Assembly (NCBI GenBank): GCA_046331425.1
Contig: JAXLQU010000002.1
Location: 6,398-70,397 of the forward strand
Direction: 5' to 3'
From: Acidobacteriota bacterium
Lineage (GTDB): Bacteria > Acidobacteriota > Polarisedimenticolia > J045
DNA: 64,000 nt
Made by a program: the position numbers and the translations under genes
The notes under the pieces: generated by a model
Seen by the model: the letters and a program-made list of their open reading frames with translations, nothing else
What the model was told of the DNA's origin: nothing
The model's database searches: none
Shown: piece after piece, positions 1-64,000 of the stretch
Numbering within the stretch: the first letter of the stretch is position 1
Layout of the letters: every line of letters starts with the position of its first letter

Positions 1-657
1 GATGTTGATTCCCTTGTGCACCACATCTCTGGCGCCCAGAACGACCAGTTGTTGCCATGACGCGCCCAACAGCATCGTTTCGTCGCGGCTGGTGTAGATC
101 AACACCGGAATGTCGTGGCGTGGCAAGGCGCGCAGCACATCGGTCCCTTCGGCGTCGGGCAGCGTCAGATCCAGCACCACCAAGTCGACGGGACGTGTCG
201 CCAGTGCAGCACGGGCCTCAGCCACGGTTCGCACACCGATCGTTTCGTAGGACCGCGACAGCGCCTCGGTTGCCAGACGCAAGAAGAACTCGGTGTCCTC
301 GACAACCAAGACCGTCGGCCGGCGAATCAGTGCGCTCTCGGCCTCGAATCGATGACCACACGCGGGGCAGGCGACATGCTGAGCGTGCTTTCGCTTGGTG
401 TCGCCGGTCGCCGAGCCGGTGTCCCAATCTTCCATCCGCAACATCGCGTCACCGTGCGTGGAGCGGATCACCGGCGGAGGCAGCAACGTGCCGGGAACCC
501 GAATCGCTCCCGTCACACCGTGTGGCGCGGCGCGGAAGCGAATCGCATCGCCGCATGAAGAGCAGGCCACCTCACCGCTCGGTGGAACGGTCGCCTCATG
601 GATCCGTTGCAGGTCCCCGCAGGAGGGGCAGGGGATCTCGATGATATCGATGGCCAT
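1..657 (-). CDS. Response regulator receiver protein with N-terminal tandem zinc-ribbon motifs (3' end runs off the window)
   Basis: Minus-strand translation from ATG (rc of 655-657) gives MAIDIIEIPCPSCG...CSSCG...CPACGH (zinc ribbons), then a CheY-like receiver (TVLVVEDTEFF...DLVVLDLTLPDAEG). Not in the ORF track because no stop lies within the window. Confidence 0.6.
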   Translation of the reverse strand, partial: MAIDIIEIPCPSCGDLQRIHEATVPPSGEVACSSCGDAIRFRAAPHGVTGAIRVPGTLLPPPVIRSTHGDAMLRMEDWDTGSATGDTKRKHAQHVACPACGHRFEAESALIRRPTVLVVEDTEFFLRLATEALSRSYETIGVRTVAEARAALATRPVDLVVLDLTLPDAEGTDVLRALPRHDIPVLIYTSRDETMLLGASWQQLVVLGARDVVHKGINI

Positions 658-711
658 CACCGGGCAAGTTGGGTTGCGGGCAAGCTAATTGCCAGCCGAT
701 TGCGCGGCGCT

Positions 712-1548
712 CTACGGCAAAAACGGGAGCGGATCGACCGGCTCTCCCGACAGCCGGATCTCGAAGTGGACGTGGGGCGCGGTTGCATTCCCGCTCTGGC
801 CGCATTCGGCCACGATCTCCCCCTGCTCGACCCGGTCCCCGGCGGAGACCCGGTTCTTGCTGTTGTGGGAGTAATAAGAGGTGTATCCATCCTCGTGATC
901 GATGATCACCAGTCGGCCATAGTGGCCGCGTGACCCTGCAAACAGAACGCGGCCGGGGCGCGCCGCTCGGACATCGGTCCCAGCCGCCGCGAGAATGTCG
1001 ACCCCGGCGTGGCTATGACTTCGGCGCTCCACTCCAAACCGCGATCCGAGTGGCCCCTCGACCGGCCAGATCCACGAGGCTGCGGCGGAGTGGACCGGCT
1101 CGGCCGTCGAGCTCCGGGTCTGTTGCGTCGAGGCCAGAACGGGCGACGGCTGGATCAGCGAGGCCGGCGTCAACGACCCGCGATCGGGATCTCGATCGAA
1201 TGGCTTGGGGATCGTCAGGCGTTGCCCTTCGAAGATCCGCCGCGGATCGGACAGGCCGTTGGCCGCGGCCAACTCGTCGACAGTCACCGCGAAGTTGCGG
1301 GCGATCCGGTAAGCGGTTTCGCCGCGCCTGACGATGTGGATCACCGGCGATGCGGCCGCGTTGGATACTGTGTCATCGGCCGTTTCATTTTCGAGAGGAG
1401 CTTCCGTGACCGGTCCGTTCGGAGCGATCACACCTTCGGATCGGCGACCACGCGTGGTCGAGCCTTCGGAGTGCGCCGGACCGCCAGTGGAGGCACAGCC
1501 TGTCGCCAACAGGGCGGCAAACCACAGCACGCAGCGCAGTCGATTCAT
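712..1548 (-). CDS. LysM domain / M23 family metallopeptidase lipoprotein (NlpD-like)
   Basis: Internal start MNRLRCVLWFAALLATGCAS (lipobox). LysM motif (IHIVRRGETAYRIARNFAVTVDELAAANGL). M23 motifs HAGVDI and YYSHNS, HVHFEI. Confidence 0.8.
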   Translation of the reverse strand: MNRLRCVLWFAALLATGCASTGGPAHSEGSTTRGRRSEGVIAPNGPVTEAPLENETADDTVSNAAASPVIHIVRRGETAYRIARNFAVTVDELAAANGLSDPRRIFEGQRLTIPKPFDRDPDRGSLTPASLIQPSPVLASTQQTRSSTAEPVHSAAASWIWPVEGPLGSRFGVERRSHSHAGVDILAAAGTDVRAARPGRVLFAGSRGHYGRLVIIDHEDGYTSYYSHNSKNRVSAGDRVEQGEIVAECGQSGNATAPHVHFEIRLSGEPVDPLPFLP

Positions 1549-2438
1549 CACGGGGAGAGATCGTCCCCAAGGTCGAGCAACGCAACCGTAAAAGCCGAAA
1601 GGTCGGCAGGTCCGAGGGCCGCGACTTTGTCGAGCATGCGCTTGGTGCCCGGATCGTTGAACGTGGCTTGTAGGCCGACCGCGGCTCGCAGCACGAAGCC
1701 GCAAGCGACCAGATCGGCGGTCGGTCGCGCGCAGAGCGCGAGTGCCTCTCGAATTGCAGGGATCGCAGGTTTGCCCAGTGCGATCAGCGCGTTTGCAGCA
1801 GCGCCGCGGACGATCGCTCGATCGTTTCCTCCTGCCATCGACAGCAGGGGCGTGGCCGCTCTTTCGCTCGCGGTGTTTCCCAACGCGGCGCAGGCCGCGA
1901 CCCGCACCCACGGGTCACGATGTGCCAATGCTGCCGGCGCACGCGTCAGTAGCGACTCGGGGTCGAGCGTGGCGAGTGCCTCGAGTGCGGTTGCGAAAAC
2001 CTTGCGAGTCAGTTCAGGGTCGGCGTCATCGCGATCCAACCACGTTGCAATCACCATCGCGGCGTCACGCACAGCCAACAGCTTGGCGGCGCGCGCTAGA
2101 TTCACGCGAGCTTGGGCCGTTGTCGCGCGCGGCATCGCCTCGAGTACGAGCGGTCCTGCGATATCGCGCCGCTTGGCAAGCAGATCGTCGAAGGCGCGCT
2201 GCTCGAGTGTGGTCGACACCGTGAGCTTCGAGGCGAGCAACCAGCGCACGGCCGGTTCACCCTCGGCCGCGAGTTGTTTGCGCGCCTCCTCCACATCGGC
2301 CGTGTTGGAGCCGACCTGCCAGAGCGCGGCGCGCGCGAACAGCGCTTCGAATTCGGAGGTGTCGGACTGGGACCACGCCTCACCGCACGCCAACAGAACG
2401 CAACCAAGCGACAGCGCAACGAGCGAGCGATGCCTCAT
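1548..2438 (-). CDS. HEAT/PBS-lyase-like repeat protein with signal peptide
   Basis: Start MRHRSLVALSLGCVLLACGEA. Repeated alpha-helical units (DPWVRVAACAALGN, AIVRGAAANALIALG). ATGA overlap with the downstream M23 gene. Confidence 0.55.
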   Translation of the reverse strand: MRHRSLVALSLGCVLLACGEAWSQSDTSEFEALFARAALWQVGSNTADVEEARKQLAAEGEPAVRWLLASKLTVSTTLEQRAFDDLLAKRRDIAGPLVLEAMPRATTAQARVNLARAAKLLAVRDAAMVIATWLDRDDADPELTRKVFATALEALATLDPESLLTRAPAALAHRDPWVRVAACAALGNTASERAATPLLSMAGGNDRAIVRGAAANALIALGKPAIPAIREALALCARPTADLVACGFVLRAAVGLQATFNDPGTKRMLDKVAALGPADLSAFTVALLDLGDDLSP

Positions 2439-4414
2439 GGTTGAAGGTCCCATCCGGCGCCCCATTGACCGCGGAGCCAAAAATGGTTGTCCGCCGCTTC
2501 ACGTCCGGGATAACGATCTTTGCCTGCCAGATCGAGGAAAAAGCCAAGACTCCCACTGCCACGCGCGGCGGCGCCGCTGCCCAGTCCATCGCTGTCTTGC
2601 GCGAGTTGATAGATGTCGTTACCGGCAGCATCGACGTAGAGCGCGACCGCGTTTGCGTTGCCGTGTCCGAAGGCTGTGCCGCCGCAGATCGAAAGATCGT
2701 TCCCCGCCAGATCGAGCAAGACACCGGTGGCGAGATCGTGGGACGCACCTTGTGCCGGCCCGAACACCGCGGATTTCACATCGTCGCCAGCCAGATCGGC
2801 CAATAGTCCCGAAGCCAGATGCACGCCGGCCCCTTGGCCATACTGACCGAGCGTGTAGGCGTCATGACCGTCGCCATCGATCAAGATCCCGAGTGCGTAC
2901 CAATACCCCACGCCTTGCCCGTAGATGTCAGCTTGATAGCGATCGTTGCCCGCCGCATCGAGCAGCGCACCGATGCCACCGGCGACAGCCGGATAACGCC
3001 ATCCGAACCCCATCCCTTGTCCCAGGCTCTGCTCGCGCTCGGGATGCAACGGCGCATCTTTGTAGCGCAGGCCCAAGCGGTATGTGTCGTTTCCGCTGCG
3101 ATCGAACAACACGCCGACGCCGTGGCTGCTGCCGAACCCTTGCGCCTCGCGCGAAGCGATGTAGACGTCATCGCCGCCCGCATCGAGCGCGAGTCCGACA
3201 CCAAAAGCGGCAGCCCCTTGCGCCAGCGAATCGGCGCGATAAGTGTCGTTGCCCGCGCCGTCGATCAGCAGCGCCGCTCCCAGAAACGCGGCCCCTTGCG
3301 TAAGCAATGGTCCGTCGTAGCGATCATCGCCCTGCACATCGCGCAACAGTGTGATGCCCAGCAACGCCCCGCCCGCCGTTCCCCAAGCGTCACCGCGATA
3401 GGTGTCGTTGCCGCTCAGGTCGAGCACGGTTACCAGTGAGGCGCCCCCGTCGAGCGGGAGTGCGGGCGCGTCGTACTCGTAACGATCATCGCCGCCGAGA
3501 TCGATCACGATCGCGTCCTTGACGTGCCAGACGTTGGGTCCACTGCTTCCCAGGTACATGTCGCCGGCAACGGTTGGGAAAGGACCCATCGCGCGCCCTT
3601 CGACGCCGGGAATATCGTGACGCCAACCGGTACTCGGTTCGATAGCGGGGCGATTTTCCAAGCAGGTGTCGGATGCCACCAGGAGTGTGAGTGTCGCGCG
3701 CGCCAAGGCGCTGCGATCGACGACCGCAGCGCGCAACAGCAGCGCCCGTGTGGCCGCTGCATCGAGGCTGTGTGCTGGATCGACGCTGCTCGGCAGTTGC
3801 GGGCGCGCACCGGGAGTTTGATCACCTTCGTCGAGCCAAAGCTGGGGCAGCGAGGCAATCAAGGCATGACGAGTCGGGGGATCCAGCGGCGCCAGCGCCT
3901 CACGTGCCATCAAGCGCGCGCGCGCCGCGTCGATCGCCAGAATCGCCAGCGTCGATTGCCAACCGTCGTCGAGCGTCGGCGCGACCTTCGCGATCGCATC
4001 CTTTTCGTTGGCCAGTTGCAGCAGTTGGTCGCCCGAAGCGCGATCGTCAGCCAGCCGGTAGCGTTCGTCGGCCGCGACTCCCAACGCATCGAATGCTTGC
4101 GCGGCAATCACGAACGCCAATGCTCCGGCTTGATCGAGGCGCGGCGCTTCTTTCACCAATTGCGCCCACGGCTCGGCCGCGTCGACCAACGCTTTGGGTG
4201 AAACCAGCGCTGCGTCCACCACCGGCAAGCGCAGCGAGGTGGCGCTCAGATCGCGCGGATATTCCAGGTCGGCCGCGGTGAACCCACTCCTGCGCAGCAG
4301 CTTGGAATATGCCTGGTCGACAGCCGAAGGCCACAGCACCGGTGAGGGAGGCTCGGCCGCGTTGGTCCTGACAGCAATCAACGAGAGTGCGAGGGCAATC
4401 GCGAGGCGGCGCAT
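2435..4414 (-). CDS. Secreted repeat protein with about 10 tandem G(N/D)DxY units (beta-helix/beta-roll-like)
   Basis: Signal peptide MRRLAIALALSLIAVRTNAA. Recurring DxxGNDTYRxD, DAAGNDRYQAD and DGDGHDAYTLG units about every 23 aa. Confidence 0.5.
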   Translation of the reverse strand: MRRLAIALALSLIAVRTNAAEPPSPVLWPSAVDQAYSKLLRRSGFTAADLEYPRDLSATSLRLPVVDAALVSPKALVDAAEPWAQLVKEAPRLDQAGALAFVIAAQAFDALGVAADERYRLADDRASGDQLLQLANEKDAIAKVAPTLDDGWQSTLAILAIDAARARLMAREALAPLDPPTRHALIASLPQLWLDEGDQTPGARPQLPSSVDPAHSLDAAATRALLLRAAVVDRSALARATLTLLVASDTCLENRPAIEPSTGWRHDIPGVEGRAMGPFPTVAGDMYLGSSGPNVWHVKDAIVIDLGGDDRYEYDAPALPLDGGASLVTVLDLSGNDTYRGDAWGTAGGALLGITLLRDVQGDDRYDGPLLTQGAAFLGAALLIDGAGNDTYRADSLAQGAAAFGVGLALDAGGDDVYIASREAQGFGSSHGVGVLFDRSGNDTYRLGLRYKDAPLHPEREQSLGQGMGFGWRYPAVAGGIGALLDAAGNDRYQADIYGQGVGYWYALGILIDGDGHDAYTLGQYGQGAGVHLASGLLADLAGDDVKSAVFGPAQGASHDLATGVLLDLAGNDLSICGGTAFGHGNANAVALYVDAAGNDIYQLAQDSDGLGSGAAARGSGSLGFFLDLAGKDRYPGREAADNHFWLRGQWGAGWDLQP

Positions 4415-4458
4415 CGGCGCGTTATACCGCACCTCGCGCTGTATTTCGTGGACACCCC

Positions 4459-7191
4459 TTACTTCTTCGCGATTGCCGGATCTTCCATCAGTGACTGAGC
4501 ACGGGCGACCCAGTGGCGTTGCTCGAGCCGCCGCGCGATCTCGACGGCTCGTTGCGCCTCGGCGCGCGCGCCGGGCCGATCGCCGCGATCGAGCATTACG
4601 CGCGCCAGGGCCAATCGGGTCTCGGCCAGGTTGCTGACATCGCCGGCCCGTTCGCGCCACGCCAGCGCCTCGCCGATCGAGCGCGTCGCGTCATCGAAGT
4701 TGCCGCGAGCATGTTGCAACTCACCCTGCGCCAGCATCGCCTCGGCCAACATCACCTTGGCGCCCGTGGTGCGCGCGATCGCAAGCTGTTCATCGAGATA
4801 CTGCTGCGCTTGATCCAACCGGTTCTGTGCGCGCGCGATCGTCTGTGCCACGCCCAAGATCTTGCCGACCATCAAGCGATCGCCCGACTCGCGTGCGTGG
4901 GTCAACGCTTCGTCGACATGGGTACGTGCGTCATCCAACGCGTCGCGTCGCATGTAGACGGTCGCGATCAGCCCATCGATCTGTGCCTCTCGTCCGCGCA
5001 TCGGAAGCTCGACCGCGATCCGATGGGCGGCCTCCAGATGCCGCATCGCCTCGTCCAACGCTCCCAGATCCAACGCCACGATCGCGACGTTGCGCAATCC
5101 CGAGGCCTCCAGCGCACGATTGCCGGTGCGCCGCGCGATATCGAGCAACGATGCCGCCATCTCACGAGCCGAGCGCGTATCACCCAACATCCCCTGCAAG
5201 GGACCCAACGCGGCCAACACACTGGCCTCGCCCACCGGATCTTCGAGCTCGACATAATCGGTGCGCGCCTCGCCCAGGTGCCCGCGTGCCGCCGTCAGTT
5301 CGCCTTGATACAACTCGAGCACACCCAAGTTGCCGAGCACGGCCGCCTTGGCGCGCCAATATCCAATCTCGCGATAGGTCGCCAGCGCTTGCCCGTAGAG
5401 CGTGCGTGCGCGATCCAATTCACCGAGCTCACGCGCGATCACACCCGACTGCGTCAGCGCGTCGGCAACGCCCGCGCGATCGCCGGCCGCCTCCGACATC
5501 GAGCGCGAACGATCCAGCAGCGCCAGCGCCGGCTGCAGTTGACCTTGCGCGCGTCGTCCGGCGGCTTCGACCGCCAAAGCAAACGCTTCGATCCAAGTGG
5601 CCCCCGAGCGGCGCGCCTTGTCGACCGCGTGCTCGGCGGCCGCGGTCTGCCGCTCGTATTGCGCCAAACTCTGCGCGGCGAGTGCCTCTTGCATATCGAC
5701 CCGCGGATCGTCGCGCAAAGGTGCCGGCAGGCGCCGTAGCGCGACGACGACACTCAACGCTTCCTGTCCGCGTCCGCCGCGCGTCAGTACCTCGGCCAAC
5801 GACAGGCCGTATTCCAAATCGTCGGGATAGAACGTCCACAAGCTGCGATAGGTTTCGCTGGCGCGGCGCCAGTCGCCGGAAAGTTCCCAGCGTCGCGCCT
5901 CGATCAACAACCGCTCGGGGCGCGCCAACGATGTCGACAACTCGGACGCTTTGACAGCCTGTTCCGCTGCGCGGTTGTCGTAGCCGAGTGCCGACCAAGC
6001 TTGGGCCAGAGCACCGTGAATCAACGCTGACGACGGATCGGCTTGCGTCGCTTCGGTCAAGCGGTCGCGTGCCGTAACAGCGTCGAAGCGGCGCAACGCA
6101 GCGAGCCCTTCGGCGTACAGCCGAGCGGCCTCGGCATTGGCCGGCTGCGAGGCGTGTGCCGCAGCGATCTGTTCGTCGCTGACATCGCCAACACCGAGTG
6201 CGTTCCTCAGCTTCGCACCGAGCCGCGATACCAACGAGAACAGTTCCGCTTGACTGGCCTCTTCCGACATCGTGGCGGTGACCTCTCCGCTGGGCAGAGT
6301 GATCAGACGCAAATCGACACGCAATCGCGGTGGATCGGCGTTGGCCAGCATCAAGTAGGTGCCGCTGACGAGGGTGCGTGCGCCGAGCGAATCGTGGAGC
6401 AGTGCGGTGTGGACACCCGCGGTTGAAACCGTCGTTGCTGTCGGTGCAGCGTCCGACGGTTGACCGAGCACCGCTGCGGAGCTGTCGGCGACCACCCGGA
6501 CGCGTGCTCCTGCCGCAATTTCGGTGGTGAGCATTTCGGCCAAGGCGGTCTTGAGCCAGGCCGAGTTGGGAGACTCGGAAAGATCTTTCGGTGAGGAGAT
6601 CGCCACGATCGGTCGGGGTGTTGCTGCGGTGGCGATCGATGGCTGACTCGGCGTCGAGCCTGGCCGCAATGCAACCACGACCCAGATCGTGACCACGACC
6701 AAGATCAGGGCGATCAGTGCCGAAGCGGCCATCATCCGTTTGCGCCCGGCGGGGTGCGGCGGCGCCAAGTCGATCGCCGGGTCGAGTGTCGAGGTGACGG
6801 GGCCGATCGGTTCGCGATGCGGTTCAACCGCCGGCGGATCGACATACGCTTGGCCACTCGGGGTAACAGTCTGGACCTCGGTCGCAAACATGAACCCTTG
6901 GCCCGGCACGGTGACGACATACCGGTGGTCGCCCGCGTGCTCCCCGAGACTCTTGCGCAACCAAAAGACTGCCTGACTCAGGCTAGCCTCGCTGACGCTG
7001 GTGTCCGGCCAGAGTCGTTCCAGCAGTTCTTCCTTACTGATCACCGTCCCGGGGCGCTCGAGCAAGACCAAGAGCATCGACAGCGCCTTGGGCATGATCG
7101 CCACCGATTGACCATCGAACAACAGAACGCGGCGAAGTGGGTCGGCCACGAACTGGTCGAAAGAGTAGAGCTTGCGTTCCGCAATCGTCAT
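4459..7191 (-). CDS. Membrane-anchored OmpR/CadC-type winged-helix transcriptional regulator with C-terminal TPR domain
   Basis: N-terminal trans_reg_C-like domain (YSFDQFVADPLRRVLLFDGQSVAIMPKALSMLLVLLERPGTVISKEELLERLWPD). TM helix ALIALILVVVTIWVVVAL. Long TPR region. Confidence 0.7.
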   Translation of the reverse strand: MTIAERKLYSFDQFVADPLRRVLLFDGQSVAIMPKALSMLLVLLERPGTVISKEELLERLWPDTSVSEASLSQAVFWLRKSLGEHAGDHRYVVTVPGQGFMFATEVQTVTPSGQAYVDPPAVEPHREPIGPVTSTLDPAIDLAPPHPAGRKRMMAASALIALILVVVTIWVVVALRPGSTPSQPSIATAATPRPIVAISSPKDLSESPNSAWLKTALAEMLTTEIAAGARVRVVADSSAAVLGQPSDAAPTATTVSTAGVHTALLHDSLGARTLVSGTYLMLANADPPRLRVDLRLITLPSGEVTATMSEEASQAELFSLVSRLGAKLRNALGVGDVSDEQIAAAHASQPANAEAARLYAEGLAALRRFDAVTARDRLTEATQADPSSALIHGALAQAWSALGYDNRAAEQAVKASELSTSLARPERLLIEARRWELSGDWRRASETYRSLWTFYPDDLEYGLSLAEVLTRGGRGQEALSVVVALRRLPAPLRDDPRVDMQEALAAQSLAQYERQTAAAEHAVDKARRSGATWIEAFALAVEAAGRRAQGQLQPALALLDRSRSMSEAAGDRAGVADALTQSGVIARELGELDRARTLYGQALATYREIGYWRAKAAVLGNLGVLELYQGELTAARGHLGEARTDYVELEDPVGEASVLAALGPLQGMLGDTRSAREMAASLLDIARRTGNRALEASGLRNVAIVALDLGALDEAMRHLEAAHRIAVELPMRGREAQIDGLIATVYMRRDALDDARTHVDEALTHARESGDRLMVGKILGVAQTIARAQNRLDQAQQYLDEQLAIARTTGAKVMLAEAMLAQGELQHARGNFDDATRSIGEALAWRERAGDVSNLAETRLALARVMLDRGDRPGARAEAQRAVEIARRLEQRHWVARAQSLMEDPAIAKK

Positions 7192-7388
7192 GGTCGTATC
7201 GGGTTCTCGATGGGACCAGAAAGATAAGAAGAAATGACCCATCGTCCTAAAGTTTTCTAAAACCCCCCCTTCGTAACGTGTCGCCGAACCGCCGCCAGTG
7301 TCCGCAAGGCACTCGATCAGGATTGTCTGACATCAAGACGGGGACAATTGGCGATGGATGTTCGGCTCGGTGGAGCCGGGGAGGATCG

Positions 7389-10300
7389 ATGGTCGGGTCA
7401 ACGAGAGTTATCAGTGCACTCGCCACAGTGACGACGCTCGGAGCCCTTGCGCTGGCCGCGGAGCCCTCGCGGGTCTCGCTCGCCCGCGGCGTGAGCTTGG
7501 CGCCGGCGGCCGGCGTGGCTGGCTCGACCGTCAATTCCTTGCTGCGTGCCGATCTCGATCGAGACGGTCGCGCGGAACTCATCGCTGCCTATCGCGCTCC
7601 GCAGGGCGGTGCCGTCGCGATCTATCACCAAGATCATTCCGGCCGATACCAAGACCAGGTACAAGTCTTCACACTCCTGGCTCGGCCCGATTTCCTCGCG
7701 GCGATCGATGCGGATGCCGATGGCAACCTCGACCTGGTTGCCGGGACACGCGGATCGGCCGTGCTCGAAGTTTTGGTGGGCGATGGTCGCGGTTGGCTGC
7801 AGCAAGCGCGGCCGGTGGTTCTCGGGGGTGCGCTCAGTGCGATGGCAGCGGCCGACGTCGATCGCGACAGCGTGGGCGAGGTCGCGGTAGCGATCGAGTC
7901 GAGCGTGCAGTTGCTCAGTTCCACGCGCGGCATCATGGCGGCGTCCCCGATTGAAATCGCGCGTGCCGACAGCAACGTAAACGCGCTGTTGTTTGCACAA
8001 CTGGACAACGGGTTTGCGCTGGACTTGGCGCTCGCCACCGACCGAAGCGTCAGCGTCGTGCGCGGCAACGAGCAGAACTTCAGCGGTGCAGCAATCAGTT
8101 CGACGCTGCTCGAAAGCGCTGTCGGTTCGATCACAGCAGCGAGTTTCGTTCCAGGTCGGCCCGCACAACTTGCGGTTCTGACCGGTGACGGCCTGGTGCA
8201 GCTATTCGATGCGCGCAGCGGGCTTCGCGAGGAGCGCCGGCTCGCCGTGGGCACGACTGCCAGCAAATTGACCAGCGGAAAATTCTCGTCCGGCGACGGC
8301 AGTGACCTGGTGGTCCTGGGCGACAACTGGTTGCGACTGATAGCCGGCGGCCATGACTTCGGCTTTACCGCCACCGATCTTCCGCAGCGAGGTCGACCAC
8401 TCGATGCGCTCGCTGCCCCCTCGACGAACGGCGGGCTTTCCGATTTGGTGCTTGCGCTCGATGATGCCGGCGCACCCGTGATCTCGGCGCAAGGCAACGA
8501 CGCCGCATTCGTCGTGACATCGACCGCCGATACAGCCGATGCAGTGATCGACGGTGTCTGCGACGACGGCGCCGGCAACTGCACTCTGCGCGCGGCGATT
8601 CAAGAAGCGAATGCTGCGATTGGCGCCGACACGATCACGTTCAACCTCGGGGCGGGAACGCCGACGATCACGCTGGCCACGGCGATGGTGCAAATCGTCG
8701 ATACGGTCGACATCAACGGCAACACGGGCGGATCGACGCGGGTCGAACTCAACGGCAATTCGATCACGCAACCGCCGATCTTCCTGGCGGTCGGCAGCTC
8801 GGGCAGCGCGATTCGTGGTTTGGTGATCAATCGAGCGGGAACGGCGACCACCGGTGCCCCGGGAATTCGCATCGAGTCGGGCAGCAACCTGGTGGAAAAC
8901 TGCTACATCGGCACCGACAACGCCGGCGGCAGCACCGTGGCGCAAAACCGCGGTGGCGGCGTGATCATCACCGGCACGGCGGCCACCGGGAACACGATCG
9001 GCGGCACCACTGCGGCGCAGCGCAACCTGATCTCTCGCAACTCGCTCGATGGCGTCTTGATCGTGCGGGCGCCACCAGCAACAGGGTGCTCGGCAATACA
9101 TCGGCGTCGATGCCACAGGCAATGTCGGAGCGGGGAACAGCCGGATGGGAGTCAATGTCACCGGCGGAGCGCAGAACAACCTGATCGGCGACGACACCGC
9201 GACGCCGGGAACAGCTCCGGGCAATGTCCTGGCCGGCAACAGCACGAATTCGATTGCGTTCAACGGCAGCACCGTCAGCGGAAACATCGTGCGCGGCAAC
9301 ACCATGGGACTGCGCGCCGACGCCACCGGCACCATCTTCAGCTCGGGTGACGGCGTCAACATGCAAACCGGCACCAACAACAACACCGTCGGTGGTTCGA
9401 CCAGCGCCGCACGCAATGTCATCGGCGGTCAGAGCAGCGACGGGGTCGAGATCAACGGCGCGTCGGGCGCGGTAACCAGCAATCGCATCATCGGTAACTA
9501 CATTGGTGTGGGGCTCGATGGTTCGACGACGCGCGCCAACAGCGGCAACGGAGTCTTGATCACCGGCGGCGGGCAGAACAATCGAATCGGCGACGACACG
9601 GCGACGCCTGGAACGGCGCCGGGCAACGTGATCGCCGGCAACACCACCGACGGGATTCAACTGGTCAGCAATAGCTCGACCGGCAACCGGATCGCCGGGA
9701 ACATCCTCGGCCTCAATGCTGCAGGGTCGGTGCGCACCGGAAACCGCAACGGCATCTTCATCAATGGCGCGCAGAGTACGCAGATCGGCGGCCCGACCAC
9801 GCTCCAGCGCAACATCATTTCGGGTCAGAACGGCACTGGCGTCGAAGGCAGCGGCATCATGCTCAAGACCGGCAGCGGCGCCATCAACACCAAGATCGAA
9901 GGGAACTACATCGGCACCGACATCAACGGCACCGTCGCGCTGTTCAACAACAGGAACGGAATCGAGATCAGTGTGGCCAGCGGCGCCTCGATCACGGGGA
10001 CGTTCATCGGTGGGTTGACAGCGACACCAGGAACGCCTCCCGGTAACGTCGTTTCCGGCAACAATACCGACGGCATCTTCATCAGCGGCGCTTCCGTCAC
10101 TGGCGTAACGATCCAAGGCAACATCGTCGGCTTGAACGCCAGCGGTAACGCGATCCTGAAAAACAGCTCCAACGGAATCCAACTGACCTCCGGAACGGTC
10201 AACAACTTGATCGGCGGATCGACCAGTTCGGCGCGCAACATCGTCTCGGGCAACGCGTCGGGCAGCACCAGTTCGTTCTCGTCCGGGATCAGCATCAACA

Positions 10301-12069
10301 GCAGCACCACCAAGACGAACACCGTGTCGGGCAACTACGTCGGCACCGATATCACCGGGACGATCGCGTTCACCAACGGGCAGCACGGCATCGTCATCAA
10401 GGGCGGGGCCAACGGCAACACGATCGGTGGCTTGACGGCCACAGCGGGTCAAGCGCCCGGCAACCTGATTTCCGGCAACACTGCCAACACAAGCTCTACC
10501 GGTGTCTCCGGTTCAACCGGAATCAACATCGATGGATCCGGTTCCAACAACAACATCGTGCAAGGAAACTTGGTCGGCACCGACATCACCGGCACGCTGG
10601 CGCTGGGCAATCGTCGCGCCGGCATCTTGGTTTCGCAGAGCGCGAACGCCAACACCATTGGCGGCACGGCGGCCGGTGCGCGCAACGTCGTTGCCGGCAA
10701 CAACGTCGGTACCGCGACGAGCGGTATCGAGATGTACCAGGCAACCAACAACCTCGTGCAGGGGAATTACGTCGGCGTCGACATTTCGGGCAACGTCAAG
10801 CTGACCAACACAGGCGACGGCATCCTGATGACGGATGGCGGCGGCTTCACGAGCGCCACCGGCAACACGATCGGCGGCACCACGGCGGCCCATCGCAACG
10901 TCGTCGCCGGCAACGGCGGCGTTGGCGTGCGCAGCAGCGGAGCGTCGTCGGGCAGCGAAACGATCGCAGGCAACTACATCGGCGTCGCGGCCGACGGCGC
11001 AACACTCCTGGCCAACGGAAGCCACGGGGTGCAAATCACCAACAACTCCAACAACACGATCGGTGGCACGACCGGCTTGACGGTGGGAGCCTGCACCGGC
11101 TCGTGCAACAGGGTCTTTGCCAACGGCGGCGTGGGCGTACGAATCGACAGCGGCACCGGCAACGCCGTGCGCGGCAACTCGATCAGCGACAACAGCTCGC
11201 TGGGGATCGATCTCGGTGCGGCGGGCGTGACGGCCAACGACGCCAACGATCCCGACACGGGCGCCAACAATCTGCAGAATTTCCCTGTGATCACGGCCGC
11301 CACGTATGACTGCGCGCTTGGTACGTTGAAGGTGGACGGCACGCTCAACACCACGCCCAATCGCACCGGGTTGGTGATCGAGCTGTTCGCGAATGTCGCA
11401 AGCGACCCGAGTGGCAACGGCCAAGGTCGCACGTATCTCGGGACGATCAGCGGCATCAACACCGACGCCGGCGGCAACGCGAATTGGACGATCACGGTGA
11501 CGGGTCAGCAGACATTCTTGTCGACCACCGCCACCGACGGAACCAACAGCTCCGAGTTTTCGGCGACGTTCAATCCAAACTACGACCAGGATGCCGACGG
11601 TGTGGCCGATTGCGTCGACAACTGCCCCAGCGTTGGCAACCCTGGTCAGCAGGACTTCGACCTCGATACGCTCGGCGACGCGTGCGATCCCGACGACGAC
11701 AACGATGGCTTCCTGGACGGCGTGGATTGCGCCTCGCTCAACGCGCTGGTTTGGGACCTACCGGCGGAAGTAAGCAACGTCACGTTCCTGAACGCTTCGA
11801 ACATCAAGTGGGACAGCCTCCTGGCGCAGGCTGGTCCGGGCACCAACTACGACGTCATGCGCGGCAGCACCGCGGAGTTCCCGGTGGGCAGCGGCGGCAG
11901 CGAGGTCTGCTTGGCGAACAATGCGCCGGGCAACAACCTCTCCGCTCCCATCGATCCGCTTGTCGGCGAGGCGTTCTACTACTTGGTGCGCGGTCGCAAT
12001 GTGTGCGCGACGGGCAGGTACGGAAACCAAAGCGACGGCACACCGCGCACCACCAGCGCGTGCCCGTGA
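7389..12069 (+). CDS. Giant secreted adhesin-like protein: FG-GAP/VCBS-like repeats, right-handed parallel beta-helix (PbH1) repeats, TSP type-3 Ca-binding repeats, C-terminal FN3-like module; reading frame disrupted at about 9060-9100
   Basis: Signal peptide MVGSTRVISALATVTTLGALALA. DxDxDG repeats. Dozens of GNxIxGN beta-helix units. DQDADGVADCVDNCPSVGNPGQQDFDLDTLGDACDPDDDNDGF (TSP3). Track ORFs 7278..9350 (frame 0) and 9145..12069 (frame 1) are one gene. The repeat-consistent reading needs two -1 shifts (frame 0 to 2 near 9063, frame 2 to 1 near 9096). Confidence 0.6.
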
Positions 12070-12143
12070 CGCCGATGGACTGAGAGGCTGACGAGGAAAC
12101 CCCAACCGCGGCCGTAACTGGCCCGGGTCTTTCCCCTCCACCA

Positions 12144-12187
12144 AGGGCCGTTGCCACGTTCGTGGCAGCGGCCCTGTTCTTTTTCAT
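12144..12187 (+). terminator. Rho-independent terminator-like hairpin downstream of the adhesin gene
   Basis: GGGCCGTTGCCACG ttcg TGGCAGCGGCCC stem-loop followed by TGTTCTTTTTCAT. Confidence 0.5.
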
Positions 12188-12332
12188 CCGGCGCTTTGGT
12201 TTACCGCACACCATGAGTGCCGCGAGATTGGATCCCCAGAACGGCCCGAACGTCACGCCGGGTGAAAGTTCGTGTACCGATTGTTGGGACACCGGCCACG
12301 AGTTGTTTGTACAGTTGTGCTCGGCTTCGGGG

Positions 12333-15300
12333 ATGGCGATGAGTTGTAGGGCTCTGCATCGGGTGTTGGTGGCGGTTGGCCTGCTGTGGCCGCACTGGTC
12401 TGTGGTGTGCGCCGACGAGCCGTCGGTGCAACTGCTGCGCGTCGATGAGACCGGTCTGGCCTATCGATTGGGGGCTCGTGCCGGCGACATCATCAGTCGA
12501 TACCAAGAACTCGCCGCACCCAAGCTCGAGCAAGTCCTGGAGCGCGATGATGCCTTGCGACGATGGCGCGGCGTGCCCCTCACACTGCAACGCGGAACGG
12601 AGATGATCGCGTTGGAAATGCCGCCCGGAGAGCGAGGCTGGGACGTCGGGCCGCGATTACCGACACAACTGGCCGAACGAGCCGCGCAGGCTCTTACGCG
12701 TGCCGCGCAGTTACAAACGGTCAGTCCTGCAGAGGCCGAGAGAATCGATCGTGAGGTTGCCAGCGTCGCCGGCATCAGCGGACATCGTTGGTGGTACGAG
12801 GCGATGTCGATCGCCTGGCAGCGTGGTGCCGACCATGCGTCGGCTCAGTCGTGGCTAGAGCAGTTGGATCGCGAGGCGGCCGGCACGTCCCCCTGGGCAC
12901 GCCGCGCCGGGCTGTCGCTCGGCAAGCTGTATTTGCGCCACGGGGCGTCGGAGGAAAGTGCAAAAGCGCTGCAGCGTGCCCTGACCGCCGCGCGCGTTGG
13001 AGAGCCTCCATCGTGCGCGGTGGCGCCGCTGCTGTCGTGGGCCGATCTGGATCACACGCGCGGTGACCTCGTGCACGCCGATCAGAATGTCAACGAGGCC
13101 AAAGCGATTGTCGATGCGCTCGCCCCTGACAGCTTGCTGGCCTCCGATGTACTGGCGATGCAGGCGGTGCTCGCTTGGCGGCGTGGACAGGTCGAACCGT
13201 ATCGGCAAGCAGCGTCGATGGCGCTGGCCCTGCGCGCGAAGTTCGCCCCGGAAAGCCTCGATCATGCCTCGGCGTTGACGGCCGTCGGCGACATGCACTG
13301 GGCCCTGGGTCAACTCGACACCGCCTTGACGTACTACCAGCACGCCTTGGAGATTCACCAGCGACTCGTTCCCGGCAACATCGAGGAGTCACGCTCGCAT
13401 ACCAACTTCAGCAAGCTGTACTGGCAGGCAGGCGATTACATCAAGGCGCGCAACTCGCTGCAGGCGGCGTTGGAGATCCAACGCCGCGTTGCACCGGACG
13501 GGTTGGACATCGCGTGGACCTACAACAACCTTGGAATCAGCGCCTCCGGTGCTGGCGATTTGCCTGCCGCACGCCGGTATCACATGCAAGCGCTGGCAAT
13601 TCGACAGCGATTGTTTCCGGGAAGCCCGAGCGTAGCGTACTCGCTGCTGAATCTTGGTACGGTGCTGATGTCGCAAGGCGACTATCAGGGCGCGCGTGAG
13701 CATCTCAGCGCGGCGCTGGCGATCGTCGAGAAGATCTCCGCGGAAAGCCTCGACACCGCGATGTGTCTTTTCAGTCTTGCGCAGATCGCCGCCTGGGAAG
13801 GGGACACGCAGCGAGCCTTGACGCTGCATCAGCGATCGCTGGCGTTGCGCGAGCGGCAGGCACCCGGCAATCGACACACACGTGAATCGCACACGGCGCT
13901 TGGCGATCTGCAACTGCAACTCGGCAACCTCGATCAGGCGCAGCATTACTTTCAGCGCGCGTACGAAATCCAGCAGCAACTCGCCCCCGAGAGCGCCGAC
14001 ATCGCCGCATCGCTCTGCGAGCTGGGTCGCGTCGCCTTCGCTCGCGGCGACTACGAGCAGGCTCGGCGCTTGGCCGATCAGGCCGAGCGAATCGTCGAGC
14101 AGCGATCGCCGGGCCACCCCTACATGGCCACGATCCACTATCAGCAGGGACAGGTGGCGCGGGCTCAGGGCCGACTTGCCGAGGCGCGGGCGTTGATCGG
14201 TTCGGCGCTCGAGATCTTCGACAAGGATCGCTTCGATGCAGGGGGAGTCATGGCGCGTGCCTACTACAGCGGCCTGGCCGGTGACGCCGAGCACGACCTG
14301 ATCGACGCCGACGTGGCGGCCGGTGACGTGCCTGCCGGATTCGAAGTGCTCGAGCACCGTCGCGCGCGCGGCATGCTGGAGACAATGGCCGAGGCGACCA
14401 TCGACTGGAGCGCGCAGCTACCGCCGGCGCTTCGCCATCGTATCGAAGCCTTGCGCATCGAGCGCGATCGGCTGAACTCGGGCAACTCGTCCTTGCCACC
14501 GAGCGAGATTGCGCTGCGCTTGTCGCTTCTGGAGAACGAGCAGGAGGAGATTCTCGACGAAGTCCGCGAGGTGGTGCCGCGCTTCGCCGAGTTGGTGTAT
14601 CCACGCGCTTTGAAGTTCGACGCGATGCTGCAACAGTTGCCGCCCGGCGGGGTGCTGGTGGCGTACTCGATCGGCGCGAAGGATTCGTTGCTCTTGGCGC
14701 TGCGGCGCGACGCGGCAGGGCGCCCCGAGACTCGCGCGGTACGTTTGGATCTCACGCAAGACACGTGCGACAAGCGTGTCGATCTGTTGCGCGGCCTGGT
14801 TGGCGATCCGTCCAGTGGTGAGATGTGGCGTGCGCCCAGCCGTGCGCTCGGTGCGGAGTTGCTGGGGTCGCTTCACGATTGGCTGATAGCGGCGCAGCAT
14901 CTGGTGGTGGTGCCCGATGGCGCCTTGCATCGCCTGCCGTTCGGCCTGTTGATCGAGCGCGGTGATCAGCCGCTGGTGATGCAACTTCCCGTCACGACCA
15001 CACCGTCGTTGACGATGCTGGCTCAACTGCGTGCGCGACCGGAACGCACCTCACGAGGTGCGTGGGTCGGGATTGGCGATCCACACTACGAAGCCAAAGC
15101 GGCGCCTCCTGACAGTGCGTGGCTGCGGCGGGGCGCCTCGTTGCAACCACTGCCCGGAACGCGGGATGAACTCACGCGTGTCAATCAACTGATGACCGGC
15201 GCGCGCCGCTTGTATTTGGGTCGCGCCGCCACGGAGAGTTGCGCGATCGGCGCGGCCGGCGATGCGCAGGTACTGCACTTTGCCTGTCATGGGTTTACCG

Positions 15301-15842
15301 ATGACCGTTTCCCGCTGCGCTCGGGACTGGTGCTTTCGACCCCTTCGAGGGCGGGTGGAAACATCGACGACGGAGTCCTTCAGAGTTCGGAGGTGCTGGA
15401 GCGGATGCGCTTGAATGCCGACCTGGTGGTGCTCTCCGGCTGCGATACCGGAGGGGGATTGCTGCACGGCGGTGAAGGGTTGATGGGCTTGAGTCGCGCA
15501 TTCTTTGGCGCCGGAGCGCGGAGCGTGGTCGCCAGCCAATGGGCGATCTCCGACGCTTCGACCGCAGAACTGATCGAGCGTTTCTATGCAGGGCTTCGCG
15601 ATGGGCTGGCGCTCGATGTGGCGCTGCAGCGTGCGCAGCAGAGTTTCGTCGCGCAAGTACGTTGGTCGCATCCGTACTACTGGGGAGCGTTCCAGTTGGT
15701 TGGAGCCCGCGAGCCGATTCCAGCGCTGCACGTCGCCCCGCACTCGACAATCGGCGGACGCAGCGCGGCGCTGATCGTCGGCCTTGGTTTGCTCGCAGTG
15801 GTTTATGCCGTGTTCGCGGCGAAGATCAAGCAGCCAGGTTAG
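12333..15842 (+). CDS. TPR-repeat protein with C-terminal CHAT (caspase-like) protease domain
   Basis: Signal peptide MAMSCRALHRVLVAVGLLW. Many TPR units. C-terminal CHAT motifs VLHFACHGF...DLVVLSGCDTGGG...SVVASQW. Confidence 0.75.
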   Translation: MAMSCRALHRVLVAVGLLWPHWSVVCADEPSVQLLRVDETGLAYRLGARAGDIISRYQELAAPKLEQVLERDDALRRWRGVPLTLQRGTEMIALEMPPGERGWDVGPRLPTQLAERAAQALTRAAQLQTVSPAEAERIDREVASVAGISGHRWWYEAMSIAWQRGADHASAQSWLEQLDREAAGTSPWARRAGLSLGKLYLRHGASEESAKALQRALTAARVGEPPSCAVAPLLSWADLDHTRGDLVHADQNVNEAKAIVDALAPDSLLASDVLAMQAVLAWRRGQVEPYRQAASMALALRAKFAPESLDHASALTAVGDMHWALGQLDTALTYYQHALEIHQRLVPGNIEESRSHTNFSKLYWQAGDYIKARNSLQAALEIQRRVAPDGLDIAWTYNNLGISASGAGDLPAARRYHMQALAIRQRLFPGSPSVAYSLLNLGTVLMSQGDYQGAREHLSAALAIVEKISAESLDTAMCLFSLAQIAAWEGDTQRALTLHQRSLALRERQAPGNRHTRESHTALGDLQLQLGNLDQAQHYFQRAYEIQQQLAPESADIAASLCELGRVAFARGDYEQARRLADQAERIVEQRSPGHPYMATIHYQQGQVARAQGRLAEARALIGSALEIFDKDRFDAGGVMARAYYSGLAGDAEHDLIDADVAAGDVPAGFEVLEHRRARGMLETMAEATIDWSAQLPPALRHRIEALRIERDRLNSGNSSLPPSEIALRLSLLENEQEEILDEVREVVPRFAELVYPRALKFDAMLQQLPPGGVLVAYSIGAKDSLLLALRRDAAGRPETRAVRLDLTQDTCDKRVDLLRGLVGDPSSGEMWRAPSRALGAELLGSLHDWLIAAQHLVVVPDGALHRLPFGLLIERGDQPLVMQLPVTTTPSLTMLAQLRARPERTSRGAWVGIGDPHYEAKAAPPDSAWLRRGASLQPLPGTRDELTRVNQLMTGARRLYLGRAATESCAIGAAGDAQVLHFACHGFTDDRFPLRSGLVLSTPSRAGGNIDDGVLQSSEVLERMRLNADLVVLSGCDTGGGLLHGGEGLMGLSRAFFGAGARSVVASQWAISDASTAELIERFYAGLRDGLALDVALQRAQQSFVAQVRWSHPYYWGAFQLVGAREPIPALHVAPHSTIGGRSAALIVGLGLLAVVYAVFAAKIKQPG

Positions 15843-15855
15843 CGTCAGTCGCCGG

Positions 15856-17154
15856 TTACTGTGACGCCGTGTCGATGTGGCTCAGCACCGCAGCCATGGC
15901 TGCGTCGATCCCGGCCGCAAACTTCGCGAACGTCTGCTCGACCGGAACGTCGGGTACGAGCGTGACCGGATCGCCGTCGACCCGTCGCCAGAACTTGGTC
16001 GAGTAGTTGATCACGAGCCCGGAGTTGGGGAGCGACAGTTGCCGCACCTCGCCGTATGAATTCGGTTTCTGGCCGGTGCCCTCGCCGACGAGTGTCGCCT
16101 CGGTCCATTCCTTGAAGCTGATGGCGTTGGACGCTGCCGACGAGAACGTGCGTTTGCCGATGAGCGCGAACAGTGTTCCGCGGCGGTTGAGCGCAGGGCG
16201 CCGCGCGATGGCACGGATCAACGGGCGCAGCACCGCTTCACTTCCGCCATCATTGCGTCGCAGATCGACGACGAAGCGATCGACCGGTTTCGTGTCTGCG
16301 ATTTCGAGCACGTCGCGTTGGAGCGCATCGAACGGCTGTGATTTGTCGTCGCGGCATTTGTTGAAAGCTACGTACAGTAGGCGCGCGTCGGGGACGTACT
16401 CGTACCAGTAGGGAAGATTCTGGTTTTTCAGCCAGAGTTGGTGCGGGAGCGGGGAGGGGGCCACGGTGACCGCAATGAGCGGGGCCCCTCGCTCGCTTGC
16501 CGGCCGCGCTTTGACTTGCAACGTAAACGCAGGGTTGTCGGAGCGTTGAAACGTGAACCGGGCGCCTTCGGTGCTGTCGATGATCTGTTGGCTCTCGAGG
16601 TACTCGGCGTAGGACAGCCATCGCGGGAGTTGCTCCTTACGACACGGCTCGTTCTCGCAGCTGGAGAGTTTTGCCAGCGCGCTCTCGACCTGTGCGATGG
16701 CTGTGTCATTGATGGCGATCAGTCGCGATCCGATCGCTGACCGGTACTCGGAGGGAGCTGCCAGAAGATAGATCCCGTCGTGAAACGACCAGAACTCGAG
16801 CGGGAAGCGGTGCAGATCGTCCCCGACCATCACGACGGTAGTGTGGGCGTCACCCACACTCGCCACGATCTGCATCAGCGCGAAACGGATCTGGAGGTCG
16901 GTCATGGTATCGAGCTTCTGCTCGAGTGTGCTGAGCGCTTGTTCGAAGGCGGGGCGCGAGACGGTATGAAACAGGTTCTTGTGCCGTTTTGGGAGTTCGG
17001 CTTTGAGGTACGCGAGGTCTTGCTTCCATCGCGCGGCCTCCAGCGCCTGAGCGCCGCCAATTTCTGCGGCGAGAAGCGCGATCAGCACCAGGCTGGCGTG
17101 GAGCCACCGCGAGGTATTCAGCCTCGAGGCGCGGGTAGAGTCGTCGAGTTTCAT
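15856..17154 (-). CDS. S41 family C-terminal processing peptidase-like protein
   Basis: Signal peptide. VVDLRRNDGGSEAVLRPL and ALIGKRTFSSAASNA resemble S41 active-site and PDZ-adjacent motifs. Confidence 0.6.
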   Translation of the reverse strand: MKLDDSTRASRLNTSRWLHASLVLIALLAAEIGGAQALEAARWKQDLAYLKAELPKRHKNLFHTVSRPAFEQALSTLEQKLDTMTDLQIRFALMQIVASVGDAHTTVVMVGDDLHRFPLEFWSFHDGIYLLAAPSEYRSAIGSRLIAINDTAIAQVESALAKLSSCENEPCRKEQLPRWLSYAEYLESQQIIDSTEGARFTFQRSDNPAFTLQVKARPASERGAPLIAVTVAPSPLPHQLWLKNQNLPYWYEYVPDARLLYVAFNKCRDDKSQPFDALQRDVLEIADTKPVDRFVVDLRRNDGGSEAVLRPLIRAIARRPALNRRGTLFALIGKRTFSSAASNAISFKEWTEATLVGEGTGQKPNSYGEVRQLSLPNSGLVINYSTKFWRRVDGDPVTLVPDVPVEQTFAKFAAGIDAAMAAVLSHIDTASQ

Positions 17155-17250
17155 TTGGGCGGCCTCATTCCTCCCCGTCGGTGCGGGAATCTCACCCTAG
17201 AACGGGCCAAGGTCGTTCTCGTTTCAGCGTGCTGACGATTTCAAGCAGGA

Positions 17251-17895
17251 TCAGCGCAGCCTCGCGCTGAACGTCGTGCTCTTGACCCGCACGCCATCGG
17301 CGGCAACGGCGGTGACCTGCCACAAGAAGCGCTGGCCCGCGCCATACGGTCGCAAGGCATCGCCCGGGACTTGCGCCTCGGGCGATGGCAGTCCGTTGGC
17401 GACGAACACGATGGCGAGATGTTCGTCGCTGACGGTGAGATCGTACGTGGCGCCCGGAAGCGCGCTCCAACGCAACGTAAACTGATCGCGGTCGAGCGTG
17501 GCGTCGGGGGCTAGTGCCGAGGCGATCGTGCTGTGTTCCACCTCGCGTTGCACCTGGGTTGGAGTGACAGGCTCGACAACGTGTCGCAGCGACCAGCCGC
17601 CAACTACCAAGGTGACGGCAGCCGCCGCAGTCGCGAGCCAACGCCATGACGACGCGGCATCGGCACGCGCGGCTGCTGTTGGCTGCTCTGCGCGCGCCAC
17701 GTTCCATGCCACGGCGCACGCTGGACACGAGGCGACGTGATCGAGCACCGTGAGATCCTCGTCGCTCATCCGTTGGCCGCGAGCTGCCTCCAGCAAAGCC
17801 TCGGCCGTCGGGCACGCGCTCGGTCGGGTTGCCGATGCGGTCGGCTCGCGGAAGACGCGCTGCAGCGCTGTGTCGTCCCATCGCGAGTCGCTCAT
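17251..17895 (-). CDS. Anti-sigma factor (zf-HC2-type) with TM helix
   Basis: MSDSRWDDTALQRVFREP...ACPTAEALLEAARGQRMSDEDLTVLDHVASCPACA (HC2 zinc finger). TM WRWLATAAAAVTLVVGGW. ATGA overlap with the upstream ECF sigma gene. Confidence 0.6.
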   Translation of the reverse strand: MSDSRWDDTALQRVFREPTASATRPSACPTAEALLEAARGQRMSDEDLTVLDHVASCPACAVAWNVARAEQPTAAARADAASSWRWLATAAAAVTLVVGGWSLRHVVEPVTPTQVQREVEHSTIASALAPDATLDRDQFTLRWSALPGATYDLTVSDEHLAIVFVANGLPSPEAQVPGDALRPYGAGQRFLWQVTAVAADGVRVKSTTFSARLR

Positions 17896-18428
17896 GGTTG
17901 CAGTCCTTTTTCTTGCAAACAGTCGCGAAGGTCGGAAAGCCCGCGATAGGTCAAGTGCTCCACGCTCTTCTTCGATTGCGCGAGCATCGTTGTCGCTTCG
18001 GAGCTGGAGTGCCCTAACAGGTGCAACGTCACCGCGTGGCGCCGCGCTGGGGCGAGTATCGACAGACAATCGCGCAGGCCGCGATCGATCGCGTTGGAGC
18101 GCACGACACGTTCGCCGTCCACGGTTGCAGACGGCGGTGGGGCCTCGATCGCATCGTCGTCGAGCGACACCTCGACCCGCCGGAACTTCCGCCGGATTTC
18201 ATCGATCAGCGCATGCTTGGCCGTAGTAATGAGGTAGCCCATGGAAACCTCGCCGCTGCGCCCCTGGCGCGCGTACGCGTCGAGTGCGCGTAGCAGCGCA
18301 CTCTGCACGATGTCCTCGGCCTGATCGGCCAACCAACGCGGGCACCGACGACGCACGATTCCCAACAACTGTGCGCGCACGCCGTCCATATCCGTGTCGT
18401 GAATCGCCCTTGGGTCCACCAGCGCCAC
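17892..18428 (-). CDS. ECF-family RNA polymerase sigma factor
   Basis: Sigma-70 region 2 (EDIVQSALLRALDAYARQG, YLITTAKHALIDEIRR). Region 4 (LAPARRHAVTLHLLGHSSSEATTMLAQSKKSVEHLTYRGLSDLR). Confidence 0.8.
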   Translation of the reverse strand: MALVDPRAIHDTDMDGVRAQLLGIVRRRCPRWLADQAEDIVQSALLRALDAYARQGRSGEVSMGYLITTAKHALIDEIRRKFRRVEVSLDDDAIEAPPPSATVDGERVVRSNAIDRGLRDCLSILAPARRHAVTLHLLGHSSSEATTMLAQSKKSVEHLTYRGLSDLRDCLQEKGLQP

Positions 18429-18486
18429 CTTTGGCCCTTAGCATCGACCGAAACCGGCGCGGAGGTAAACCCCCACCTCACGCTGT

Positions 18487-18600
18487 TTTTATCAAAAGCG
18501 CCTCACCAAATGCGCCCCACCAAGAGCGCCTCACCAAGAGCGCCCCACCCAAATGCGCCTCACCAAATGCGCCTCACCAAATGCGCCTCACAAAAATCCA
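18487..18600. repeat. Tandem approx. 14-15-nt repeat (GCGCCYCACCAARWG), about 7-8 copies, in a divergent intergenic region
   Basis: gcgcctcaccaaatgcgccccaccaagagcgcctcaccaagagcgccccacccaaatgcgcctcaccaaatgcgcctcaccaaatgcgcctcac read directly from the sequence. Confidence 0.7.
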
Positions 18601-18876
18601 CGTCACCAACAGCGTCGCTCCCCAGCCAGGCCTTCCGTTGCGGCGCCGCCCGATCAACTGGCCAGGGATCGCGGGCGAGCACGTTCGCGAGTTGCCCCGT
18701 GGTCACCCACCCCTCCTCGGGTCGGATCGGCGCCCACGCTCTAGACAACGGTTTGCCGGGCTCGATTCCCCACCCATCGACAAACTCACTCGCGACGTTC
18801 CCGGCTTGACGGAGGTAAAGCGTCGATCCCTGGGGCGAAGGGTAGGCTTGCCATCTGTCCAACGGGAGGTTTCACG

Positions 18877-20193
18877 ATGTCGCGCCAGAGAGTCGTGATC
18901 ATGGGAGCTGCAGGTCGAGACTTTCACAACTTCAACGTGCTGTATCGCAATCGGCCCGACACCGAGGTGATTGCGTTCACTGCCACACAGATCCCCGATA
19001 TCGAAGGTCGCGTCTACCCGGCGGTTCTCGCCGGGGAACACTATCCACAAGGGATTCCGATTCGCGCCGAGGAGGAGCTCGAGAAAATCGTGCGCGATCA
19101 CAAAGTTGATGACGTGCTGTTCTCGTACTCGGATGTATCGCATCAGTACGTGATGGACAAGGCGGCCCATGTCAACGCCTGGGGCGCCAACTTCACGCTG
19201 GCCTCGGCCGACAAGACGATGATTCGCTCGCGTCGTCCCGTGATCGCGATTACCGCTGTGCGCACGGGTGTGGGAAAGTCGCAAACCACACGTTACATAT
19301 CGTCGATCTTGAAGAAGCTGGGGAAGAAGGTGGTTGCCGTCCGGCACCCGATGCCATACGGCGATCTGTCGCAGCAGGTCTGTCAGCGCTTCGCCGACTA
19401 CAACGACCTCGACAAGCATCGCTGCACCATCGAGGAGCGCGAAGAATACGAGCCGCATATCGATCGAGGCTTCGTGGTCTACGCCGGCGTCGACTACGAG
19501 ACGATCTTGAAGTCGGCCGAGCAAGAAGCCGATGTCGTGCTGTGGGATGGCGGGAACAATGACACACCGTTTTATCGGCCCGATCTGCACATCGTGATGG
19601 TCGACCCGCATCGGCCGGGGCACGAGTCGTCGTACTACCCAGGAGAATCGAACGTGTTGATGGCGGACCTGATTCTGGTTGCCAAGGTCAACACTGCGGA
19701 CCCGCTCAAGGTGGTTGCCGTCGAAGGGGCCTGCCGCAAACTCAACTCGCGAGCACGCATACTGCGCTGCGCGTCCGAGATCAACGCGGGCGATCCCGCT
19801 GCAATTCGCGGCAAGCGTGTCTTGGTGGTGGAAGATGGGCCAACCCTCACGCACGGCGGAATGAGCGTTGGCGCCGGTTGGTTTGCAGCCACCCAAGCGG
19901 GTGCTGCCGAGATCGTCGATCCGCGGCCGTATGCGGTGGGGTCGTTGCGCGAGACGTACGCGAAATACCCGAACGCCACCGGCATTCTGCCTGCGATGGG
20001 CTACGGCGATCAGCAGGTGCGCGACTTGGAGGCCACGATTCGCGCGACACCTGCGGATGTCGTGCTGGAAGGCACGCCGATCGATTTGAAGCGGGTGCTT
20101 ACCAGCGAGAAACCGATGATTCGTGTGACGTACGACCTGGCGGAGCAGGAGCCGGGTGCGATCGAGGATGCGATTAGGCGCGTTGTTGGTTGA
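18877..20193 (+). CDS. Cyclic 2,3-diphosphoglycerate synthetase-like / DUF1611-type P-loop protein
   Basis: N-terminal Rossmann-like VVIMGAAGRDFHNFN. Walker A VRTGVGKSQTTRY. Overall resemblance to cPGS/DUF1611, from memory. Confidence 0.45.
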   Translation: MSRQRVVIMGAAGRDFHNFNVLYRNRPDTEVIAFTATQIPDIEGRVYPAVLAGEHYPQGIPIRAEEELEKIVRDHKVDDVLFSYSDVSHQYVMDKAAHVNAWGANFTLASADKTMIRSRRPVIAITAVRTGVGKSQTTRYISSILKKLGKKVVAVRHPMPYGDLSQQVCQRFADYNDLDKHRCTIEEREEYEPHIDRGFVVYAGVDYETILKSAEQEADVVLWDGGNNDTPFYRPDLHIVMVDPHRPGHESSYYPGESNVLMADLILVAKVNTADPLKVVAVEGACRKLNSRARILRCASEINAGDPAAIRGKRVLVVEDGPTLTHGGMSVGAGWFAATQAGAAEIVDPRPYAVGSLRETYAKYPNATGILPAMGYGDQQVRDLEATIRATPADVVLEGTPIDLKRVLTSEKPMIRVTYDLAEQEPGAIEDAIRRVVG

Positions 20194-20572
20194 GTGGGTT
20201 GATCGGAAACGGCCACGGCAAAGATGAGGAGCAAGCTGCGCCGCTGGATCGTTGTTCGTTTGCGTGGTGTGGAGCATCACGGCCGTCGATTCGGTTAGCA
20301 CGACTGTTCTAGCGCATTCATGAGGCTGGTTCTTCGGCTGGCCGGAGTGACTCGCACGAAAGTCGAGGCGCTTAAGGTGTGCAGATTGGGTAAGCGCAAA
20401 GAGAAACTGCGCCGAGGAATCGAGCCATGAAGCCGCTCCGGGATTGGGCTGAGAAGATGCGCCGGGAGGTTGCCTCAACGCACCGCACCGAGGCGTCGCG
20501 CAACGGAGTGGTGCCAAGGATCCTCGCCGGGAGGCCACACACTTCACAGAACACCCACACCCACACCCACGC

Positions 20573-22531
20573 TCATCGCCCGATCACCACAACACGCCGC
20601 TCGTTGCGATACCACGCACCACTTCCCGCCGGCCCCAATCGCCAGATGCGCTGCAACGGCGTATCGCCGCTTACATGAAGATAGCCACCATGCTGCCCAC
20701 GCCGATGATGCGTCGGGCACAGCGCGTCGCCGTTGTCGTGATGATCACTCCGCGCCGCGCGAGCTTGATAGTGCCGGTGATGCCATTCGACCGCCGCGCT
20801 GTGCATCCCGGCGCCTCGCAGCGATGTCGTGAGCGCACAAACACCTCGGATCGCGACGCCGAGCGCTTCTCGGCCACGTCGTACGCTGCGCAGAACTCTT
20901 CCAATATCGCCAACAACCCCACCCCCGCCGGCAGTCGGCGCGACGCCGTGGAAACGTCGGGCAGCACGCCAAGACGGCAGATCTTCGTCGCCGATCGGCT
21001 GCGACCAGTCGCAGCTCGCCGCATCGAGGCTGAGACGTGTCGACGTGCTTCAATGCAACTCGAGAAATCGTTGGCCAATTCCACCGGCAAGCGCAGGCGC
21101 ATCATGCTCCCCGCCACCGACACCAACGCACCCTCGTCGCAGGCCGCGTGCCCCGCACGCTTCACAGCCGCCAACGTGTCGCCTCGGCCGCAGCGAAGCG
21201 AGGCCAGCCACGCTTCATCCGACATCGGCATCGGCGCTTCGGTTCGACCCTCCACCGCGCTGGCCCACAACAGCGCCCGTCTCATCGCGCAATCGCTTCA
21301 CCGTGCAGGCGCGCAGATGCGACACCCACAAAGCCTCGCACGATTCTTCGACGAATCCGCGGCCCAGAATCTGCAGCACCAGCAGCGCCTTCTCGAGCCC
21401 GAACGCTCCATCCAGATACGCTTGCTGCAAGAGCTTGCGCCCTCGCAACGCTCGCGCGACCCGCACGATCCTCGATGGTGGTGCGCCCCAACCCCAACCG
21501 GTTCTCGGCATACGATCCGATGCTCGCAAACCCAACTCGCGCAGCGCGCCGTTGTCGCTCATCTCTATCAACAATGCAGCGAGGTTGCATTCGATCGTGT
21601 CGGCCGCACCCGCCAGGCACTTCAGTTGCCACAGCACCTCGCTGTCGGTCCCGACGCCCGCGCGCGACATCACCGTATCGAGTAGCGCGAGCACTTCGAG
21701 CGCCATCGTCATCGCCGGAAGTTCCATCCCCGACGGCGGACTCTCCGGATCCGACGGAGGATCGACCGCCTGCAACCATGCTTGGAAAACGTCGGGGCTT
21801 GTCGCTGGCGAACTCTTCGGCAACCAGACTCTCGATGAACGAGACGACCGTGGCATCGCCCCCCTTCGATTCGGCGATACAGGTCGAGCGCGTTTTCGAA
21901 CGCAGCCCGCACCGCAGGCGGAACAGGAATGACCCACGACACCCGCGGCAGATCGTCGATGTCGTCCGCTTGCGAGCTAGCGCCTGCGGCCGTGAACTGA
22001 CAACTGCCATCAGAACGAATCGCCAGCTTCCAACGACTCGCGACTGGAACATTCTTTCCGGTCCGCCTCGGCAAGCATGTCATCGCCAATGACAACACCA
22101 ACCGTCGCACCGCCCGCGAGCTCTTCACGCCGATCGGATTCGCCAGCCATCGCCGCAACGGGGTCCCGCCTCACGCCGATCGTCACCACACCTCGTCGCA
22201 ACGGCTTGCTCCATTGCGACCAAGCGCGCCGATCGGCTCGCGATCGTCTGGCTCGCGGACCGACTCGCGCTTCACGCCGATCGGCATCCTCGCAGGCGAT
22301 CGTCGACGCAATGGGTTGGCTCGCATCTCCACCGCGCATCGCCACAACCAAGTCATCAGAACTCGCGAACTCATCACCAGCAATCGCCTGACCCTCGCGC
22401 ACCATCTCCCTCAACCGACCCACGCTCAACCGTCGCGCACGCTCGACCCACGCCGCGAAGCGTCGATTCCGTCGCCACCCGCCCCACCAACATCCCCTTG
22501 CACAACCCAATCGGCGCACCGCCATCGCCAC
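20573..22531 (-). pseudogene. Degenerate DUF222/HNH-endonuclease-like gene split over at least 3 frames
   Basis: Minus-strand fragments carry AAWVERARRLSVGRL (DUF222 N-terminal-like), a CEAPGC motif, then in another frame VEWHHRHYQARAARSDHHDNGDALCPTHHRRGQHGG (HNH core). The three track ORFs (21215..21937, 20671..21285, 20573..20806) overlap in different frames. Confidence 0.35.
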
Positions 22532-22949
22532 CCGTCACCGCCACGCGCAACCCCGGCAAGCGCTGAATCGCGTCATGCAAATCGGGCATGCCCGCGCAGC
22601 CACTGCCGGTGCGCTCCAGCTGCTCACGCGTGAAATCGTGCAACGACGACCCCGCACAGCGCCACAACTCCCCCTCGACAACCAGCGCACACACCTTCGA
22701 CAACGGCAACAACACCTGCACGATTGCACCGCAAGTCGAAGCGCAACGGCATCGCGATTCACAGCATCGAGCCATGGCGAGAGCACTGACAACTTGTTCG
22801 CACGCGAAATTGTTGTGGACACGCTGCACCCTTGAAGTGCTGTGAAGGTACCAACAAATCACACGAACAACAATCGAAAGTGCGCAATGAATGAACAAAT
22901 ATTCGGACGAGCGAGATGAGAGATACGTCACGCTGCGCAGGTGCATCTG

Positions 22950-23585
22950 ACGCCGTGCGCCTCGCGCTGCGTTCGACCCCGAGGCGCGCAATCGCTGGCC
23001 GCGGCGTGATCCTGCAAACACAATGTTGTCATTTGTCTGCGCAATGCTCTGCAAGGAGTGCACCGTTGCGCTGCTCGCGGCCGGACTGGATCCGCATTGG
23101 GGACCGATGCATCAACCACGACACGGCCGACCCGCGCTAGCACTTGATGTGATGGAGGCGTTTCGGCCGATCGTTGCCGACAGCGCAGTTGCGACCGTGA
23201 TCAACACTGGCGTTGTAGTTCCGGAAGGCTTCGTGATTGGTGTCAACAGTTGCGCACTGAAGCCGACGGGGCGCAAGCGATTCATCGAGGCGTATGAGGC
23301 GCGCCTCGACCAGATGGTCACACACCCGATGGTCAACTACCGATGTACGCGGCGGCAGGTGATCCGGCTGCAAGCGCGACTACTGGGGCGCCACCTGCGG
23401 GGCGATCTCGCCGTCTACCCAGGGATGACAACGCGACGAGCCGCCGCCGGTTTCTCGTGACGTACGACATCACCAAGGACAAGCTCCGCACCCAACTCCT
23501 CGAGCTGCTGCGGGGTGGGGTGATCGTGTCCAACACAGCGTGTTCATCTGCGAACTCACCGCACGCGAAAGGGCGCGGCTCGTAG
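22950..23585 (+). pseudogene. Decayed duplicate of the cas1 3' half plus cas2 5' half (adaptation-module remnant)
   Basis: About 93% nucleotide identity to 28540-29190. Cas1 fragment begins mid-domain (MLSFVCAMLCKECTVALLAAGLDP...). The cas2 start ATG is mutated to ACG. A 1-nt deletion (GGGGG to GGGG) frameshifts cas2. Homology breaks inside cas2 after NDIVNHEE. Confidence 0.85.
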
Positions 23586-23640
23586 CGCCGGGTGAACGAC
23601 ATCGTGAACCATGAGGAGAAGGCGGGTTCCGATCCCCTGA

Positions 23641-23676
23641 ATCTCCATGTTCGAAAGCACGCGACCCCATTGAAGC
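23641..23676 (+). repeat. Orphan degenerate CRISPR repeat preceded by a leader-tail fragment
   Basis: atctccatgttcgaaagcacgcgaccccattgaagc matches the array consensus at 32/36 positions. Upstream aaggcgggttccgatcccctga matches the leader end aaaaaaggcgggttactatgccctcc. Confidence 0.75.
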
Positions 23677-23939
23677 AGGATCCTGCAACACACGGAGGAA
23701 GTGCTCTGCGCGAGCCGCCGTTGTCGCGCACGCCGCCGCGTCATACACCCTCCAGGTCGTCTCCGGAGCGTCCGCAACTCGTCATAGAGCAAAGCCGGCT
23801 GGCCGGCAGCGACCCAACATCGTGGTTTCCAACAGTCACGGCCAAGGGTTGTGTTCACCCCAGCCCCAAGCTCCAATCCCTCTGAAGAAAATCTCCGGGG
23901 GTTCGCGATCGTTCGCGGGCAAACCCACAGGCGACACCA

Positions 23940-26699
23940 GTGACCCAGAAACGCAGCGCCGGTCCCACATCGACGACTCCGCCTTCGGGCCGAGGACGAG
24001 AGTGGATCGGCGGCCGATTCGTCTCTCCCATGCAAATCACAGGAGATGCAGAGCCGTATCGGCCCACATGCGTGGCGTGGATCGAGTTGCCTGAAGAGGT
24101 CGTGGTCGCGTTCGACCTTTGCCAACCTGACGATGCCTGTGAGGCGCTGGGCAAGGCACTGTTGCAGGCGATTCGGAATCCACTCGTAGGCCGACCACGC
24201 AAACCGCAGCGAATTCGCGTGGCCGACGAACACCTTGCCGTCGAGGCCAAGCGCGTGGTGGGCGAGCTCATCCCGGTGACGATCGCCGCAACACCGGAAC
24301 TGGAAGTGCTCGCAGCCGCGATGCTCGGATCGGTCATGAACGACTCTGCCGAGGAGTCCACCGAGGAGCCTGCGGGTTACTTGGGCGGCGGGCGTGTTTC
24401 GCACGACGCAGTGTCAGAACTGTTTGACGCAGCAGATGATCTCGGACTCGCCGCCCCTTGGACGATCGTGGGCGATCAGCAGTTACTCCGCCTCGATATC
24501 CCCGCACTGGGTGTCGAGGGGGCGTGTGTCTCAATCATCGGGGCACTCGGTCAGACTTTGGGTTTGTTGATTTTTCCTTCGCATGCTCGCTATGAGGCGT
24601 TCGAGAGAGTCGCAACACGGCCGCGGCGCAAATCGTCTCGCATCGATCTAGGCACGAGCTGGTTGTCCTTGACTCTGGTCTCTCGTGAGGAGTTACCGCA
24701 CGCATGCCGTCGCGAAATCATCGAGCACGGCTGGTCTCCGGCGGACGCAAGCCGTTTCCCTCAGGTCGAGCACTGGACTCGTGACGGCATTCTCGAGCCG
24801 CCGTCGGAGAGGGATGTTCGCATCGTATCCGCATGTGCAGCCTCGCTCTCTGCTTTCTTTTCGAGGAACCGAGAGGCGCTCGAGTCGGGAGACGTCGAGC
24901 CGATCTCTGAGTCGTACGACGATGGAACCGGCTTGATCGTTCGATTCACCATGCCCTATGAGGCGTTCTCGCTGTTCGATGACGCACATGCAGTTCCGGT
25001 CCCGAGTGAAGCGTCGCGGCGCTCGCGCAAGAGCCGCAACGATCGATGTCATTGCGGCAGTGGAAAAAAGTACAAGCTGTGTCATCGCGACGAGGATCGG
25101 TCACGAGCATCGGGAGTGATCAATTTTCCCGCCAGGCCAGTTTTCACTGGAGCGCAGACTCGCGCCTTGCCAGAGCCGCCACCCGGTTACGGTCGAGACG
25201 AAGTACCGGTGCGAGAAACGGGACCTATCGAGGTTCCGAAACCGGTTCCAACGCCAGGCCGCAATGACCGCTGTCCATGTGGGAGCGGCAAGAAATACAA
25301 GCACTGCTGCCTGCTCTCTTCCGAGACAACCGAGTTCAAGCGGCGCCAGGTCCATCGTGCAGCCGAGGAAGTCAGCGTCGCCGCCGCGAAGTTGATCACG
25401 CGGCTCGATGTTGCGGATCCTGTCCGAACGCAGGCTGAGGAATTCTGGGAGATCGCCTTGAACGTGGGGATCGACCTGGACGATAGCCCCGAACAGGCCT
25501 CGGTCTACGAGCTCATGGCGCCACTGTTTCTGTCGTGGCTGGTTTATTCGTTCCGGCCACTCGTCTTGCAGGAGGGGTCGAAACGCAGGCGTCGGCGCAA
25601 GACTGCCGCCGAGTTGTTGCTGCAGCAAGAGGGGAAGCGGTTGGACCCGCTACAGGCGAAGTATGCCCAGAGCGCACTAGCCAGTCCGCTTTCGTTCTGG
25701 ATCGTCGAGCAAATCACGCCAGGCACGTCGATCGAACTCAGAAGCGCCTTCACCAATGAGCGCACGCGCGTGACCGACACCCTTCTGAGTCAAGACGTTC
25801 GACGTGGTGAGGTGGTGTTTTCACGCGTGGTCGCGCTCGATGGGTTCGCCGTGGTAGACGGCTGCGCTGGTATGAGGATTACCCCTGACTATCTCCCCTG
25901 GATCCTCGACCTCAAGTACGAGATTCACACCCGCGAGGGGGGCTTGACGCTTGCGATTGCAGATCGGTACCTGCAACGGTCGCTCCGGTTGTACTTCCAG
26001 ATTTGCGCCGACGTCATCACACCACGCATGCCCATCATGCAGAACACAGATGGCGAACTGCTCGTACCGGTCGAGATGAGGTTTGACCTCACCATCCCGA
26101 TCGAGGAGGCGTTCGAGAAGCTCAAGACGCTTGCACTCGACATCGGATCGCTCGACGACCTCGCCAGCAACGAGATTCGGCGCGCACCGGACGGATCGAT
26201 TCGCGAGCTCACGCTGACCTGGGCCAAGCGCGGCAACAATATGCACAGTAGCTGGCAGAACACGTCGCTTGGATCGATCAGATTGAATCGAGGCAGCATC
26301 CACGCGGAGGTCAACTCGCATGAGCGTGCACGCCTCCTGCGTCATGAGATCGAGGCGCGGCTGGGTGAGGCCGTACGCCACAGGGCAAGCGGAATCCAGA
26401 GCCTCGAACGTGCGCTCCAAGACTCGATCGGTACGGAAGTTCCTGCAGCCGAACCAAGCGAGGATTTCGCCGAGGTGCTTCGCGAGATGAAGCGACAGCA
26501 CAGCGAGAGTTGGGTCGATCAGAAAATCCCGGCGCTCGGCAACCTGACTCCACGCGAGGCTATGCACGAACCGCGCGCCCGTGAGCGACTCGAGGCGTTG
26601 CTGATGGAATTCGAGTGGCGCACCGAGCGGTCCGGGTCCGACAGAACGGGATTCGATCTCGACTTGATCCGAGAGCGATTGGGATTGAATCCGTCTTGA
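23940..26699 (+). CDS. Large hypothetical protein with two SEC-C zinc-binding motifs and a DUF2384-like C-terminus (possibly PRiA4b-ORF3/IS1096 passenger-like)
   Basis: NDRCHCGSGKKYKLCH and NDRCPCGSGKKYKHCC (SEC-C signature). C-terminal ALGNLTPREAMHEPRARERLEALLMEFEW resembles the Xre/MbcA/ParS toxin-binding (DUF2384) fold. Family assignment from memory, not searched. Confidence 0.55.
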   Translation: MTQKRSAGPTSTTPPSGRGREWIGGRFVSPMQITGDAEPYRPTCVAWIELPEEVVVAFDLCQPDDACEALGKALLQAIRNPLVGRPRKPQRIRVADEHLAVEAKRVVGELIPVTIAATPELEVLAAAMLGSVMNDSAEESTEEPAGYLGGGRVSHDAVSELFDAADDLGLAAPWTIVGDQQLLRLDIPALGVEGACVSIIGALGQTLGLLIFPSHARYEAFERVATRPRRKSSRIDLGTSWLSLTLVSREELPHACRREIIEHGWSPADASRFPQVEHWTRDGILEPPSERDVRIVSACAASLSAFFSRNREALESGDVEPISESYDDGTGLIVRFTMPYEAFSLFDDAHAVPVPSEASRRSRKSRNDRCHCGSGKKYKLCHRDEDRSRASGVINFPARPVFTGAQTRALPEPPPGYGRDEVPVRETGPIEVPKPVPTPGRNDRCPCGSGKKYKHCCLLSSETTEFKRRQVHRAAEEVSVAAAKLITRLDVADPVRTQAEEFWEIALNVGIDLDDSPEQASVYELMAPLFLSWLVYSFRPLVLQEGSKRRRRRKTAAELLLQQEGKRLDPLQAKYAQSALASPLSFWIVEQITPGTSIELRSAFTNERTRVTDTLLSQDVRRGEVVFSRVVALDGFAVVDGCAGMRITPDYLPWILDLKYEIHTREGGLTLAIADRYLQRSLRLYFQICADVITPRMPIMQNTDGELLVPVEMRFDLTIPIEEAFEKLKTLALDIGSLDDLASNEIRRAPDGSIRELTLTWAKRGNNMHSSWQNTSLGSIRLNRGSIHAEVNSHERARLLRHEIEARLGEAVRHRASGIQSLERALQDSIGTEVPAAEPSEDFAEVLREMKRQHSESWVDQKIPALGNLTPREAMHEPRARERLEALLMEFEWRTERSGSDRTGFDLDLIRERLGLNPS

Positions 26700-26944
26700 T
26701 TGGTGGAAGCCCGTAGATGTGGTCCGAGACTTCGCGCGGCAGATGTGACTGGTCCGAGAAGCGGGTCGGTGAGTCCGAGCCGCGAGGCCTCGCGTGATTC
26801 GGCGAAGTCCTCGCCATTGCTAGCGCGATCGACGGCGACAACGATCTTCGTACAGCAGGGGAAGATCGCTTGACGTCGTCCCCAAAAACGCTACTAGCCT
26901 TAACTTGAAAGCCGGCCAGATGGACCGGCTTCTAGGAGGTTGGT

Positions 26945-27124
26945 ATGAAGCGATCGAAGTACACGACGCATCGCTCTCGGCATACCGCGCACCACGCGCC
27001 GCGCTTCATGCACTGCGCTCCAAGCCATCCGACCGCGATCACGATGGGGGTGAAAAGGGAAGTCCGACGCCGACTCTCGCTGCCGGCTTGGAACGAAGAT
27101 ACCTCGCGCGTCCAGAGCGGCTGA
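26945..27124 (+). CDS. Small basic His-rich ORF (59 aa) with canonical Shine-Dalgarno, upstream of cas4-cas1
   Basis: GGAGG then 6 nt then ATG. MKRSKYTTHRSRHTAHHAPRFMHCAPSHPTAITMGVKREVRRRLSLPAWNEDTSRVQSG. Below the track's length cutoff. No homology recognised. Confidence 0.2.
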   Translation: MKRSKYTTHRSRHTAHHAPRFMHCAPSHPTAITMGVKREVRRRLSLPAWNEDTSRVQSG

Positions 27125-27271
27125 GCTCGATTCACAACGTCAGGTCACGGACTCCAGACGCACCTCAGCCCTGCCACGCCTTGGCACCTCCAGGGGTCGA
27201 CCCCGTGCCACAAAGCGGCCAAGGCCCATATTCCGATAGGGGGACTTCACATCGCACCGGGGGGTGCTGCC

Positions 27272-29008
27272 ATGGCCACAGCTTCTGTCTCGAACCCGCT
27301 ACTGCCCGTCCGAATGCTGAATGAGTTCGCGTACTGCCCACGGCTCTTCTACCTGATGCACGTCGAGGGCCTCTGGGCCGACAACGAGTACACCGAGGAA
27401 GGGCGCAACGTGCATCGTCGGCTGGATCGCGCCGTCGACGGCGTGCTCGACGCACCGGTCAAACGGCGATCCAAGGCAGAGACCGCGGAGGCAGCGCCCG
27501 CCGCCGATCTAGCAACCGAAGGAGATGAAGAGCCCAAGATCGCTCGGAGCGTTTCTCTGGGAAGCGAGCGACTCGGAATCACCGGAAAGCTCGACCTTGT
27601 CGCCGTCGATGCCGGTGAGGCCGTGCCGGTGGACACGAAACGCGGCCCGGTGCCTGAGAACCCGGAGCGCAGTTGGGAGCCGGACCGCATCCAGATCATG
27701 GCTCAGGCACTGCTGCTTCGAGAACACGGCTTCAGTTGTAAGCGTGGCGTGCTGTACTACGCCGGCTCTCGGCGGCGAGTTGACGTTCCGCTGACACCCG
27801 AACTCGAGGCGCGAACGCTGAGCATCATCGAGGCTGCACGTACGGCAACGTACTCGCGCTCGCTGCCACCGCCACTGGTCGACAGCAAGAAGTGCCCTGG
27901 TTGCTCGCTCGTCGGGATCTGCCTGCCAGACGAGACCAACCTGCTGCGCAGCGTGCCGGCTGATCCCGCCGCTCCCGAAGTTCGCCGCATGTACCCCGCG
28001 CGTGCTGAGGCTCGGCCGCTGTATGTTCAGGAGCACGGTGCCACTGTCGGCAAGAGCGGCGAGAACATCATCGTTCGAAAGGAAGGGCAGAAACTCGCTG
28101 ACGTGAAGTTGAAGGACCTGGCCGAGCTCGTGATCTGCGGCAACGTCACCGTGAGCGAGCCCGCAATACACACGCTTTGCGAAGCCGGCGTCCCGATCGT
28201 TCACCTGAGTGGCGGGAATTGGTTCTACGGAATCACCAACGGGATTCAACTGCGCAATGCCTCCGACCGCGCCGCACAGTTCTCTGCTGCTGCCGATCCT
28301 GAGCGCTGCGAACGAATCGCCAAGGCGTTCGTTGCCGCGAAGATCACGAATCAACGAACAATGCTGCGACGAAACGGTGAAGGGATCCCCGAGAGCGTTT
28401 TCGCTGACTTGAAGCGCGTGGCAGACCAGTTGGATTCGTCGTCCACGCTGGGCGGAGTGCTTGGCGTGGAAGGCGCCGCGGCCGCGATCTATTTCGGGCA
28501 CTTTGGGAAAATGCTCAGGCCTCGCGCACAGACCATGGCGTTCGACTTCGAGGCCCGCAACCGTCGGCCGCCGCTGGATCCTGTAAACGCGATGTTGTCA
28601 TTTGCCTACGCAATGCTCTCGAAGGAATGCACCGTTGCGCTGCTCGCGGCCGGCCTGGACCCGTATTGGGGATTGATGCATCAACCACGACACGGCCGGC
28701 CCGCGCTAGCACTTGATTTGATGGAGGAGTTTCGGCCGATCGTTGCCGACAGCGCGGTTGTGACCGTGATCAACACTGGCGTTGTAATTCCGGAAGACTT
28801 CGTGATTGGTGTAAACAGTTGCGCGCTGAAGCCGACGGGGCGCAAGCGATTCATCGAGGCGTATGAAGCACGCCTCGACCAAATGGTCACACACCCGATC
28901 TTCAACTACCGATGTACGTGGCGGCAGGTGATCCGGCTGCAAGCGCGACTACTTGGGCGCCACCTGCGAGGTGATCTCCCGGTGTACCCAGGGATGACAA
29001 CACGATGA
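27272..29008 (+). CDS. cas4-cas1: Cas4-Cas1 fusion protein
   Basis: N-terminal Cas4 (LNEFAYCPRLFYLMHVEG; C-terminal cysteine cluster KKCPGCSLVGICLP). C-terminal Cas1 (MAFDFEARNRRPPLDPVNAMLSFAYAMLSKE...GRPALALDLMEEFRPIVADS). This fusion is a hallmark of subtype I-G/I-U. Confidence 0.9.
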   Translation: MATASVSNPLLPVRMLNEFAYCPRLFYLMHVEGLWADNEYTEEGRNVHRRLDRAVDGVLDAPVKRRSKAETAEAAPAADLATEGDEEPKIARSVSLGSERLGITGKLDLVAVDAGEAVPVDTKRGPVPENPERSWEPDRIQIMAQALLLREHGFSCKRGVLYYAGSRRRVDVPLTPELEARTLSIIEAARTATYSRSLPPPLVDSKKCPGCSLVGICLPDETNLLRSVPADPAAPEVRRMYPARAEARPLYVQEHGATVGKSGENIIVRKEGQKLADVKLKDLAELVICGNVTVSEPAIHTLCEAGVPIVHLSGGNWFYGITNGIQLRNASDRAAQFSAAADPERCERIAKAFVAAKITNQRTMLRRNGEGIPESVFADLKRVADQLDSSSTLGGVLGVEGAAAAIYFGHFGKMLRPRAQTMAFDFEARNRRPPLDPVNAMLSFAYAMLSKECTVALLAAGLDPYWGLMHQPRHGRPALALDLMEEFRPIVADSAVVTVINTGVVIPEDFVIGVNSCALKPTGRKRFIEAYEARLDQMVTHPIFNYRCTWRQVIRLQARLLGRHLRGDLPVYPGMTTR

Positions 29009-29295
29009 GCCGGCGCCGATTTCTCGTGACGTACGACATCACCAAGGACAAGGTCCGTACTCAACTCTTCAAGCTGCTGCGGGGGTGGGGTGATCATGTC
29101 CAATACAGCGTGTTCATCTGCGAACTCACCGCACGCGAAAGAGCGCGGCTCGTGGGCCGCGTGAACGACATCGTGAACCATGACGAGGACCAGGTGCTGT
29201 TTGTCGACTTGGGTCTGGCGGCGGAGGAGCCGGCGACGGTCGTGGACAGCATTGGACGTGCGTACGAGCCTCCGAGTCAGGCGCTTGTTGTGTGA
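29005..29295 (+). CDS. cas2: Cas2
   Basis: MSRRRFLVTYDITKDKVRTQLFKLLRGWGDHVQYSVFICELT. ATGA overlap with cas4-cas1. Confidence 0.9.
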   Translation: MSRRRFLVTYDITKDKVRTQLFKLLRGWGDHVQYSVFICELTARERARLVGRVNDIVNHDEDQVLFVDLGLAAEEPATVVDSIGRAYEPPSQALVV

Positions 29296-29496
29296 GAATC
29301 ACGGCCCGGGAGGCGTTGCGAGCGGCCTGGTGGTGGAGAAACTCCAGGAGCCGCCCGAGGTCTTTGAAAACACGAGGTTTAGCGGGCGCTGGTGGCGAGT
29401 TGACTCCCCGGATCGGCGACCGCTGTTGTTCGGGCGGAAAGCCGCTCGAAAACTGAAGTACAAGTGCCAGAAAAAAGGCGGGTTACTATGCCCTCC
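29296..29496 (+). promoter_or_regulatory. CRISPR leader
   Basis: Non-coding stretch between cas2 and the first repeat, ending in the A-rich CCAGAAAAAAGGCGGGTTACTATGCCCTCC. The degenerate terminal repeat lies at the opposite end of the array. Confidence 0.5.
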
Positions 29497-31971
29497 ATCT
29501 CCGCGTTCGAAAGAACGCGGCCCCATTGAAGCCCCGTCCACATTCGCGTTGGATAAAGTCTGTGGCGCGGATCTCCGCGTTCGAAAGAACGCGGCCCCAT
29601 TGAAGCTAGGTACAGGTGGTAGTCGTCAGGCACGTTCCAGAATCTCCGCGTTCGAAAGAACGCGGCCCCATGAAGCAAGGCAAACTCGCTGCCGAACGCA
29701 ACCTCGAGGATCATCTCCGCGTTCGAAAGAACGCGGCCCCATTGAAGCGAGTCCTTCTGCGAGAAGCGTGGTGGAGCCCCAACCGGATCTCCGCGTTCGA
29801 AAGAACGCGGCCCATGAAGCGCCGCGACCCCCCACAGCGCTATGCCAGTTATGCCAACATCTCCGCGTTCGAAAGAACGCGGCCCCATTGAAGCGTCGGC
29901 TCCGGGCTGGACGCTGTGCGGAGCAACGGCAGATCTCCGCGTTCGAAGAGAACGCGGCCCCATTGAAGCACGTCGGAGAGGTCGGCAAAGACTCGACGGT
30001 GGTGTATCTCCGCGTTCGAAAGAACGCGGCCCCATTGAAGCGTCTTTCCGCTGGTCGCTGGCTTTCGTCGGCGTCTGGATCTCCGCGTTCGAAAGAACGC
30101 GGCCCCATTGAAGCCCTTCTTCCTTGGCGTCGTGGAGCGTCTCGGCGTCGATCTCCGCGTTCGAAAGAACGCGGCCCCATTGGCTTGATGAAGTTATACT
30201 CGCCCGTGGGATCTACCATGATCTCCGCGTTCGAAAGAACGCGGCCCCATTGAAGCGCATCACCGGACCACGTTGGCAGCGGCAGCTGATCTCCGCGTTC
30301 GAAAGAACGCGGCCCCATTGAAGCTGCAAGGGAGCAGCTCTCACTTGAGTTCAGATGAGTATCTCCGCGTTCGAAAGAACGCGTACTAGCCGACCGGAAT
30401 GCCGGCTATGCAGTGAGTTCTTTCCGATCTCCGCGTTCGAAAGAACGCGGCCCCATTGAAGCCGGCCAGAACTCGACATCGGCGCCGCGCTCGACGCCGA
30501 TCTCCGCGTTCGAAAGAACGCGGCCCCATTGAAGCGGCCCTGCGCCCGGTGAACGCCTGCCAACGGCGGACCATCTCCGCGTTCGAAAGAACGCGCGCCC
30601 CATGCTACTCTTCCTTCGACTCAATCTTCCGCGCCTGACTCGATCTCCGCGTTCGAAAGAACGCGGCCCCATTGAAGCCCGCGATTGGAATGTCCGCTGC
30701 GGTTGGTTCGGCCGATCTCCGCGTTCGAAAGAACGCGGCCCCATTGAAGCGACCGAGAGTTACGCGGTTTTGCGTCGCGGCGCGGTGATCTCCGCGTTCG
30801 AAAGAACGCGGCCCCATTGAAGCTCCTTGTGACGCTCGAGCGCGACGTCGGTCTCGCTATCTCCGCGTTCGAAAGAACGCGGCCCCATTGAAGCTCGCAG
30901 GCCGCCGCCGCCGCAGTCGGACCGGGGACATCTCCGCGTTCGAAAGAACGCGGCCCCATTGAAGCGCGTTGCCGCCGTAGAGCAGGTTGGTGACACCGAG
31001 ATCTCCGCGTTCGAAAGAACGCGGCGGCTCGGAGTCGAGTGATCCACGTACGGATCTCGCTGAACATCTCCGCGTTCGAAAGAACGCGGCCCCATTGAAG
31101 CCCTCCGACGCGGACACCACGAGTCACCGGCGCACCCATCTCCGCGTTCGAAAGAACGCGGCCCCATGAAGCGGACGGTCCCTTCCGAGCAGCAGAAGTG
31201 CTCAGCGACATCTCCGCGTTCGAAAGAACGCGGCCCCATTGAAGCGTCCGGACCATCGATCGTCCGATGGTCGCTCGCGCGATCTCCGCGTTCGAAAGAA
31301 CGCGGCCCCATTGAAGCTGCAACAGGCCAGCGCTCGACGACAAGCCATCGCCAGATCTCCGCGTTCGAAGAACGCGGCCCCATTGAAGCCGGTACTCGGC
31401 GGTGCTGCATACGTCACGGACAGTATCTCCGCGTTCGAAAGAACGCGGCCCCATTGAAGCGCCGCTCACCTGGGAGTGCCCATCGATCACTTCTTCAGAT
31501 CTCCGCGTTCGAAAGAACGCGGCCCCATTGAAGCGTATCGGTACAGGATCACCTCACGATGGAGCGGCGACATCTCCGCGTTCGAAAGAACGCGGCCCCA
31601 TTGAAGCACTGTGCTCCACGCCATCGGATCACCTCACGCCGAGATCTCCGCGTTCGAAAGAACGCGGCCCCATTGAAGCTTCCGTTCTCGTCATGGATAA
31701 TCCTTTGTAACCGTCGATCTCCGCGTTCGAAAGAACGCGGCCCCATTGAAGCCCGCTGATTGCGCGCGCGCTGATACGCCTGCGCGTGTATCTCCGCGTT
31801 CGAAAGAACGCGGCCCCATTGAAGCACCGCTCCGCCGCCGCGGGATGCAGTGCCGTTCCCGGTATCTCCGCGTTCGAAAGAACGCGGCCCCATTGAAGCG
31901 CGCTCTAGATCGTCCATGACCAGAGCGTAGTCCTCATCTCCGCGTTCGAAAGAACGCGGGTGCCGTCTCTT
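29497..31971 (+). CRISPR. CRISPR array: 35 repeats (36 nt), 34 spacers (33-47 nt, mostly 35-38)
   Basis: Consensus ATCTCCGCGTTCGAAAGAACGCGGCCCCATTGAAGC with internal perfect 8-bp stem CCGCGTTC/GAACGCGG plus GAAA loop. 3' end ATTGAAGC resembles the I-C/I-U ATTGAAAC handle. Repeat starts at 29497, 29571, 29642 ... 31936. Terminal repeat (31936) diverges after 24 nt. Repeats at 30361, 30583 and 31001 lack the 3' third. Others carry 1-nt indels. Confidence 0.95.
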
Positions 31972-32168
31972 CCTTGCCATCAGTTCCTCCCTCAGGGGAG
32001 GGACTCTTCACGATTAGAGTGTCAACTCAAACAAGGGGGACGGGGTACCACAGGCCATACAGGCTCTGCTGCAATCATCACTTCCAAGCTCAATCGCAAG
32101 CACCAAGACGAACCGACCTGACCCGGAGCCGTAGCCAAAACGAGAAGACCGTCGCTTCGCTCCGACAG

Positions 32169-32202
32169 GTGATCACGATCAAACGGGAGCAGTGATCACG
32201 AT
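32169..32202 (+). promoter_or_regulatory. Direct repeat GTGATCACGAT x2 (each with TGATCA palindrome) upstream of the HTH/cas3 unit; candidate operator
   Basis: GTGATCACGATcaaacgggagcaGTGATCACGAT, 27-60 nt upstream of the ATG at 32229, in a locally GC-poor segment. Confidence 0.3.
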
Positions 32203-32228
32203 GACCGGAATCGCCATCGTGAGTTAGA

Positions 32229-32423
32229 ATGCCTGCGGAAATCCTGACCATCGAGGAGGTCGCCACGTTACTTAGACCCGCAGCGAAGTCCATCGATGCC
32301 TTTGTCCAGGCCGGCAAGGTTGCGGCGTTCAAGCTGTGGGGGCACTAGCGCATCAGACGCACCGAACTTGATCGGTGGGTAGACGCGCAGCCGCGCGATA
32401 GGGGGGGTGGTCGTGGCGAGTAA
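32229..32423 (+). pseudogene. Excisionase/MerR-like HTH mini-ORF interrupted by an in-frame amber codon at the conserved Trp position (or a readthrough gene)
   Basis: MPAEILTIEEVATLLRPAAKSIDAFVQAGKVAAFKLWGH-TAG-RIRRTELDRWVDAQPRD. Matches the HTH_17 pattern (LTxxEVAxLL...GxWRIRRxDLDxW) with TAG where W is expected. The ORF ends overlapping the cas3 start. Confidence 0.45.
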
Positions 32424-35400
32424 GAAGGCGCCAGCTTCTGTCTCGGATGCGGGTGACCCGCAGGCGGTGGACTGGCTCCGGGGTGCGCTCGGACTCAATG
32501 CAACGCAAGCGCCGTTTCCATGGCAGGTCGAGCTGCTTCGACGTTTTCTCCAAGACGAAGCTGTTTCTTCTATCGACATCCCTACGGGCCTCGGAAAGAC
32601 GGCCGTCATGGCCGTGTGGCTCGTCGCGCGAACACTCGGAGCAGCGCTGCCGCGACGCCTCGTCTACGTCGTCGATCGTCGGGCAGTTGTCGATCAAGCG
32701 ACCGAAGTCGCCGAAGCACTCAGCGCCTGGGTGGCGAAAGAGCCCCGTGTCGCAGACGCCCTGGGTCTTGACGATCGCCCTCTGCCCATCTCGACGCTGC
32801 GTGGCCAACATGTCGACAACCGCGCATGGCTTGAGGACCCATCGTCGCCCGCGATCATCGTCGGCACCGTCGACATGGTGGGCTCTCGGCTTCTCTTCTC
32901 GGGCTACGGCGTCTCCCCGAAGATGCGTCCCTACCATGCAGGGCTCCTCGGCGCGGACGCGCTCGTCGTTCTCGACGAGGCCCACTTGGTCCCTGCGTTC
33001 GAAGATCTCCTTCGACAGATCGAGCGTGGAACCGACACGTTCGGGCCGAAGGAACTCTCCCTTCGCGCGCTGATCCCGCCGTTCAGACTACTTCCGCTCT
33101 CGGCCACAGGACGCCAGACCGACGCTACGACGCTGACTCTCTCCGACGACGATCGAAGAGACGAGATCGTCAAGCAGCGTCTGACCGCGAAGAAGAAGCT
33201 GAGCACCGTAGATATCACCAACGCCGCGGAAGCCACCGCCACCCCGGCTGACGTCAAGAATGCTGACGATGCAGACGAGGCGACCAGGAGGAACGAGGGC
33301 CACAAGCTTGCCGGTGTTATCGCTAGGCAGGCATGGGAGTTGACGAAGCAAGGCTCGGCACGGGTGCGTTGCCTCGTGTTCTGTAACGCGCGCAAGGACG
33401 CAACCGTTGTCGCTGCCGAACTACGCAACCTGGCGAAGTCGGCCACCGGGCTCGAGCCCACCATCGAGCTCTTCGTCGGCGGACGCCGCGTGAAAGAGCG
33501 CACCCAAGCGCGCGATGCTCTCGCCCGACTCGGCTTCCTCGCGGGCAAAGCGGTGAACTTGGAGCGCTCGGCCTTTCTGATCGCAACGTCGGCCGGAGAG
33601 GTCGGAGTGGACCTCGACGCAGACCACATGGTCTGTGACCTCGTCGCGTGGGAGCGCATGGTCCAGCGCCTCGGCCGGGTGAACCGGCGAGGTGATGGAG
33701 ATGCGAATGTCATCGTCGTGGTGGACAGCGAGCCCGCGCCCTCTGACACCACGACGAAGGCCCTCGAGAAGAGGGAGGTTTCCAACGACGCGAAGGGACA
33801 ACTCGATGAGTTGACGAAGGAGCTTAACGCACTCCAGGATGCGAAAGCCTCCGTTCCGAAAGGCCAGAAGAAATCTGCCGACGCCAAAGCTGCCGAGGAG
33901 AAGCGCAGGCAAGCCGAGAAGGACCTGAAGAAGTCGATTTCCGCGTGTCAGAAGCGCATCAATGCTTTCAAGGACGCGGATGCGAAGGTCGTGGCGCGCC
34001 ATGAGGCCGCGGCTGCGCAACATCACGCCCTTCGCGCGTTGCTCACGGCGGTCGGAGAGAAGGGTAGCCTGAGCCCTGACGCCCTACTTACGCTGCGTGA
34101 CCGCCTAGACCTCGCCGATGCACTGCGCGCCGCAACGACGGTCGAGCCGCTTCGGCCCGAGCTGACGCGCCCGCTGGTCGAGGCGTGGTCGATGACTTCG
34201 CTTGACGAGCACCCGGGACGGCCTGCGGTCGATCCGTGGTTGCGCGGCTTTCGTCCGAACGATCTGCCACAGACCACGGTTGTCTGGCGACGACATCTGC
34301 CCGTGCGGGCTGACGGCTCCTTCGACGTGAAGGCGGCAAAGCAATTCTTCGAGGCTGCACCTCCTCATACGAGCGAGCAACTCGAGACTGAGACGCACCT
34401 CGTGCTCGAGTGGCTCATCAAACGCGCAGCGGCCACTAGCAAGGCCCCGGGCGATGTGGTGTTGCAGGGTGCGCAGAGGGTCGTCGCGATCGCCCTCGGA
34501 GGGCGCGGCGAGCCGAAAGGGTGGCGCACCCTCAGCGAGATCACCTTCGCGAAGAGCCAAGGCAAAAACGAGAACAATGAGGCTAAGAAGGCTCGCGAGC
34601 AACGCGTGAAGGAACTCGAAAAGCTCTTGGTCGGAGCGACGCTAATCATCGACGCGCGCCTTGGAGGACTCACTGACGGCCTCCTGAGCGAACAGACCGA
34701 CACGACCGCGGAAGCCTCGGACGATGGCTCGTCGATGTGGCTCGGTCGCCCTGACGTTGCGGGTGTGCCCGTGACGGGGTTCCGCATCCGTGTATTGGGT
34801 GCTAACGAAGAGGACCAGTCAGCGTGGCGAACGACGCCAGGAACCGGATGGGGACGACGCCATTTGTTTGTTACGAACGTAGCGGACGGTGAGCCATCTG
34901 CGGCGCTAGTGATCGAGGGGTGGTCGGGCGACGCCGCGACGGAAGATGAGCGCGCTGAAGCAAACCGTCCACAGCAACTCAATGAGCACCAGAGCTGGGC
35001 TGAAGGCTGCGCGAGGCAGATAGCCCAGCGTCTTGGCATCGAGAAGGATCCTTGCGCGGATCTCATCGCTTTCGCAGCTCGTCATCATGACGAAGGAAAG
35101 CGCGCCGCGTGGTGGCAGCGTGCGTTCAAGGCCCCCATCGATGGTCGCCCTTACGCGAAGACGAAGGGGCCGATCGACTTCGACCTCCTCGACGGCTATC
35201 GACACGAGTTGGGCTCGCTGCCGTACGTGGAGGCCCACGACGACTTCAAGGCGCTCGGCGCGGACGACCAAGATTTCGTTCTCCATCTCGTAGCGGCGCA
35301 TCATGGTTTCGCCAGACCCATGATCGGCACGAGCGGCTGCGACGATGCGCCACCGTCGATTGTCGAGGAGCGTGCGCGGGCGGTCGCGCTTCGATTCGCG

Positions 35401-35523
35401 AGGCTCTCGAGGCGATGGGGGCCGTGGGGGCTCGCATGGTGGGAGGCGCTGCTCCGCGCGGCAGACCAGACCGCGTCGCGCCGCAACCAGCGGACAGCGA
35501 CAGCGCGGAAGGATCTGCCGTGA
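32407..35523 (+). CDS. cas3: Cas3 helicase with C-terminal HD nuclease domain (I-G/I-U architecture)
   Basis: GTG start. Walker A IPTGLGKTAV. DEAH box VVLDEAHL. C-terminal HD motifs AARHHDEGK ... HLVAAHHGF. Confidence 0.9.
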   Translation: MVVASKKAPASVSDAGDPQAVDWLRGALGLNATQAPFPWQVELLRRFLQDEAVSSIDIPTGLGKTAVMAVWLVARTLGAALPRRLVYVVDRRAVVDQATEVAEALSAWVAKEPRVADALGLDDRPLPISTLRGQHVDNRAWLEDPSSPAIIVGTVDMVGSRLLFSGYGVSPKMRPYHAGLLGADALVVLDEAHLVPAFEDLLRQIERGTDTFGPKELSLRALIPPFRLLPLSATGRQTDATTLTLSDDDRRDEIVKQRLTAKKKLSTVDITNAAEATATPADVKNADDADEATRRNEGHKLAGVIARQAWELTKQGSARVRCLVFCNARKDATVVAAELRNLAKSATGLEPTIELFVGGRRVKERTQARDALARLGFLAGKAVNLERSAFLIATSAGEVGVDLDADHMVCDLVAWERMVQRLGRVNRRGDGDANVIVVVDSEPAPSDTTTKALEKREVSNDAKGQLDELTKELNALQDAKASVPKGQKKSADAKAAEEKRRQAEKDLKKSISACQKRINAFKDADAKVVARHEAAAAQHHALRALLTAVGEKGSLSPDALLTLRDRLDLADALRAATTVEPLRPELTRPLVEAWSMTSLDEHPGRPAVDPWLRGFRPNDLPQTTVVWRRHLPVRADGSFDVKAAKQFFEAAPPHTSEQLETETHLVLEWLIKRAAATSKAPGDVVLQGAQRVVAIALGGRGEPKGWRTLSEITFAKSQGKNENNEAKKAREQRVKELEKLLVGATLIIDARLGGLTDGLLSEQTDTTAEASDDGSSMWLGRPDVAGVPVTGFRIRVLGANEEDQSAWRTTPGTGWGRRHLFVTNVADGEPSAALVIEGWSGDAATEDERAEANRPQQLNEHQSWAEGCARQIAQRLGIEKDPCADLIAFAARHHDEGKRAAWWQRAFKAPIDGRPYAKTKGPIDFDLLDGYRHELGSLPYVEAHDDFKALGADDQDFVLHLVAAHHGFARPMIGTSGCDDAPPSIVEERARAVALRFARLSRRWGPWGLAWWEALLRAADQTASRRNQRTATARKDLP

Positions 35524-36497
35524 TGACACATACGACTGCATCCATCCCCGTCGACCTCAAGAGCCCGGGTCAGGTGCTCGCCTGCGTGGGCTTCATCGAG
35601 GCGGCAGAAGTACTGCTGGGCGGGGTCGAGGCGCATTTTGATTGGAGCGACGCGCAAGCGAAGTTCGTGCTTCGCGCTGACGGTAACGAAAACCCGTTCG
35701 AGGTCGTCCTTGAGTTCTTGTCGAAGGCGAAGATCAGCGAACTGACGCCCGTTGGCTACGTCGAGGGTGGTGCAGCCGACGGTGACGACAGTGAAGAGGA
35801 AGACGCCACGCCCAGCGAACCTGAAGACGGTGATGAGTCCGACGACGACCCGGGCGAGGTGCTAGGGCGCGTCACGACCCCAGCATTTCCTTTGGGCGAA
35901 GGCGACCGGAATGCACTTCCCGTCCAGCTCGTGCACGAAGGACGTTGCCTCACCGTCAGTCATTGGGCCGACGGCTCGTCGCGGGACGACTTCAAGCTTT
36001 ACTCGGGCAACCGCTCGGCCAATCGCATCGCTACGCAGATGCTCCAAGGTGTGCGTGCGAAGCTCAAGAAGAACCAGTCGAGCGGTGACCTCAAAAATCG
36101 AGGGTTGCAGCAGCTTTGGCGGGAGAACCGAGCGGCGCTCCTGAAGGCACCGTTCGACTTGGTCACGCCGATGGGCGGTAGCTTCAACTTCGATCCACGC
36201 GGCGCCTGGACCGCGATCGACGCGGGCTACTCACCAAACACGCAGAAAGACGGCATCGCGGCCTCGCCGGTTGTCGAGATCCTGGCAGCGATCGGGCTCG
36301 AACACGCGCGCCCTGACCAATACGAGACTCGCGAGGTTCGTTACGCAGTCTGGGGACAGCCGTTGCCGCCAATGCTCGCGCGCGCTGCGCTTGCAGGCGC
36401 CGGTGTGAAGCTGTCGGTGCGCCGGTTCCAGTTCGAGCTCGATCTCTCCGGCAAGAACAAAGTCACGACGTTCGCACAAGAGGAGACCCAACCATGA
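35523..36497 (+). CDS. Putative Cascade subunit 1 (about 324 aa; Csb/Cas7- or Cas11/Cas8u-like, unassigned), acidic low-complexity insert
   Basis: ATG overlaps the cas3 stop (TGATG). Start MTHTTASIPVDLKSPGQVLACVGFIEAAEVL. Acidic tract GGAADGDDSEEEDATPSEPEDGDESDDDPGE. G-rich segment PMGGSFNFDPRGAW. No confident family motif recognised. Confidence 0.5.
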   Translation: MTHTTASIPVDLKSPGQVLACVGFIEAAEVLLGGVEAHFDWSDAQAKFVLRADGNENPFEVVLEFLSKAKISELTPVGYVEGGAADGDDSEEEDATPSEPEDGDESDDDPGEVLGRVTTPAFPLGEGDRNALPVQLVHEGRCLTVSHWADGSSRDDFKLYSGNRSANRIATQMLQGVRAKLKKNQSSGDLKNRGLQQLWRENRAALLKAPFDLVTPMGGSFNFDPRGAWTAIDAGYSPNTQKDGIAASPVVEILAAIGLEHARPDQYETREVRYAVWGQPLPPMLARAALAGAGVKLSVRRFQFELDLSGKNKVTTFAQEETQP

Positions 36498-37786
36498 CAT
36501 CGAAGGCCGCAGAAACCACCACTCCGTCGTTGAGCGAGGAGACCACCAAGCTCTTCGATTCTTGGCTCGCCAGCGAGGGGCCAGTTGCTCTCCGTCTGCG
36601 CCAGAAGCTCCGCCCCGTCGAGGCTGATGAGAGCGGTCGCGGCGTCATCTTCCCGCCGACCTATGCCGACATCGGCTACAACATCGATACGCTCGCGGAC
36701 GGAACGCGCGTCGCGACGATCGACACGGTCGGCTCGCAGGCTAACCGTCTGGAGCCGATCTTCAAGAAGGCAGGTGAGGGGCAGCCCGAGAATCCGCTTG
36801 CGAGCCTCGTTCCGCAGATCGAGATCGTCTTGCACAAGGCCGGTGGCAAGAAGGGAAAGAAGAAGGAGACCGACGCGGCGGGCGAGGCCGACGCAACTGA
36901 GCACGTCGAGAAGCGTTCGCTCCTCGACCTCGCGCACCGCAGTGCGGACGCCGTCGTGCTCGCGAGCCCGACGCTTGCGCCTGAGATCGCCAAGGCATTC
37001 GAGGCACTGCGCAGCAAGGGGAACGCGGCTCCGCTCGCAGCCATCGCGCCGACCTCGCTGGTCTTTGGTGTGTGGGATTCGCGTGGCGGTACCGGCGAGA
37101 AACGACCTCGCTTGGTTCGCTCGATCATCCGCGCCTGGGACGTCGAGGTCCTTCACAGCGCCGCACAGTTCAACTCGGTGTGGAAGGCCCTGAGTGAGGA
37201 GCAGCAGAAGGAGCTCGCTGACGAGGAGAAGAAGAAGGGGAAGCTGGAGCTGTCGGCGGTCGGCCTGAAGGACGCTCCATCCACCTTTCGAAAGACCGAC
37301 AAGATCCCGCAGTTCGTCGCGGGGGCCCCGAACCCAGAAGCGCGCGTACTCGGTGGTGTCCTCGCGAAGGGGGCCATCGAACGCGACGTCACGATCAACC
37401 TCGTCGCGCTCCGTGGCATCCGTGGCAAGGACGCCGCCGAGACGACCGAGGTTCAGAAGTACCTATTGGGTCTCGCCCTTCTAGCGGCCACGGTCGACCT
37501 TGAGTTGTTCCTCCGCGAGGGATGCCTGCTCCGTTACGCGGACCAGGCGGACAAGTGGACGGCGGTACCACGCCGCGGTGAGCCTGGCGACGCAGACCAG
37601 GTGACGCTCCCAAAGGATCTCGTCGCCTATGCGACGGCGGCAGCCGCACCGTTCAAGGCGAAGTGGCCTGATGGGCTGAAGAAGGACGGCGCCCCCGTCC
37701 TCGAGCATGAGTTCGACATAAAGAAGGCAAAGGAGCTGCTCGCGAAGAAGAAGGACGACGAGACACCGGCGACCCCCCCGGCATGA
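36494..37786 (+). CDS. Putative Cascade subunit 2 (430 aa; Cas7-like backbone candidate), Lys-rich insert
   Basis: ATGA overlap with the upstream gene. TIDTVGSQANRLEPIF and SLVFGVWDSRGGTGEKRPRLVRSIIRAWD recall Cas7 RNA-binding loops. K-rich insert GGKKGKKKETD. Assignment tentative. Confidence 0.5.
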   Translation: MTSKAAETTTPSLSEETTKLFDSWLASEGPVALRLRQKLRPVEADESGRGVIFPPTYADIGYNIDTLADGTRVATIDTVGSQANRLEPIFKKAGEGQPENPLASLVPQIEIVLHKAGGKKGKKKETDAAGEADATEHVEKRSLLDLAHRSADAVVLASPTLAPEIAKAFEALRSKGNAAPLAAIAPTSLVFGVWDSRGGTGEKRPRLVRSIIRAWDVEVLHSAAQFNSVWKALSEEQQKELADEEKKKGKLELSAVGLKDAPSTFRKTDKIPQFVAGAPNPEARVLGGVLAKGAIERDVTINLVALRGIRGKDAAETTEVQKYLLGLALLAATVDLELFLREGCLLRYADQADKWTAVPRRGEPGDADQVTLPKDLVAYATAAAAPFKAKWPDGLKKDGAPVLEHEFDIKKAKELLAKKKDDETPATPPA

Positions 37787-39975
37787 CGCACTACCTGACC
37801 ATTAATGTGCGCGCCCATGAGGGGCGGTACCACGGAGCAGGCGACGAGCTGCCGTCGCCATTTCGCTTGTTTCAGTCGCTCATAGCGGGCGCCGGGATCA
37901 GCGGACCGCTCGACGATCATACGAAGAGGGCGCTCGTCTGGCTCGAAGGGCTCCCGGATGCCCCGCTCGTCGCGTCACCGCGTCTCGCGCGAGGTCAGAC
38001 GGTCACGATGTTCATGCCGAACAACGACCTTGACAAGTTCGGCGGCGACGTTCGGAACATCGCGAAGACGCGTGGTGCGCAGAAGGTCTGGAGGCCGCGG
38101 TATTTCGACGCGTCGGTGCCATGGATCTACGCGTGGCCCTTCGCCAACGTTGACGAGGGAGACACGCACGCCAAGAAGATCTGCGCGCTCGCCGACAAGC
38201 TCTACCAACTTGGGCGGGGTGTCGACATGGCCTGGGCCTGGGGTGACCTTCTCAACGAAGCCGCGCTCGAAGCGCGGCTCGCAGAGTACAACGGCGTCGT
38301 TCGGCGACCGAGCGTGGGCGATGGCCTTAAGCTCGCATGTCCGAGCGAGGGTTCGTTCGAGAGTCTCGAACGCCGATATCACTCTCCGAGATTCCGGACC
38401 GAGAGCGGCCAGCGCGTCTTCGTCCAAAAGCCGAAGCCGAGTTATCGACAGATCACTTACGAGAGCCCGCCTGTTCGCCACGTCTTCGAGCTTCGAACTT
38501 CAACTGACTCGGAGCGTCGTGTTGCGTGGCCCCTTGTGGGCGCCTCGGCGCTCGTCGTAGCGGCACGTGAAGCGGCGCGCGCACGACTGTGCAGCGCCAT
38601 GCCGAATCGGATCCATGATGTGGAGCTACACCTCGTGGGTCGTAAGCCCGATGGTACGAACGCGGTGCCTGCTGAGAGTCGCGTGCGGATCATCCCAATC
38701 CCATCCATCGGGATGCACTATGCCGACCGCGCGATTCGGCGTCTCCTCGTCGAGATCCCTGCGGCGTGCCCGCTTCGCAGCGAGGATGTTCGCTGGGCGT
38801 TCTCGGGTGCGGAGCTCTTCGATCCAGACACCGGCGAGGTGAAGGACGTGCTGCTGTCGCCATCAGACGAGGACGACATGCTCCGGCACTACGGCGTTGG
38901 CGCCGGGGCGCGAGTGTTCCGGTCTGTCACGCCAGTGGTACTCCCCGAGGAGGGCAAGCGTCGGCGCATCGAGCCTACTCGAAGGCTCTCGGAGGCCAAG
39001 CTTGGCCTCGAGCGCGTCGTAGAGATTTCGGGAGCGAGAGCGGCAGTCGTTCAAGCGCTCCGTCACGCGGGCGTGAGCGCTCCAGCGGAGAGCGTTCGCC
39101 TGCAGCGCGAGCCTTTCGAGGCGGCCGGCTCTCGCGTCGAGCCGTTTGCCGAGGGAACACGGTTTGAGAAGGAGCGCCTCTGGCACGTCGAGATTACGTT
39201 CGGCGTCCCGGTCGAGGGCCCGCTGTTGCTCGGTGATGGGCGCTTTCTCGGGCTAGGGCTCATGGCACCAGTGAGAGATGTTGTGCCGGGGGTACATGCA
39301 CTCGTAATCACTGAGGGCCTCGCCGGTCACGCCGAGACGCTCGATGTTGTACGAGCGCTGCGCCGTGCGGTCATGGCGAGAGTGCAGTCAACTCTCGGCA
39401 CGCGCGAGCGGCTCGCACCGTTCTTCAGCGGTCACGCAGAGGACGGCGCCCCTGTTCGGCGGTCTCGAACTTCGCATCTCTCGTTCGCCTTCGAGCCGGA
39501 CTCGCGAAGGCTACTCATCCTCGCTCCTCATGTGGTCGAGCGACGCGCGCCGATGTCTGATGAGCTCGACCACCTCCGCACTCTTGATGCTGCGCTCGTA
39601 GGGTTCTGCGAGCTGCACGCGGGGTACGCTGGAGTCTTCTCCGTTTCCCCTGCTGCGATCGAAAAACTCCAGGACTCGCTCTTCGGGCATTCGCGCGTGT
39701 GGAGGACCATCACGCCATACGTCGTCACGCGCCATGCGAAGGGCGGCGCAGCGACGGAGGCACTTGCAGCCGATGTCCGCGCGGAGTGCCGTCGCCTCGG
39801 ACTGCCCGAGCCCAGAGTGGAATCAAGAAACGTTCGGGGCGCATCTGGGATTGGACTCACGGGCTACGCGACGCTGTTTTTCGAGCGGCGCGTCGCGGGA
39901 CCCCTAGTGCTCGGACGAACTCGGTATCTCGGAGGCGGGTTCTTCCGCCCCGACGAGGAACCCAACCAACCATGA
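37783..39975 (+). CDS. Putative Cascade large subunit (730 aa): two RAMP-like G-rich loops, so a Cas5-Cas6 (Csb1-like) fusion and/or Cas8u (Csx17-like)
   Basis: ATGA overlap. N-terminus MTHYLTINVRAHEGRYHGAGDELPSPFRLFQSL (RAMP-like first strand). G-rich loops GDGRFLGLGLMAPV (about aa 480) and TRYLGGGFF at the extreme C-terminus, as in Cas5/Cas6. Confidence 0.5.
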   Translation: MTHYLTINVRAHEGRYHGAGDELPSPFRLFQSLIAGAGISGPLDDHTKRALVWLEGLPDAPLVASPRLARGQTVTMFMPNNDLDKFGGDVRNIAKTRGAQKVWRPRYFDASVPWIYAWPFANVDEGDTHAKKICALADKLYQLGRGVDMAWAWGDLLNEAALEARLAEYNGVVRRPSVGDGLKLACPSEGSFESLERRYHSPRFRTESGQRVFVQKPKPSYRQITYESPPVRHVFELRTSTDSERRVAWPLVGASALVVAAREAARARLCSAMPNRIHDVELHLVGRKPDGTNAVPAESRVRIIPIPSIGMHYADRAIRRLLVEIPAACPLRSEDVRWAFSGAELFDPDTGEVKDVLLSPSDEDDMLRHYGVGAGARVFRSVTPVVLPEEGKRRRIEPTRRLSEAKLGLERVVEISGARAAVVQALRHAGVSAPAESVRLQREPFEAAGSRVEPFAEGTRFEKERLWHVEITFGVPVEGPLLLGDGRFLGLGLMAPVRDVVPGVHALVITEGLAGHAETLDVVRALRRAVMARVQSTLGTRERLAPFFSGHAEDGAPVRRSRTSHLSFAFEPDSRRLLILAPHVVERRAPMSDELDHLRTLDAALVGFCELHAGYAGVFSVSPAAIEKLQDSLFGHSRVWRTITPYVVTRHAKGGAATEALAADVRAECRRLGLPEPRVESRNVRGASGIGLTGYATLFFERRVAGPLVLGRTRYLGGGFFRPDEEPNQP

Positions 39976-40377
39976 CCGCGCCCTTGAGGCGGACGAGATC
40001 TTCGCAAGGGCGAGCGCTACAGGATCGTTGCCGGACGGCGCGCAGTATCACCTTGCGACTTGCGCAGCATAGCTACCGAGCATGCTGCTGCGGGCAGTGC
40101 CGCTTCGTTCCCGAAGTTCGCTCAGCGCGCGCTCGCTCCCATTGAGTGACCTTCCGCAGCGATTGCCTGCATTCCTCAGTTGCCGCCTTGGAATGACGGG
40201 CCCCGTCTCCAAGTGAGCCACCCCAGAAACCCGAAGCCAACAATTAGTTGACATTCCCAGCCCACCTGCGTACACCCCTCCCGGCGCCCTGGGCTCGTCG
40301 CTCCTCCTCTCTCCTCGTGACCGCAGGTAGATCGCGTCCCAGTCGCCAGCGTTCGGAATCACTCGGAGGCCAGGAAC

Positions 40378-42147
40378 ATGAAGCTTGTCCCGTCGCGCGT
40401 CTTGCTCTCTCTCCTGTCCTCTTTACTACTGCTCACGAGCGGACTGGCCCTCGCCGGCAACGTCACCAACTCGGGTGACGATGGCCGTACCGGGTGGTAC
40501 CCCGATGCCGGCTATATCACGCCGGCAATCGTCAGCTCGCCATCGTTCGGACAACGCTGGAACACCACGCTCAACGGCCAGATCTACGGGCAGCCGCTCG
40601 TCGCGATCGGGCGGGTCTTCTATGTCACGCAAACCAACTGGGTCTACAGCCTCGACGCCGATACCGGAGCGATCCTCTGGTCCAAGAACCTCGGAACACC
40701 GTGGAACTCCGCCGATGTTGGGTGCAACAACATCGCCCCAACCGTCGGCATCACCGTGACACCGGTCATCGATGACGACACCAACGTCATGTACCTGGTC
40801 AACAAGACATACGACGCCGGAATCGGCGCCAGCTACATGCACGCTTTGGACTTGATTTCCGGTGCAGAGAAGCCGGGCTTTCCGGTCAAGATTCAAGGCA
40901 ACGCGCAGAACAGCCCCAGCCAGCCGTACGACAGCGTGCATCAACACGCGCGCGTTGGGTTGCTGTTGATGAACGGCGTGGTCTATGCCGGATTCGGAGC
41001 GCACTGCGATATCGGTCCGTGGCAAGGCTGGGTCTTCGGTATCGATACGAGCGGCCAGATCAAAGCGCGATGGACCAGTCGCGGTGCGGTCAATCAAAAC
41101 GGCGCGGCGATCTGGATGTCGGGGAACGGTTTGGTGTCGGATGGTCCAGGGCGAATCATCTTTGCCACCGGCAACGGCGGCGGACAGACCGTGGCGACGC
41201 CTGGGAATACACCGCCTACGAACTGCGGTGAGTGTGTCGAGCGACTCGATGTTCAGCCCGATGGAACACTCATCGCGAAAGACTTCTTCTCCCCCTGGAA
41301 CGCCGCTGGCACCTTTGCGCAAAACGGCCTCGATCTGTTCGACCTCGATCTCAGTTCGAGCGGTGGCGCCGTGATGCCGCAACCGTACTTCGGGACCACG
41401 ACGTATCCGCACCTCATGGTTCAGGCCGGCAAGGAGGGTTATCTGTACCTTCTCAACCGCGATGATCTCGGCGGCTTGAAGCAAGCGAGCGCGACTTCCG
41501 ACAAAGTAATCCAGCGACTCGGCAAGTTTGCAGGTGTTTGGTCGCGACCGGGTGTGTGGCCTGGCGACGGTGGCTACGTCTATCTCTCGGGCAATGGAGC
41601 GCAGCTTCGCGGCTTCAAGTACAGCGTCGACGGCAGCAACAAGCCGGTGTTGACGCAGACCGGAGTGTCGCTCGCGACGTTCGGTTACGGTAGCGGCGCA
41701 CCGGTGATTACGAGCGATGGGACGCGTGCCGGTTCAGCGATCGTCTGGCACAGCTACTCGCAGGATGATTCTGGAATCAATGCGGCGCTACGCGCGTACG
41801 ACCCGGTTCCTTCGGGAACCAACCTGATTCTGCGCGCCAGCTTCAACATCGGAACGATCGCCAAGTATCACAATCCAACGGCGGCTCGCGGGTTGGTGTT
41901 CATCGGGACACGCGATGCGCATGCAATTGCCTTCGGCGGCCCGCCGGCTCAGCTCACGGTGCAGAAAGGGGTCAGCGGCATGATCCGCTTGTCGTGGAGC
42001 AGCAATCTTTCGCCTTACACACTGCGCCGCGCCAACGATGCTCGTTTCCGCACCAGCCCGTCGACGCTGGTCGATCATCAAGCACAAACCAGCTTCGATG
42101 ATCCGGTCGCGGATGATGGGAACAGCTACTTCTACTTGGTGAATTGA
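40378..42147 (+). CDS. Secreted PQQ-like beta-propeller repeat protein with C-terminal FN3-like module
   Basis: Signal peptide MKLVPSRVLLSLLSSLLLLTSGLALA. PQQ-repeat signature (GQIYGQPLVAIGRVFYVTQTNWVYSLDADTGAILWS). C-terminus ...IRLSWSS...NSYFYLVN. Confidence 0.7.
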   Translation: MKLVPSRVLLSLLSSLLLLTSGLALAGNVTNSGDDGRTGWYPDAGYITPAIVSSPSFGQRWNTTLNGQIYGQPLVAIGRVFYVTQTNWVYSLDADTGAILWSKNLGTPWNSADVGCNNIAPTVGITVTPVIDDDTNVMYLVNKTYDAGIGASYMHALDLISGAEKPGFPVKIQGNAQNSPSQPYDSVHQHARVGLLLMNGVVYAGFGAHCDIGPWQGWVFGIDTSGQIKARWTSRGAVNQNGAAIWMSGNGLVSDGPGRIIFATGNGGGQTVATPGNTPPTNCGECVERLDVQPDGTLIAKDFFSPWNAAGTFAQNGLDLFDLDLSSSGGAVMPQPYFGTTTYPHLMVQAGKEGYLYLLNRDDLGGLKQASATSDKVIQRLGKFAGVWSRPGVWPGDGGYVYLSGNGAQLRGFKYSVDGSNKPVLTQTGVSLATFGYGSGAPVITSDGTRAGSAIVWHSYSQDDSGINAALRAYDPVPSGTNLILRASFNIGTIAKYHNPTAARGLVFIGTRDAHAIAFGGPPAQLTVQKGVSGMIRLSWSSNLSPYTLRRANDARFRTSPSTLVDHQAQTSFDDPVADDGNSYFYLVN

Positions 42148-42164
42148 GGAGCGTTCTTCACTAG

Positions 42165-44699
42165 TTAGAGTCCCTTCAAGGCCTCACGCCCCGCCTTGAC
42201 CCGCGCATCGTCCTCGCCTGCGGTCGCGGCGAGCGCGGCGACGCCGTCTTGCAACAGCGACTTGGCCTCGGCGGTGCGCAAACCGCGCGCGACTAGATGA
42301 CTCCCGAGCGCGATCATTGTGCTGGCGGTGTTGGCGTCCTTGTCGCCGAACGCCTTGCGCCGGATGCGCAACGCTTCCCGAATCTGCGCTTCGGCACCGA
42401 CTCCGTCGCGGCGCGCGTCGAGCACGCCAGCCAGCGCCATGGTGACGTACGCGAGATCGGGGTGATCGGGCCCCATCCCGCCGCGCATCAAACCGATTCC
42501 CTCACGAAGGGCTGCTTCCGCCTCCGCGAGTCGATTTGCACGCGCCATCACCGTCCCCATGTTGCAGTACGTACGACCGACCGTGGGATCGTTCGGTCCC
42601 AGCGACTCTCTGCGGATCGCTGCGACGTTGCGCAGCAGATCGATCGTTTTGTCGGTCTGACCCTGTCGGAAGTAAACCGCTCCCAGGTTCTCGAGTGCTA
42701 CCGCGACTTGCGGGTGTTTGTCACCCAACATCCTCTTGTCCTGCTCGACGACTGCTTTCAGCATCGCCTCGGCGCCGGCGAAGTCCCCCTTTTGCATACG
42801 CACCAGACCCAAGCTGTTCTGCGCGTACGCGAGCATCGGGTTGTCGGGCCCCAGAGTTTTCTCGAAGAGCTTCGTCGACTCCAAGCACGCCGCCTCTGCT
42901 TCGTCGAACTTCCCGCGTGTGGAGAGAATGTCGCAGAGCACCTTCAGGCTCTCGGCCATGTAGTACGTCGGCGGGCCGGTTTGCGAGCGGCCAACGTTGA
43001 TCGCTTCGCGTATCGGCGCCTCGGCCTCGTCGATCTTCCCCGAGAAATAGAGGGCCAAGGCGAGGTCATCGAGTCGTTCCGACAGCCGTGGATCGGTCGG
43101 ATCCGCGCCACGCTGTGCCTCGATTCCGGAGCGCGCCGCTGCGATTGCGTCCTCGTATCGGCCGGTCAGATGGAGCAACCGGCTGAGCCGGCCCCAACTC
43201 GTCGCGGTGTCGGCGTCGTTCGGTCCAAGATGCTTGACGCGCAGCTCGATCGCACGGCGAATCAGCGGCTCGGCCTTCTCGTATTCGCCGAGATTCATGT
43301 ACGTTGCCGAGATCGAATCGAGCGTTGCCGCCGCGACCACGGGCTGCGAGGTGAACTGCGCCTCGATCCGTGGGATCGATTTTTCGAGCGCCTCGAGCAC
43401 CGTGATCTTCCGCTCTCCTCCGGCATACGGGTTGGGAGTTTCGAGCGTTGCTTGCAGGAACTGATTGATCGCGGTCGCTTTTTCGGTTTCGGACTTGGCG
43501 CGGTCGCGCTCTTCGGCGATGCGCCTGGCTTGATACGTCATCGTCACGGCGGTCCCGAGCAGCAGAACGAGCAGCGATGCCGCGAACGCGGTAGGGAGCG
43601 GATTGCGCCGCACGAGCTTGCGGAGTTGATCGACGGTGCTGGGCGGCCGCGCCAGGATCGGTTGATCGGCGAGGTAGCGGTGCAGGTCATCGGCCAGCGC
43701 GGCGGCACTGCTATATCGATCGTCGGGATTCTTCTCGATCGCTTTGCTGACGATGGTTTCGAGGTCGGGGTCGAGTCGTCGCGCGCCCTTCCACACGTTG
43801 CGCAACGGAACGGGGCGCGCTTGGTCGATGGTGCGCAGCGCCTCGAGGATCGACATCGACGACAGCGCATGCGGGAGCATCGACGAAAGCATCTCGTAGA
43901 GGATCACGCCGAGCGCATAGACATCGGTGCGCAGGTCGATCTGTTCGGGAATCCCGCGCGCTTGCTCGGGGCTCATGTAGTTGAGCGTTCCGCGGATCGC
44001 TCCGACCTCGGTCACTTGGGTGACGTTGACGTCGCCGTCGGTGATTCGTGCCAGACCGAAGTCGAGAATCTTGACGTGCGATTCGACGCTCCCTGACTCC
44101 GAGTGACTGCCGGCGTGCGTTGCATCGCCGACGATCAGATTCGATGGCTTGAGATCGCGGTGGATTACGCCCCGTTGATGTGCGTAGTGGACCGCCTCGG
44201 CGATGCCGGCCAGCAGGGAGAGTCGTCGCCGAACTTCATCGGGGTCGAGTGTCTGCCGCTCACGCAGGTGCTCGGAGAGTGTGGCGCCGCGAACGAGTTC
44301 CATCGCGAAGTAGTGGCGACCCTCCGCCGTGCGCCCCGAGTCGTAGATCCGCGCGATCATCGGATGCTCGAGCCGCGCCAACACCTCGACCTCGCGGCGG
44401 AACATCGCGAGCTGAAGCTCGCTGATCGACGCCTCGCCACGAATCACCTTGAGCGCGACGATGCGTTTGAGCGACTGCTGCTCCGCTTCGTAGACGACTC
44501 CCATGCCGCCGCGACCGAGCAGGCCGAGGATTCGGTAATCGCCGATTCGATCGGGCAGCTCGGGCGCGACCTGTTCGCGCTCCTCGCCGAGTTGCGTGGC
44601 GTCATCGTCTTTGGAGTGAGCCGCAGGGACCAGCTTCGTTTCCGGTAACTCTGGGTCTGGTCCGTCCTTCTCGATCATCCGACCTCGTCTCCCTGGCAA
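42165..44699 (-). CDS. Serine/threonine protein kinase with TM segment and C-terminal TPR repeats
   Basis: YRILGLLGRGGMGVVYEA, VALKVI, HRDLKPSNLIVG, DFGLAR, SPEQ. TM LLVLLLGTAVTMTY. Many TPR units. Confidence 0.85.
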   Translation of the reverse strand: MPGRRGRMIEKDGPDPELPETKLVPAAHSKDDDATQLGEEREQVAPELPDRIGDYRILGLLGRGGMGVVYEAEQQSLKRIVALKVIRGEASISELQLAMFRREVEVLARLEHPMIARIYDSGRTAEGRHYFAMELVRGATLSEHLRERQTLDPDEVRRRLSLLAGIAEAVHYAHQRGVIHRDLKPSNLIVGDATHAGSHSESGSVESHVKILDFGLARITDGDVNVTQVTEVGAIRGTLNYMSPEQARGIPEQIDLRTDVYALGVILYEMLSSMLPHALSSMSILEALRTIDQARPVPLRNVWKGARRLDPDLETIVSKAIEKNPDDRYSSAAALADDLHRYLADQPILARPPSTVDQLRKLVRRNPLPTAFAASLLVLLLGTAVTMTYQARRIAEERDRAKSETEKATAINQFLQATLETPNPYAGGERKITVLEALEKSIPRIEAQFTSQPVVAAATLDSISATYMNLGEYEKAEPLIRRAIELRVKHLGPNDADTATSWGRLSRLLHLTGRYEDAIAAARSGIEAQRGADPTDPRLSERLDDLALALYFSGKIDEAEAPIREAINVGRSQTGPPTYYMAESLKVLCDILSTRGKFDEAEAACLESTKLFEKTLGPDNPMLAYAQNSLGLVRMQKGDFAGAEAMLKAVVEQDKRMLGDKHPQVAVALENLGAVYFRQGQTDKTIDLLRNVAAIRRESLGPNDPTVGRTYCNMGTVMARANRLAEAEAALREGIGLMRGGMGPDHPDLAYVTMALAGVLDARRDGVGAEAQIREALRIRRKAFGDKDANTASTMIALGSHLVARGLRTAEAKSLLQDGVAALAATAGEDDARVKAGREALKGL

Positions 44700-44798
44700 T
44701 GACGAGCGCGATCATACACGCCACAGGTACTGCCCACGCTCACACGCTCGAATCGATACAGCCCAGCGAAACACAGAGCCTGGTAAGATCCCGGCGCC

Positions 44799-47657
44799 TT
44801 GGAACACACACTCGTCGCAGGGGATGTCATATCCCACTACCGGATCGTGGGGGCGCTGGGATCCGGCGGCATGGGCGAGGTGTACCTGGCCCAAGATCTC
44901 ACCCTCGAAAGGAGCGTCGCCCTCAAAGTCCTCCCGCCGAGCCTCGTCCGGAATGAAGAGCGACTCCGTCGCTTCGTGGTCGAGGCGAAGTCAGCATCGT
45001 CGCTGAACCATCCGAGCATCGTGACGATCCACGAGATCGGCTCGGGCTCGATCGAGCGCGACGGGCAATCGCTGGAGTCGATCCACTTCATCGTGATGGA
45101 GCGGATCGACGGGCACACGCTGGCCGAGGTGATCCACGTCGACAAGGAAGATCTGCGACGCCTATTGGGATATCTGGCCCAGGCGGCGGACGGCATCGCC
45201 AAGGCGCATGCGGCCGGGATCGTTCACCGCGACCTCAAGCCGGGGAACATCATGGTTTCGCGTGACGGCTTCGCGAAGGTGCTCGACTTCGGGCTCGCCA
45301 AGCTGATCGAGTCCAGAGCGGCGGACCCGCAAGCCAGCGCTGCGCCCACCCAGATCGATCAGCACACGGGCGCAGGAACGATCGTCGGCACGGTCGGCTA
45401 CATGTCGCCGGAGCAGGTGCAAGGAAAATCTGTCGATCACCGCTCCGACATCTTCTCGTTCGGCTGCATCCTCTATGAAGCCGTGACACGTCAACGCGCG
45501 TTCGAAGCCGACTCCGCTGTCGACACGATGCACAAGATCCTCCACGACGCGCCGATCGAGTCGCACCAGTTGAATCCGAAAGCTCCTGCCGACCTGCGCC
45601 GCTTGGTACGGCGGTGCCTTGCCAAAAACCCCGACCAGCGCCTTCAATCGATGAAAGACCTGGCGATTGAACTGCGCGAGATCGCTGACAACTACGAGTC
45701 TCTTTCAAACTCGACGAGTTCGGGAAGCGGTGTCAGCAGCGTGGGTGTCGCCGCCCGGCCCACGAGGCGAAGTGCGTGGCAGATCGGCGCGACGATCGTT
45801 GCAATTGTCGTGATCGCGGGGCTGGCGATCAGCCTCTTCAGCCTGATTCGTTCTCGCGATCCCCAACCTGTCGCCGCGGCGCCGGCTGCCGGCCTCAAGC
45901 GCACGAGCATTTCGGGGCGCGAAGGGATAACCGGCGTGGCGATCTCCGGCGACGGACGGTATCTCGCCTATCCGATCGTCTCGTCAGAATCGACATCGAT
46001 CTGGGTCCGTCAGATCACGACGGGGAGCGAGGTCCAAGTCGTGCCTCCGCGCGAGGTGGGCGTGATATCCCTTCGCTTCTCGCCCAATGGCGACTACGTC
46101 TATTACATCGTGATCGAGCCGGACCGCCCGGGCCTGACAACACTCGAGCGGGTGCCGACACTCGGCGGTCCGACGCGCAAGCTGTTTTCCGATGTCGGTT
46201 ATGGATTCAGCCTGACGCAAGACGGTAAGAGCGTCTGCTTCGTCCGAGCGAAGACCAAGTCAGCAGAGACCTCGGCGATGGTGCGCGACATCGAGTTGGG
46301 TCAAGAAAAGACACTCGCGACGGTTGCCGCGCCGTTGGACTTCGCCTGCCCTCCGGTGTTGTCTCCCGACGGCAAGACTTTCGTCACGGCGATTCACACG
46401 GCGGAGAAGGGGATCCACGGTCAGTTCGCTGCAATCGACGCAGCGAGTTTGGCCCAGACCCGATTCGGCCCCACCGGATGGGAAGTTCGCAGTTCGGTTT
46501 GGCTTCCCGATGGGAAGGGGATCGTGACCTCGTCGTTTCGGTATGGCGAGACCGAGGCGGCGCAACTGTTCTTCATGTCGTATCCCGAGGGACGCCACCA
46601 GAGGATCACGAACGACTCCAACGACTATGTCGATCTCGATCTAACCTCGGACGGCGCGACGATCTCCGCCCTCCGCGCGGTCAGGGTGGCGAACGTCTGG
46701 AGCACACCCATTGAAGGGAAGGCCAGACCCAAGCAACTCACCTTCAACGCCACCAGCGACAATGCGGTTGGCAACTTCGTTTTGGCAGGCGACGGCGCGA
46801 TCGTTTTCACCGCCCCAGCCGATCATCACAACCATGTCTTCACGATCGCGCCGGATGGGCAGAATCTGCGGCAGCTCACCTCAGGCACGAGCGATGAGTC
46901 GATCCAGAGACTGCTCCCCACGGGCGATCTCGTCGTGACACGCATGGGGGAAGATCGCACCGCGCACATCGCACTGGCGGATCGTGACGGGGGCAATCCT
47001 CGACCACTCGTGCGCGGCAACGGGGAGTGGTTCATGGATCTCAGCCCCGATGGCAAGACGTTGATATACCTGCGCGTCGATACGCCGCGCGCGCTTTGGG
47101 CGGTGCCGGTCGCCGGAGGCGAATCGCGCAAGATTGCATCCGACTTCAACTTTGGCGCTGTCGTGTCGCCGGACAGCCGCTTGGTTGCCTATTTGGCTCC
47201 ACAGGAACTCGAGGGGAGCTCTCCAACGACGTGCGTCGTGGTGCCGATCGAAGGGGGAGCGCCGACCGCGACGTTCACGTGGCCAACGCAATCCTCGCCA
47301 CCGAAGTGGACGCCCGACGGGAAGGGGCTTTCGTTCCTCGTCGCGAAGGACAAGTCGAGCAACGTCTTCCTTCAGCCTCTGGCCGGCGGACCGCCTCATC
47401 CTGTGACGCGACTGACCGAGGGCTGGATTGGCGCCTACCTCTGGTCGCCCGACGGAAAGCGTCTCGTGTTGCAACGCACGCTCGCGAACGTCACCAACCT
47501 GTGGAGTGTCGGCACCGACGGGCGCGCGCCCGAGCCGATCACCGATTTCCCGACCGGTGCGTTCTTCGGGATCGATATCTCCAAGGACGGGAAAACGCTC
47601 TACTTCAATTACGGCAGCGAGAGTAAGGACATCGTGCTTCTGAACAACTTCCGCTAG
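44799..47657 (+). CDS. Serine/threonine protein kinase fused to TolB-like beta-propeller domain
   Basis: YRIVGALGSGGMGEVYLA, HRDLKPGNIMV, DFGLAK. TM IGATIVAIVVIAGLAISLF. C-terminal repeated SPDG(K)xL propeller blades. Confidence 0.85.
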   Translation: MEHTLVAGDVISHYRIVGALGSGGMGEVYLAQDLTLERSVALKVLPPSLVRNEERLRRFVVEAKSASSLNHPSIVTIHEIGSGSIERDGQSLESIHFIVMERIDGHTLAEVIHVDKEDLRRLLGYLAQAADGIAKAHAAGIVHRDLKPGNIMVSRDGFAKVLDFGLAKLIESRAADPQASAAPTQIDQHTGAGTIVGTVGYMSPEQVQGKSVDHRSDIFSFGCILYEAVTRQRAFEADSAVDTMHKILHDAPIESHQLNPKAPADLRRLVRRCLAKNPDQRLQSMKDLAIELREIADNYESLSNSTSSGSGVSSVGVAARPTRRSAWQIGATIVAIVVIAGLAISLFSLIRSRDPQPVAAAPAAGLKRTSISGREGITGVAISGDGRYLAYPIVSSESTSIWVRQITTGSEVQVVPPREVGVISLRFSPNGDYVYYIVIEPDRPGLTTLERVPTLGGPTRKLFSDVGYGFSLTQDGKSVCFVRAKTKSAETSAMVRDIELGQEKTLATVAAPLDFACPPVLSPDGKTFVTAIHTAEKGIHGQFAAIDAASLAQTRFGPTGWEVRSSVWLPDGKGIVTSSFRYGETEAAQLFFMSYPEGRHQRITNDSNDYVDLDLTSDGATISALRAVRVANVWSTPIEGKARPKQLTFNATSDNAVGNFVLAGDGAIVFTAPADHHNHVFTIAPDGQNLRQLTSGTSDESIQRLLPTGDLVVTRMGEDRTAHIALADRDGGNPRPLVRGNGEWFMDLSPDGKTLIYLRVDTPRALWAVPVAGGESRKIASDFNFGAVVSPDSRLVAYLAPQELEGSSPTTCVVVPIEGGAPTATFTWPTQSSPPKWTPDGKGLSFLVAKDKSSNVFLQPLAGGPPHPVTRLTEGWIGAYLWSPDGKRLVLQRTLANVTNLWSVGTDGRAPEPITDFPTGAFFGIDISKDGKTLYFNYGSESKDIVLLNNFR

Positions 47658-47849
47658 CCGTGTTCTCGGATCGTGGCCAGATCTGATTCAAGTGGGGTGG
47701 AGCAACGCCGAACAGGCGTCGATCGCACCAGCGTGGTGCTTCCCTTGCACTCCCGGTGTGGCAATACTCTGCCAGCTCTTAGAGCGAGGTTTCTCGCGTC
47801 GACAAGAACAGCAACCGCGCGCCGCACGTGAGCCGGAGAGGAAGACGCC

Positions 47850-48347
47850 GTGAGTGCAAGTCAGTTGAAACGTGTGCGGCGCTTTTGTTTGTCTTTGCCC
47901 GAGACGAGCGAACGCCTGTCGCACGGCGAACCGACATTCTTCGTGAACAAGAAGGTGTTCACGATGTTTGCCAACAATCATCATGGCGATGGCCGCGTCG
48001 CCGTCTGGCTGCCGGCGCCCGAGGGGGCGCAGCAGGCGCTGATCGCATCACAACCCGAAACGTTCTTCAGGCCACCCTACGTCGGCGTTCGCGGTTGGGT
48101 TGGTGTGGAACTCGAGAAGATTCGCGACGCGGATCTCGAACTTCACATCCAGGTGGCATGGAGACTGGTTGCGCCGACGCGGTTGACCCGCGGGGCTGCG
48201 GTTGGGGTTACGGTCGAGGCCGAGGGTGGCGTCGAGGCGGTGGTCGAGAACGCAACCAAGGTTCAAATGCAGGCCAAGGCCGAGGGTGCGGGCAAGCGCA
48301 AACGCCGCTCGGCGCCCGCTCGCACGTCGCGCGGGAAGCGTCGCTGA
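47850..48347 (+). CDS. MmcQ/YjbR-family predicted DNA-binding protein
   Basis: [51 protein letters not shown] is typical of the family (memory-based). Confidence 0.45.
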
Positions 48348-48469
48348 CATCTCGGCGCGGTGCGCAGTGACGCTCCACGAGAGCGGTCAGTCGCGACGCG
48401 TGCTCGCACGAGCGGTTCTGTGGCGACGCGCGCTCGGGTTCTTCGCCCGGCAGTCCTGCGTGGTCTGTA

Positions 48470-49105
48470 TCAAGGAAGCGAGGGGATCGTCAGCACGTCC
48501 TGCAACCGTGCTTGCGGCGCCTCGATAGCGACACCACCGCGTTGACGGAGTTCCAGCACGAACTCGGCGTGGGTCGTCGTGCGCGATAGTCCGGCTCGCG
48601 TGGCGGGTGTTTGAGATAGCGGTCCAGCAGTCGAGTCGGCATCGACCAGCAGCGTGGTCGAGTAGTAGAAGACCGCGCGCGGTTTGTAGATGCACGAGCC
48701 GCCAATCTTTCGATCGTCAATAGTCAGGTCGGAGGTGCCGCGTTGCTGTACGTTGGGCAGGCCGCAGGCGACCAGTCCCGCGATCATCCACGACGACAGC
48801 GCATTGAACGACGAGCGAATTCCGGGTAACCCCTCGGCGGGCAGCACGACACTGACCACCAAGTTCCCGGGATCGAGCACCACGCTGCAGCCGCCGCCGG
48901 CGCGTCGTGTGAGTGGGACCTGATCGGCAAGACAGTCTTGGATGTTCAGTTCCAAGTGCGGCCTGCTGCCGCTTCCGAGCACCACTTCGATGCGCGAAGG
49001 GCGGGAGATGCGCACCCTTGGTTGCGCGGCGGCGAGTAGATCGTCGTCGTTGTCGTAGAGGCCGATCGGCAGGCCTTCGTTGCGCGATGTATCCAAGGCG
49101 CTCAT
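48470..49105 (-). CDS. Lipoate-protein ligase / octanoyltransferase family protein (BPL/LPL catalytic domain)
   Basis: LTRRAGGGCSVVLDPGNLVVSVVLP matches the BPL_LPL RRxSGGGAV.HD.GN motif. Lies next to the 2-oxoacid dehydrogenase operon. Confidence 0.55.
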   Translation of the reverse strand: MSALDTSRNEGLPIGLYDNDDDLLAAAQPRVRISRPSRIEVVLGSGSRPHLELNIQDCLADQVPLTRRAGGGCSVVLDPGNLVVSVVLPAEGLPGIRSSFNALSSWMIAGLVACGLPNVQQRGTSDLTIDDRKIGGSCIYKPRAVFYYSTTLLVDADSTAGPLSQTPATRAGLSRTTTHAEFVLELRQRGGVAIEAPQARLQDVLTIPSLP

Positions 49106-49195
49106 CGGACCGCGCCGATCGAGGTAGGGAAGTCTGCAATCGTCGCTGGCTGTTTCAACGAAGTCGTTTCCGCCGGATCGAAGCGAGGCGGCGCA

Positions 49196-50480
49196 TCACG
49201 GTGCGTAGAGGTCGATCACGCGTTGAATCGCACGCCGGCAGGCGGCGCAGAATCCGCCCTCAGTTGCGCGTGAACATGATGCAATCGGCTTGAGAGCGAT
49301 AGTAGCCGGTCGACTCGTAGTTGGCGCCTTCGAAGCTTCCAACCACCTTCGCGTGTGCGCCGGCGCCGAGCAGTTTGATCGTTCCAGCGAGTTCCTCGCG
49401 AAACAGCGCTTCCATCTCGCTCTCCGGTTTGCCGGCGGCGCGAATGGCGCGACGTCAGGCTTGAATCTCGCGCTGGTACGTCTCGAACGGCTGCTTGTCC
49501 CACGGCGCGTGGGGCGCGGCGTGTCGGCCGCGATGAGGTCGTTCCACTTCGGCGTCGTGGCGTTGGCGGTGACGTTGGGCTCCCACGGCTCGGGGCGTTC
49601 GCTGCCGGCCGTGTAGGCAACGTCCGAGGTGTAGTACTCGTCGGCCAACCCGGCGAAGTGATGACCGAATTCGTGCACGAAAACGTACGGTGTGAATGCG
49701 TTGTCGGCCGCGACGGTGGCGTACAGGTTGAAGATGCCGCCGCCGCCGTAGGTGCGGGTGTTGGTGACGATCTCGACGAACTCGTACGGCGCAGCAACAA
49801 CGATCTCGCGCCAACGTTTGTTATCGAAGCTCAGCAAGATAACGCTCGGAGCCGAAGGCGTCGTAGGTTGCACGGGCCGGTGAGTGTCCGGTAGGTGCCG
49901 GAGGACGGGCGAGCGACGCCGCTCTGCGCGGCAGGGACATCGATCGCCCAGACGTTGAAGCGCTGCTGGTTTTTCCTTGAAGGGGACGCCTTGAACAGTT
50001 CAGCAGTGAGACGCCGAGCATCGCTGTGCCACTTGCTCATCTCGGCTGCGGTGTAGCCGTCGCCGATCAAGAGCCAGGTCGACCTTCTGTGCCGATGGGC
50101 CGTTTTGCTGCACAGGCCAGACCGTGACGTCGGGCGGCAAGCAGGCCGCTGCGATCGATCAACGCATCGGTGGGATCGAAGCTGTAGCTCCACAGTTCGC
50201 GAAACCCGCGCGCTCGACGTCGCGCTTCTTGACGATGACCTGCGCGCGACGCACTGGCCGCGGGAAGCGCAGCGATTCGTGAAACGTGCGACGGACCGTG
50301 CGCGCTTCGTCGGTGGTCTCCCACTCGCCGTAGATGCTCGCGAAGCCGCGCAGAAAACAACAGCGCGTTGGACGGCAAGTCGCGCACCTCGAACAGGTAC
50401 CTGCCGAGATCGGTCTCATCGATGGTTCGGCTCAGCGGCCCGGGCCAGCCCCCTCGATCGCCAACCCATCGAGCGGCAGC
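49196..50480 (-). pseudogene. M64-family (IgA peptidase-like) zinc metallopeptidase gene broken into at least 4 frames
   Basis: VFVHEFGHHFAGLADEYYTSD (HExxH) in ORF 49196..49873. N-terminal-like fragments MSKWHSDARRLTAELFKASP...FNVWAIDVPAAQSG (49831..50193) and IDETDLGRYLFEVRDLPSNALLFSA (50067..50684) sit in other frames. Confidence 0.5.
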
Positions 50481-50606
50481 AACTCCTCCGTCGCCGACCC
50501 CGTGTGAAAGAAATCGACCCTCAACGTACCCGGAGTTGCCGCCACAACCGCCGCCGCCATCAGCACCACGATTCCCATCGCACCTCCCCAATCCGAGGAT
50601 CAATCC

Positions 50607-50777
50607 GGGGACGGTATACCGATTCAAATCGGAGACGCCAACCCTAATCAAATCGGGGACGGCATACCTATTTCGCTGAGCCACGCCGGCCGGCGTAGCT
50701 CCGGCGAAATGGGTATGCCGTCCCCAGAGTGATCCCCGAACCGCGTGGTCCGCGACGGAAATAGGTATGCCGTCCCC
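50607..50777. repeat. Nested inverted/direct repeat element (4 copies of GGGGACGG(C/T)ATACC(T/G)ATTYC) forming a double hairpin downstream of lpdA
   Basis: Copies at 50607-50626 and 50655-50675 (direct), 50705-50725 and 50758-50777 (inverted). The inner pair forms a 21-bp stem with one mismatch around a loop containing GCCGGCCGGC. Immediately 3' of the lpdA stop on the minus strand. Confidence 0.7.
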
Positions 50778-50780
50778 GAA

Positions 50781-52193
50781 TTATTTTTTCTTGGGGACGT
50801 GGACGCCGTGGCCGAGGGCGACCTCGGCGGATTCCATCAGCAACTCGCTGAGCGTTGGATGCGGGTGGATCGTGATGGCCAGGTCCTCCAGCGTGGCGCC
50901 CATTTCCAGCGCGAGCGCGGCTTCGGCGATCAGGTCGGAGGCATGCGGGCCGACGATGCCGGCGCCGAGTATCAAGCCGGTTTCAGGATCGCTGATCAGC
51001 TTGGCCTTGCCATCGGTGACGCCCAGTGTCTTGGCGCGACCGAGCGCCATCGCGGGGAAGCTGGCGACGTTCACCGTGCGATTGGCCTGCTTCGCTTCGG
51101 TCTCGGTCAGGCCGACCCACGCCACCTCTGGATCGGTGAACACCACCGCCGGAATCGCGATGTTGTCGAACGCTGCGTTGTGTCCTGCGATCACCTCGGC
51201 GGCGACCTTCCCCTCGCGACTCGCCTTGTGCGCCAACATCGGTCCGTGCGTGATGTCGCCAATCGCGTAGATGTGCGGCACCGAGGTCCGCTTCTGCGCG
51301 TCTGTCGCAATGAAACCGCCCTTGTCGACAGCGATGCCGGTCGTCGCAAGCCCAATGTCCTCGGTGTTCGGCTTACGGCCTACGGCCATGAAGACCTGCT
51401 CGAACTCGAGTGTCTTGCTCGCGCCGCCGGCTTCGACGTTGACATGAAACAGCTTGCCGTCGTGCTTCAGGCCGGTGACCTTCGTCCCCAACATCACCGC
51501 TTCGAACTTCTTCTGCGCACTCTTCAGCACCGGCTGCGAAAGATCGGGATCGCAGCCGGTGAGCAGTTGATCGAGCACCTCGACCACCGTGACACGCGAA
51601 CCCAAGCCGGCATACACGAATCCGAGTTCCAACCCAATGTATCCACCGCCGATCACCAAGAGGCGCGGCGGAACCGTCGGAATATCGAGCGCTTCCTTCG
51701 AAGTCCAAACCGGCAGCCCCTCCGCCATCGGCAAGCGCGCTACGCGCGACCCAGTGGCCAGAATGCAGTGTTTGAACTTGATCGATGAAACGTCAGCCCC
51801 TTCCAACGCCAAGGTGTTTTTGTCGGTGAACCGCGCGCGCCCTTTGATCACCTCCACGCCGCGGTTTTTCATCAAGCTGGCGATCCCTTTCGTGAGTCCA
51901 TCCACCACCGTCTCTTTCCACTTCAGAAGGCCGGCCGGGTCGACCTTCACGTCGCTGAACGACAGTCCCATCTTCGACGCCACTTCCGCTTGATGCTTCA
52001 GCTCCACGGCATGGATCAGCGTCTTGGAAGGGATGCAGCCTTCGATCAGGCACACGCCGCCCAAACGCGGGCGCTCTTCGATCAGCATCACTTCCTTCCC
52101 CAGATCGGCCGCGTGCAAGGCCGCGACATACCCACCCGGGCCGGCACCGATCACCACGACTTCCGTTTCTTGGCTCAGCGATCCCATCACCAT
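50781..52193 (-). CDS. lpdA: Dihydrolipoyl dehydrogenase (E3)
   Basis: VVVIGAGPGGYVAALHAADLGKEVMLIEERPRLGGVCLIEGCIPSK (FAD site and redox-active CxxxxC). Ends ...HGVHVPKKK. Confidence 0.9.
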   Translation of the reverse strand: MVMGSLSQETEVVVIGAGPGGYVAALHAADLGKEVMLIEERPRLGGVCLIEGCIPSKTLIHAVELKHQAEVASKMGLSFSDVKVDPAGLLKWKETVVDGLTKGIASLMKNRGVEVIKGRARFTDKNTLALEGADVSSIKFKHCILATGSRVARLPMAEGLPVWTSKEALDIPTVPPRLLVIGGGYIGLELGFVYAGLGSRVTVVEVLDQLLTGCDPDLSQPVLKSAQKKFEAVMLGTKVTGLKHDGKLFHVNVEAGGASKTLEFEQVFMAVGRKPNTEDIGLATTGIAVDKGGFIATDAQKRTSVPHIYAIGDITHGPMLAHKASREGKVAAEVIAGHNAAFDNIAIPAVVFTDPEVAWVGLTETEAKQANRTVNVASFPAMALGRAKTLGVTDGKAKLISDPETGLILGAGIVGPHASDLIAEAALALEMGATLEDLAITIHPHPTLSELLMESAEVALGHGVHVPKKK

Positions 52194-52198
52194 CGTCG

Positions 52199-53542
52199 TT
52201 ACCTCGTCATCAACCAGTAGAGCGGATCGGACAGGCGGCGAATGATCTCGTTCATGAACCGCGCCGCATCGGCGCCATCGGCCACGCGGTGATCGAACGC
52301 CAGCGTCAGCGGCATGATCGTGCGCACCACGATCTGGCCGTCGCGCACCACCGCGCGCTGCGCCGCCTTGGCCATGCCGAGAATCGCGACCTCAGGGTAG
52401 TTGATCGTGGGGAACAACCCGGTGCCGCCGAGCGAGCCGACGTTCGTAATGGTGAACGTTCCGCCGCGCAGGTCGTTGACCTCGATCGATCCAGCGCGTG
52501 CCTTGGCGGCGACCGCTTCGACATCGGCCGAAACCTCGAGCACCGACTTCTCGTCGCACCCTTTGATCACAGGCACGATCAACCCTTTCCCCGAATCGAC
52601 CGCCACGCCGAGGTTGTAGTACTTCTTGTAGACCAGTTCTTCGCGATACGGGTCGAGCGATGCGTTGAACATTGGATAGTTCTTCAGCGCCTCCACCACC
52701 GCCTTCATTACGAACGGCATCAACGAAATCTTGCCGCCCGGTTTCCCCGCGAGTTCCTTGCGCATTCGCGCGCGGAATTCATCGAGCTGTGTGACGTCGG
52801 CTTCGTCCATGTGCGCGACGTGCGGCACCAGCACCATCGAGGTGACCATTCGCTTGGCCACCTTCTTGCGGATCGAACGCACCGGCTCGCGCTCGACCGG
52901 GCCGAAGGAGGCGAAGTCGGGCATCGCCTCCAGCTCGAGGTAGGGGATGCCCGAGACATTGCCGAAGGCCGCGGGTGTCGATGGCGCATCGCCGGCGGCG
53001 TCGCTTGCGGCCGATCGAGTTCGCGCTGCGCCACCACCGGCCGCGAAATTTTTCAGATCGTACAGCGAGATGCGACCGCCCGGACCGGTCCCGGCGACCG
53101 TGTGAATGTCGATCCCCATCTCGCGTGCCACACGTCGCGTCGCCGGCGCCGCGGCCACGGGGCCGCTGCGGCGGATCGCGCTCGCGGGTGGGGCAGGGGT
53201 GCTCGCGACCGGAGCCGCCGCGCGAACCGTTGCGCTCGCGACAGCGGGCGTCGCGGCGGCAGAGGGCGTGGGCGAAGCCGCCGTGCTTGCAGCGATCGCG
53301 CCCGACGCCGCATCGTCGATGACCACAATCACCTGTCCAACCGCGACGGTGTCGCCGACGTTGCCGGCCAAGGAGACGATCTTTCCGGCGCGCGGTGAGG
53401 GGATCGTTACGGCGGCTTTGTCGGTTTCGACATCGACCAGCGGCGCATCTTCCTTGATCGTCTCGCCCACCTGCGCGTGCCACTTCAGAAGCTCGCCCTC
53501 GTGAATCCCTTCGCCGAGGTCGGGGAGTTTGAACTCGAACAT
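52199..53542 (-). CDS. Dihydrolipoamide acyltransferase (E2) of a 2-oxoacid dehydrogenase complex
   Basis: Lipoyl domain MFEFKLPDLGEGIHEGELLKW...VETDKAAVTIPSP. Ala/Pro linker. E3-binding domain. Catalytic DHRVADGADAARF. Confidence 0.9.
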   Translation of the reverse strand: MFEFKLPDLGEGIHEGELLKWHAQVGETIKEDAPLVDVETDKAAVTIPSPRAGKIVSLAGNVGDTVAVGQVIVVIDDAASGAIAASTAASPTPSAAATPAVASATVRAAAPVASTPAPPASAIRRSGPVAAAPATRRVAREMGIDIHTVAGTGPGGRISLYDLKNFAAGGGAARTRSAASDAAGDAPSTPAAFGNVSGIPYLELEAMPDFASFGPVEREPVRSIRKKVAKRMVTSMVLVPHVAHMDEADVTQLDEFRARMRKELAGKPGGKISLMPFVMKAVVEALKNYPMFNASLDPYREELVYKKYYNLGVAVDSGKGLIVPVIKGCDEKSVLEVSADVEAVAAKARAGSIEVNDLRGGTFTITNVGSLGGTGLFPTINYPEVAILGMAKAAQRAVVRDGQIVVRTIMPLTLAFDHRVADGADAARFMNEIIRRLSDPLYWLMTR

Positions 53543-53626
53543 GGTGTTGCCTCCATGCGTGTCAGAACCTTTTTCAGCGGCCGAATCGAAACTCCAGCAT
53601 CGACCCCGAAAGCCACTATCCGCCGA

Positions 53627-54607
53627 TCAATACGCCAACGTTTCGGCAATTCCTCGTGCGATTACCTGCGGCGACGGAATGAAATGCTCCTCGCGGCCGA
53701 AGTACGGTGTCTGCACGTCGTAGCCGGTGACGCGCTTCATCGGTGCCTGCAGGTACATCAAGTTGTGATCGTTGGCGCGCGCCAAGATCTCGCTCGCAAT
53801 GCCGAACGAGCGGGGCGATTCCTGCACGACCACCACCCGGCCGGTCTTGCGAATCGAGGCGTCGATCGTCGCCACATCCAAAGGCGAGAGCGTCAACAGG
53901 TCGATCAACTCGATCTTGGCAACCATCGCCGGCTGCAGCTCAGCGATCGCGGAGAGCGTCGGCCGCATCATTGCGCCCCAACTGATGACGGTGACGTCGG
54001 TTCCTGGGTGCACGATCTGCGCCTTCCCGATCTCCATCACCTCCGGCTCGTCCGGTACCTCCTCGCGGAAAGCGCGGTACGAGCGCTTCGGCTCCATGAA
54101 CACGACGGGGTCCGGGTCGCGAATCGCCGCCACCATCAGCGCGCGCGCGTTGCGCGGTCCGGAAGGTGCGATGACCTTCACCCCCGGCATTGCCGTGTAC
54201 ATCGACTCGCGCGCCTCCGAGTGATGCTCCAGCGCGCGCACGCCGCCGCCATACGGAAAGCGCAGCACCAACGGCACCGTCTGCTGACCCTGCGTGCGTT
54301 GCCGGTAGCGCGAGGCGTTTCCTTCCAATTGGCCGAACGTGATGTACGAGAAACCGTCGAACTGGATCTCGGCAACCGGTCGCAGTCCGGCGATCGCCAT
54401 GCCGACAGCGGTTCCCATGATTCCCGATTCGGCCAACGGTGTATCGAGCACGCGCCCTTCACCGAACTTGTGGATCAATCCGGCGGTGACGCGAAACACG
54501 CCTTCGTCCAACCCCACGTCTTCACCCATCACCACCACCGATGGGTCGCGTTCCATCTCTTGATGCAGCGCCAAGTTGATCGCTTGCACCATCGTCATCT
54601 GCGCCAT
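53627..54607 (-). CDS. 2-oxoacid (pyruvate/branched-chain) dehydrogenase E1 component beta subunit
   Basis: MAQMTMVQAINLALHQEMERDPSVVVMGEDVG...DTPLAESGIMGTAVGMAIAGLRPVAEIQF (transketolase-like pyrimidine-binding). Confidence 0.9.
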   Translation of the reverse strand: MAQMTMVQAINLALHQEMERDPSVVVMGEDVGLDEGVFRVTAGLIHKFGEGRVLDTPLAESGIMGTAVGMAIAGLRPVAEIQFDGFSYITFGQLEGNASRYRQRTQGQQTVPLVLRFPYGGGVRALEHHSEARESMYTAMPGVKVIAPSGPRNARALMVAAIRDPDPVVFMEPKRSYRAFREEVPDEPEVMEIGKAQIVHPGTDVTVISWGAMMRPTLSAIAELQPAMVAKIELIDLLTLSPLDVATIDASIRKTGRVVVVQESPRSFGIASEILARANDHNLMYLQAPMKRVTGYDVQTPYFGREEHFIPSPQVIARGIAETLAY

Positions 54608-55692
54608 CAGGCCTCCTTCGAAAGGTTCGCCAGATACTCGGCGCGCTGCTCTTCGATCACTTGATGCTTGGTTCCGAAGACGAAGTCGAACGTGCTGTCG
54701 GGCTTCTTGGGTTGCGCCATCGCCGCTTCGTACTCCTTGACCCCGTCATCGACCTCACGCGCCGCCGCTTCCTGCAGTTTCTGCTCGGCCTCTTCGTTCC
54801 AGAGCCCCTTGGATGTGAGATAGGTGCGAAATCGCGGCAGCGGATCTTTCTTCTCCCACAGCTTGACCTCGTCGTCGCTGCGGTACTTGGTGGGGTCGTC
54901 GGCGGTGGTGTGCATCAGAAGGCGGTACGTGACGCATTCGATCAGGGTGGGTCCGCCACCGCTCTTGGCGCGGTCCATTGCCTCTTTGGTCGCTTGATAC
55001 ACCGCCAAGGCGTCGTTGCCGTCGACTTGAATCCCTGGGATGCCGGCGGCGACCGCTTTCTGCGCAATCGTTTGAGAGATGGTTTGCTTGCGCAGTGGTG
55101 TAGAGATCGCCCACTGGTTGTTCTGGCAGATCAACACCGTCGGCGTTTGCCACACCGCCGCCATGTTGAGCCCCTCGTAGAAATCGCCTTGCGAGGTGGC
55201 GCCATCGCCGAAGAAGCACAGGACTGCCGAGCCCTCCTTGCGATACTGCAGCGCATAGGCAATCCCAACGGCATGCGGAACCTGCGATCCGACGATGACT
55301 TGAATCGGCAGCGTGCGCTCGAGCCCGGGGTAGACGTTTCCTTCCTCGAATCCGCCCCAGTAGGTAAGCACGCGCGAGAACGGCACGCCGCGCATCAGCA
55401 TTCCGCCGAGCTCGCGAAACGCCGGCACGAACCAGTCGTTCTCGTCGATCGCCATCGTCGCGGCGCACGAGGCAGCTTCTTGTCCGGTCGACGGGCTGAA
55501 CGTCCCCATTCGTCCCTGACGCTGGAGCTTGAGCATCCGGTCGTCCGCGACCCGCGCCAACACCATGGCGCGATAGAGGCGAAGCAGTTGCTCGGAACTG
55601 AGCTTCGGTTCGAGCTTCTTGTCGACCTTCCCGCTCTCGTCGAGGATCGACAAGTTGGCGATCGAGAAGTTCGCAACTTCTTTTAACGGCAT
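54607..55692 (-). CDS. 2-oxoacid dehydrogenase E1 component alpha subunit (TPP-binding)
   Basis: LLRLYRAMVLARVADDRMLKLQRQGRMGTF...CFFGDGATSQGDFYEGLNMAAVW (TPP motif GDG(x)n N). Confidence 0.9.
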   Translation of the reverse strand: MPLKEVANFSIANLSILDESGKVDKKLEPKLSSEQLLRLYRAMVLARVADDRMLKLQRQGRMGTFSPSTGQEAASCAATMAIDENDWFVPAFRELGGMLMRGVPFSRVLTYWGGFEEGNVYPGLERTLPIQVIVGSQVPHAVGIAYALQYRKEGSAVLCFFGDGATSQGDFYEGLNMAAVWQTPTVLICQNNQWAISTPLRKQTISQTIAQKAVAAGIPGIQVDGNDALAVYQATKEAMDRAKSGGGPTLIECVTYRLLMHTTADDPTKYRSDDEVKLWEKKDPLPRFRTYLTSKGLWNEEAEQKLQEAAAREVDDGVKEYEAAMAQPKKPDSTFDFVFGTKHQVIEEQRAEYLANLSKEA

Positions 55693-55829
55693 CGGGCACT
55701 CCTGAGGCGTTCGTGCAGCGCACGTGACGCGAAAGTGTCAGTGAGGAGGAAGTGTGATTTCCCCTTCAAAACGCACGAAGGCTACATGCGTTTAGAGGGG
55801 CGAGCCATGGCGGAAGTAAGACGAAGAGA

Positions 55830-56168
55830 TTACGGCGACGCGGTAGGCTCTCGCGATTCCACGGGGGAGACCTCGACAAGCAAACCGCCGGTCCAGCGGA
55901 CGATCGCGTTGTAGGCGAACGAGCCGATAAGTCCACCGATCCAGCCCAAGATCAGACCCAAGATCGCATAGAAGAACGGCACGAAGATCAGGACCACCGC
56001 TTCAGACATGCCGAGGCCCCCGAGACCTCCGAAGGCCGCTCCCGCGGCGAACACGATCAACATCAGCGGCACGACAATCAGAGCGATCACCAACATGATC
56101 GTGCCGTAGACCAGGGCGGCGATATTGGCGGTTCGCAACGGATCGAGTCGCTTCAGTTCGTACTTCAT
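55830..56168 (-). CDS. Small membrane protein (2 TM helices), unknown function
   Basis: Internal start MKYELKRLDPLRTANIAALVYGTIMLVIALIVVPLMLIVFAAGAAFGGLGGLG... The upstream extension of the track ORF has no RBS or coding support. Confidence 0.35.
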   Translation of the reverse strand: MKYELKRLDPLRTANIAALVYGTIMLVIALIVVPLMLIVFAAGAAFGGLGGLGMSEAVVLIFVPFFYAILGLILGWIGGLIGSFAYNAIVRWTGGLLVEVSPVESREPTASP

Positions 56169-56286
56169 CAGTGGGCTCTCCGGACGCCGAGGATAGCCCG
56201 GTCGCGGCTGCTCGCGGATTGATCCCGGTTCCGTCTTTTGAAAGAAGGTTGTCGAAGCGTCGCCGGGGCGGTACACCTTCGCGACC

Positions 56287-58506
56287 TTGGAGGGGTCCTC
56301 GATGCGCGTTGGCTTCCTGGCCGTGCTGTGCTTGTTGTGCTCGTTTGTGCTGGCGTCCGCCCAAACCTTCGTCGATACCGGCCACACGGTCGCGCTCGAT
56401 GCGAAACGGGGCGCGGACAAGCGGGTCGATTACGCCTCGCTGCTGACGCTGGGGCCGTGGGATGACCGCAACTACACGTTGACGCTGGAGGACCTGGCGA
56501 TCCTGGCGCCCAACGAGGCTGAGCAACTCGCGGCGATACCCGCTTTCTTCCGTGTGGAAATGCGCAAGGCGCAGCCGGGAATGCCTCGCACCGGGCCAGG
56601 TCAATACCCGCGTCACGCGTTTCCGATCTTCATGCAGATGTTCGGTGGGTACACCGTCGACGGGGTCAAGTATCGCCGCGCCGAACGTGTCGGCGATCGC
56701 TACCTTGTCGTGCTCGACCCAACAGCGACTTCCAACGAGCCGGACGCAGGGCAGGACTTCGTTTCCGGCGAGGTGCGAATCAGCACGCCGGTTGGCGGCG
56801 CTGAATCGGCGATCAAGATCAGCCCTGTCGACCCGAACAAGGTAATCGCCGGCACGATCGGACCGGTCACCAATCAGGACATGTGGTACTCGACCAACGG
56901 CGGCAGCACCTGGACGCGTGTCTCGTTGCCGCTCGGTGGATCCGGTGGCGATCCGGCCGTCGACTGGTCGTCCAACGGCAGCTTCGCCTACACCACCACG
57001 CTGGGTAACTGCGGATTCAGCGGCTGCCAAGTCTGGTTTTATCGCTCCGCCAACGGCGGCCAAACATGGACGAGCCTCGAGTCTGTGACGCCCGGTGACC
57101 CGCGTCGCGAATTCGGTTCCGGCGCCGACAAGGAATACATCCATGTCGACAAGGCGGCGGGATCGCCGTTCAAGGATCGGATCTACATCTGCTGGCATCA
57201 GAACAACGTGCAGTTCTTCGCCCGCTCCGCCGACTCGGGCAATACATTCACCACATCGTCGTTCCCCACGACCAGCGATGAGCGAGGCATCGGCAGCGAC
57301 ATCGCGACCGGACCCAACGGTCACGTCTACTACATTTGGCCCGGGATCAATAACAAGACGATGCGCGTGCGCAAGTCGACCGATGGCGGTGCGACCTTCA
57401 GTGCTACCTCGACCGTGATCGCGAACACGCAAGACTCCTACGACTTCGCGTTGCCGGCGATGGAGAGCCGTCGCGCCTTCATGTATGTCTCCGCCGATGC
57501 CGATCTCGGCAGCGGTCCATTCGGCGGCAGCATCTACGCGGCCTGGACCGACAACACCGGCCCCGAACAGAGCACACCGGCCAACAATCACGGCCGAATC
57601 CAAGTCGCACGCTCTCGTGACGGAGGGGCGACCTGGGCGGTGAGCACTCCGCACTCTACGACCGACCAGCTGACCGTCGATCGCTTCCACCCCTGGCTCG
57701 GAGTCGGCGCCAATGGCGTGGTGCACGTCGTCTACTACGACACCCGGCGCGACCCCAGCCGCAACTCGGTCGACCTGTTTTATGCCTACTCCACCGACGG
57801 TGCGGTCACGTGGTCGGCGCCATCGCGCGTTACGACCGTGCAGTCGCCCAACATCAGCGACGGGTTCGAGTGGGGCGATTACAACGGCCTCGACATCGTG
57901 CTTAGCAATCTGATTGCGATCTACACCGACAATCGCAACGAGACCGGTGTGGGTGACTCGCCCGATGTCTACGGTATTGGGATCACCCCGGGCGGCGCCG
58001 CCGTGTGCGGCAACGGCACGATCGAAGCGGGTGAGGCCTGCGACGGCGCGAATCTCGGCGGGCAATCGTGTGTCACACAGGGATGCAGCGGCGGAACGCT
58101 GAGCTGTTCCGCGGGCTGCACCTCGTTCAATACGTCGGCTTGCGTCGGGTGCGCGGGGCAAGGTGCCGGCACGGTTCCTGACGGCCGCTTTACGGCCGGT
58201 CCACTGCTGAACGTCACCAAGTCGGGCGCCAACATCACGCTGACGTGGGGCGCTGCCTGCGGGTTTGCAAGCGACTACGCAACCTACGAAGGGGACCTGG
58301 AAGTGTCGAATAGCTTGCAGCAGCGATTCTGCTCGAGCGGCGGCGCGACCACGGTGACGTTCACGCCGGCGGCGGCCAATCGCTATTACCTCGTGACACC
58401 GCTGAGCGGCGGCAACGAGGGTTCCTACGGCAAGACGAGCAACGGCGTCGAGCGCTCCCCGGCGGCAACGGCCTGCGTTCCACAGATCATTGCCGTCTGC
58501 CCTTAG
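56287..58506 (+). CDS. Secreted BNR/Asp-box repeat protein (sialidase/glycosyl-hydrolase-like beta-propeller) with Cys-rich region and C-terminal FN3-like module
   Basis: Signal peptide MRVGFLAVLCLLCSFVLASA. Asp-boxes STNGGSTW, SANGGQTW, STDGGATF, SRDGGATW, STDGAVTW. C-terminus ...NRYYLVTPLSGG. Confidence 0.7.
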   Translation: MEGSSMRVGFLAVLCLLCSFVLASAQTFVDTGHTVALDAKRGADKRVDYASLLTLGPWDDRNYTLTLEDLAILAPNEAEQLAAIPAFFRVEMRKAQPGMPRTGPGQYPRHAFPIFMQMFGGYTVDGVKYRRAERVGDRYLVVLDPTATSNEPDAGQDFVSGEVRISTPVGGAESAIKISPVDPNKVIAGTIGPVTNQDMWYSTNGGSTWTRVSLPLGGSGGDPAVDWSSNGSFAYTTTLGNCGFSGCQVWFYRSANGGQTWTSLESVTPGDPRREFGSGADKEYIHVDKAAGSPFKDRIYICWHQNNVQFFARSADSGNTFTTSSFPTTSDERGIGSDIATGPNGHVYYIWPGINNKTMRVRKSTDGGATFSATSTVIANTQDSYDFALPAMESRRAFMYVSADADLGSGPFGGSIYAAWTDNTGPEQSTPANNHGRIQVARSRDGGATWAVSTPHSTTDQLTVDRFHPWLGVGANGVVHVVYYDTRRDPSRNSVDLFYAYSTDGAVTWSAPSRVTTVQSPNISDGFEWGDYNGLDIVLSNLIAIYTDNRNETGVGDSPDVYGIGITPGGAAVCGNGTIEAGEACDGANLGGQSCVTQGCSGGTLSCSAGCTSFNTSACVGCAGQGAGTVPDGRFTAGPLLNVTKSGANITLTWGAACGFASDYATYEGDLEVSNSLQQRFCSSGGATTVTFTPAAANRYYLVTPLSGGNEGSYGKTSNGVERSPAATACVPQIIAVCP

Positions 58507-58530
58507 CCGTCGCTCGAGCTGAAAACAAAT

Positions 58531-58560
58531 CGATTTCCGCCCTGCCTCGGGCGGAAATCG
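58531..58560 (+). terminator. GC-rich hairpin downstream of the BNR gene (terminator-like, no U-tract)
   Basis: CGATTTCCGCC ctgcctcg GGCGGAAATCG, an 11-bp perfect stem. Confidence 0.3.
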
Positions 58561-58624
58561 ACGCGCAAGCTCGGTATCGTTCCCAGAGCGCCTGCCAAAC
58601 GGCGCGCTGAGGGGTACCGAGAGG

Positions 58625-61600
58625 GTGAACTCCAATCAAGCGCCGAACGTTTCGCGGCCACGACGACTCGCGTCGTTGGCAGTCTGCGTCGCGCTCGCCG
58701 CCGCGGCAGCGACCGCCGCGGCTGCGCCTCTGAGTGTCCGCCGATACTCCACCGATGACGGCTTGCCGGCGCACACCATCAACGCAATTGCGCAAACCTC
58801 CGATGGATATTTGTGGCTGGCAACGGCAGGAGGCTTGGCGCGATTCGATGGCCAACGCTTCACGGTGTTCAGCACGCAGAGCGGACTGCCCAACAATCGC
58901 ATCGAGGCGTTGGCGGTCGATCGCGATGGTGCGCTGTGGCTGAGCCCGGAAGAAGGCTACGTGATGCGTCGCGACGGTCCCCGCTTCACGCACGTCGCCA
59001 GAGCCAAAAGCTGCCGCCAACTGGTGTTCGACCACAGCGCCAAGTTGTGGTGCGGGTACGAGCGCGCGCTGCAACGACTCGATGGCGACTCATGGCTCGA
59101 CGCCCCCGTGACGTTGTCCGCGAACCCGCAGCTGACGGTCGATGAGAACGGTGTGGCGTGGGGAGTTCTCTCCGATTTGCACCCGGCACGACTCGACGAC
59201 GGACGAATCGAAGCGCTGCCGTTTCAAGGCGACGTGACCACGCGCCTGGTCCGTTCGCTTTCCGATGGCTTGATACTGTTCTCGCGCGTCGTCGCCGGAA
59301 GAACGGAGGTCGTCGATGCCGACGGGCGCGCACGTTTTTCGATTCCGCGAGGCGATGACAGTCGCGCTTGGTTGATCGACCGTGACGGCGCGCTCTGGAC
59401 CACCACCGGCGAGGTGCTCGAGTTGTGGTTGCCGGCGCGCGAACAACCGCTGCTGCAGTTGATGCTCACGGAAGCGGGAACGGTGACCGGCGCGTTCGAA
59501 GATCGCGAACGCAACGTCTGGATCGGAAGCACGACCGGTGGCTTGTATCGCGTGCAGCGAACCTCGTTTCGTTGGTTCGGCGCCGCGCAAGGGATGCCGC
59601 TGGAGCGCGTGTGGTATTTGCGTGAGCTGTGGCATGGACCGCTGGTCGTTTCGCAGGGCAAGGCCAGCGCATACCGATTGGACGGCGATCGCTTCGTGGT
59701 CGATCCCGATCCACAACTCGAAGCGAACACGGTGAGCTACGACGTCGGCCCGGATGGGACCGAATGGCGCGGTACCGCGACTGGAGAAGTGCTCGTTCAG
59801 CGGACCGGTTCGACGCAGCGATGGGTGCTCTCGCCCACCGGCACCGAGCCGACGATCGGTGTTGCCGCCTCGCGATTGCAACCGGGTGTCGTTTGGGCGA
59901 TCACGCCCAGTGCGTTGTTTCGTGTCGAGCCGGGCGCACCGTCAGGGAACGACGTGCAACGTGTGATCGACGGTCTGGCGGTCACGCACTCCGTGCTCGA
60001 AGACACACAGGGTGCGGTCTGGGTCTCGACACAAGCGGGGTTGCATCGCTGGCTCGGCAGCGAGCACACCGCGTTCACTGCCAAGGATGGTGTGCCGATC
60101 GAGCCATTGCTTCAGATTCACAAAGATCGGTCCGGCACGTTGTGGATCGGAAGCTACGGCGGCGGTTTGGTCCGCAGCAAGAATGGCCGCTTCGCGGTGA
60201 TCGGTTCGCGCGACGGGCTGAGTGAGGATGTGGTTTCTGCGGTACTCGAGGACGATGCAGGAAACCTGTGGATGGCCGGCAACCGCGGCATCCAGCGCGT
60301 CAGCTTGGCGGAACTCAACGCGCGCGCCGAAGGCACGATCGCTCGCGTGCACGCGGTCGCGTACGGGCGTGACGCCGGTTTGATCAATCCAGAGGGAAGC
60401 GGTTACCCCGGCTTGAAGACCGGCGACGGACGACTGTGGTTTCCAATGCTCACCGGCTTGGCGGCGATCGATCCGAAACTCGCGACCAGCGTCGACGCAC
60501 GTGCGCCGCAGGTGGAGATCGAACGGGTGGACTGCACACCCGACCGCCGTCTCATGGTGGAGTACGCGGGCCTCAGCCTGAGTGCCGGCGAGCAACTGCG
60601 CTATCGCTACCAACTCGAGGGTTTCGACACCGAGTGGATCGACGCCGGCCCATCGCGCCAGGCGATCTACACCAACCTGCCTCCGGGTGACTACACGTTC
60701 TGCGTGCAGGCGGCGGTCGGTGGATCGGACTACACACTCGAGGCGGCGTCGCAGTCGATCTCGATTGCGCCCCGCTTCACTGAAACGCGTTTGTTCTATG
60801 CGCTCTGCGGGATCGCGGTGCTGTCACTGACGTTTGTTGCCGTGCGTTGGCGAACCGGCGCCTTGCGGTCGCGCACGGTCGAACTCGAGCGCGTGATCGA
60901 GGCTGTCGACCCGCCCCGAGCCCCATTGCAGGGGAGCGACTCGCTTGATTTCGCCAATCAGCCGGCAGACGCGACACCGGCGGGCGATGCTCCGCGATTC
61001 GCGGAGCAAACGCAGAAGTTGCCGGTGATACGCGATGCCGAAGTCGAGGTCGCCGCCGGCAACGAAGACCTACCTCTGGCGACGCAAGAAGCGGTCGAGG
61101 CCAGCTCGGTCGCGACCGGTAGTGAAGCCGCGATTATCGACCCGGCTGCGGCCGATTCGATGGCGCGTGAGCCGATCGCCGCCGAGCCGGTTGCGAGCGA
61201 GCCGGTCGCGGCCGATTCGACCGCGAGTGACTCGATCGCTGCAGACGAACCCGTCGTCCTCGTCCCGATCAGGACCGTGCTGCTGGTGGATGACAACGCT
61301 CAACTGCGCGCCTTCTTGCGGACCCATCTCGAACCGCGATTCGACGTGGTCGAGGCGAGCGACGGCGAGGATGGCTTGCGCGCCGCGCAACAGCACCGAC
61401 CCGACCTGATTCTGACCGATGCGGCGATGCCGATGATGGACGGCTTCGCGCTCTGCCGCGCGCTTCGACACGACCCATCGTTGAAGCAGGTGCCGGTGAT
61501 CTTGTTCGCCGAGCGGCCCTCGGCAGCGTCACCAGCGCCGCAGTCGTCGGATGAAATCGATGTGGCGGCCGATCTTTACCTTCCCAAGCCGTTTCAACCG

Positions 61601-61669
61601 AGTGAACTGCTCGACGGCATCGACGCACTGAGTCGGACGCGCCGCCGCCCCGCGCCCGGCGTGACATAA
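58625..61669 (+). CDS. Two-component-regulator propeller (Reg_prop) / Y_Y_Y domain protein with TM helix and C-terminal receiver domain
   Basis: GTG start. Signal peptide. Repeated GxxWIGTxxGL propeller units. TM LFYALCGIAVLSLTFVAV. C-terminal receiver TVLLVDDNAQLRAFL...DLILTDAAMPMMDGFALCRALR. Confidence 0.75.
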   Translation: MNSNQAPNVSRPRRLASLAVCVALAAAAATAAAAPLSVRRYSTDDGLPAHTINAIAQTSDGYLWLATAGGLARFDGQRFTVFSTQSGLPNNRIEALAVDRDGALWLSPEEGYVMRRDGPRFTHVARAKSCRQLVFDHSAKLWCGYERALQRLDGDSWLDAPVTLSANPQLTVDENGVAWGVLSDLHPARLDDGRIEALPFQGDVTTRLVRSLSDGLILFSRVVAGRTEVVDADGRARFSIPRGDDSRAWLIDRDGALWTTTGEVLELWLPAREQPLLQLMLTEAGTVTGAFEDRERNVWIGSTTGGLYRVQRTSFRWFGAAQGMPLERVWYLRELWHGPLVVSQGKASAYRLDGDRFVVDPDPQLEANTVSYDVGPDGTEWRGTATGEVLVQRTGSTQRWVLSPTGTEPTIGVAASRLQPGVVWAITPSALFRVEPGAPSGNDVQRVIDGLAVTHSVLEDTQGAVWVSTQAGLHRWLGSEHTAFTAKDGVPIEPLLQIHKDRSGTLWIGSYGGGLVRSKNGRFAVIGSRDGLSEDVVSAVLEDDAGNLWMAGNRGIQRVSLAELNARAEGTIARVHAVAYGRDAGLINPEGSGYPGLKTGDGRLWFPMLTGLAAIDPKLATSVDARAPQVEIERVDCTPDRRLMVEYAGLSLSAGEQLRYRYQLEGFDTEWIDAGPSRQAIYTNLPPGDYTFCVQAAVGGSDYTLEAASQSISIAPRFTETRLFYALCGIAVLSLTFVAVRWRTGALRSRTVELERVIEAVDPPRAPLQGSDSLDFANQPADATPAGDAPRFAEQTQKLPVIRDAEVEVAAGNEDLPLATQEAVEASSVATGSEAAIIDPAAADSMAREPIAAEPVASEPVAADSTASDSIAADEPVVLVPIRTVLLVDDNAQLRAFLRTHLEPRFDVVEASDGEDGLRAAQQHRPDLILTDAAMPMMDGFALCRALRHDPSLKQVPVILFAERPSAASPAPQSSDEIDVAADLYLPKPFQPSELLDGIDALSRTRRRPAPGVT

Positions 61670-61705
61670 GCGACGCATCACCCGGACGCGCACTCACCGC
61701 CGCTT

Positions 61706-62377
61706 TCAGTGCTGTGTGGCAACGTTCTCGATGGCGTCGCGATCGATCATCTCGATCCGCTTGCGGCCCAAGCGAACCCAGGAACGAGCGGCAAACCCTT
61801 CGAGAATGCGGCTCACGATCTCGCGTGACGTGCCGAGGTCATCGGCCAACTGCTGATGCGTGGCCTGAAGGAACGGGTCGCTGGAAGCGAGCAGCAGGCT
61901 CGCGACGCGCTGCTCGAGAGGCGACGCGGAGATCTGCGCAACGAGCTGCACCATCTCGGCAACTCGCGATCCCACGGCGTCGAACAGCGCCTGTTGTAGA
62001 TGACGCGAGGCCTCGCGCAGAACGCGGCACTCGCCGATCGGAATCAGCAGCAGGGTCAGGTCTGTATCGGCCAATCCCCGTGCGTGCGCCGTGCTATGGG
62101 TCAGCACGGCCAAGCTGGAAATCAAGCACAACTCGCCCGGCACCACGCGATACAAAAGAATCTCTCTCGCGTTTCCAGCCGGCACCACGACGCGCATCGT
62201 CCCCTCCAACACGAGCGGGAACGCCTGGCATGGTTCACCCGGTTCGAACAGCGCCGTCTGCGCATCCAGACGCATCGTCCGGGCCTGGGCCAGAAGATCG
62301 ACGGAGCGTTCGTGAGGCATCTGCTGCAACCACGGGTAGCGGGCGCGAGCGACTTCGATCGATTGACTACGTGTCAT
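61706..62377 (-). CDS. Crp/Fnr family transcriptional regulator
   Basis: cNMP-binding region (ALFEPGEPCQAFPLVLEGTMRVV...ELCLISSLAV). C-terminal HTH (HQQLADDLGTSREIVSRILEGFAARSWV). Confidence 0.8.
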   Translation of the reverse strand: MTRSQSIEVARARYPWLQQMPHERSVDLLAQARTMRLDAQTALFEPGEPCQAFPLVLEGTMRVVVPAGNAREILLYRVVPGELCLISSLAVLTHSTAHARGLADTDLTLLLIPIGECRVLREASRHLQQALFDAVGSRVAEMVQLVAQISASPLEQRVASLLLASSDPFLQATHQQLADDLGTSREIVSRILEGFAARSWVRLGRKRIEMIDRDAIENVATQH

Positions 62378-62684
62378 CACGGGCACGGTCCTTCCTCGTC
62401 GGTCGTACAACGGGAGTCCCGCAGTGCTGTACTGATACACCGGCACGGTCAAGAACGGCCCCGACCCGCGGCGGAGCCTCGAACCAAGTCGCGCTCGACA
62501 CGGGTGCGCGTGCCAACCGAGCGGGCCATCGATGGAAGAGCGAGGCGAGACGATGGCACCGGACGGCGATTGCTCGTTGGTCAGGGCGGTTGCCAGGCAA
62601 AAAAGCGGCTTGCGGCCGCTTGGTTTTGCCTGCGGCGTGATTTTGCTTGCGTCCAGGAGGGGTTTCGCGGCACAACCTGTTTCC

Positions 62685-64000
62685 ATGCGTCGATCCAATT
62701 CATGGCTCCCAACCCTGTTCGCTCTGATTCTCGCTAGCGGTTGCGCCACGCTCACCGAGCAACGGCGCGCGTCGCGTGAGGAACCCGACCAAGACTCGTG
62801 GTTCATCGCACAGCGCCTTTCGCTCGATAAGGTGATCCCGGTCGACGTGCGCCGGCAGGAGGTCGATCGACTGCTGCGCCGCGACGATTCCTCACCCGGC
62901 GTGTGGACCAACGTGGGGCCCACCAACATCGGTGGTCGCGTTTCGTCGTTGGCGATCGGGCGGGATGCGCTGGGAAACGAGCTGCTGTGGATGGGAAGCG
63001 CAGCCGGCGGGGTCTTCAGTTCGGCCGATGGCGGGGCGACATGGCTACCGCGGTTCGACACGCAGACCGCGCTATCGATTGGAGCCCTGGCGGTCCATCC
63101 AACCGACAAGAAGATCGTGTTCGTCGGCACCGGTGAGGAAGACCTGACCAGCGCTTCGTACGACGGCGAGGGGTTGTTCAAGACAACCGATGCCGGCGCG
63201 ACCTGGAGCTATGTTGGCTTGGCCGAAACGCGACGGATCGCCAAGATTGCGATCGACCCGTCGAATCCGCAGCGAATCTTCGTGGCCGCTGGTGGCGGTT
63301 TGTACTCGCAGGACAGCAATCGCGGTTTGTATCGAAGCGTGGACGGCGGTGTGAATTGGACCAAGGTCTTGTACGGCGATATCGATGCCGGCGTGATCGA
63401 CGTCGCGATCGATCCGTCCAACACGCAGCGCGTCTACGCGTCGATCTGGCAACACAGTCGCGCCAACAACAACACCGTGTGGGGCGGGACGAAGACGGGG
63501 TTGTATCGCTCGCTCGACGGCGGCAGTACTTGGACAAAGTTGAGCGGCGGATTCCCGACCGGATCGGTGGGACGAATCGGAATCGCGATCGCTCCATCGG
63601 CACCGGCGACCGTGTACACCTCCGTACGGCAGACCAGTGGGCTTCTGCAAGGGGTGTACAAATCGACGAACAGTGGCGATACCTGGACCCGCGTCGATCT
63701 CAATCTCGCGGCCTCGACCGCATCGTTCGGCTGGTGGTTTGGACCGATCTATGTCGCGCCCAACGATGTGAATAGCGTCTACTTCTTGGACCTGAACATC
63801 ATGAAGTCGAGCAACGGCGGCCGTAACTGGAGCTCGATCAGCAACCCGCTGCACGTCGATCAGCACGCCCTGATCGTCGAGTCTTCGACCGGGCGGTTGT
63901 TGGCCGGCAACGACGGCGGCTTCTACAAGAGCCTCAATGGCGGCAGCAGTTGGACGCGCTTCACGAGTTTGCCGACATCGCAGTTTTACGACATCTGCAC
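62685..64000 (+). CDS. BNR/Asp-box repeat (sortilin/VPS10- or xyloglucanase-like) lipoprotein, 3' end beyond window
   Basis: ATG at 62685. MRRSNSWLPTLFALILASGCAT (lipobox). Repeated SxDGGxTW units (SADGGATW, TTDAGATW, SVDGGVNW, SLDGGSTW, STNSGDTW, SSNGGRNW, SLNGGSSW). Absent from the ORF track because no stop lies within the window. Confidence 0.6.
   Translation, partial: MRRSNSWLPTLFALILASGCATLTEQRRASREEPDQDSWFIAQRLSLDKVIPVDVRRQEVDRLLRRDDSSPGVWTNVGPTNIGGRVSSLAIGRDALGNELLWMGSAAGGVFSSADGGATWLPRFDTQTALSIGALAVHPTDKKIVFVGTGEEDLTSASYDGEGLFKTTDAGATWSYVGLAETRRIAKIAIDPSNPQRIFVAAGGGLYSQDSNRGLYRSVDGGVNWTKVLYGDIDAGVIDVAIDPSNTQRVYASIWQHSRANNNTVWGGTKTGLYRSLDGGSTWTKLSGGFPTGSVGRIGIAIAPSAPATVYTSVRQTSGLLQGVYKSTNSGDTWTRVDLNLAASTASFGWWFGPIYVAPNDVNSVYFLDLNIMKSSNGGRNWSSISNPLHVDQHALIVESSTGRLLAGNDGGFYKSLNGGSSWTRFTSLPTSQFYDIC

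Follow-up and report, generated by a model that had tools for sequence, protein, structure and literature searches.

Type I-G (formerly I-U) is the least characterised of the type I CRISPR-Cas subtypes. Loci with GSU0053/54 were first described as variants of type I-C (Makarova 2011), and the genes GSU0051-54 of Geobacter sulfurreducens formed the construct used by Almendros et al. (2019, PMC6547450). In Thioalkalivibrio sulfidiphilus (Tsu), Csb2 consists of an N-terminal Cas5-like domain and a C-terminal Cas6 domain, and cuts 4 nt 3' of the repeat hairpin to give an 8-nt handle; in the Tsu structure Cas7.1 is the only subunit that contacts the 5' handle (Shangguan et al. 2022, PMC9638904). 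Csb2 of Bifidobacterium animalis is likewise Cas5-like (residues 1–250) and then Cas6-like (residues 251–545), with its catalytic His/Asp near the end of the Cas6 part (Chhetry & Anand 2022, bioRxiv 10.1101/2022.08.19.504415).

The window analysed here is a stretch of 64,000 nt from an Acidobacteriota metagenome-assembled genome. Its cas genes span positions 27272–39975, and the locus reads as follows, all on the + strand:

27272..29008, + strand: cas4/cas1 fusion (Cas4g/Cas1g, 578 aa; NCBIfam NF049935 cas4g_cas1g, PADLOC Cas1g)
29005..29295, + strand: cas2 (96 aa; TIGR01573, PF09827), overlapping cas4/cas1 at ATGA
29296..29496, + strand: leader of about 200 nt, from cas2 to the first repeat (by position and array polarity)
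29497..31958, + strand: CRISPR array of 35 repeats (36 nt) and 34 spacers (32–38 nt, mode 36–37), from a repeat search
32229..32411, + strand: small HTH_17 (excisionase/MerR-like) ORF with an in-frame TAG at 32346–32348 (PF12728)
32413..35523, + strand: cas3g (1036 aa; ORF 1036–1038 aa from 32407/32413; TIGR02621)
35523..36497, + strand: cas8g2 (small "large subunit" of GSU0052/Csb3 type, 324 aa; TIGR04106)
36494..37786, + strand: cas7g/csb1 (430 aa; TIGR02570, PF09617)
37783..39975, + strand: csb2 (Cas5/Cas6 fusion, long form, 730 aa; TIGR02165, PF09609, PADLOC Cas56g)

The genes overlap at ATGA at three junctions, including that of cas4/cas1 with cas2, and the cas3/cas8 junction reads GTGATG. 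All six Cas proteins exceed the curated cut-offs of NCBIfam (Cas4g/Cas1g, Cas2, Cas3g, Cas8g2 (GSU0052), Cas7g/Csb1 and Csb2 (Cas5/Cas6)), and in all six cases the best PADLOC match is an I-G model. From the ORF coordinates and family assignments, the interference genes run cas3g-cas8g2-cas7g-csb2, which is the canonical order of GSU0051-54. No standalone cas5, cas6 or cas11 was found among the ORFs within 27272–39975, the missing cas6 having been remarked on in the initial annotation, and NCBIfam and PADLOC gave no matches to Cas families in the flanking ORFs. Because the NCBIfam and PADLOC assignments, the gene order, prior annotation, conservation of the operon and the geometry of the repeat all agree, we conclude that the locus is almost certainly a complete type I-G system of the Geobacter GSU0051-54/Cas8g2 kind. 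Such systems are already known, and the three effector families are already annotated in GenBank.

The initial annotation had placed the locus in subtype I-G, in agreement with the I-G family models, and had recognised the Cas4-Cas1 fusion. This protein matches NF049935 over its full length with 719 bits (cut-off 560) and PADLOC Cas1g with 587 bits; its Pfam domains are Cas_Cas4 (residues 15–218) and Cas_Cas1 (residues 250–532). Cas2 scores 41.5 bits against TIGR01573 (cut-off 24.5) and 65 bits against PF09827, and its best PADLOC match is Cas2g (94.6 bits). The leader is identified by its position and by the polarity of the array, which has a degenerate repeat at the far end and spacers that vary between assemblies at the leader end. 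A cas2-leader-array unit of similar length is present in the related loci L004 and L007, and the leader motif GCCGCTCGAAAA (29444–29455) is conserved among the window and these two loci. A sigma-70 scan found a promoter neither in the leader nor for the cas3 operon.

The 36-nt repeat ATCTCCGCGTTCGAAAGAACGCGGCCCCATTGAAGC is present in 25 perfect copies, compared with 0 expected in shuffled sequences. The last repeat (31936–31958) is degenerate beyond the stem, and a further nine carry indels or 3' truncations. In its predicted RNA fold the repeat has an 8-bp stem capped by a GAAA loop; after the stem come CCCC and AUUGAAGC, the predicted 8-nt handle. This arrangement of stem, 4 nt and 8-nt handle fits the cleavage geometry of Csb2 from Thioalkalivibrio, as judged by comparing the fold prediction with PMC9638904, and it contains the handle ATTGAAGC that had been picked out earlier. 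A search for protospacers matching the array spacers found none.

The small ORF upstream of cas3 had been read as encoding an HTH protein. The domain is genuine: when the TAG is read as W, the translation matches PF12728 with 38.1 bits (cut-off 27) over positions 2–50 of 51. The reading frame, however, is broken by that TAG, and the same stop codon is found in the sister assembly L001. L010 has an intact homologue directly 5' of its cas3, and L004 retains a remnant. The ORF is probably a pseudogene of a small regulator; if that regulator is a required activator, expression of the cas genes could suffer.

This stop codon, found in two assemblies, could suggest that the locus is decaying or inactive, as could the separation of cas1-cas2 from the effector genes by the array, and likewise the 9 deviant repeats among the 34 internal ones; such indels and truncations would destroy the crRNA handle. 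However, in the independent assembly L001 the same spacers are bordered by perfect repeats, and the repeat damage is therefore a consensus error of the window's assembly. None of the six cas ORFs is disrupted, and each is full-length by comparison with its model. Furthermore, the window and L001 have 29 trailer-side spacers in common, in the same order, but differ in their leader-end spacers (5 versus 2), as expected of ongoing acquisition. We therefore consider decay or inactivity very unlikely. With its intact ORFs, and leader-end spacers unlike those of the sister assembly, the type I-G system is apparently active.

The effector genes had been described in the initial annotation as unassignable, and the locus as a possibly undescribed I-G variant. 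Of the HMM searches proposed there, run against NCBIfam, Pfam and PADLOC, those with NCBIfam and PADLOC placed all three effectors in I-G families above cut-offs, as Cas8g2/GSU0052, Cas7g/Csb1 and the Cas5/6 protein Csb2; two of the gene names had been interchanged, Csb1 being the Cas7 and Csb2 the Cas5/6. Matches to Csx17, Csb2 and Csb1 in I-G order had been named as the result that would speak against a new variant, and this is essentially what was found, except that the large subunit is of the small GSU0052 type and not Csx17.

Cas3g scores 581 bits against TIGR02621 cas3_GSU0051 (cut-off 400) and 573 bits against PADLOC Cas3g; the start at 32413 agrees with the 1036-aa gene call in L001. 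The helicase occupies residues 34–476, and the HD nuclease is indeed C-terminal, as first noted, at residues 865–1009 (869–1009 in the match to TIGR01596 cas3_HD); Pfam matches are Cas3-like_C_2, DEAD and Cas3_HD. Cas8g2 has no Pfam match, and scores 146 bits against TIGR04106 cas8c_GSU0052 (cut-off 125), over model positions 1–268 of 282, and 148 bits against PADLOC Cas8g. Its gene is found immediately 3' of cas3 in 13 related loci (12 plus that of Cereibacter, L019), with identities of 31–84%. Cas7g scores 102 bits against TIGR02570 cas7_GSU0053 (cut-off 38), 109 bits against PF09617 (residues 33–218) and 112 bits against PADLOC Cas7/Cas7g. No model matched its C-terminal 210 or so residues; in relatives the protein is conserved across its full length, this region included.

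Csb2 scores 313 bits against TIGR02165 (cut-off 45), over model positions 1–492, and 316 bits against PADLOC Cas56g, and also matches PF09609. It comprises a Cas5-like domain (residues 1–255), a canonical Cas6-like domain (residues 256–497) and a second Cas6-fold domain (residues 498–730; DNA 39274–39972). The first two domains were modelled poorly, with pLDDT mostly below 50, and their assignments are those of the HMM matches. For the additional 233 residues the predicted fold is that of Cas6, a double ferredoxin/RRM fold with a G-rich loop at the C-terminus; this domain is paralogous to the one before it. Both of the RAMP-type G-rich loops that had been noticed in the 730-aa protein are present, GDGRFLGLG at about residues 484–492 and GRTRYLGGG at about residues 711–719. 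The middle domain ends in a conserved WH...GDGRF motif. We infer that the catalytic His/Asp (H520/D530 in B. animalis, H503 in Tsu) corresponds to H468/D485, on the basis only of position near the domain end. The second Cas6-fold domain has invariant histidines of its own (H551, H565 and H651); because it lacks the WH and GDGRF motifs kept in the middle domain, it is probably non-catalytic, with an RNA-binding or structural role.

An undescribed I-G variant, in which the effectors are novel and Cas5, Cas6 and Cas8 might be fused, with a Cas11 nested inside, would account for the lack of any Pfam match to the 324-aa protein and for the partial matches to the 430-aa and 730-aa proteins, for the lack of any PDB chain detectable by sequence, and for a Csb2 about 200 residues longer than the characterised 545-aa protein of B. 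animalis. We give this proposal scarcely any credence: the NCBIfam and PADLOC assignments stand against it, the C-terminal extension is a Cas6 fold and neither Cas8 nor the helical Cas11, and the same proteins already carry annotations, both in GenBank and on a plasmid of Cereibacter. For Csb2 itself, GenBank already contains a sequence with 100% identity, under the name "type I-U CRISPR-associated protein Csb2". The proposal was also based on layout. The array does lie between the adaptation and interference modules, as had been described, and the cas4/1-cas2-leader-array unit lies upstream of the interference genes, whereas canonically the adaptation genes and array are downstream of csb2. 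However, layout is not a classification criterion for I-G, and close relatives carry the unit before or after the interference genes, facing either way. The adaptation genes of L004, L005 and L007 are downstream on the opposite strand. L004 and L007 have an array separating these genes from csb2; the corresponding gap of about 300 nt in L005 showed no array. The four-gene operon, including the long Csb2, is found in 12 other loci with identities of 45–85%. The layout is a module permutation, the sole departure from textbook order, and not a new system. A type I-C variant, suggested by the "I-C/I-G lineage" of the initial annotation, by the match of the Cas1 part to the I-C model TIGR03640 and by a repeat handle resembling the I-C ATTGAAAC, is virtually excluded, given that the Cas1c score of 284 bits is below the cut-off of 385 while the I-G fusion model passes, that type I-C has Cas4 and Cas1c as separate proteins, that there are no matches to Cas5d, Cas8c (Csd1) or Cas7c (Csd2), and that Csb2, the I-G signature gene (PMC9638904), is present.

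What had been flagged as possibly undescribed is a standard, previously annotated type I-G system. Its duplicated Cas6 domain is mildly unusual and common to hundreds of annotated relatives: Csb2 homologues of about 730 residues, from several phyla, make up over 120 clusters when grouped at 90% identity. In the I-G papers compared, Csb2 is a two-domain Cas5-Cas6 fusion and the three-domain form is not described. This architecture of Cas5-like, Cas6 and Cas6' is found in hundreds of I-G loci, most of them of the Cas8g2 type. We tentatively suggest that the extra, probably non-catalytic, domain might contact another RNA element (such as the 5' handle) or compensate for the truncated Cas8g2. If either role is true, the architecture of Cascade would be unlike the solved one; the Cas8g2 sub-variant, with its small large subunit and three-domain Csb2, is without a structure. 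Studies of I-G Cascade architecture, or of compact Cas3-based editors, could take up the duplicated domain as something specific to test.

By homology to the Geobacter, Thioalkalivibrio and Bifidobacterium systems, Cas4/Cas1-Cas2 would add spacers of about 36 bp at the repeat nearest to cas2, with TTN as the probable PAM, and transcription of the array would start from the leader and follow the + strand. Csb2, through its Cas6-like part, would bind the 8-bp hairpin and cut 4 nt downstream to leave AUUGAAGC as the 8-nt 5' handle. Cas7g would coat the guide and assemble with Csb2 and the small Cas8g2 into Cascade, after which Cas3g, with its helicase and C-terminal HD, would nick and then degrade matching DNA.

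Compared with the I-G Cascade of T. sulfidiphilus, the locus has the same components, Csb2, Cas7, Cas8g and Cas3; the Tsu large subunit, however, is Cas8g1 (Csx17) rather than the small Cas8g2, and the Tsu Csb2 has two domains rather than three. The B. animalis Csb2 has 545 residues and one Cas6 domain, compared with 730 and two here. By families and order, the system resembles that of G. sulfurreducens (GSU0051-GSU0054 and GSU0057-58; PMC6547450), with all six families in common, the same interference order, spacers of about 36 bp (36–37 nt here) and AGC as the last letters of the repeat; the cas4/1-cas2-leader-array unit, however, comes after the interference genes in Geobacter and before them here. 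Plasmid p.C of Cereibacter sphaeroides (CP031754.1) encodes homologues of all six proteins (33–47% identity), including a small Cas8 of 288 residues and a long Csb2 whose match extends over both Cas6-like domains (query residues 5–721), and its array repeats end in ATTGAAGC, like the handle here. It differs in that its Cas7 has 344 residues rather than 430, that WYL and XRE regulators are found upstream where the window has the broken HTH_17 ORF, and that its PGAP order is the canonical one, cas3u-cas8c-cas7u-cas5u6u-cas4/cas1-cas2 followed by the array.

All six proteins of the locus scored above the curated cut-off of an I-G-specific NCBIfam model. The CRISPR-Cas system is of a known type, I-G (Cas8g2 variant), and is already annotated as such.

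Features of the locus and its flanks in window coordinates, with matching NCBIfam models, scores and curated cut-offs
23940-26699, upstream flank: 919-aa protein with two SEC-C motifs, DUF6930 and DUF7309
27272-29008, +: cas4/cas1 (Cas4g/Cas1g), 578-aa ORF; NF049935, 719 bits (cut-off 560)
29005-29295, +: cas2, 96-aa ORF with an ATGA overlap with the 578-aa ORF; TIGR01573, 41.5 bits (cut-off 24.5)
201 nt, +: gap between cas2 and the array
29497-31958, +: CRISPR array, 36-nt repeat ATCTCCGCGTTCGAAAGAACGCGGCCCCATTGAAGC
32229-32411, +: small HTH_17 ORF directly upstream of cas3
32413-35523, +: cas3g, ~1036-aa ORF; TIGR02621 (GSU0051), 581 bits (cut-off 400)
35523-36497, +: cas8g2, 324-aa ORF, tightly coupled to its neighbours; TIGR04106 (GSU0052), 146 bits (cut-off 125)
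36494-37786, +: cas7g/csb1, 430-aa ORF, tightly coupled; TIGR02570 (GSU0053), 102 bits (cut-off 38)
37783-39975, +: csb2 (Cas5/6), 730-aa ORF, tightly coupled; TIGR02165 (GSU0054), 313 bits (cut-off 45)
40378-47657, downstream flank: PQQ-like beta-propeller protein; two large Ser/Thr kinase-repeat proteins (TPR; WD40/Tricorn-like)

The ORF map and repeat search bear out the gene and array layout of the initial annotation. Gene junctions are ATGA, except for GTGATG at cas3/cas8, and the GC content of 0.63 equals that of the flanks, which are unrelated to CRISPR. A 139-aa ORF with a TTG start (26905-27324), overlapping the start of cas4/cas1, is unlikely to be a gene: Pfam, NCBIfam and PADLOC gave no family match for it. 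Rfam and tRNA scans across the window gave no matches.

Pfam concurs with the NCBIfam assignments wherever it has models, and the top PADLOC matches are Cas1g, Cas2g, Cas3g, Cas8g, Cas7g and Cas56g. The HD domain of Cas3 is C-terminal (aa 865-1009). When regions were searched separately, Pfam returned no match for the C-terminal half of Cas7g, for Cas8g2 or for the C-terminal domain of Csb2, and a PDB sequence search with Csb2, Cas7g and Cas8g2 found no relatives. The interference genes are in the same order, cas3g-cas8g2-cas7g-csb2, as in the reference operon of Geobacter sulfurreducens, used experimentally as 'cas3, cas8u2, cas7, cas5/6' (PMC6547450). The NCBIfam and PADLOC matches and this operon order together make the three effector genes assignable, although they had been described as unassignable; the I-G subtype call itself was correct. 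In substance the three matches tell against the proposed undescribed variant. As its large subunit the locus has a member of the small GSU0052 family, not Csx17. Cas8g is known in three size variants (PMC9638904), of which this is one.

Three of the proteins carry low-complexity inserts: a strongly acidic one in Cas8g2 (DGDDSEEEDATPSEPEDGDESDDDPGE; aa ~75-115, 35745-35865), a Lys-rich one in Cas7g (aa ~115-135, 36835-36900), and a K/A/E-rich one in Cas3g, probably a coiled-coil, that separates the helicase from the C-terminal part (aa ~480-600, ~33850-34200). An apparent 99-aa deletion in Cas7g of the sister assembly GCA_964611105.1 was rejected, as the stretch is a run of N there.

The locus is already present in databases, and the claims of novelty are unsupported. 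An NCBI entry under the name 'MAG: type I-U CRISPR-associated protein Csb2 [Acidobacteriota bacterium]' shares 100% identity with the 730-aa protein. Apart from the leader end of the array, the locus is also found in the sister assembly, at 99.3-99.7% identity. Csb2 homologues of 720-745 aa (69-86% identity) make up more than 120 clusters, from Planctomycetota, Deltaproteobacteria, Gemmatimonadaceae, Kofleriaceae and Polyangiaceae, and many are already named Csb2 or Cas5/Cas6.

Proteins of the window and a simple array finder served to annotate the related loci, leaving aside three copies of the same locus (one of them in the sister assembly). In 12 of the related loci all four interference genes, with Csb2 in its long form, are kept as an operon at 45-85% identity. 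Three related loci (L004, L005 and L007) have cas4/1-cas2 on the other strand, downstream of csb2; an array is found between csb2 and cas2 in L004 and L007, in the same orientation as cas2, while no array was detected by the simple finder in the ~300-nt gap of L005. The Cereibacter sphaeroides plasmid CP031754.1 has homologues of all six window proteins (33-47% identity) in the canonical order cas3u-cas8c-cas7u-cas5u6u-cas4/cas1-cas2-array, with repeats ending in ATTGAAGC. The array adjoins cas2 wherever both were seen (the window, L004, L007 and Cereibacter). Since the place of the adaptation unit varies while cas2 and the array stay adjacent, the arrangement in the window is one permutation of two conserved modules, and not a new system. 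In a Gemmatimonadaceae locus (L016, 282-3319), two ORFs of ~505 aa without a tblastn match to Cas3g precede Cas8g2; Cas3 in this interference module may be split, or of a different kind.

The array has 35 repeats: 25 are perfect (none expected by chance), nine carry short indels or are cut short at the 3' end, and the final copy (31936) degenerates beyond the stem. The nine internal copies that deviate (29640-31390) are consensus errors in the window's assembly rather than biology, because in the sister assembly (2055-4516) perfect repeats flank the same spacers; for the same reason imprecise integration and array decay were rejected. Small indels may also be present elsewhere in the window.

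The polarity and activity of the array are directly supported: the degenerate repeat lies at the end nearer cas3, and the two assemblies have 29 trailer-side spacers in common, in the same order, and differ at the cas2-proximal end, with five unique spacers in the window (29533-29858) against two in the sister assembly (2093-2200). This pattern is the hallmark of strains that are diverging and have recently taken up spacers in a polarised manner. Spacers are 32-38 nt long, mostly 36-37, matching those of the Geobacter system, which has 36-bp spacers, a TTN PAM and a repeat ending in AGC (PMC6547450). Searches against the rest of the window and related loci gave chance matches of 11-17 nt and no protospacer, blastn of the array against a phage collection gave no match, and three 28-nt spacer seeds had no matches in IMG/VR. 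A 40-nt GC-rich match (90%) to Streptomyces plasmids, from blastn of the array against a plasmid collection, extends into the repeat and was dismissed as chance; no PAM could be derived from these searches.

In the predicted fold of the repeat RNA, a GAAA loop caps an 8-bp stem, after which come CCCC and then AUUGAAGC. Thioalkalivibrio I-G Csb2 cleaves 4 nt 3' of the hairpin to leave an 8-nt handle (PMC9638904), and a cut with the same geometry would yield the handle AUUGAAGC here. Between loci, repeat stems vary by compensatory changes and the 3' CCATTGAAGC is retained.

The leader is ~190-250 nt long in the window, L004, L007 and Cereibacter. A GCCGCTCGAAAA-like motif, ~45-55 nt upstream of the first repeat, is conserved in the otherwise diverged leaders of the window (29444-29455), L004 and L007. 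A promoter scan found no enrichment, and no promoter in the leader. The small ORF previously noted as an HTH mini-ORF does encode a genuine HTH_17 domain (excisionase/MerR-like; 38 bits when Trp is put in place of the stop), but is interrupted in both assemblies by an in-frame TAG at a position where Trp would be expected; the ORF may be what is left of a small regulator. A counterpart just upstream of cas3 is intact in another related locus (L010, 4142-4303) and a remnant in L004 (4518-4640), and the gene may represent a small regulator that recurs across this I-G subfamily.

Csb2 consists of a Cas5-like, a Cas6-like and a second Cas6-like domain. Family models stop at aa 497, leaving 233 residues uncovered (aa 498-730, 39274-39972). 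Searched alone, this tail hits the Csb2 models in their C-terminal half (TIGR02165 positions 257-437, 62 bits; PADLOC Cas56g positions 222-430, 74 bits), and in profiles built from 87 diverse long-form proteins it aligns to aa 256-497 (98.4% probability, E 9.7e-15, 192 columns), whereas the N-terminal domain gives no alignment with either of the two. The tail is therefore a second Cas6-fold domain, a tandem paralogue of aa 256-497. The duplication accounts for the two G-rich loops recognised earlier and excludes, in this region, both the Cas8 part of the suggested Cas5-Cas6(-Cas8?) fusion and a nested helical Cas11. A full-length AlphaFold2 model from an alignment of 24 sequences (69-86% identity) had a mean pLDDT of 53.9, with unusable N-terminal and middle domains; the C-terminal domain modelled alone gave a good model.

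The middle domain ends in a nearly invariant LWH...GDGRFLGLG motif, while the last domain lacks the WH and the Asp and has its own invariant H551, H565 and H651. Judged from these residues, nuclease activity would reside in the middle domain, with the last domain as an accessory module for RNA binding or structure. The short Csb2 of L016 (513 aa) terminates immediately behind the first G-rich loop; as this locus has Cas8g2, it is one counter-example to a pairing of Cas8g2 with the long form. Long-form proteins are widespread: the tail search gave 623 representative clusters at E <= 1e-3, with full-length members of 700-750 aa, and the long form also occurs on the Cereibacter plasmid. We found no published description of the duplication, within incomplete coverage of the literature; it provides a modest lead for specialists. 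Csb2 from B. animalis (545 aa, catalytic H520 and D530; bioRxiv 10.1101/2022.08.19.504415) and from Thioalkalivibrio sulfidiphilus (boundary at R260, catalytic H503; PMC9638904) are both described as two-domain proteins, in contrast to the three domains of Csb2 in the window.

What the first reader, a model, noticed from the sequence alone, without database searches (positions are those of the whole stretch)
32169..32423. Excisionase-type HTH mini-gene with an in-frame TAG at the invariant Trp codon, overlapping the cas3 start and preceded by TGATCA direct repeats
The ORF reads MPAEILTIEEVATLLRPAAKSIDAFVQAGKVAAFKLWGH*RIRRTELDRWVDAQPRD. The TAG sits exactly where HTH_17 proteins have the conserved Trp (TGG to TAG). 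The frame then continues through the canonical RIRRxDLDxW and ends inside the cas3 GTG start region. Upstream lie two GTGATCACGAT direct repeats. This could be a recently inactivated cas regulator, a readthrough-regulated gene, or a sequencing error. Either way it marks a candidate transcriptional control point for cas3 and the effector genes.
Basis: seen in the sequence. Interest (0 to 1): 0.55.

Follow-up and report, generated by a model that had tools for sequence, protein, structure and literature searches.

The report
Dead regulator gene before cas3
The mini-gene in front of cas3 is a real but broken copy of a small DNA-binding protein that, in related bacteria, sits at the head of several kinds of anti-phage operons; here it has decayed while the CRISPR system kept working, so it is a fossil and not an active switch.

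Summary
A 39-codon ORF (32229-32348) ends in TAG, and the same frame runs on to TAA at 32421-32423, inside the cas3 start. The two halves match one HTH_17 profile collinearly. Orthologues upstream of closely related type I-G cas3 genes have TGG exactly where this copy has TAG. The TAG is not a one-off error: three assemblies representing two haplotypes carry it. TAG is also an ordinary stop codon in this genome.

The gene is not a dedicated cas regulator. Intact relatives, usually over 85% identical to each other, score at the threshold of NCBIfam MAD1 (the MADS HTH protein). They head type I R-M/Septu-like, ABC-3C-like and type I-G cas3 operons, often beside a serine recombinase module.

The window copy differs from that consensus by 25 nonsynonymous changes besides the stop. 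It has also lost the conserved promoter and 5'UTR. Four other cas3 loci carry independently decayed copies. Leader-end spacers differ between strains that share the TAG, so spacer acquisition continued after the loss.

The GTGATCACGAT repeats are real but are absent from every orthologue, so their role as an operator is unproven.

Verdict: a pseudogene of a known regulator family, of modest interest.

The parts
32229..32348 (+). 5' part of the HTH_17 pseudogene: 39 codons plus the TAG stop (helix-turn-helix and first wing strand)
   Evidence: Family HMM positions 1-38, E 1.9e-11. Alone it scores only 14.8 bits against Pfam HTH_17, cut-off 27. Gene callers called it as a 39-aa ORF in two other assemblies.
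32346..32348 (+). TAG in place of the invariant Trp codon TGG (single G->A change)
   Evidence: Aligned codon is TGG in L108, L085, L010 and L083. W40 is present in 98% of 120 family members. It lies in the second predicted wing strand of the AF2 model.
32349..32423 (+). 3' part of the pseudogene in the same frame (RIRRTELDRWVDAQPRDRGGGRGE, then TAA); it holds the G-rich stretch just before the cas3 start
   Evidence: HMM positions 41-63, E 2.6e-9. This 3' segment is the piece kept in all decayed copies: L004, L010, L083, L088.
32169..32179 (+). GTGATCACGAT direct repeat, copy 1 (contains the 8-bp palindrome GTGATCAC)
   Evidence: Absent from all related loci.
32192..32202 (+). GTGATCACGAT direct repeat, copy 2; it sits where intact relatives have the -10 box and transcript start
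   Evidence: (alignment A3).
32203..32212 (+). GACCGGAATC, a vestige of the family's second direct repeat (identical 10-mer in L141)
   Evidence: alignment A3; direct-repeat scan.
32201..32230 (+). Only sigma-70-like match in the region (ATGACC-18-TAGAAT); the -10 overlaps the ATG, so a transcript from it could not encode the HTH
   Evidence: This is a consensus match only; function is not shown.
32407..35523 (+). cas3 (helicase with C-terminal HD domain), type I-G/I-U
   Evidence: Pfam Cas3-like_C_2, DEAD, Cas3_HD at residues 865-971. 75-84% identical orthologues.
35523..36497 (+). cas8u-like large-subunit gene (likely ATG 35523, overlapping the cas3 stop as TGATG)
   Evidence: No Pfam hit.
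36494..37786 (+). cas7 (GSU0053 family)
   Evidence: Pfam PF09617, 109 bits.
37783..39975 (+). cas5/cas6 fusion (GSU0054 family)
   Evidence: Pfam PF09609, 45.9 bits.
29497..31971 (+). CRISPR array: 36-nt repeat ATCTCCGCGTTCGAAAGAACGCGGCCCCATTGAAGC, about 33 repeats plus a degenerate terminal repeat at 31936-31971. It is transcribed towards the pseudogene.
   Evidence: Rfam CRISPR-DR16, weak hit.
27272..29295 (+). cas4-cas1 fusion (27272-29008) and cas2 (29005-29295)
   Evidence: Pfam Cas_Cas1 298 bits, Cas_Cas4 65 bits, CRISPR_Cas2 65 bits.

Best explanation
The mini-gene is a pseudogene of a MAD1-like HTH_17 (excisionase-family, winged-helix) protein.

In intact relatives this 65-82-aa gene is the first cistron of a defence operon. 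It is transcribed from a conserved sigma-70 promoter (TTGAGC-17/18-TAGAAT, TACAAT or TAGGAT). A pair of ~18-nt direct repeats 20 nt apart lies there, with the first repeat covering the -10 box. The stop codon of the gene overlaps the start of the first cargo gene: hsdM, cas3 or an ABC-3C component. By inference the protein binds those repeats and autoregulates the operon. The whole cassette often lies at the junction between a DUF2924-serine recombinase-ORF131 backbone (or an integrase) and variable defence cargo.

In this window a type I-G interference module arrived with such a cassette. The cassette then lost function through three kinds of change:
- TGG->TAG at the wing Trp, which removes the second wing strand and the C-terminal helix.
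- About 25 further amino-acid changes at otherwise near-invariant positions.
- Replacement or shortening of the promoter and 5'UTR.

Only the 3' end stays well preserved. By inference, this is because it carries the cas3 ribosome-binding region and start. cas3 is now presumably expressed by read-through from the CRISPR array or from a weak local promoter. This last step is inferred and not shown.
For: Shown:
- HTH_17 match across the stop.
- TGG in orthologues.
- TAG present in three assemblies and two haplotypes.
- TAG is a normal stop: 4 of 26 long ORFs.
- Intact orthologues L108 and L085 lie upstream of cas3 genes whose N-terminal 400 aa are 84% and 75% identical to the window's.
- Family identity: NCBIfam NF047737 MAD1 scores 77-82 bits (cut-off 80) for intact members whatever their cargo, against 44.9 bits for the restored window copy. 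Pfam HTH_17 scores 56-70 bits against 38. PADLOC mad1 hits L108 only.
- Cargo diversity with stop/start overlap: hsdM-hsdS-PtuA/B-like (L134, L135, L137-L140, L143), cas3-cas8u-GSU0053 (L136, L141, L142, L145, L108, L085), ABC-3C-like (L144).
- The recombinase module lies upstream in L143, L134, L002, L001 and L108 and is absent from the window.
- Relaxed constraint, counted against family consensus codons 1-56: window 25 nonsynonymous to 17 synonymous; 11 intact copies pooled 54 to 118 (Fisher p 0.0012); L004 25 to 10 (p 1.6e-5). Pairwise dN is 0.20-0.27 for the window against 0.03-0.08 between intact copies.
- Independent decay in other cas3 loci: L004 (ATG->ATT, both Trp lost) and L010, L083, L088 (5' truncations with different breakpoints, HMM positions 36, 38 and 43).
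- The conserved promoter and 5'UTR survive in the window only as vestiges.
- The rest of the locus is not decaying. All cas ORFs are full length. The window and L081 share 27 older spacers but have 5 and 2 private leader-end spacers.
- From the literature: deleting mad1 in P. aeruginosa MADS 'had limited effect' on defence (bioRxiv 10.1101/2023.03.30.534895). This fits a dispensable regulator.
Against: - The window-branch omega is about 0.5, not 1, and rests on only 56 codons. Part of the divergence may have occurred under selection, for example as a changed DNA specificity, before a recent nonsense mutation.
- The two exact 11-mers upstream are oddly well preserved for a long-dead control region.
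- No transcription, translation or DNA-binding data exist for any member of this family apart from the mad1 deletion phenotype.
- The regulatory role of the intact protein is inferred from gene position, the repeats and analogy.
- The pooled intact sequences in the Fisher test are not phylogenetically independent.
Confidence: 0.8

Rival explanations
1. A divergent but until recently functional regulator with its own operator. On this reading the window lineage evolved a new DNA specificity. The changed recognition helix (T21S, V22I, Y23D, M25F, A26V) would be matched by the new GTGATCACGAT direct repeats. The TAG would then be a very recent single hit, so the control region would still be meaningful, for example bound by a paralogue encoded elsewhere.
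For: The two 11-mers are exact and the extended pair matches 14/18 at 23-nt spacing (p about 0.003). This mirrors the direct-repeat architecture of intact loci (13-14/18 at 20 nt in L134, L136, L137, L141). It also mirrors RptR, which binds direct repeats with palindromic cores over the -10 box (PMC12255303). Pairwise dN/dS is still below 1 (0.23-0.35).
Against: No intact protein sharing the window-specific residues was found. The word-indexed search of 5.8 billion clusters returned only the 39-aa ORF itself. The search of 1.84 billion cluster representatives with the 39-aa fragment was uninformative. The restored protein scores far lower on the generic HTH_17 model (38 bits) than even a 33%-identical intact homologue (L002, 60 bits), so generally conserved positions are hit (Y23D, P32A). 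The family promoter's -10 box is gone and the 5'UTR is shortened. There is no second MAD1-like gene in the 64-kb window. The repeats could equally be a 23-nt tandem duplication.
Confidence: 0.12
2. Programmed TAG readthrough or recoding yields a low level of full-length regulator, so the stop is itself a regulatory device.
For: The frame stays open for 24 more codons and keeps the RIRRTELDRW motif. The nucleotide after TAG is C. From general knowledge of stop-codon context, this is not a strong termination context.
Against: TAG terminates 4 of 26 long ORFs in the window, and no gene here needs TAG read as sense. No tRNA, suppressor or otherwise, lies in the window. All 120 listed family members and the intact orthologues encode Trp, none a stop. 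Other lineages lost the gene by unrelated lesions, which points to dispensability and not to a recoding device. The open downstream frame is explained by its overlap with the cas3 start region and by the small number of codons.
Confidence: 0.04
3. A sequencing or assembly error: the true sequence is TGG and the gene is intact.
For: The window's CRISPR array differs from L081 by 11 small indels, so at least one assembly is imperfect in repeats.
Against: An identical TAG is present in three assemblies (window, GCA_964611105.1, Logan SRR16481184). These fall into two haplotypes, distinguished by the SNP at 33225 and by spacer content. The change is a substitution and not an indel. Even with W restored, the protein is an outlier of its family.
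Confidence: 0.02

Closest known systems
MAD1, the HTH protein encoded by the first gene of the Methylation-Associated Defence System (NCBIfam NF047737; PADLOC mad1; Maestri et al., bioRxiv 10.1101/2023.03.30.534895)
   Same: Intact orthologues of the window gene score 77-82 bits on the MAD1 equivalog model, whose cut-off is 80. They are a small HTH_17 protein, the first gene of a defence operon, and apparently dispensable for defence itself.
   Different: The downstream genes here are type I-G cas genes and not mad2-mad8. The hsdM operons headed by the closest relatives are also not bona fide MADS (MADS2 57 bits against a cut-off of 720). The window copy scores only 44.9 bits and is interrupted by a stop.
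Excisionase-family / MerR-like winged-helix DNA-binding proteins (Pfam HTH_17 PF12728, TIGR01764; e.g. Xis, TorI, AlpA, BldC, RdfS)
   Same: Sequence membership is clear for the intact relatives (56-70 bits HTH_17; 57 bits TIGR01764). Relatives of this gene have a direct-repeat pair at their promoter and often sit beside a recombinase or integrase.
   Different: No role in excision has been shown. The gene is translationally linked to defence cargo and not to int/xis functions. Similarity to solved structures is weak (8c3t AlpA E 0.0085; BldC 6ama E 0.12) and the fold search was not significant.
RptR, first-ORF repressor of a type I R-M/DarTG2 defence island in E. coli (PMC12255303)
   Same: [quoted passage not shown] It represses its own promoter through direct repeats with a palindromic core that overlap the -10 box, 31-58 bp before its start codon. 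The window repeats (palindrome GTGATCAC, 37-60 bp before the ATG) have the same layout.
   Different: The fold is unrelated: RptR is an all-alpha four-helix homodimer. Its motif is different (TAGCTA). There is no homology, so this is an analogy only.
Other defence-system regulators: C (controller) proteins of type II R-M, and BrxR/CapW WYL-domain repressors (PMC9122601)
   Same: They are promiscuous regulators found next to many different defence systems. They are thought to keep expression within limits or to de-repress on infection.
   Different: The DNA-binding families differ (XRE-type HTH; WYL-wHTH). BrxR/CapW have ligand-sensing domains, whereas the MAD1-like protein is a bare 65-aa DNA-binding domain.

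Membership tests
Pfam HTH_17 (PF12728) / TIGR01764 excisionase-family DNA-binding domain | Whole-protein score above the curated cut-off (27 bits; 28.8 bits) | tested here: not met
   The ORF as encoded (39 aa) scores 14.8 bits. Only the hypothetical W-restored 64-aa product passes: 38.1 bits HTH_17 and 30.0 bits TIGR01764. Homology is certain; functional membership is not.
Pfam HTH_17 (PF12728) / TIGR01764 excisionase-family DNA-binding domain | Conserved Trp in the wing (G-x-x-W-R-I/F) and complete wing plus C-terminal helix | tested here: not met
   TAG replaces the Trp codon. AF2 model of intact P0003: strands 33-36 and 39-42, helix 44-53. The truncation removes strand 2 and the helix.
MAD1-like HTH (NCBIfam NF047737 antiphage_MADS1, equivalog) | Score of at least 80 bits on the equivalog model | tested here: not met
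   Window copy restored: 44.9 bits. Intact relatives: L108 81.0, P0017 81.0, P0071 81.7, P0086 80.6, P0036 77.1, L002 69.6.
MAD1-like HTH (NCBIfam NF047737 antiphage_MADS1, equivalog) | First gene of a defence operon, with its stop overlapping or abutting the first cargo gene | tested here: met
   The frame ends at TAA 32421-32423, 11-17 nt inside cas3. The layout is the same in L108, L085, L134-L145.
MAD1-like HTH (NCBIfam NF047737 antiphage_MADS1, equivalog) | Followed by mad2-mad8 (mad6-8 are mandatory in the authors' model) | tested here: not met
   The downstream genes are cas3, cas8u-like, GSU0053 and GSU0054. The requirement is stated in bioRxiv 10.1101/2023.03.30.534895.
MAD1-like HTH cassette (as defined here from intact loci) | Conserved promoter TTGAGC-17/18-TA(G/C)(A/G)AT, ~65-nt 5'UTR and a 20-nt-spaced direct-repeat pair over the -10 box | tested here: not met
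   Alignment A3: the window keeps only GACCGGAATC and GAGTTAGAATG vestiges. The -10 box is replaced and the 5'UTR shortened. Its own repeat pair has a different sequence and 23-nt spacing.
Type I-G (formerly I-U) CRISPR-Cas | Cas3 with C-terminal HD domain, GSU0053 (Cas7), GSU0054 (Cas5/6 fusion), Cas4-Cas1 fusion, Cas2 and an array | tested here: met
   Pfam hits; array. The gene order is permuted: adaptation genes and array lie upstream of cas3.
Recombination directionality factor / excisionase (functional class) | Partner recombinase adjacent, and control of excision | tested here: not met
   No recombinase, ORF131 or DUF2924 homologue was found anywhere in the 64-kb window. Relatives do have them (L143, L134, L002, L001, L108; tyrosine integrase in L137). 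Excision activity cannot be tested with these tools.
RptR family | All-alpha four-helix dimer, TAGCTA operator | tested here: not met
   RptR's fold and operator are taken from PMC12255303; RptR's sequence was not compared here. The gene here is instead placed in the HTH_17 winged-helix family and there is no TAGCTA motif. The resemblance is an analogy of mechanism only.
Stop-codon recoding / programmed readthrough | In-frame stop conserved among homologues, or TAG reassigned in the genome | tested here: not met
   All intact homologues encode Trp. TAG ends 4 of 26 long ORFs. Readthrough efficiency itself cannot be tested here.

The most novel reading that the evidence does not exclude
The MAD1-like HTH_17 gene, with its promoter and direct-repeat operator, is a portable 'expression head'. 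It sits at the backbone-cargo junction of a family of serine-recombinase (and integrase) islands. These islands exchange whole defence modules: type I-G CRISPR interference genes, type I R-M with Septu-like genes, ABC-3C-like systems, and MADS. Once a module settles in a chromosome the head is repeatedly lost, with at least five independent decays among cas3-linked copies. That loss could be adaptive de-repression of cas3/Cascade and not neutral decay. The window would then be a snapshot of a CRISPR interference module freed from its imported repressor.
Probability: 0.4. Interest if true: 0.55.

Novelty: new member of a known kind. Interest (0 to 1): 0.33.

Why it matters
For this window the practical message concerns annotation. 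The 39-aa ORF should be marked as a pseudogene remnant and should not be treated as a live cas3 switch.

The wider point is more useful. One very conserved 65-aa HTH_17 protein, with its promoter, heads at least four kinds of defence operon in several phyla, including type I-G CRISPR-Cas. I found no paper in the searchable library that reports this link to type I-G. Little is known about how type I-G systems, or defence islands in general, are regulated. This cassette is a concrete, testable candidate regulator. Its repeated loss in cas3 loci offers a natural experiment on whether such regulators are costs or safeguards. Cultured hosts exist for the hsdM-linked version: Corallococcus sp. RDP092CA and Pseudorhodoferax sp. 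Leaf265.

Tried and rejected
- Word-indexed homologue search with the W-restored window protein returned only the 39-aa ORF itself. It gave no close intact variant. It was useful only to show that the ORF is called in other assemblies.
- Exhaustive phmmer of the 39-aa fragment against 1.84 billion representatives returned only itself. The query is too short for that database size, so the result is uninformative.
- AF2 plus Foldseek against the PDB found nothing significant. The best hit was BldC at E 1.3, TM 0.49-0.59. The model (pLDDT 84.7) fuses residues 8-28 into one helix, so the helix-turn-helix geometry is unreliable. I use it only for the position of the wing strands.
- The sequence search of the PDB gave only weak hits: AlpA 8c3t at E 0.0085, BldC and RdfS at E >= 0.1.
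- blastn and tblastx of 31940-32240 against all fetched loci showed no homology upstream of the remnant. Rfam found only the CRISPR repeat.
- tRNA scan of the window: none, so nothing can be said about suppressors.
- Literature searches for HTH_17 or excisionase-like regulators of type I-G/I-U cas3 found nothing relevant.
- RptR was considered as a homologue and rejected because its fold is different.
- I considered that the TAGAAT at the ATG marks a 65-nt deletion of the 5'UTR by microhomology with the family's -10 box. The flanks do not align well enough to claim this.
- I considered reassignment of TAG and rejected it.
Full report
**1. What is in the sequence**

The window carries a complete type I-G (formerly I-U) CRISPR-Cas locus on the + strand:
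- a cas4-cas1 fusion (27272-29008) and cas2 (29005-29295);
- a CRISPR array of about 33 copies of a 36-nt repeat (29497-31971, last repeat degenerate);
- cas3 with a C-terminal HD domain (32407-35523);
- a cas8u-like gene (about 35523-36497), cas7/GSU0053 (36494-37786) and cas5-6/GSU0054 (37783-39975).

Between the array and cas3 lies the reported ORF. It runs from ATG 32229 for 39 codons to TAG 32346-32348. The same frame continues for 24 more codons to TAA 32421-32423. That is 11-17 nt inside cas3, whose start is GTG 32407 or 32413.

With Trp in place of the stop, the product hits Pfam HTH_17 at 38.1 bits (cut-off 27) across residues 6-54. A family HMM built later matches the two halves collinearly, at E 1.9e-11 and 2.6e-9. 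The two exact GTGATCACGAT copies are at 32169-32179 and 32192-32202.

**2. Is the TAG real, and is it a stop?**

The exact 39-aa ORF is also encoded in NCBI MAG GCA_964611105.1 (L081) and in a Logan assembly of run SRR16481184 (L082). The window is not a copy of either. It differs from both at position 33225. Its array has five leader-end spacers that L081 lacks, L081 has two that the window lacks, and 27 older spacers are shared in order. At least two haplotypes therefore carry the TAG, and a one-off error is very unlikely.

TAG ends 4 of 26 long non-overlapping ORFs in the window, and the long cas ORFs are uninterrupted. TAG is thus an ordinary stop here. No tRNA gene lies in the window.

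**3. Orthologous loci**

I fetched 131 loci encoding relatives of this Cas3 from genomes and metagenomes. I scanned their six-frame translations with tblastn, phmmer and a family HMM.

- *Intact copies.* Two loci whose Cas3 N-terminal 400 aa are 84% and 75% identical to the window's have an intact 65-aa gene in the same place. Its stop overlaps cas3. L108 reads MPDEVLTIKEVAALLKLAEKTVYAMAQAGEIPAFKIRGQWRIRRTELDQWIDAQPRGGDGGGRGE, and L085 is similar. At the aligned codon they read TGG where the window reads TAG; L010 and L083 also have TGG. L002 has a more divergent intact HTH_17 there.
- *Decayed copies.* Four other loci carry copies with different lesions. L004 has lost the start (ATG->ATT) and both Trp residues, and scores 17 bits on HTH_17. 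L010, L083 and L088 keep only the last 20-30 codons, with different breakpoints (HMM positions 36, 38 and 43).
- *No copy.* About 14 further loci with Cas3 at least 70% identical have no trace of the gene.

The gene is therefore ancestral to part of this cas3 clade and has been lost repeatedly and independently. The piece always retained is the 3' end, which contains the G-rich stretch and the cas3 start. I infer that it is kept for cas3 translation.

**4. What the gene is**

A search with the intact L108 protein found 438 homologues. The best 120 are all at least 82% identical to it, and most columns are at least 95% invariant. The carriers include Corallococcus, Thermoanaerobaculia, Burkholderiaceae, Aquabacterium and Pseudorhodoferax.

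NCBIfam places these proteins at the threshold of NF047737, 'methylation-associated defense system HTH protein MAD1' (77-82 bits; cut-off 80). PADLOC's mad1 model also hits.

Ten look-ups of genomic context show the gene always first in an operon. Its stop overlaps the next gene in most loci and lies just upstream of it in L141 and L142. The cargo differs:
- hsdM-hsdS followed by PtuA/PtuB-like genes and RhuM (L134, L135, L137-L140, L143). These are not bona fide MADS, since MADS2 scores 57 bits against a cut-off of 720.
- Type I-G cas3-cas8u-GSU0053 (L136, L141, L142, L145).
- An ABC-3C-like system with CTD12 and MC8 domains (L144).

Upstream neighbours also vary: glmS, a toxin-antitoxin pair, a tyrosine integrase. 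A recurrent module is DUF2924 - large serine recombinase - a 131-135-aa ORF. At 74-94% protein identity this module precedes both hsdM cargo (L143, L134) and cas3 cargo (L002, L108). It occurs more distantly in L001, and as a remnant in L085.

The gene is thus not a dedicated cas regulator. It is a promiscuous head gene of defence cargo, often at the backbone-cargo junction of integrative elements. The MADS authors treated MAD1 as one of the 'widespread regulators' and found that deleting it 'had limited effect' on defence (bioRxiv 10.1101/2023.03.30.534895).

**5. How the intact cassette probably works**

Alignment of the 160 nt upstream of ten intact or near-intact copies shows a conserved sigma-70-type promoter (TTGAGC, 17-18 nt, then TAGAAT, TACAAT or TAGGAT). 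Its -35 element overlaps the stop of the upstream ORF. A conserved ~65-nt 5'UTR follows.

Within it, L134, L136, L137 and L141 have a pair of direct repeats matching 13-14 of 18 positions, 20 nt apart. An example is CTTGGAATACAATGGCGT / CTTGGAGTCTCATGCCGT. The first repeat covers the -10 box (3-7 of 1000 shuffles).

[quoted passage not shown] It represses its promoter through direct repeats over the -10 box (PMC12255303).

I therefore infer that the MAD1-like protein autoregulates its operon from these repeats. No binding or expression data exist, so this step is inference. An AF2 model of an intact member (pLDDT 84.7) places W40 in the second strand of a beta-hairpin wing, followed by a C-terminal helix. 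The TAG removes both. Structural comparison with the PDB was not significant.

**6. State of the window copy**

Besides the stop, the window copy departs from the near-invariant family consensus at about 20 of 56 core positions. Examples are L17P, Y23D, P32A and R37W.

Even with Trp restored it scores 38 bits on HTH_17. Intact members score 56-70 bits, and the 33%-identical L002 protein scores 60. On the MAD1 model it scores 44.9 bits against about 80.

| Sequence (codons 1-56, against family consensus codons) | Nonsynonymous | Synonymous | Fisher p vs pooled intact |
|---|---|---|---|
| Window | 25 | 17 | 0.0012 |
| L004 | 25 | 10 | 1.6e-5 |
| Eleven intact copies, pooled | 54 | 118 | - |

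The pooled sequences are not phylogenetically independent, so the p-values are indicative.

Pairwise dN to intact copies is 0.20-0.27, against 0.03-0.08 among intact copies at similar dS. The implied omega on the window branch is about 0.5. That indicates relaxed but not fully neutral evolution, consistent with a period of constraint followed by decay.

Upstream, the family promoter is gone. Only GACCGGAATC (32203-32212, identical to part of the second repeat in L141) and the bases next to the ATG still align, and the 5'UTR is about 30 nt shorter. The second GTGATCACGAT copy sits where relatives have the -10 box. The only sigma-70-like match (ATGACC-18-TAGAAT, 32201-32230) has its -10 on the ATG, so it could not express the HTH.

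No recombinase module and no second MAD1-like gene occur anywhere in the 64 kb.

By contrast the cas genes are intact. The two strains that share the TAG have acquired different leader-end spacers since they split. The CRISPR system stayed active without this gene.

**7. The GTGATCACGAT repeats**

The repeats are exact, each contains the palindrome GTGATCAC, and they lie 60 and 37 nt before the ATG. This layout is reminiscent of the RptR operators. Two of the three GTGATCAC sites in the window are these copies; about 1.5 sites are expected by chance.

However, pairs of at least 11 nt within 50 nt are not rare in this window: about five others against 1.6 expected. The motif is absent from all orthologous and family loci. 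A 23-nt tandem duplication would produce the same picture. Their function is open. I give about 0.12 to the reading that they were the operator of a diverged, recently killed regulator.

**8. Verdict**

The finding is a genuine pseudogene of a known small-regulator family (MAD1-like HTH_17). It was inactivated by TGG->TAG together with further decay and loss of its promoter. It sits at the head of an otherwise active type I-G interference operon.

It is neither a sequencing error nor a recoding site. It is probably no longer a control point.

What is mildly new is the context. The same highly conserved head cassette serves type I-G CRISPR-Cas, type I R-M/Septu-like and ABC-3C-like cargo, often next to a serine recombinase module, and it has been lost at least five times in cas3 loci. 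I found no report of this link to type I-G in the searchable literature.

Interest is 0.33. Novelty: a new (dead) member of a known kind.

Noticed in passing
window 29497-30200, compared with L081 315-1100: The window and NCBI MAG GCA_964611105.1 share 27 older spacers in the same order. They differ at the leader (cas2-proximal) end, with 5 private spacers in the window and 2 in L081. This is the signature of continued polarised spacer acquisition after the strains diverged.
   Followed up: partly
window 29637-31389 (several repeats) and 30325-30420: Eight of the 33 full repeats differ from the consensus, mostly by 1-nt indels (e.g. CCCCATGAAGC, TTCGAAGAACGCG). One internal repeat is truncated (ATCTCCGCGTTCGAAAGAACGCGTACTAGCC...). 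The window and L081 differ by 11 small indels, all within the array. These may be real repeat decay or assembly errors in repeats.
   Followed up: no
window 35109-35522: The ORF of the cas8u-like gene extends 414 nt upstream into the 3' end of cas3 in another frame. This extension is also open and alignable in 15 related loci (tblastn 64-82% identity over residues 2-462). It is probably a side effect of high G+C and conserved cas3 DNA, because ATG 35523 with a GGAAGGA motif upstream looks like the real start. A conserved overlapping frame was not excluded.
   Followed up: partly
L143 2471-5201; L134 4384-6207; L002 1224-3944; L108 2217-3014; L001 43-2365: A conserved module, DUF2924 - large serine recombinase - 131-135-aa ORF - MAD1-like HTH, precedes different defence cargo (hsdM operons or type I-G cas3) at up to 94% protein identity. 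This suggests a family of integrative elements that swap defence modules. In L002 the recombinase matches in three pieces and may be disrupted.
   Followed up: partly
L134 5915-6000; L137 5925-6000; L136 5925-6000; L141 5915-6000 (alignment A3): A conserved promoter and ~65-nt 5'UTR lie upstream of intact MAD1-like genes. They include a 20-nt-spaced direct-repeat pair whose first copy overlaps the -10 box. This is a candidate operator for the family and appears undescribed.
   Followed up: partly
L145 98-4786: Here the MAD1-like HTH gene lies between a 546-aa Cas3-like helicase ORF (no HD domain) and a full-length cas3. This may be a duplicated or split cas3, or a junction of two cassettes.
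   Followed up: no
L144 3873-6179: A MAD1-like HTH heads an operon with CTD12 and MC8 domains (components of ABC-3C conflict systems), followed by DUF2326 and RhuM. This is a fourth cargo type for the same regulator.
   Followed up: no
window 18493-18614: There is a tandem array of a 14-nt unit (CAAATGCGCCTCAC, about 7 copies; also readable as a 43-nt unit) between ORFs. It is unrelated to the finding and unexplained.
   Followed up: no
window 27272-39975: The gene order is permuted relative to the order I recall as usual for I-G loci (not checked here). The adaptation genes and array lie upstream of the interference genes, and the array's trailer end faces the HTH remnant and cas3. No terminator-like site was found on the + strand between the array and cas3, so read-through from the array into cas3 is possible.
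   Followed up: partly

Follow-up and report, generated by a model that had tools for sequence, protein, structure and literature searches.

Positions 27272-39975 of the window, the whole 64,000-nucleotide stretch of DNA that was analysed, hold a complete CRISPR-Cas locus of type I-G (formerly I-U), variant Cas8g2/GSU0052. The locus contains cas4/1, cas2, a 35-repeat array, cas3g, cas8g2, cas7g and csb2, and its features are as follows.

27272..29008, + strand: cas4/cas1 fusion, 578 aa, adaptation module (PADLOC Cas1g, end-to-end, 587 bits)
29005..29295, + strand: cas2, 96 aa (PADLOC Cas2g, 94.6 bits; Pfam CRISPR_Cas2)
29497..31971, + strand: CRISPR array, 35 copies of the 36-nt repeat ATCTCCGCGTTCGAAAGAACGCGGCCCCATTGAAGC, 25 of them exact
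32407..35523, + strand: cas3g, 1038 aa, N-terminal helicase and C-terminal HD nuclease (TIGR02621, 581.5 bits)
35523..36497, + strand: cas8g2, 324 aa, reduced large subunit of the GSU0052/Csb3 family (TIGR04106, 148.6 bits)
35766..35858, + strand: acidic low-complexity loop of Cas8g2, aa 82-112 (16 D/E in 31 residues)
36494..37786, + strand: cas7g/csb1, 430 aa, backbone subunit (TIGR02570, 101.8 bits; PF09617, 109.4 bits)
36842..36913, + strand: variable hairpin loop of Cas7g, Lys-rich, aa 117-140, flanked by the conserved strands LVPQIEI and SLLDLAHRS
37783..39975, + strand: csb2, 730 aa (TIGR02165, 312.7 bits)
37783..38469, + strand: csb2 N domain, aa 1-229, putatively Cas5-like (TIGR02165/PDLC00995 positions 1-223, 116 bits)
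38470..39273, + strand: csb2 middle domain, aa 230-497, Cas6-like (136-148 bits to the second half of the Csb2 models)
39274..39975, + strand: csb2 C-terminal domain, aa 498-730, Cas6-like (alone matches the Cas6 half of the Cas56g models)

Pfam divided the cas4/cas1 fusion into Cas_Cas4 (aa 15-218) and Cas_Cas1 (aa 250-532), and the HD domain match of Cas3g covered aa 865-1009. Cas3g, Cas8g2, Cas7g and Csb2 exceeded the curated NCBIfam cut-offs, which are 400 for TIGR02621, 125 for TIGR04106, 38 for TIGR02570 and 45 for TIGR02165; the cut-off of PF09617, also matched by Cas7g, is 25. The initial annotation had proposed that the three effector subunits are of I-U/I-G type and that subunit 2 is a Cas7, and the matches above cut-off to the type I-G family models agree with both proposals. 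Csx17 had been named among the standard families for comparison, but subunit 1 belongs to Cas8g2 (GSU0052 family): TIGR04106 aligned with aa 5-307 over model positions 1-268 of 282, and similarity of Cas8g2 to Cas8g1/Csx17 was absent. The description of the subunits as unusual did not hold, since they pass the cut-offs of type I-G families and GenBank already gives the type I-U names Cas8c, Csb1 and Csb2 to identical proteins from an Acidobacteriota MAG (Cas8g2, MFN7964533.1; Cas7g, MFN7964534.1). A full-length match to standard families had been named as the result that would speak against that description; such a match was seen over essentially the whole of subunits 1 and 2, and over aa 4-497 only in subunit 3. 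Searches of the PDB by sequence, both single-sequence and profile, returned nothing relevant for Cas8g2, Cas7g or Csb2.

The order cas3g-cas8g2-cas7g-csb2 was kept in 72 of the 72 testable loci, that is, those with enough upstream sequence among 80 related loci from many phyla. The suggested coupling to cas3 by overlapping starts and stops was borne out. The cas3 TGA shares one base with the cas8g2 ATG (TGATG, 35521-35525), and ATGA occurs at 36494-36497 and 37783-37786. The reading frames of the three effector genes had also been placed correctly, and all peptides quoted from subunits 1, 2 and 3 were found. It is very probable that the locus is an ordinary type I-G system, in which the low-complexity tracts are variable surface loops and Csb2 is a long form with an extra Cas6-like module. 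The value for annotation is small, because the type I-G locus was recognisable and had been annotated before.

The acidic tract GGAADGDDSEEEDATPSEPEDGDESDDDPGE at aa 82-112 of Cas8g2 has D/E at 16 of its 31 positions, compared with 11% elsewhere in the protein (corrected P ~1e-5). The strongly acidic character noted earlier is therefore real and beyond chance, but it is not unusual, since the site is a hypervariable loop among 69 Cas8g2 orthologs, 10-52 aa long and acidic in 19 of them. Cas7g contains the peptides VGSQANRLEPIF (aa 79), GGKKGKKKETD (aa 117), FGVWDSRGG... (aa 191) and EEKKKGKLE (aa 244). The two Lys-rich peptides, which had been read as inserts, are present, but the first lies in a variable hairpin loop (8-39 aa in 74 orthologs, with at least 4 Cys in 17/74) and the second is a conserved-length helix. 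The three Lys patches are individually within chance (corrected P at least 0.45). Alternatively, the tracts might be functional, for example the acidic loop as a DNA mimic in auto-inhibition or in tuning of Cas3 recruitment, and the Lys-rich loop as a thumb that grips RNA or DNA. The statistical significance of the acidic tract is consistent with such roles, as are its recurrence at one site in several phyla, often as PPKK, a D/E run and FPAK, and the position of the Cas7g loop between two conserved strands, like the Cas7 thumb. We nevertheless consider this explanation unlikely. Many Cas8g2 orthologs have a short non-acidic loop, and the acidic tract is thus dispensable for the family. The Lys patches do not exceed chance and one supposed Cas7g insert is a helix. 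Acidic Cas8g2 loops and long basic Cas7g loops do not pair up either, as no co-occurrence was found when it was sought across orthologs. The acidic tract of Cas8g2 and the Lys-rich tract of Cas7g are lineage-variable surface loops, and neither is a new domain.

The 25 exact repeat copies in the array compare with 0 expected by chance. The remaining 10 of the 35 repeats are indel or truncated variants, the final copy being degenerate, and the leader (29296-29496) lies between cas2 and the array. When folded, the repeat forms a hairpin with a stem of 8 bp and a GAAA loop (-14.2 kcal/mol); CCCC and then ATTGAAGC follow the stem. An 8-nt handle ATTGAAGC had been predicted from sequence, and the arrangement of stem, 4 nt and ATTGAAGC fits it. 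The same arrangement is common to 36 related arrays despite differing stem sequences, and repeat layout and handle were also the same in one Cas8g1-type locus. An Rfam search with the repeat gave no match. The layout fits a predicted crRNA with an 8-nt 5' handle that would arise from a cut 4 nt 3' of the hairpin.

By analogy with characterised type I-G systems, the array would be transcribed from the cas2-side leader, and each repeat hairpin would be bound by Csb2 and cut 4 nt downstream of the stem to give the 8-nt AUUGAAGC 5' handle. Cas7g would polymerise along the ~36-38-nt spacer, Cas8g2 may act as a reduced large subunit, and the helicase and C-terminal HD nuclease of Cas3g would degrade target DNA. 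In published work, Csb2 cuts 4 nt 3' of the stem and stays on the hairpin, Cas3 is integral (PMC9638904), and the Geobacter Cas8u2 system gave interference with a TTN PAM (PMC6547450).

Csb2 had been proposed to combine Cas6 and Cas5 with extra domains in one RAMP protein, and the results agree with this; the Cas5 part is putative, and the additional domain is a second Cas6-like module. The protein begins with MTHYLTINVRAHEGRYHGAG and carries LLLGDGRFLGLGLM at aa 481-494 and RYLGGGFF at aa 714-721; G-rich loops lie at aa 484-492 of the middle domain and aa 711-719 of the C-terminal domain. Rather than the two-domain architecture of ~460-545 aa, it has three modules in 730 aa. The N and middle domains fill the complete Csb2 models and the C domain repeats their Cas6 half. 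The final 233 residues fall outside the full-length alignment to the Pfam/TIGR Csb2 models. With hhalign, the N domain matched that of two-domain Csb2 (98.0%), the middle domain matched the C-terminal domain (98.3%, E 1.5e-14), and the C-terminal domain matched the Cas6 half of two-domain Csb2 (99.5%, E 2.3e-23). In the same comparison, two-domain Csb2 lacked ~234 aa between the parts matching the N and C domains. The AlphaFold model (pLDDT 91, pTM 0.85) has a beta-alpha-beta-beta-alpha-beta pattern in each module, and in this model aa 230-497 and aa 498-730 each appear to have the two RRM/ferredoxin folds and the G-rich loop before the last strand that define Cas6. In a Foldseek search of the PDB, Cas6 topped the list and other RAMP proteins also matched; we infer the module to which each match belongs. 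The middle and C-terminal modules are paralogous, and each contains two RRMs. The Cas6 domain of two-domain Csb2 has its counterpart in the C-terminal module; the middle one is additional.

The long form is syntenic with Cas8g2 in every locus with sufficient upstream sequence (72/72), and a plasmid search added just two more long-form genes, both from Cereibacter. Proteins of ~500 aa from the representative search, considered as two-domain relatives, were N-terminally truncated long forms with both G-rich loops. A literature search outside the Makarova 2020 classification found no description of a three-domain or duplicated Csb2, or of the middle module.

Conserved residues were compared among 90 long forms. 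R487 (90/90), H468 (89/90) and H428 (87/90) stand out in the middle domain, and H551 (invariant), H565 (87/90) and H651 (85/90) in the C-terminal domain. In two-domain Csb2 the His of the G-rich loop is invariant (49/49), and the aligned residue in the window is Tyr715. Of the long forms, 55 have His at this position, 18 have Tyr and 14 have Phe (Tyr or Phe in ~36%); the middle domain has Phe/Tyr where short forms carry the loop His. The published catalytic His residues (Tsu H503, B. animalis H520) lie close to the C-terminal end of the Cas6 domain, and judged by their distance to the C-terminus they probably map onto the G-rich loop. H468 and D485 of the middle domain were considered as the published catalytic His/Asp, but this assignment was dropped because the invariant His of two-domain Csb2 sits in the G-rich loop and aligns with the C domain.

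The extra module could have a core role, either as the crRNA endonuclease (W467-H468, R487) or as a stand-in for the ~400 aa missing from Cas8g2 in comparison with Cas8g1, with the C-terminal module mainly holding the hairpin. W467-H468 is near-invariant, and H468, H428 and R487 are more conserved than the loop position of the C domain (His in 55/90; Tyr in the window). There is also a trade-off in size, with Cas8g1 of 724 aa and Csb2 of 536 aa in Frigoriglobus against Cas8g2 of 324 aa and Csb2 of 730 aa in the window, and long Csb2 adjoins Cas8g2 in 72/72 testable loci. However, the C domain retains the invariant H551 and the near-invariant H565 and H651, and the middle domain itself has Phe/Tyr at the position of the short-form loop His. 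A second RNA site is unsupported, because the repeats of long-form and short-form loci share a single-hairpin layout. On this evidence a core role of the middle module is possible but doubtful.

Another explanation is loss of catalysis in Csb2 of the window clade, with the pre-crRNA cut by Cas7g through its His-Arg motif or by a host RNase. In its favour, the loop His has given way to Tyr (Tyr715) in 10 of the 11 sequences that share at least 69% identity with the window protein. Every inspected Cas7g ortholog keeps the LAHRS His-Arg motif, and Csb1 of Bifidobacterium has been claimed as an RNase (preprint 10.1101/2022.08.19.504415). This explanation is very unlikely, since both Cas6-like modules have further invariant or near-invariant His, Cas7 did not cleave in the Thioalkalivibrio study (PMC9638904), and an array of 35 repeats with 25 identical copies suggests a working system.

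We tentatively suggest, as a reading that may well prove wrong, that long-form Csb2 is an undescribed triple-RAMP protein, whose conserved Cas6-like paralogue (aa 230-497) offsets the small Cas8g2 or became the catalytic or handle-binding centre. If true, this would explain why Tyr or Phe is tolerated in place of the loop His. To our knowledge, no structure has been solved in the Cas8g2 branch of type I-G, and biochemical work on it is scarce. In this branch a large subunit of minimal size goes together with a Csb2 bearing two Cas6-like modules, and judging from the alignments the position that probably matches the catalytic His of the two-domain enzymes studied so far appears to be variable. 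Engineering or solving compact Cas8g2-type Cascades requires knowing which module cuts and which holds the crRNA.

Among the closest known systems is that of Geobacter sulfurreducens, which has cas3, cas8u2/GSU0052, cas7/GSU0053, cas5/6/GSU0054, cas4/1 and cas2 and interferes in E. coli (PMC6547450). The window shares this gene set, the Cas8g2-type large subunit and the cas4-cas1 fusion, and its proteins matched all the family models named for the Geobacter genes above cut-off. Unlike in G. sulfurreducens, the array lies between cas2 and cas3, and both low-complexity loops, the acidic and the Lys-rich one, are peculiar to the window lineage. The type I-G Cascade of Thioalkalivibrio sulfidiphilus (Cas8g1, Cas7, Csb2 and Cas3; PMC9638904) resembles the window in its 36-nt repeat, where 4 nt and an 8-nt handle follow the hairpin, in a Csb2 that fuses Cas5-like and Cas6 parts, and in a Cas3 with a C-terminal HD domain. 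It differs in its large Cas8g1 and its two-domain Csb2 (boundary R260, catalytic H503), whereas the window has the small Cas8g2, the extra Cas6-like Csb2 module and a Tyr at the position that probably matches the catalytic His. The two-domain Csb2 of Frigoriglobus tundricola (536 aa), from a locus of the Cas8g1/Csx17 type, has homologous N and Cas6 domains and the same repeat layout. Csb2 proteins of this kind are without the ~234-aa middle module and keep the loop His in 49/49 sequences; that of Frigoriglobus goes with Cas8g1 of 724 aa, Cas3g of 797 aa and a separate gene of the Cas3-extension family. Stand-alone Cas6 proteins (P. furiosus Cas6 3i4h, Cas6e in 4tvx and Cas6b 4z7k) matched with Foldseek probabilities of 0.98-1.00 and target TM-scores of 0.40-0.48, and they share the two-RRM fold and the C-terminal G-rich loop with the window modules. 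Their sequence similarity to Csb2 is undetectable, and in the window two such modules stand in tandem behind a Cas5-like domain.

The region around the three overlapping open reading frames (ORFs) described as effector subunits in the initial annotation is a complete type I-G (formerly I-U) CRISPR-Cas locus, with the following components.

27272-29008, cas4/cas1 fusion
29005-29295, cas2
between cas2 and the array, roughly 200 nt, leader
29497-31971, CRISPR array, 35 copies of a 36-nt repeat
32407-35523, cas3g, HD domain at the C-terminus (TIGR02621, 581.5 bits; cut-off 400)
35523-36497, + strand, cas8g2, 324 aa (TIGR04106, 148.6 bits; cut-off 125)
36494-37786, + strand, cas7g/csb1, 430 aa (TIGR02570, 101.8 bits; cut-off 38)
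37783-39975, + strand, csb2, 730 aa (TIGR02165, 312.7 bits; cut-off 45)

The last three ORFs lie where they had been placed and contain all of the peptides quoted for them. The gene overlaps reported earlier are also present: the cas3 TGA and the next ATG have one A in common (35521-35525), and ATGA occurs at 36494-36497 and 37783-37786. A fourth ATGA overlap is found at the csb2 stop, and the ORF downstream of it (39972-40073) has just 33 codons and is unsupported. Cas8g2, Cas7g and Csb2 are already deposited in GenBank from an Acidobacteriota MAG (MFN7964533.1 to MFN7964535.1) under the names type I-U Cas8c, Csb1/Cas7u and Csb2. The initial annotation correctly describes what is an ordinary, previously annotated type I-G interference module. 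The genes flanking the locus (23940-26699 and 42165-47657) are ordinary host genes unrelated to CRISPR, and encode a SEC-C-motif/DUF6930 protein, a Ser/Thr kinase with TPR repeats and a second Ser/Thr kinase with WD40/PD40 repeats. Cas3g (1038 aa) has a Lys/Glu/Ala-rich segment between its helicase and C-terminal regions (aa ~449-538), which is probably a coiled coil.

The third subunit had been guessed to combine Cas6 and Cas5 with extra domains. This guess proved right because model matches, profile-profile comparison and alignment with the two-domain Csb2 family all bear it out. The extra part of Csb2 is a Cas6-like paralogue (middle domain, aa 230-497) inserted between the Cas5-like N domain (aa 1-229) and the Cas6 domain (C domain, aa 498-730). 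The Pfam and TIGR Csb2 models stop at aa 497. Searched separately, the last 233 aa hit the Cas6 half in several Cas56g models, PDLC01410 being one example (positions 222-430, E 3e-21). The first half of those models is matched by the N domain and the second half by the middle domain. Profile-profile comparison of the middle and C domains, built from 90 long-form (three-module) sequences, gave 98.3% probability (E 1.5e-14, 199 columns). The true two-domain family (49 proteins of 505-545 aa, including that of Frigoriglobus tundricola) matched the N domain with a probability of 98.0% and the C domain with one of 99.5% (E 2.3e-23). Its alignment with the middle domain was only partial (96.9%, 117 columns); about 234 aa are absent between its two aligned blocks. 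The AlphaFold model of Csb2, for which the alignment of 90 sequences served as input, has high confidence (pLDDT 91.1, pTM 0.85) and a strand-helix pattern that occurs twice, each copy ending in a G-rich loop. A sequence search for solved structures detected none for Cas8g2, Cas7g or Csb2. Foldseek comparison of Csb2 with the PDB returned Cas6 and other RAMPs, namely P. furiosus Cas6, Csf5, Cas6e, Cas6b and Csm4-type chains.

Long-form Csb2 is common. When relatives are clustered at 90% identity, more than 120 clusters share 69-100% identity with the window protein, and a search with the C domain gave 623 clusters at 50% identity. With each species represented by a single genome, 488 of the genomes scanned had Csb2 relatives, and the best 80 loci were retained; these come from a wide range of phyla, with Nannocystis exedens, Rhodanobacter and Allorhodopirellula among the isolates. 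All 80 have the long form, as a split gene in one. Cas8g2 was found in 72 and Cas7g in 77, and the order cas3g-cas8g2-cas7g-csb2 is kept wherever upstream sequence exists. A literature search found no paper describing the middle Cas6-like module of Csb2. The three-module Csb2 is a widespread but little-discussed architecture.

In all 72 of these loci with sufficient sequence upstream, the partner of long-form Csb2 is an adjoining Cas8g2 of about 300-325 aa. The partner of the two-domain forms inspected is a large Cas8g1/Csx17. The Frigoriglobus locus has a Cas8g1 of 724 aa, a Csb2 of 536 aa, and a Cas3g of 797 aa with a separate NF049934 "Cas3-extension family" gene. Mycobacterium innocens has a Cas8g of ~698 aa and a Csb2 of ~460 aa (PMC10333696), and in Thioalkalivibrio Cas8g1 is paired with a two-domain Csb2 (PMC9638904). 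Because the sizes of Csb2 and the large subunit are inversely related, we infer that the extra module may compensate for a reduced large subunit.

Two variants of the architecture were seen. In the split locus (L078, Gemmataceae MAG, 10001-14315), one ORF of 507 aa comprises the N and middle domains, a separate ORF at 11750-12676 encodes a Cas6-like domain of the kind seen in two-domain Csb2 (PDLC01778, 184 bits), and the next ORF carries a Cas10-like GGDD motif. Two proteins of 964 and 977 aa (P0158 and P0161) have three modules plus a further C-terminal domain of ~240 aa with a Fic-type HPFxDxNGR motif, and appear to be Csb2-Fic fusions.

The only real question raised by the locus is which residue of long-form Csb2 cuts RNA, because the G-rich loop His varies while several other positions show little or no variation. 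This His is invariant in the two-domain family (49/49; H520 of the Frigoriglobus protein) and, by its distance from the C-terminus, is likely equivalent to the published catalytic residues H503 (Tsu) and H520 (B. animalis). Tyr715 of the window Csb2 aligns with it. Among 90 long forms, 55 have His at this position, 18 have Tyr and 14 have Phe; of the 11 closest relatives, 10 have Tyr. The same 90 sequences conserve H551 (90/90), H565 (87/90) and R650/H651 (85/90) in the C domain, and R487 (90/90), H468 (89/90) and H428 (87/90) in the middle domain.

The low-complexity tracts of the other two subunits had been considered unusual inserts. Cas8g2 aa 82-112 contain 16 D/E in 31 residues, compared with 11% elsewhere in the protein (corrected P ~1e-5). 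The site is a loop of 10-52 aa in 69 orthologs; it is acidic in 19, and many of the others have a short loop that is not acidic. The tract is a variable loop. None of the Lys patches is individually beyond chance. The first patch in Cas7g is a variable loop, a hairpin of 8-39 aa flanked by two conserved strands in 74 orthologs. In 17 of these, including L018, L021 and L078, a CxxCxxC...C cluster takes its place, where the window clade has a Lys-rich low-complexity stretch. The Cys cluster in this loop (36827-36919, aa 112-142) resembles a zinc knuckle. The second patch is not an insert, because the segment has a constant length (37-45 aa) and a conserved charged consensus. Both proteins belong to standard families and their low-complexity tracts lie in variable loops; therefore the idea of unusual inserts does not hold for them. 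A His-Arg pair in the Cas7g LAHRS motif (aa ~145-149) is conserved in all orthologs inspected and, judged by motif, is probably the counterpart of H122/R123 of B. animalis Csb1, described in a preprint as a second pre-crRNA nuclease (10.1101/2022.08.19.504415).

The folded repeat has an 8-bp stem capped by a GAAA loop (-14.2 kcal/mol), followed by CCCC and the predicted 8-nt 5' handle sequence ATTGAAGC. This arrangement recurs in 36 arrays of related loci, whose stems are 7-8 bp long, vary in sequence and are followed by 4 nt and ATTGAAGC; one Cas8g1-type locus has the identical layout. Ten of the 35 repeats in the window array are variants. Indels of 1 nt change the handle to ATGAAGC at 29642 and 31138, shorten CCCC to CCC at 29787, and alter the loop length at 29933 and 31355; the final 9-13 nt, including the handle, are absent at 30151, 30361, 30573 and 31001, and the last copy, which starts the 3' end of the array at 31936, is degenerate. 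The variants may reflect errors in MAG assembly or in homopolymers, or may be genuine aberrant repeats.

The closest characterised system to the window locus is the Cas8u2-type I-U system of Geobacter sulfurreducens, which interferes with a TTN PAM (PMC6547450). The best-studied type I-G effector is the Cas8g1-type complex of Thioalkalivibrio, in which Csb2 cleaves 4 nt 3' of the stem to leave an 8-nt handle (PMC9638904). The repeat layout of the window locus agrees with that system, and by analogy Csb2 would cleave here at the same position, 4 nt 3' of the stem.
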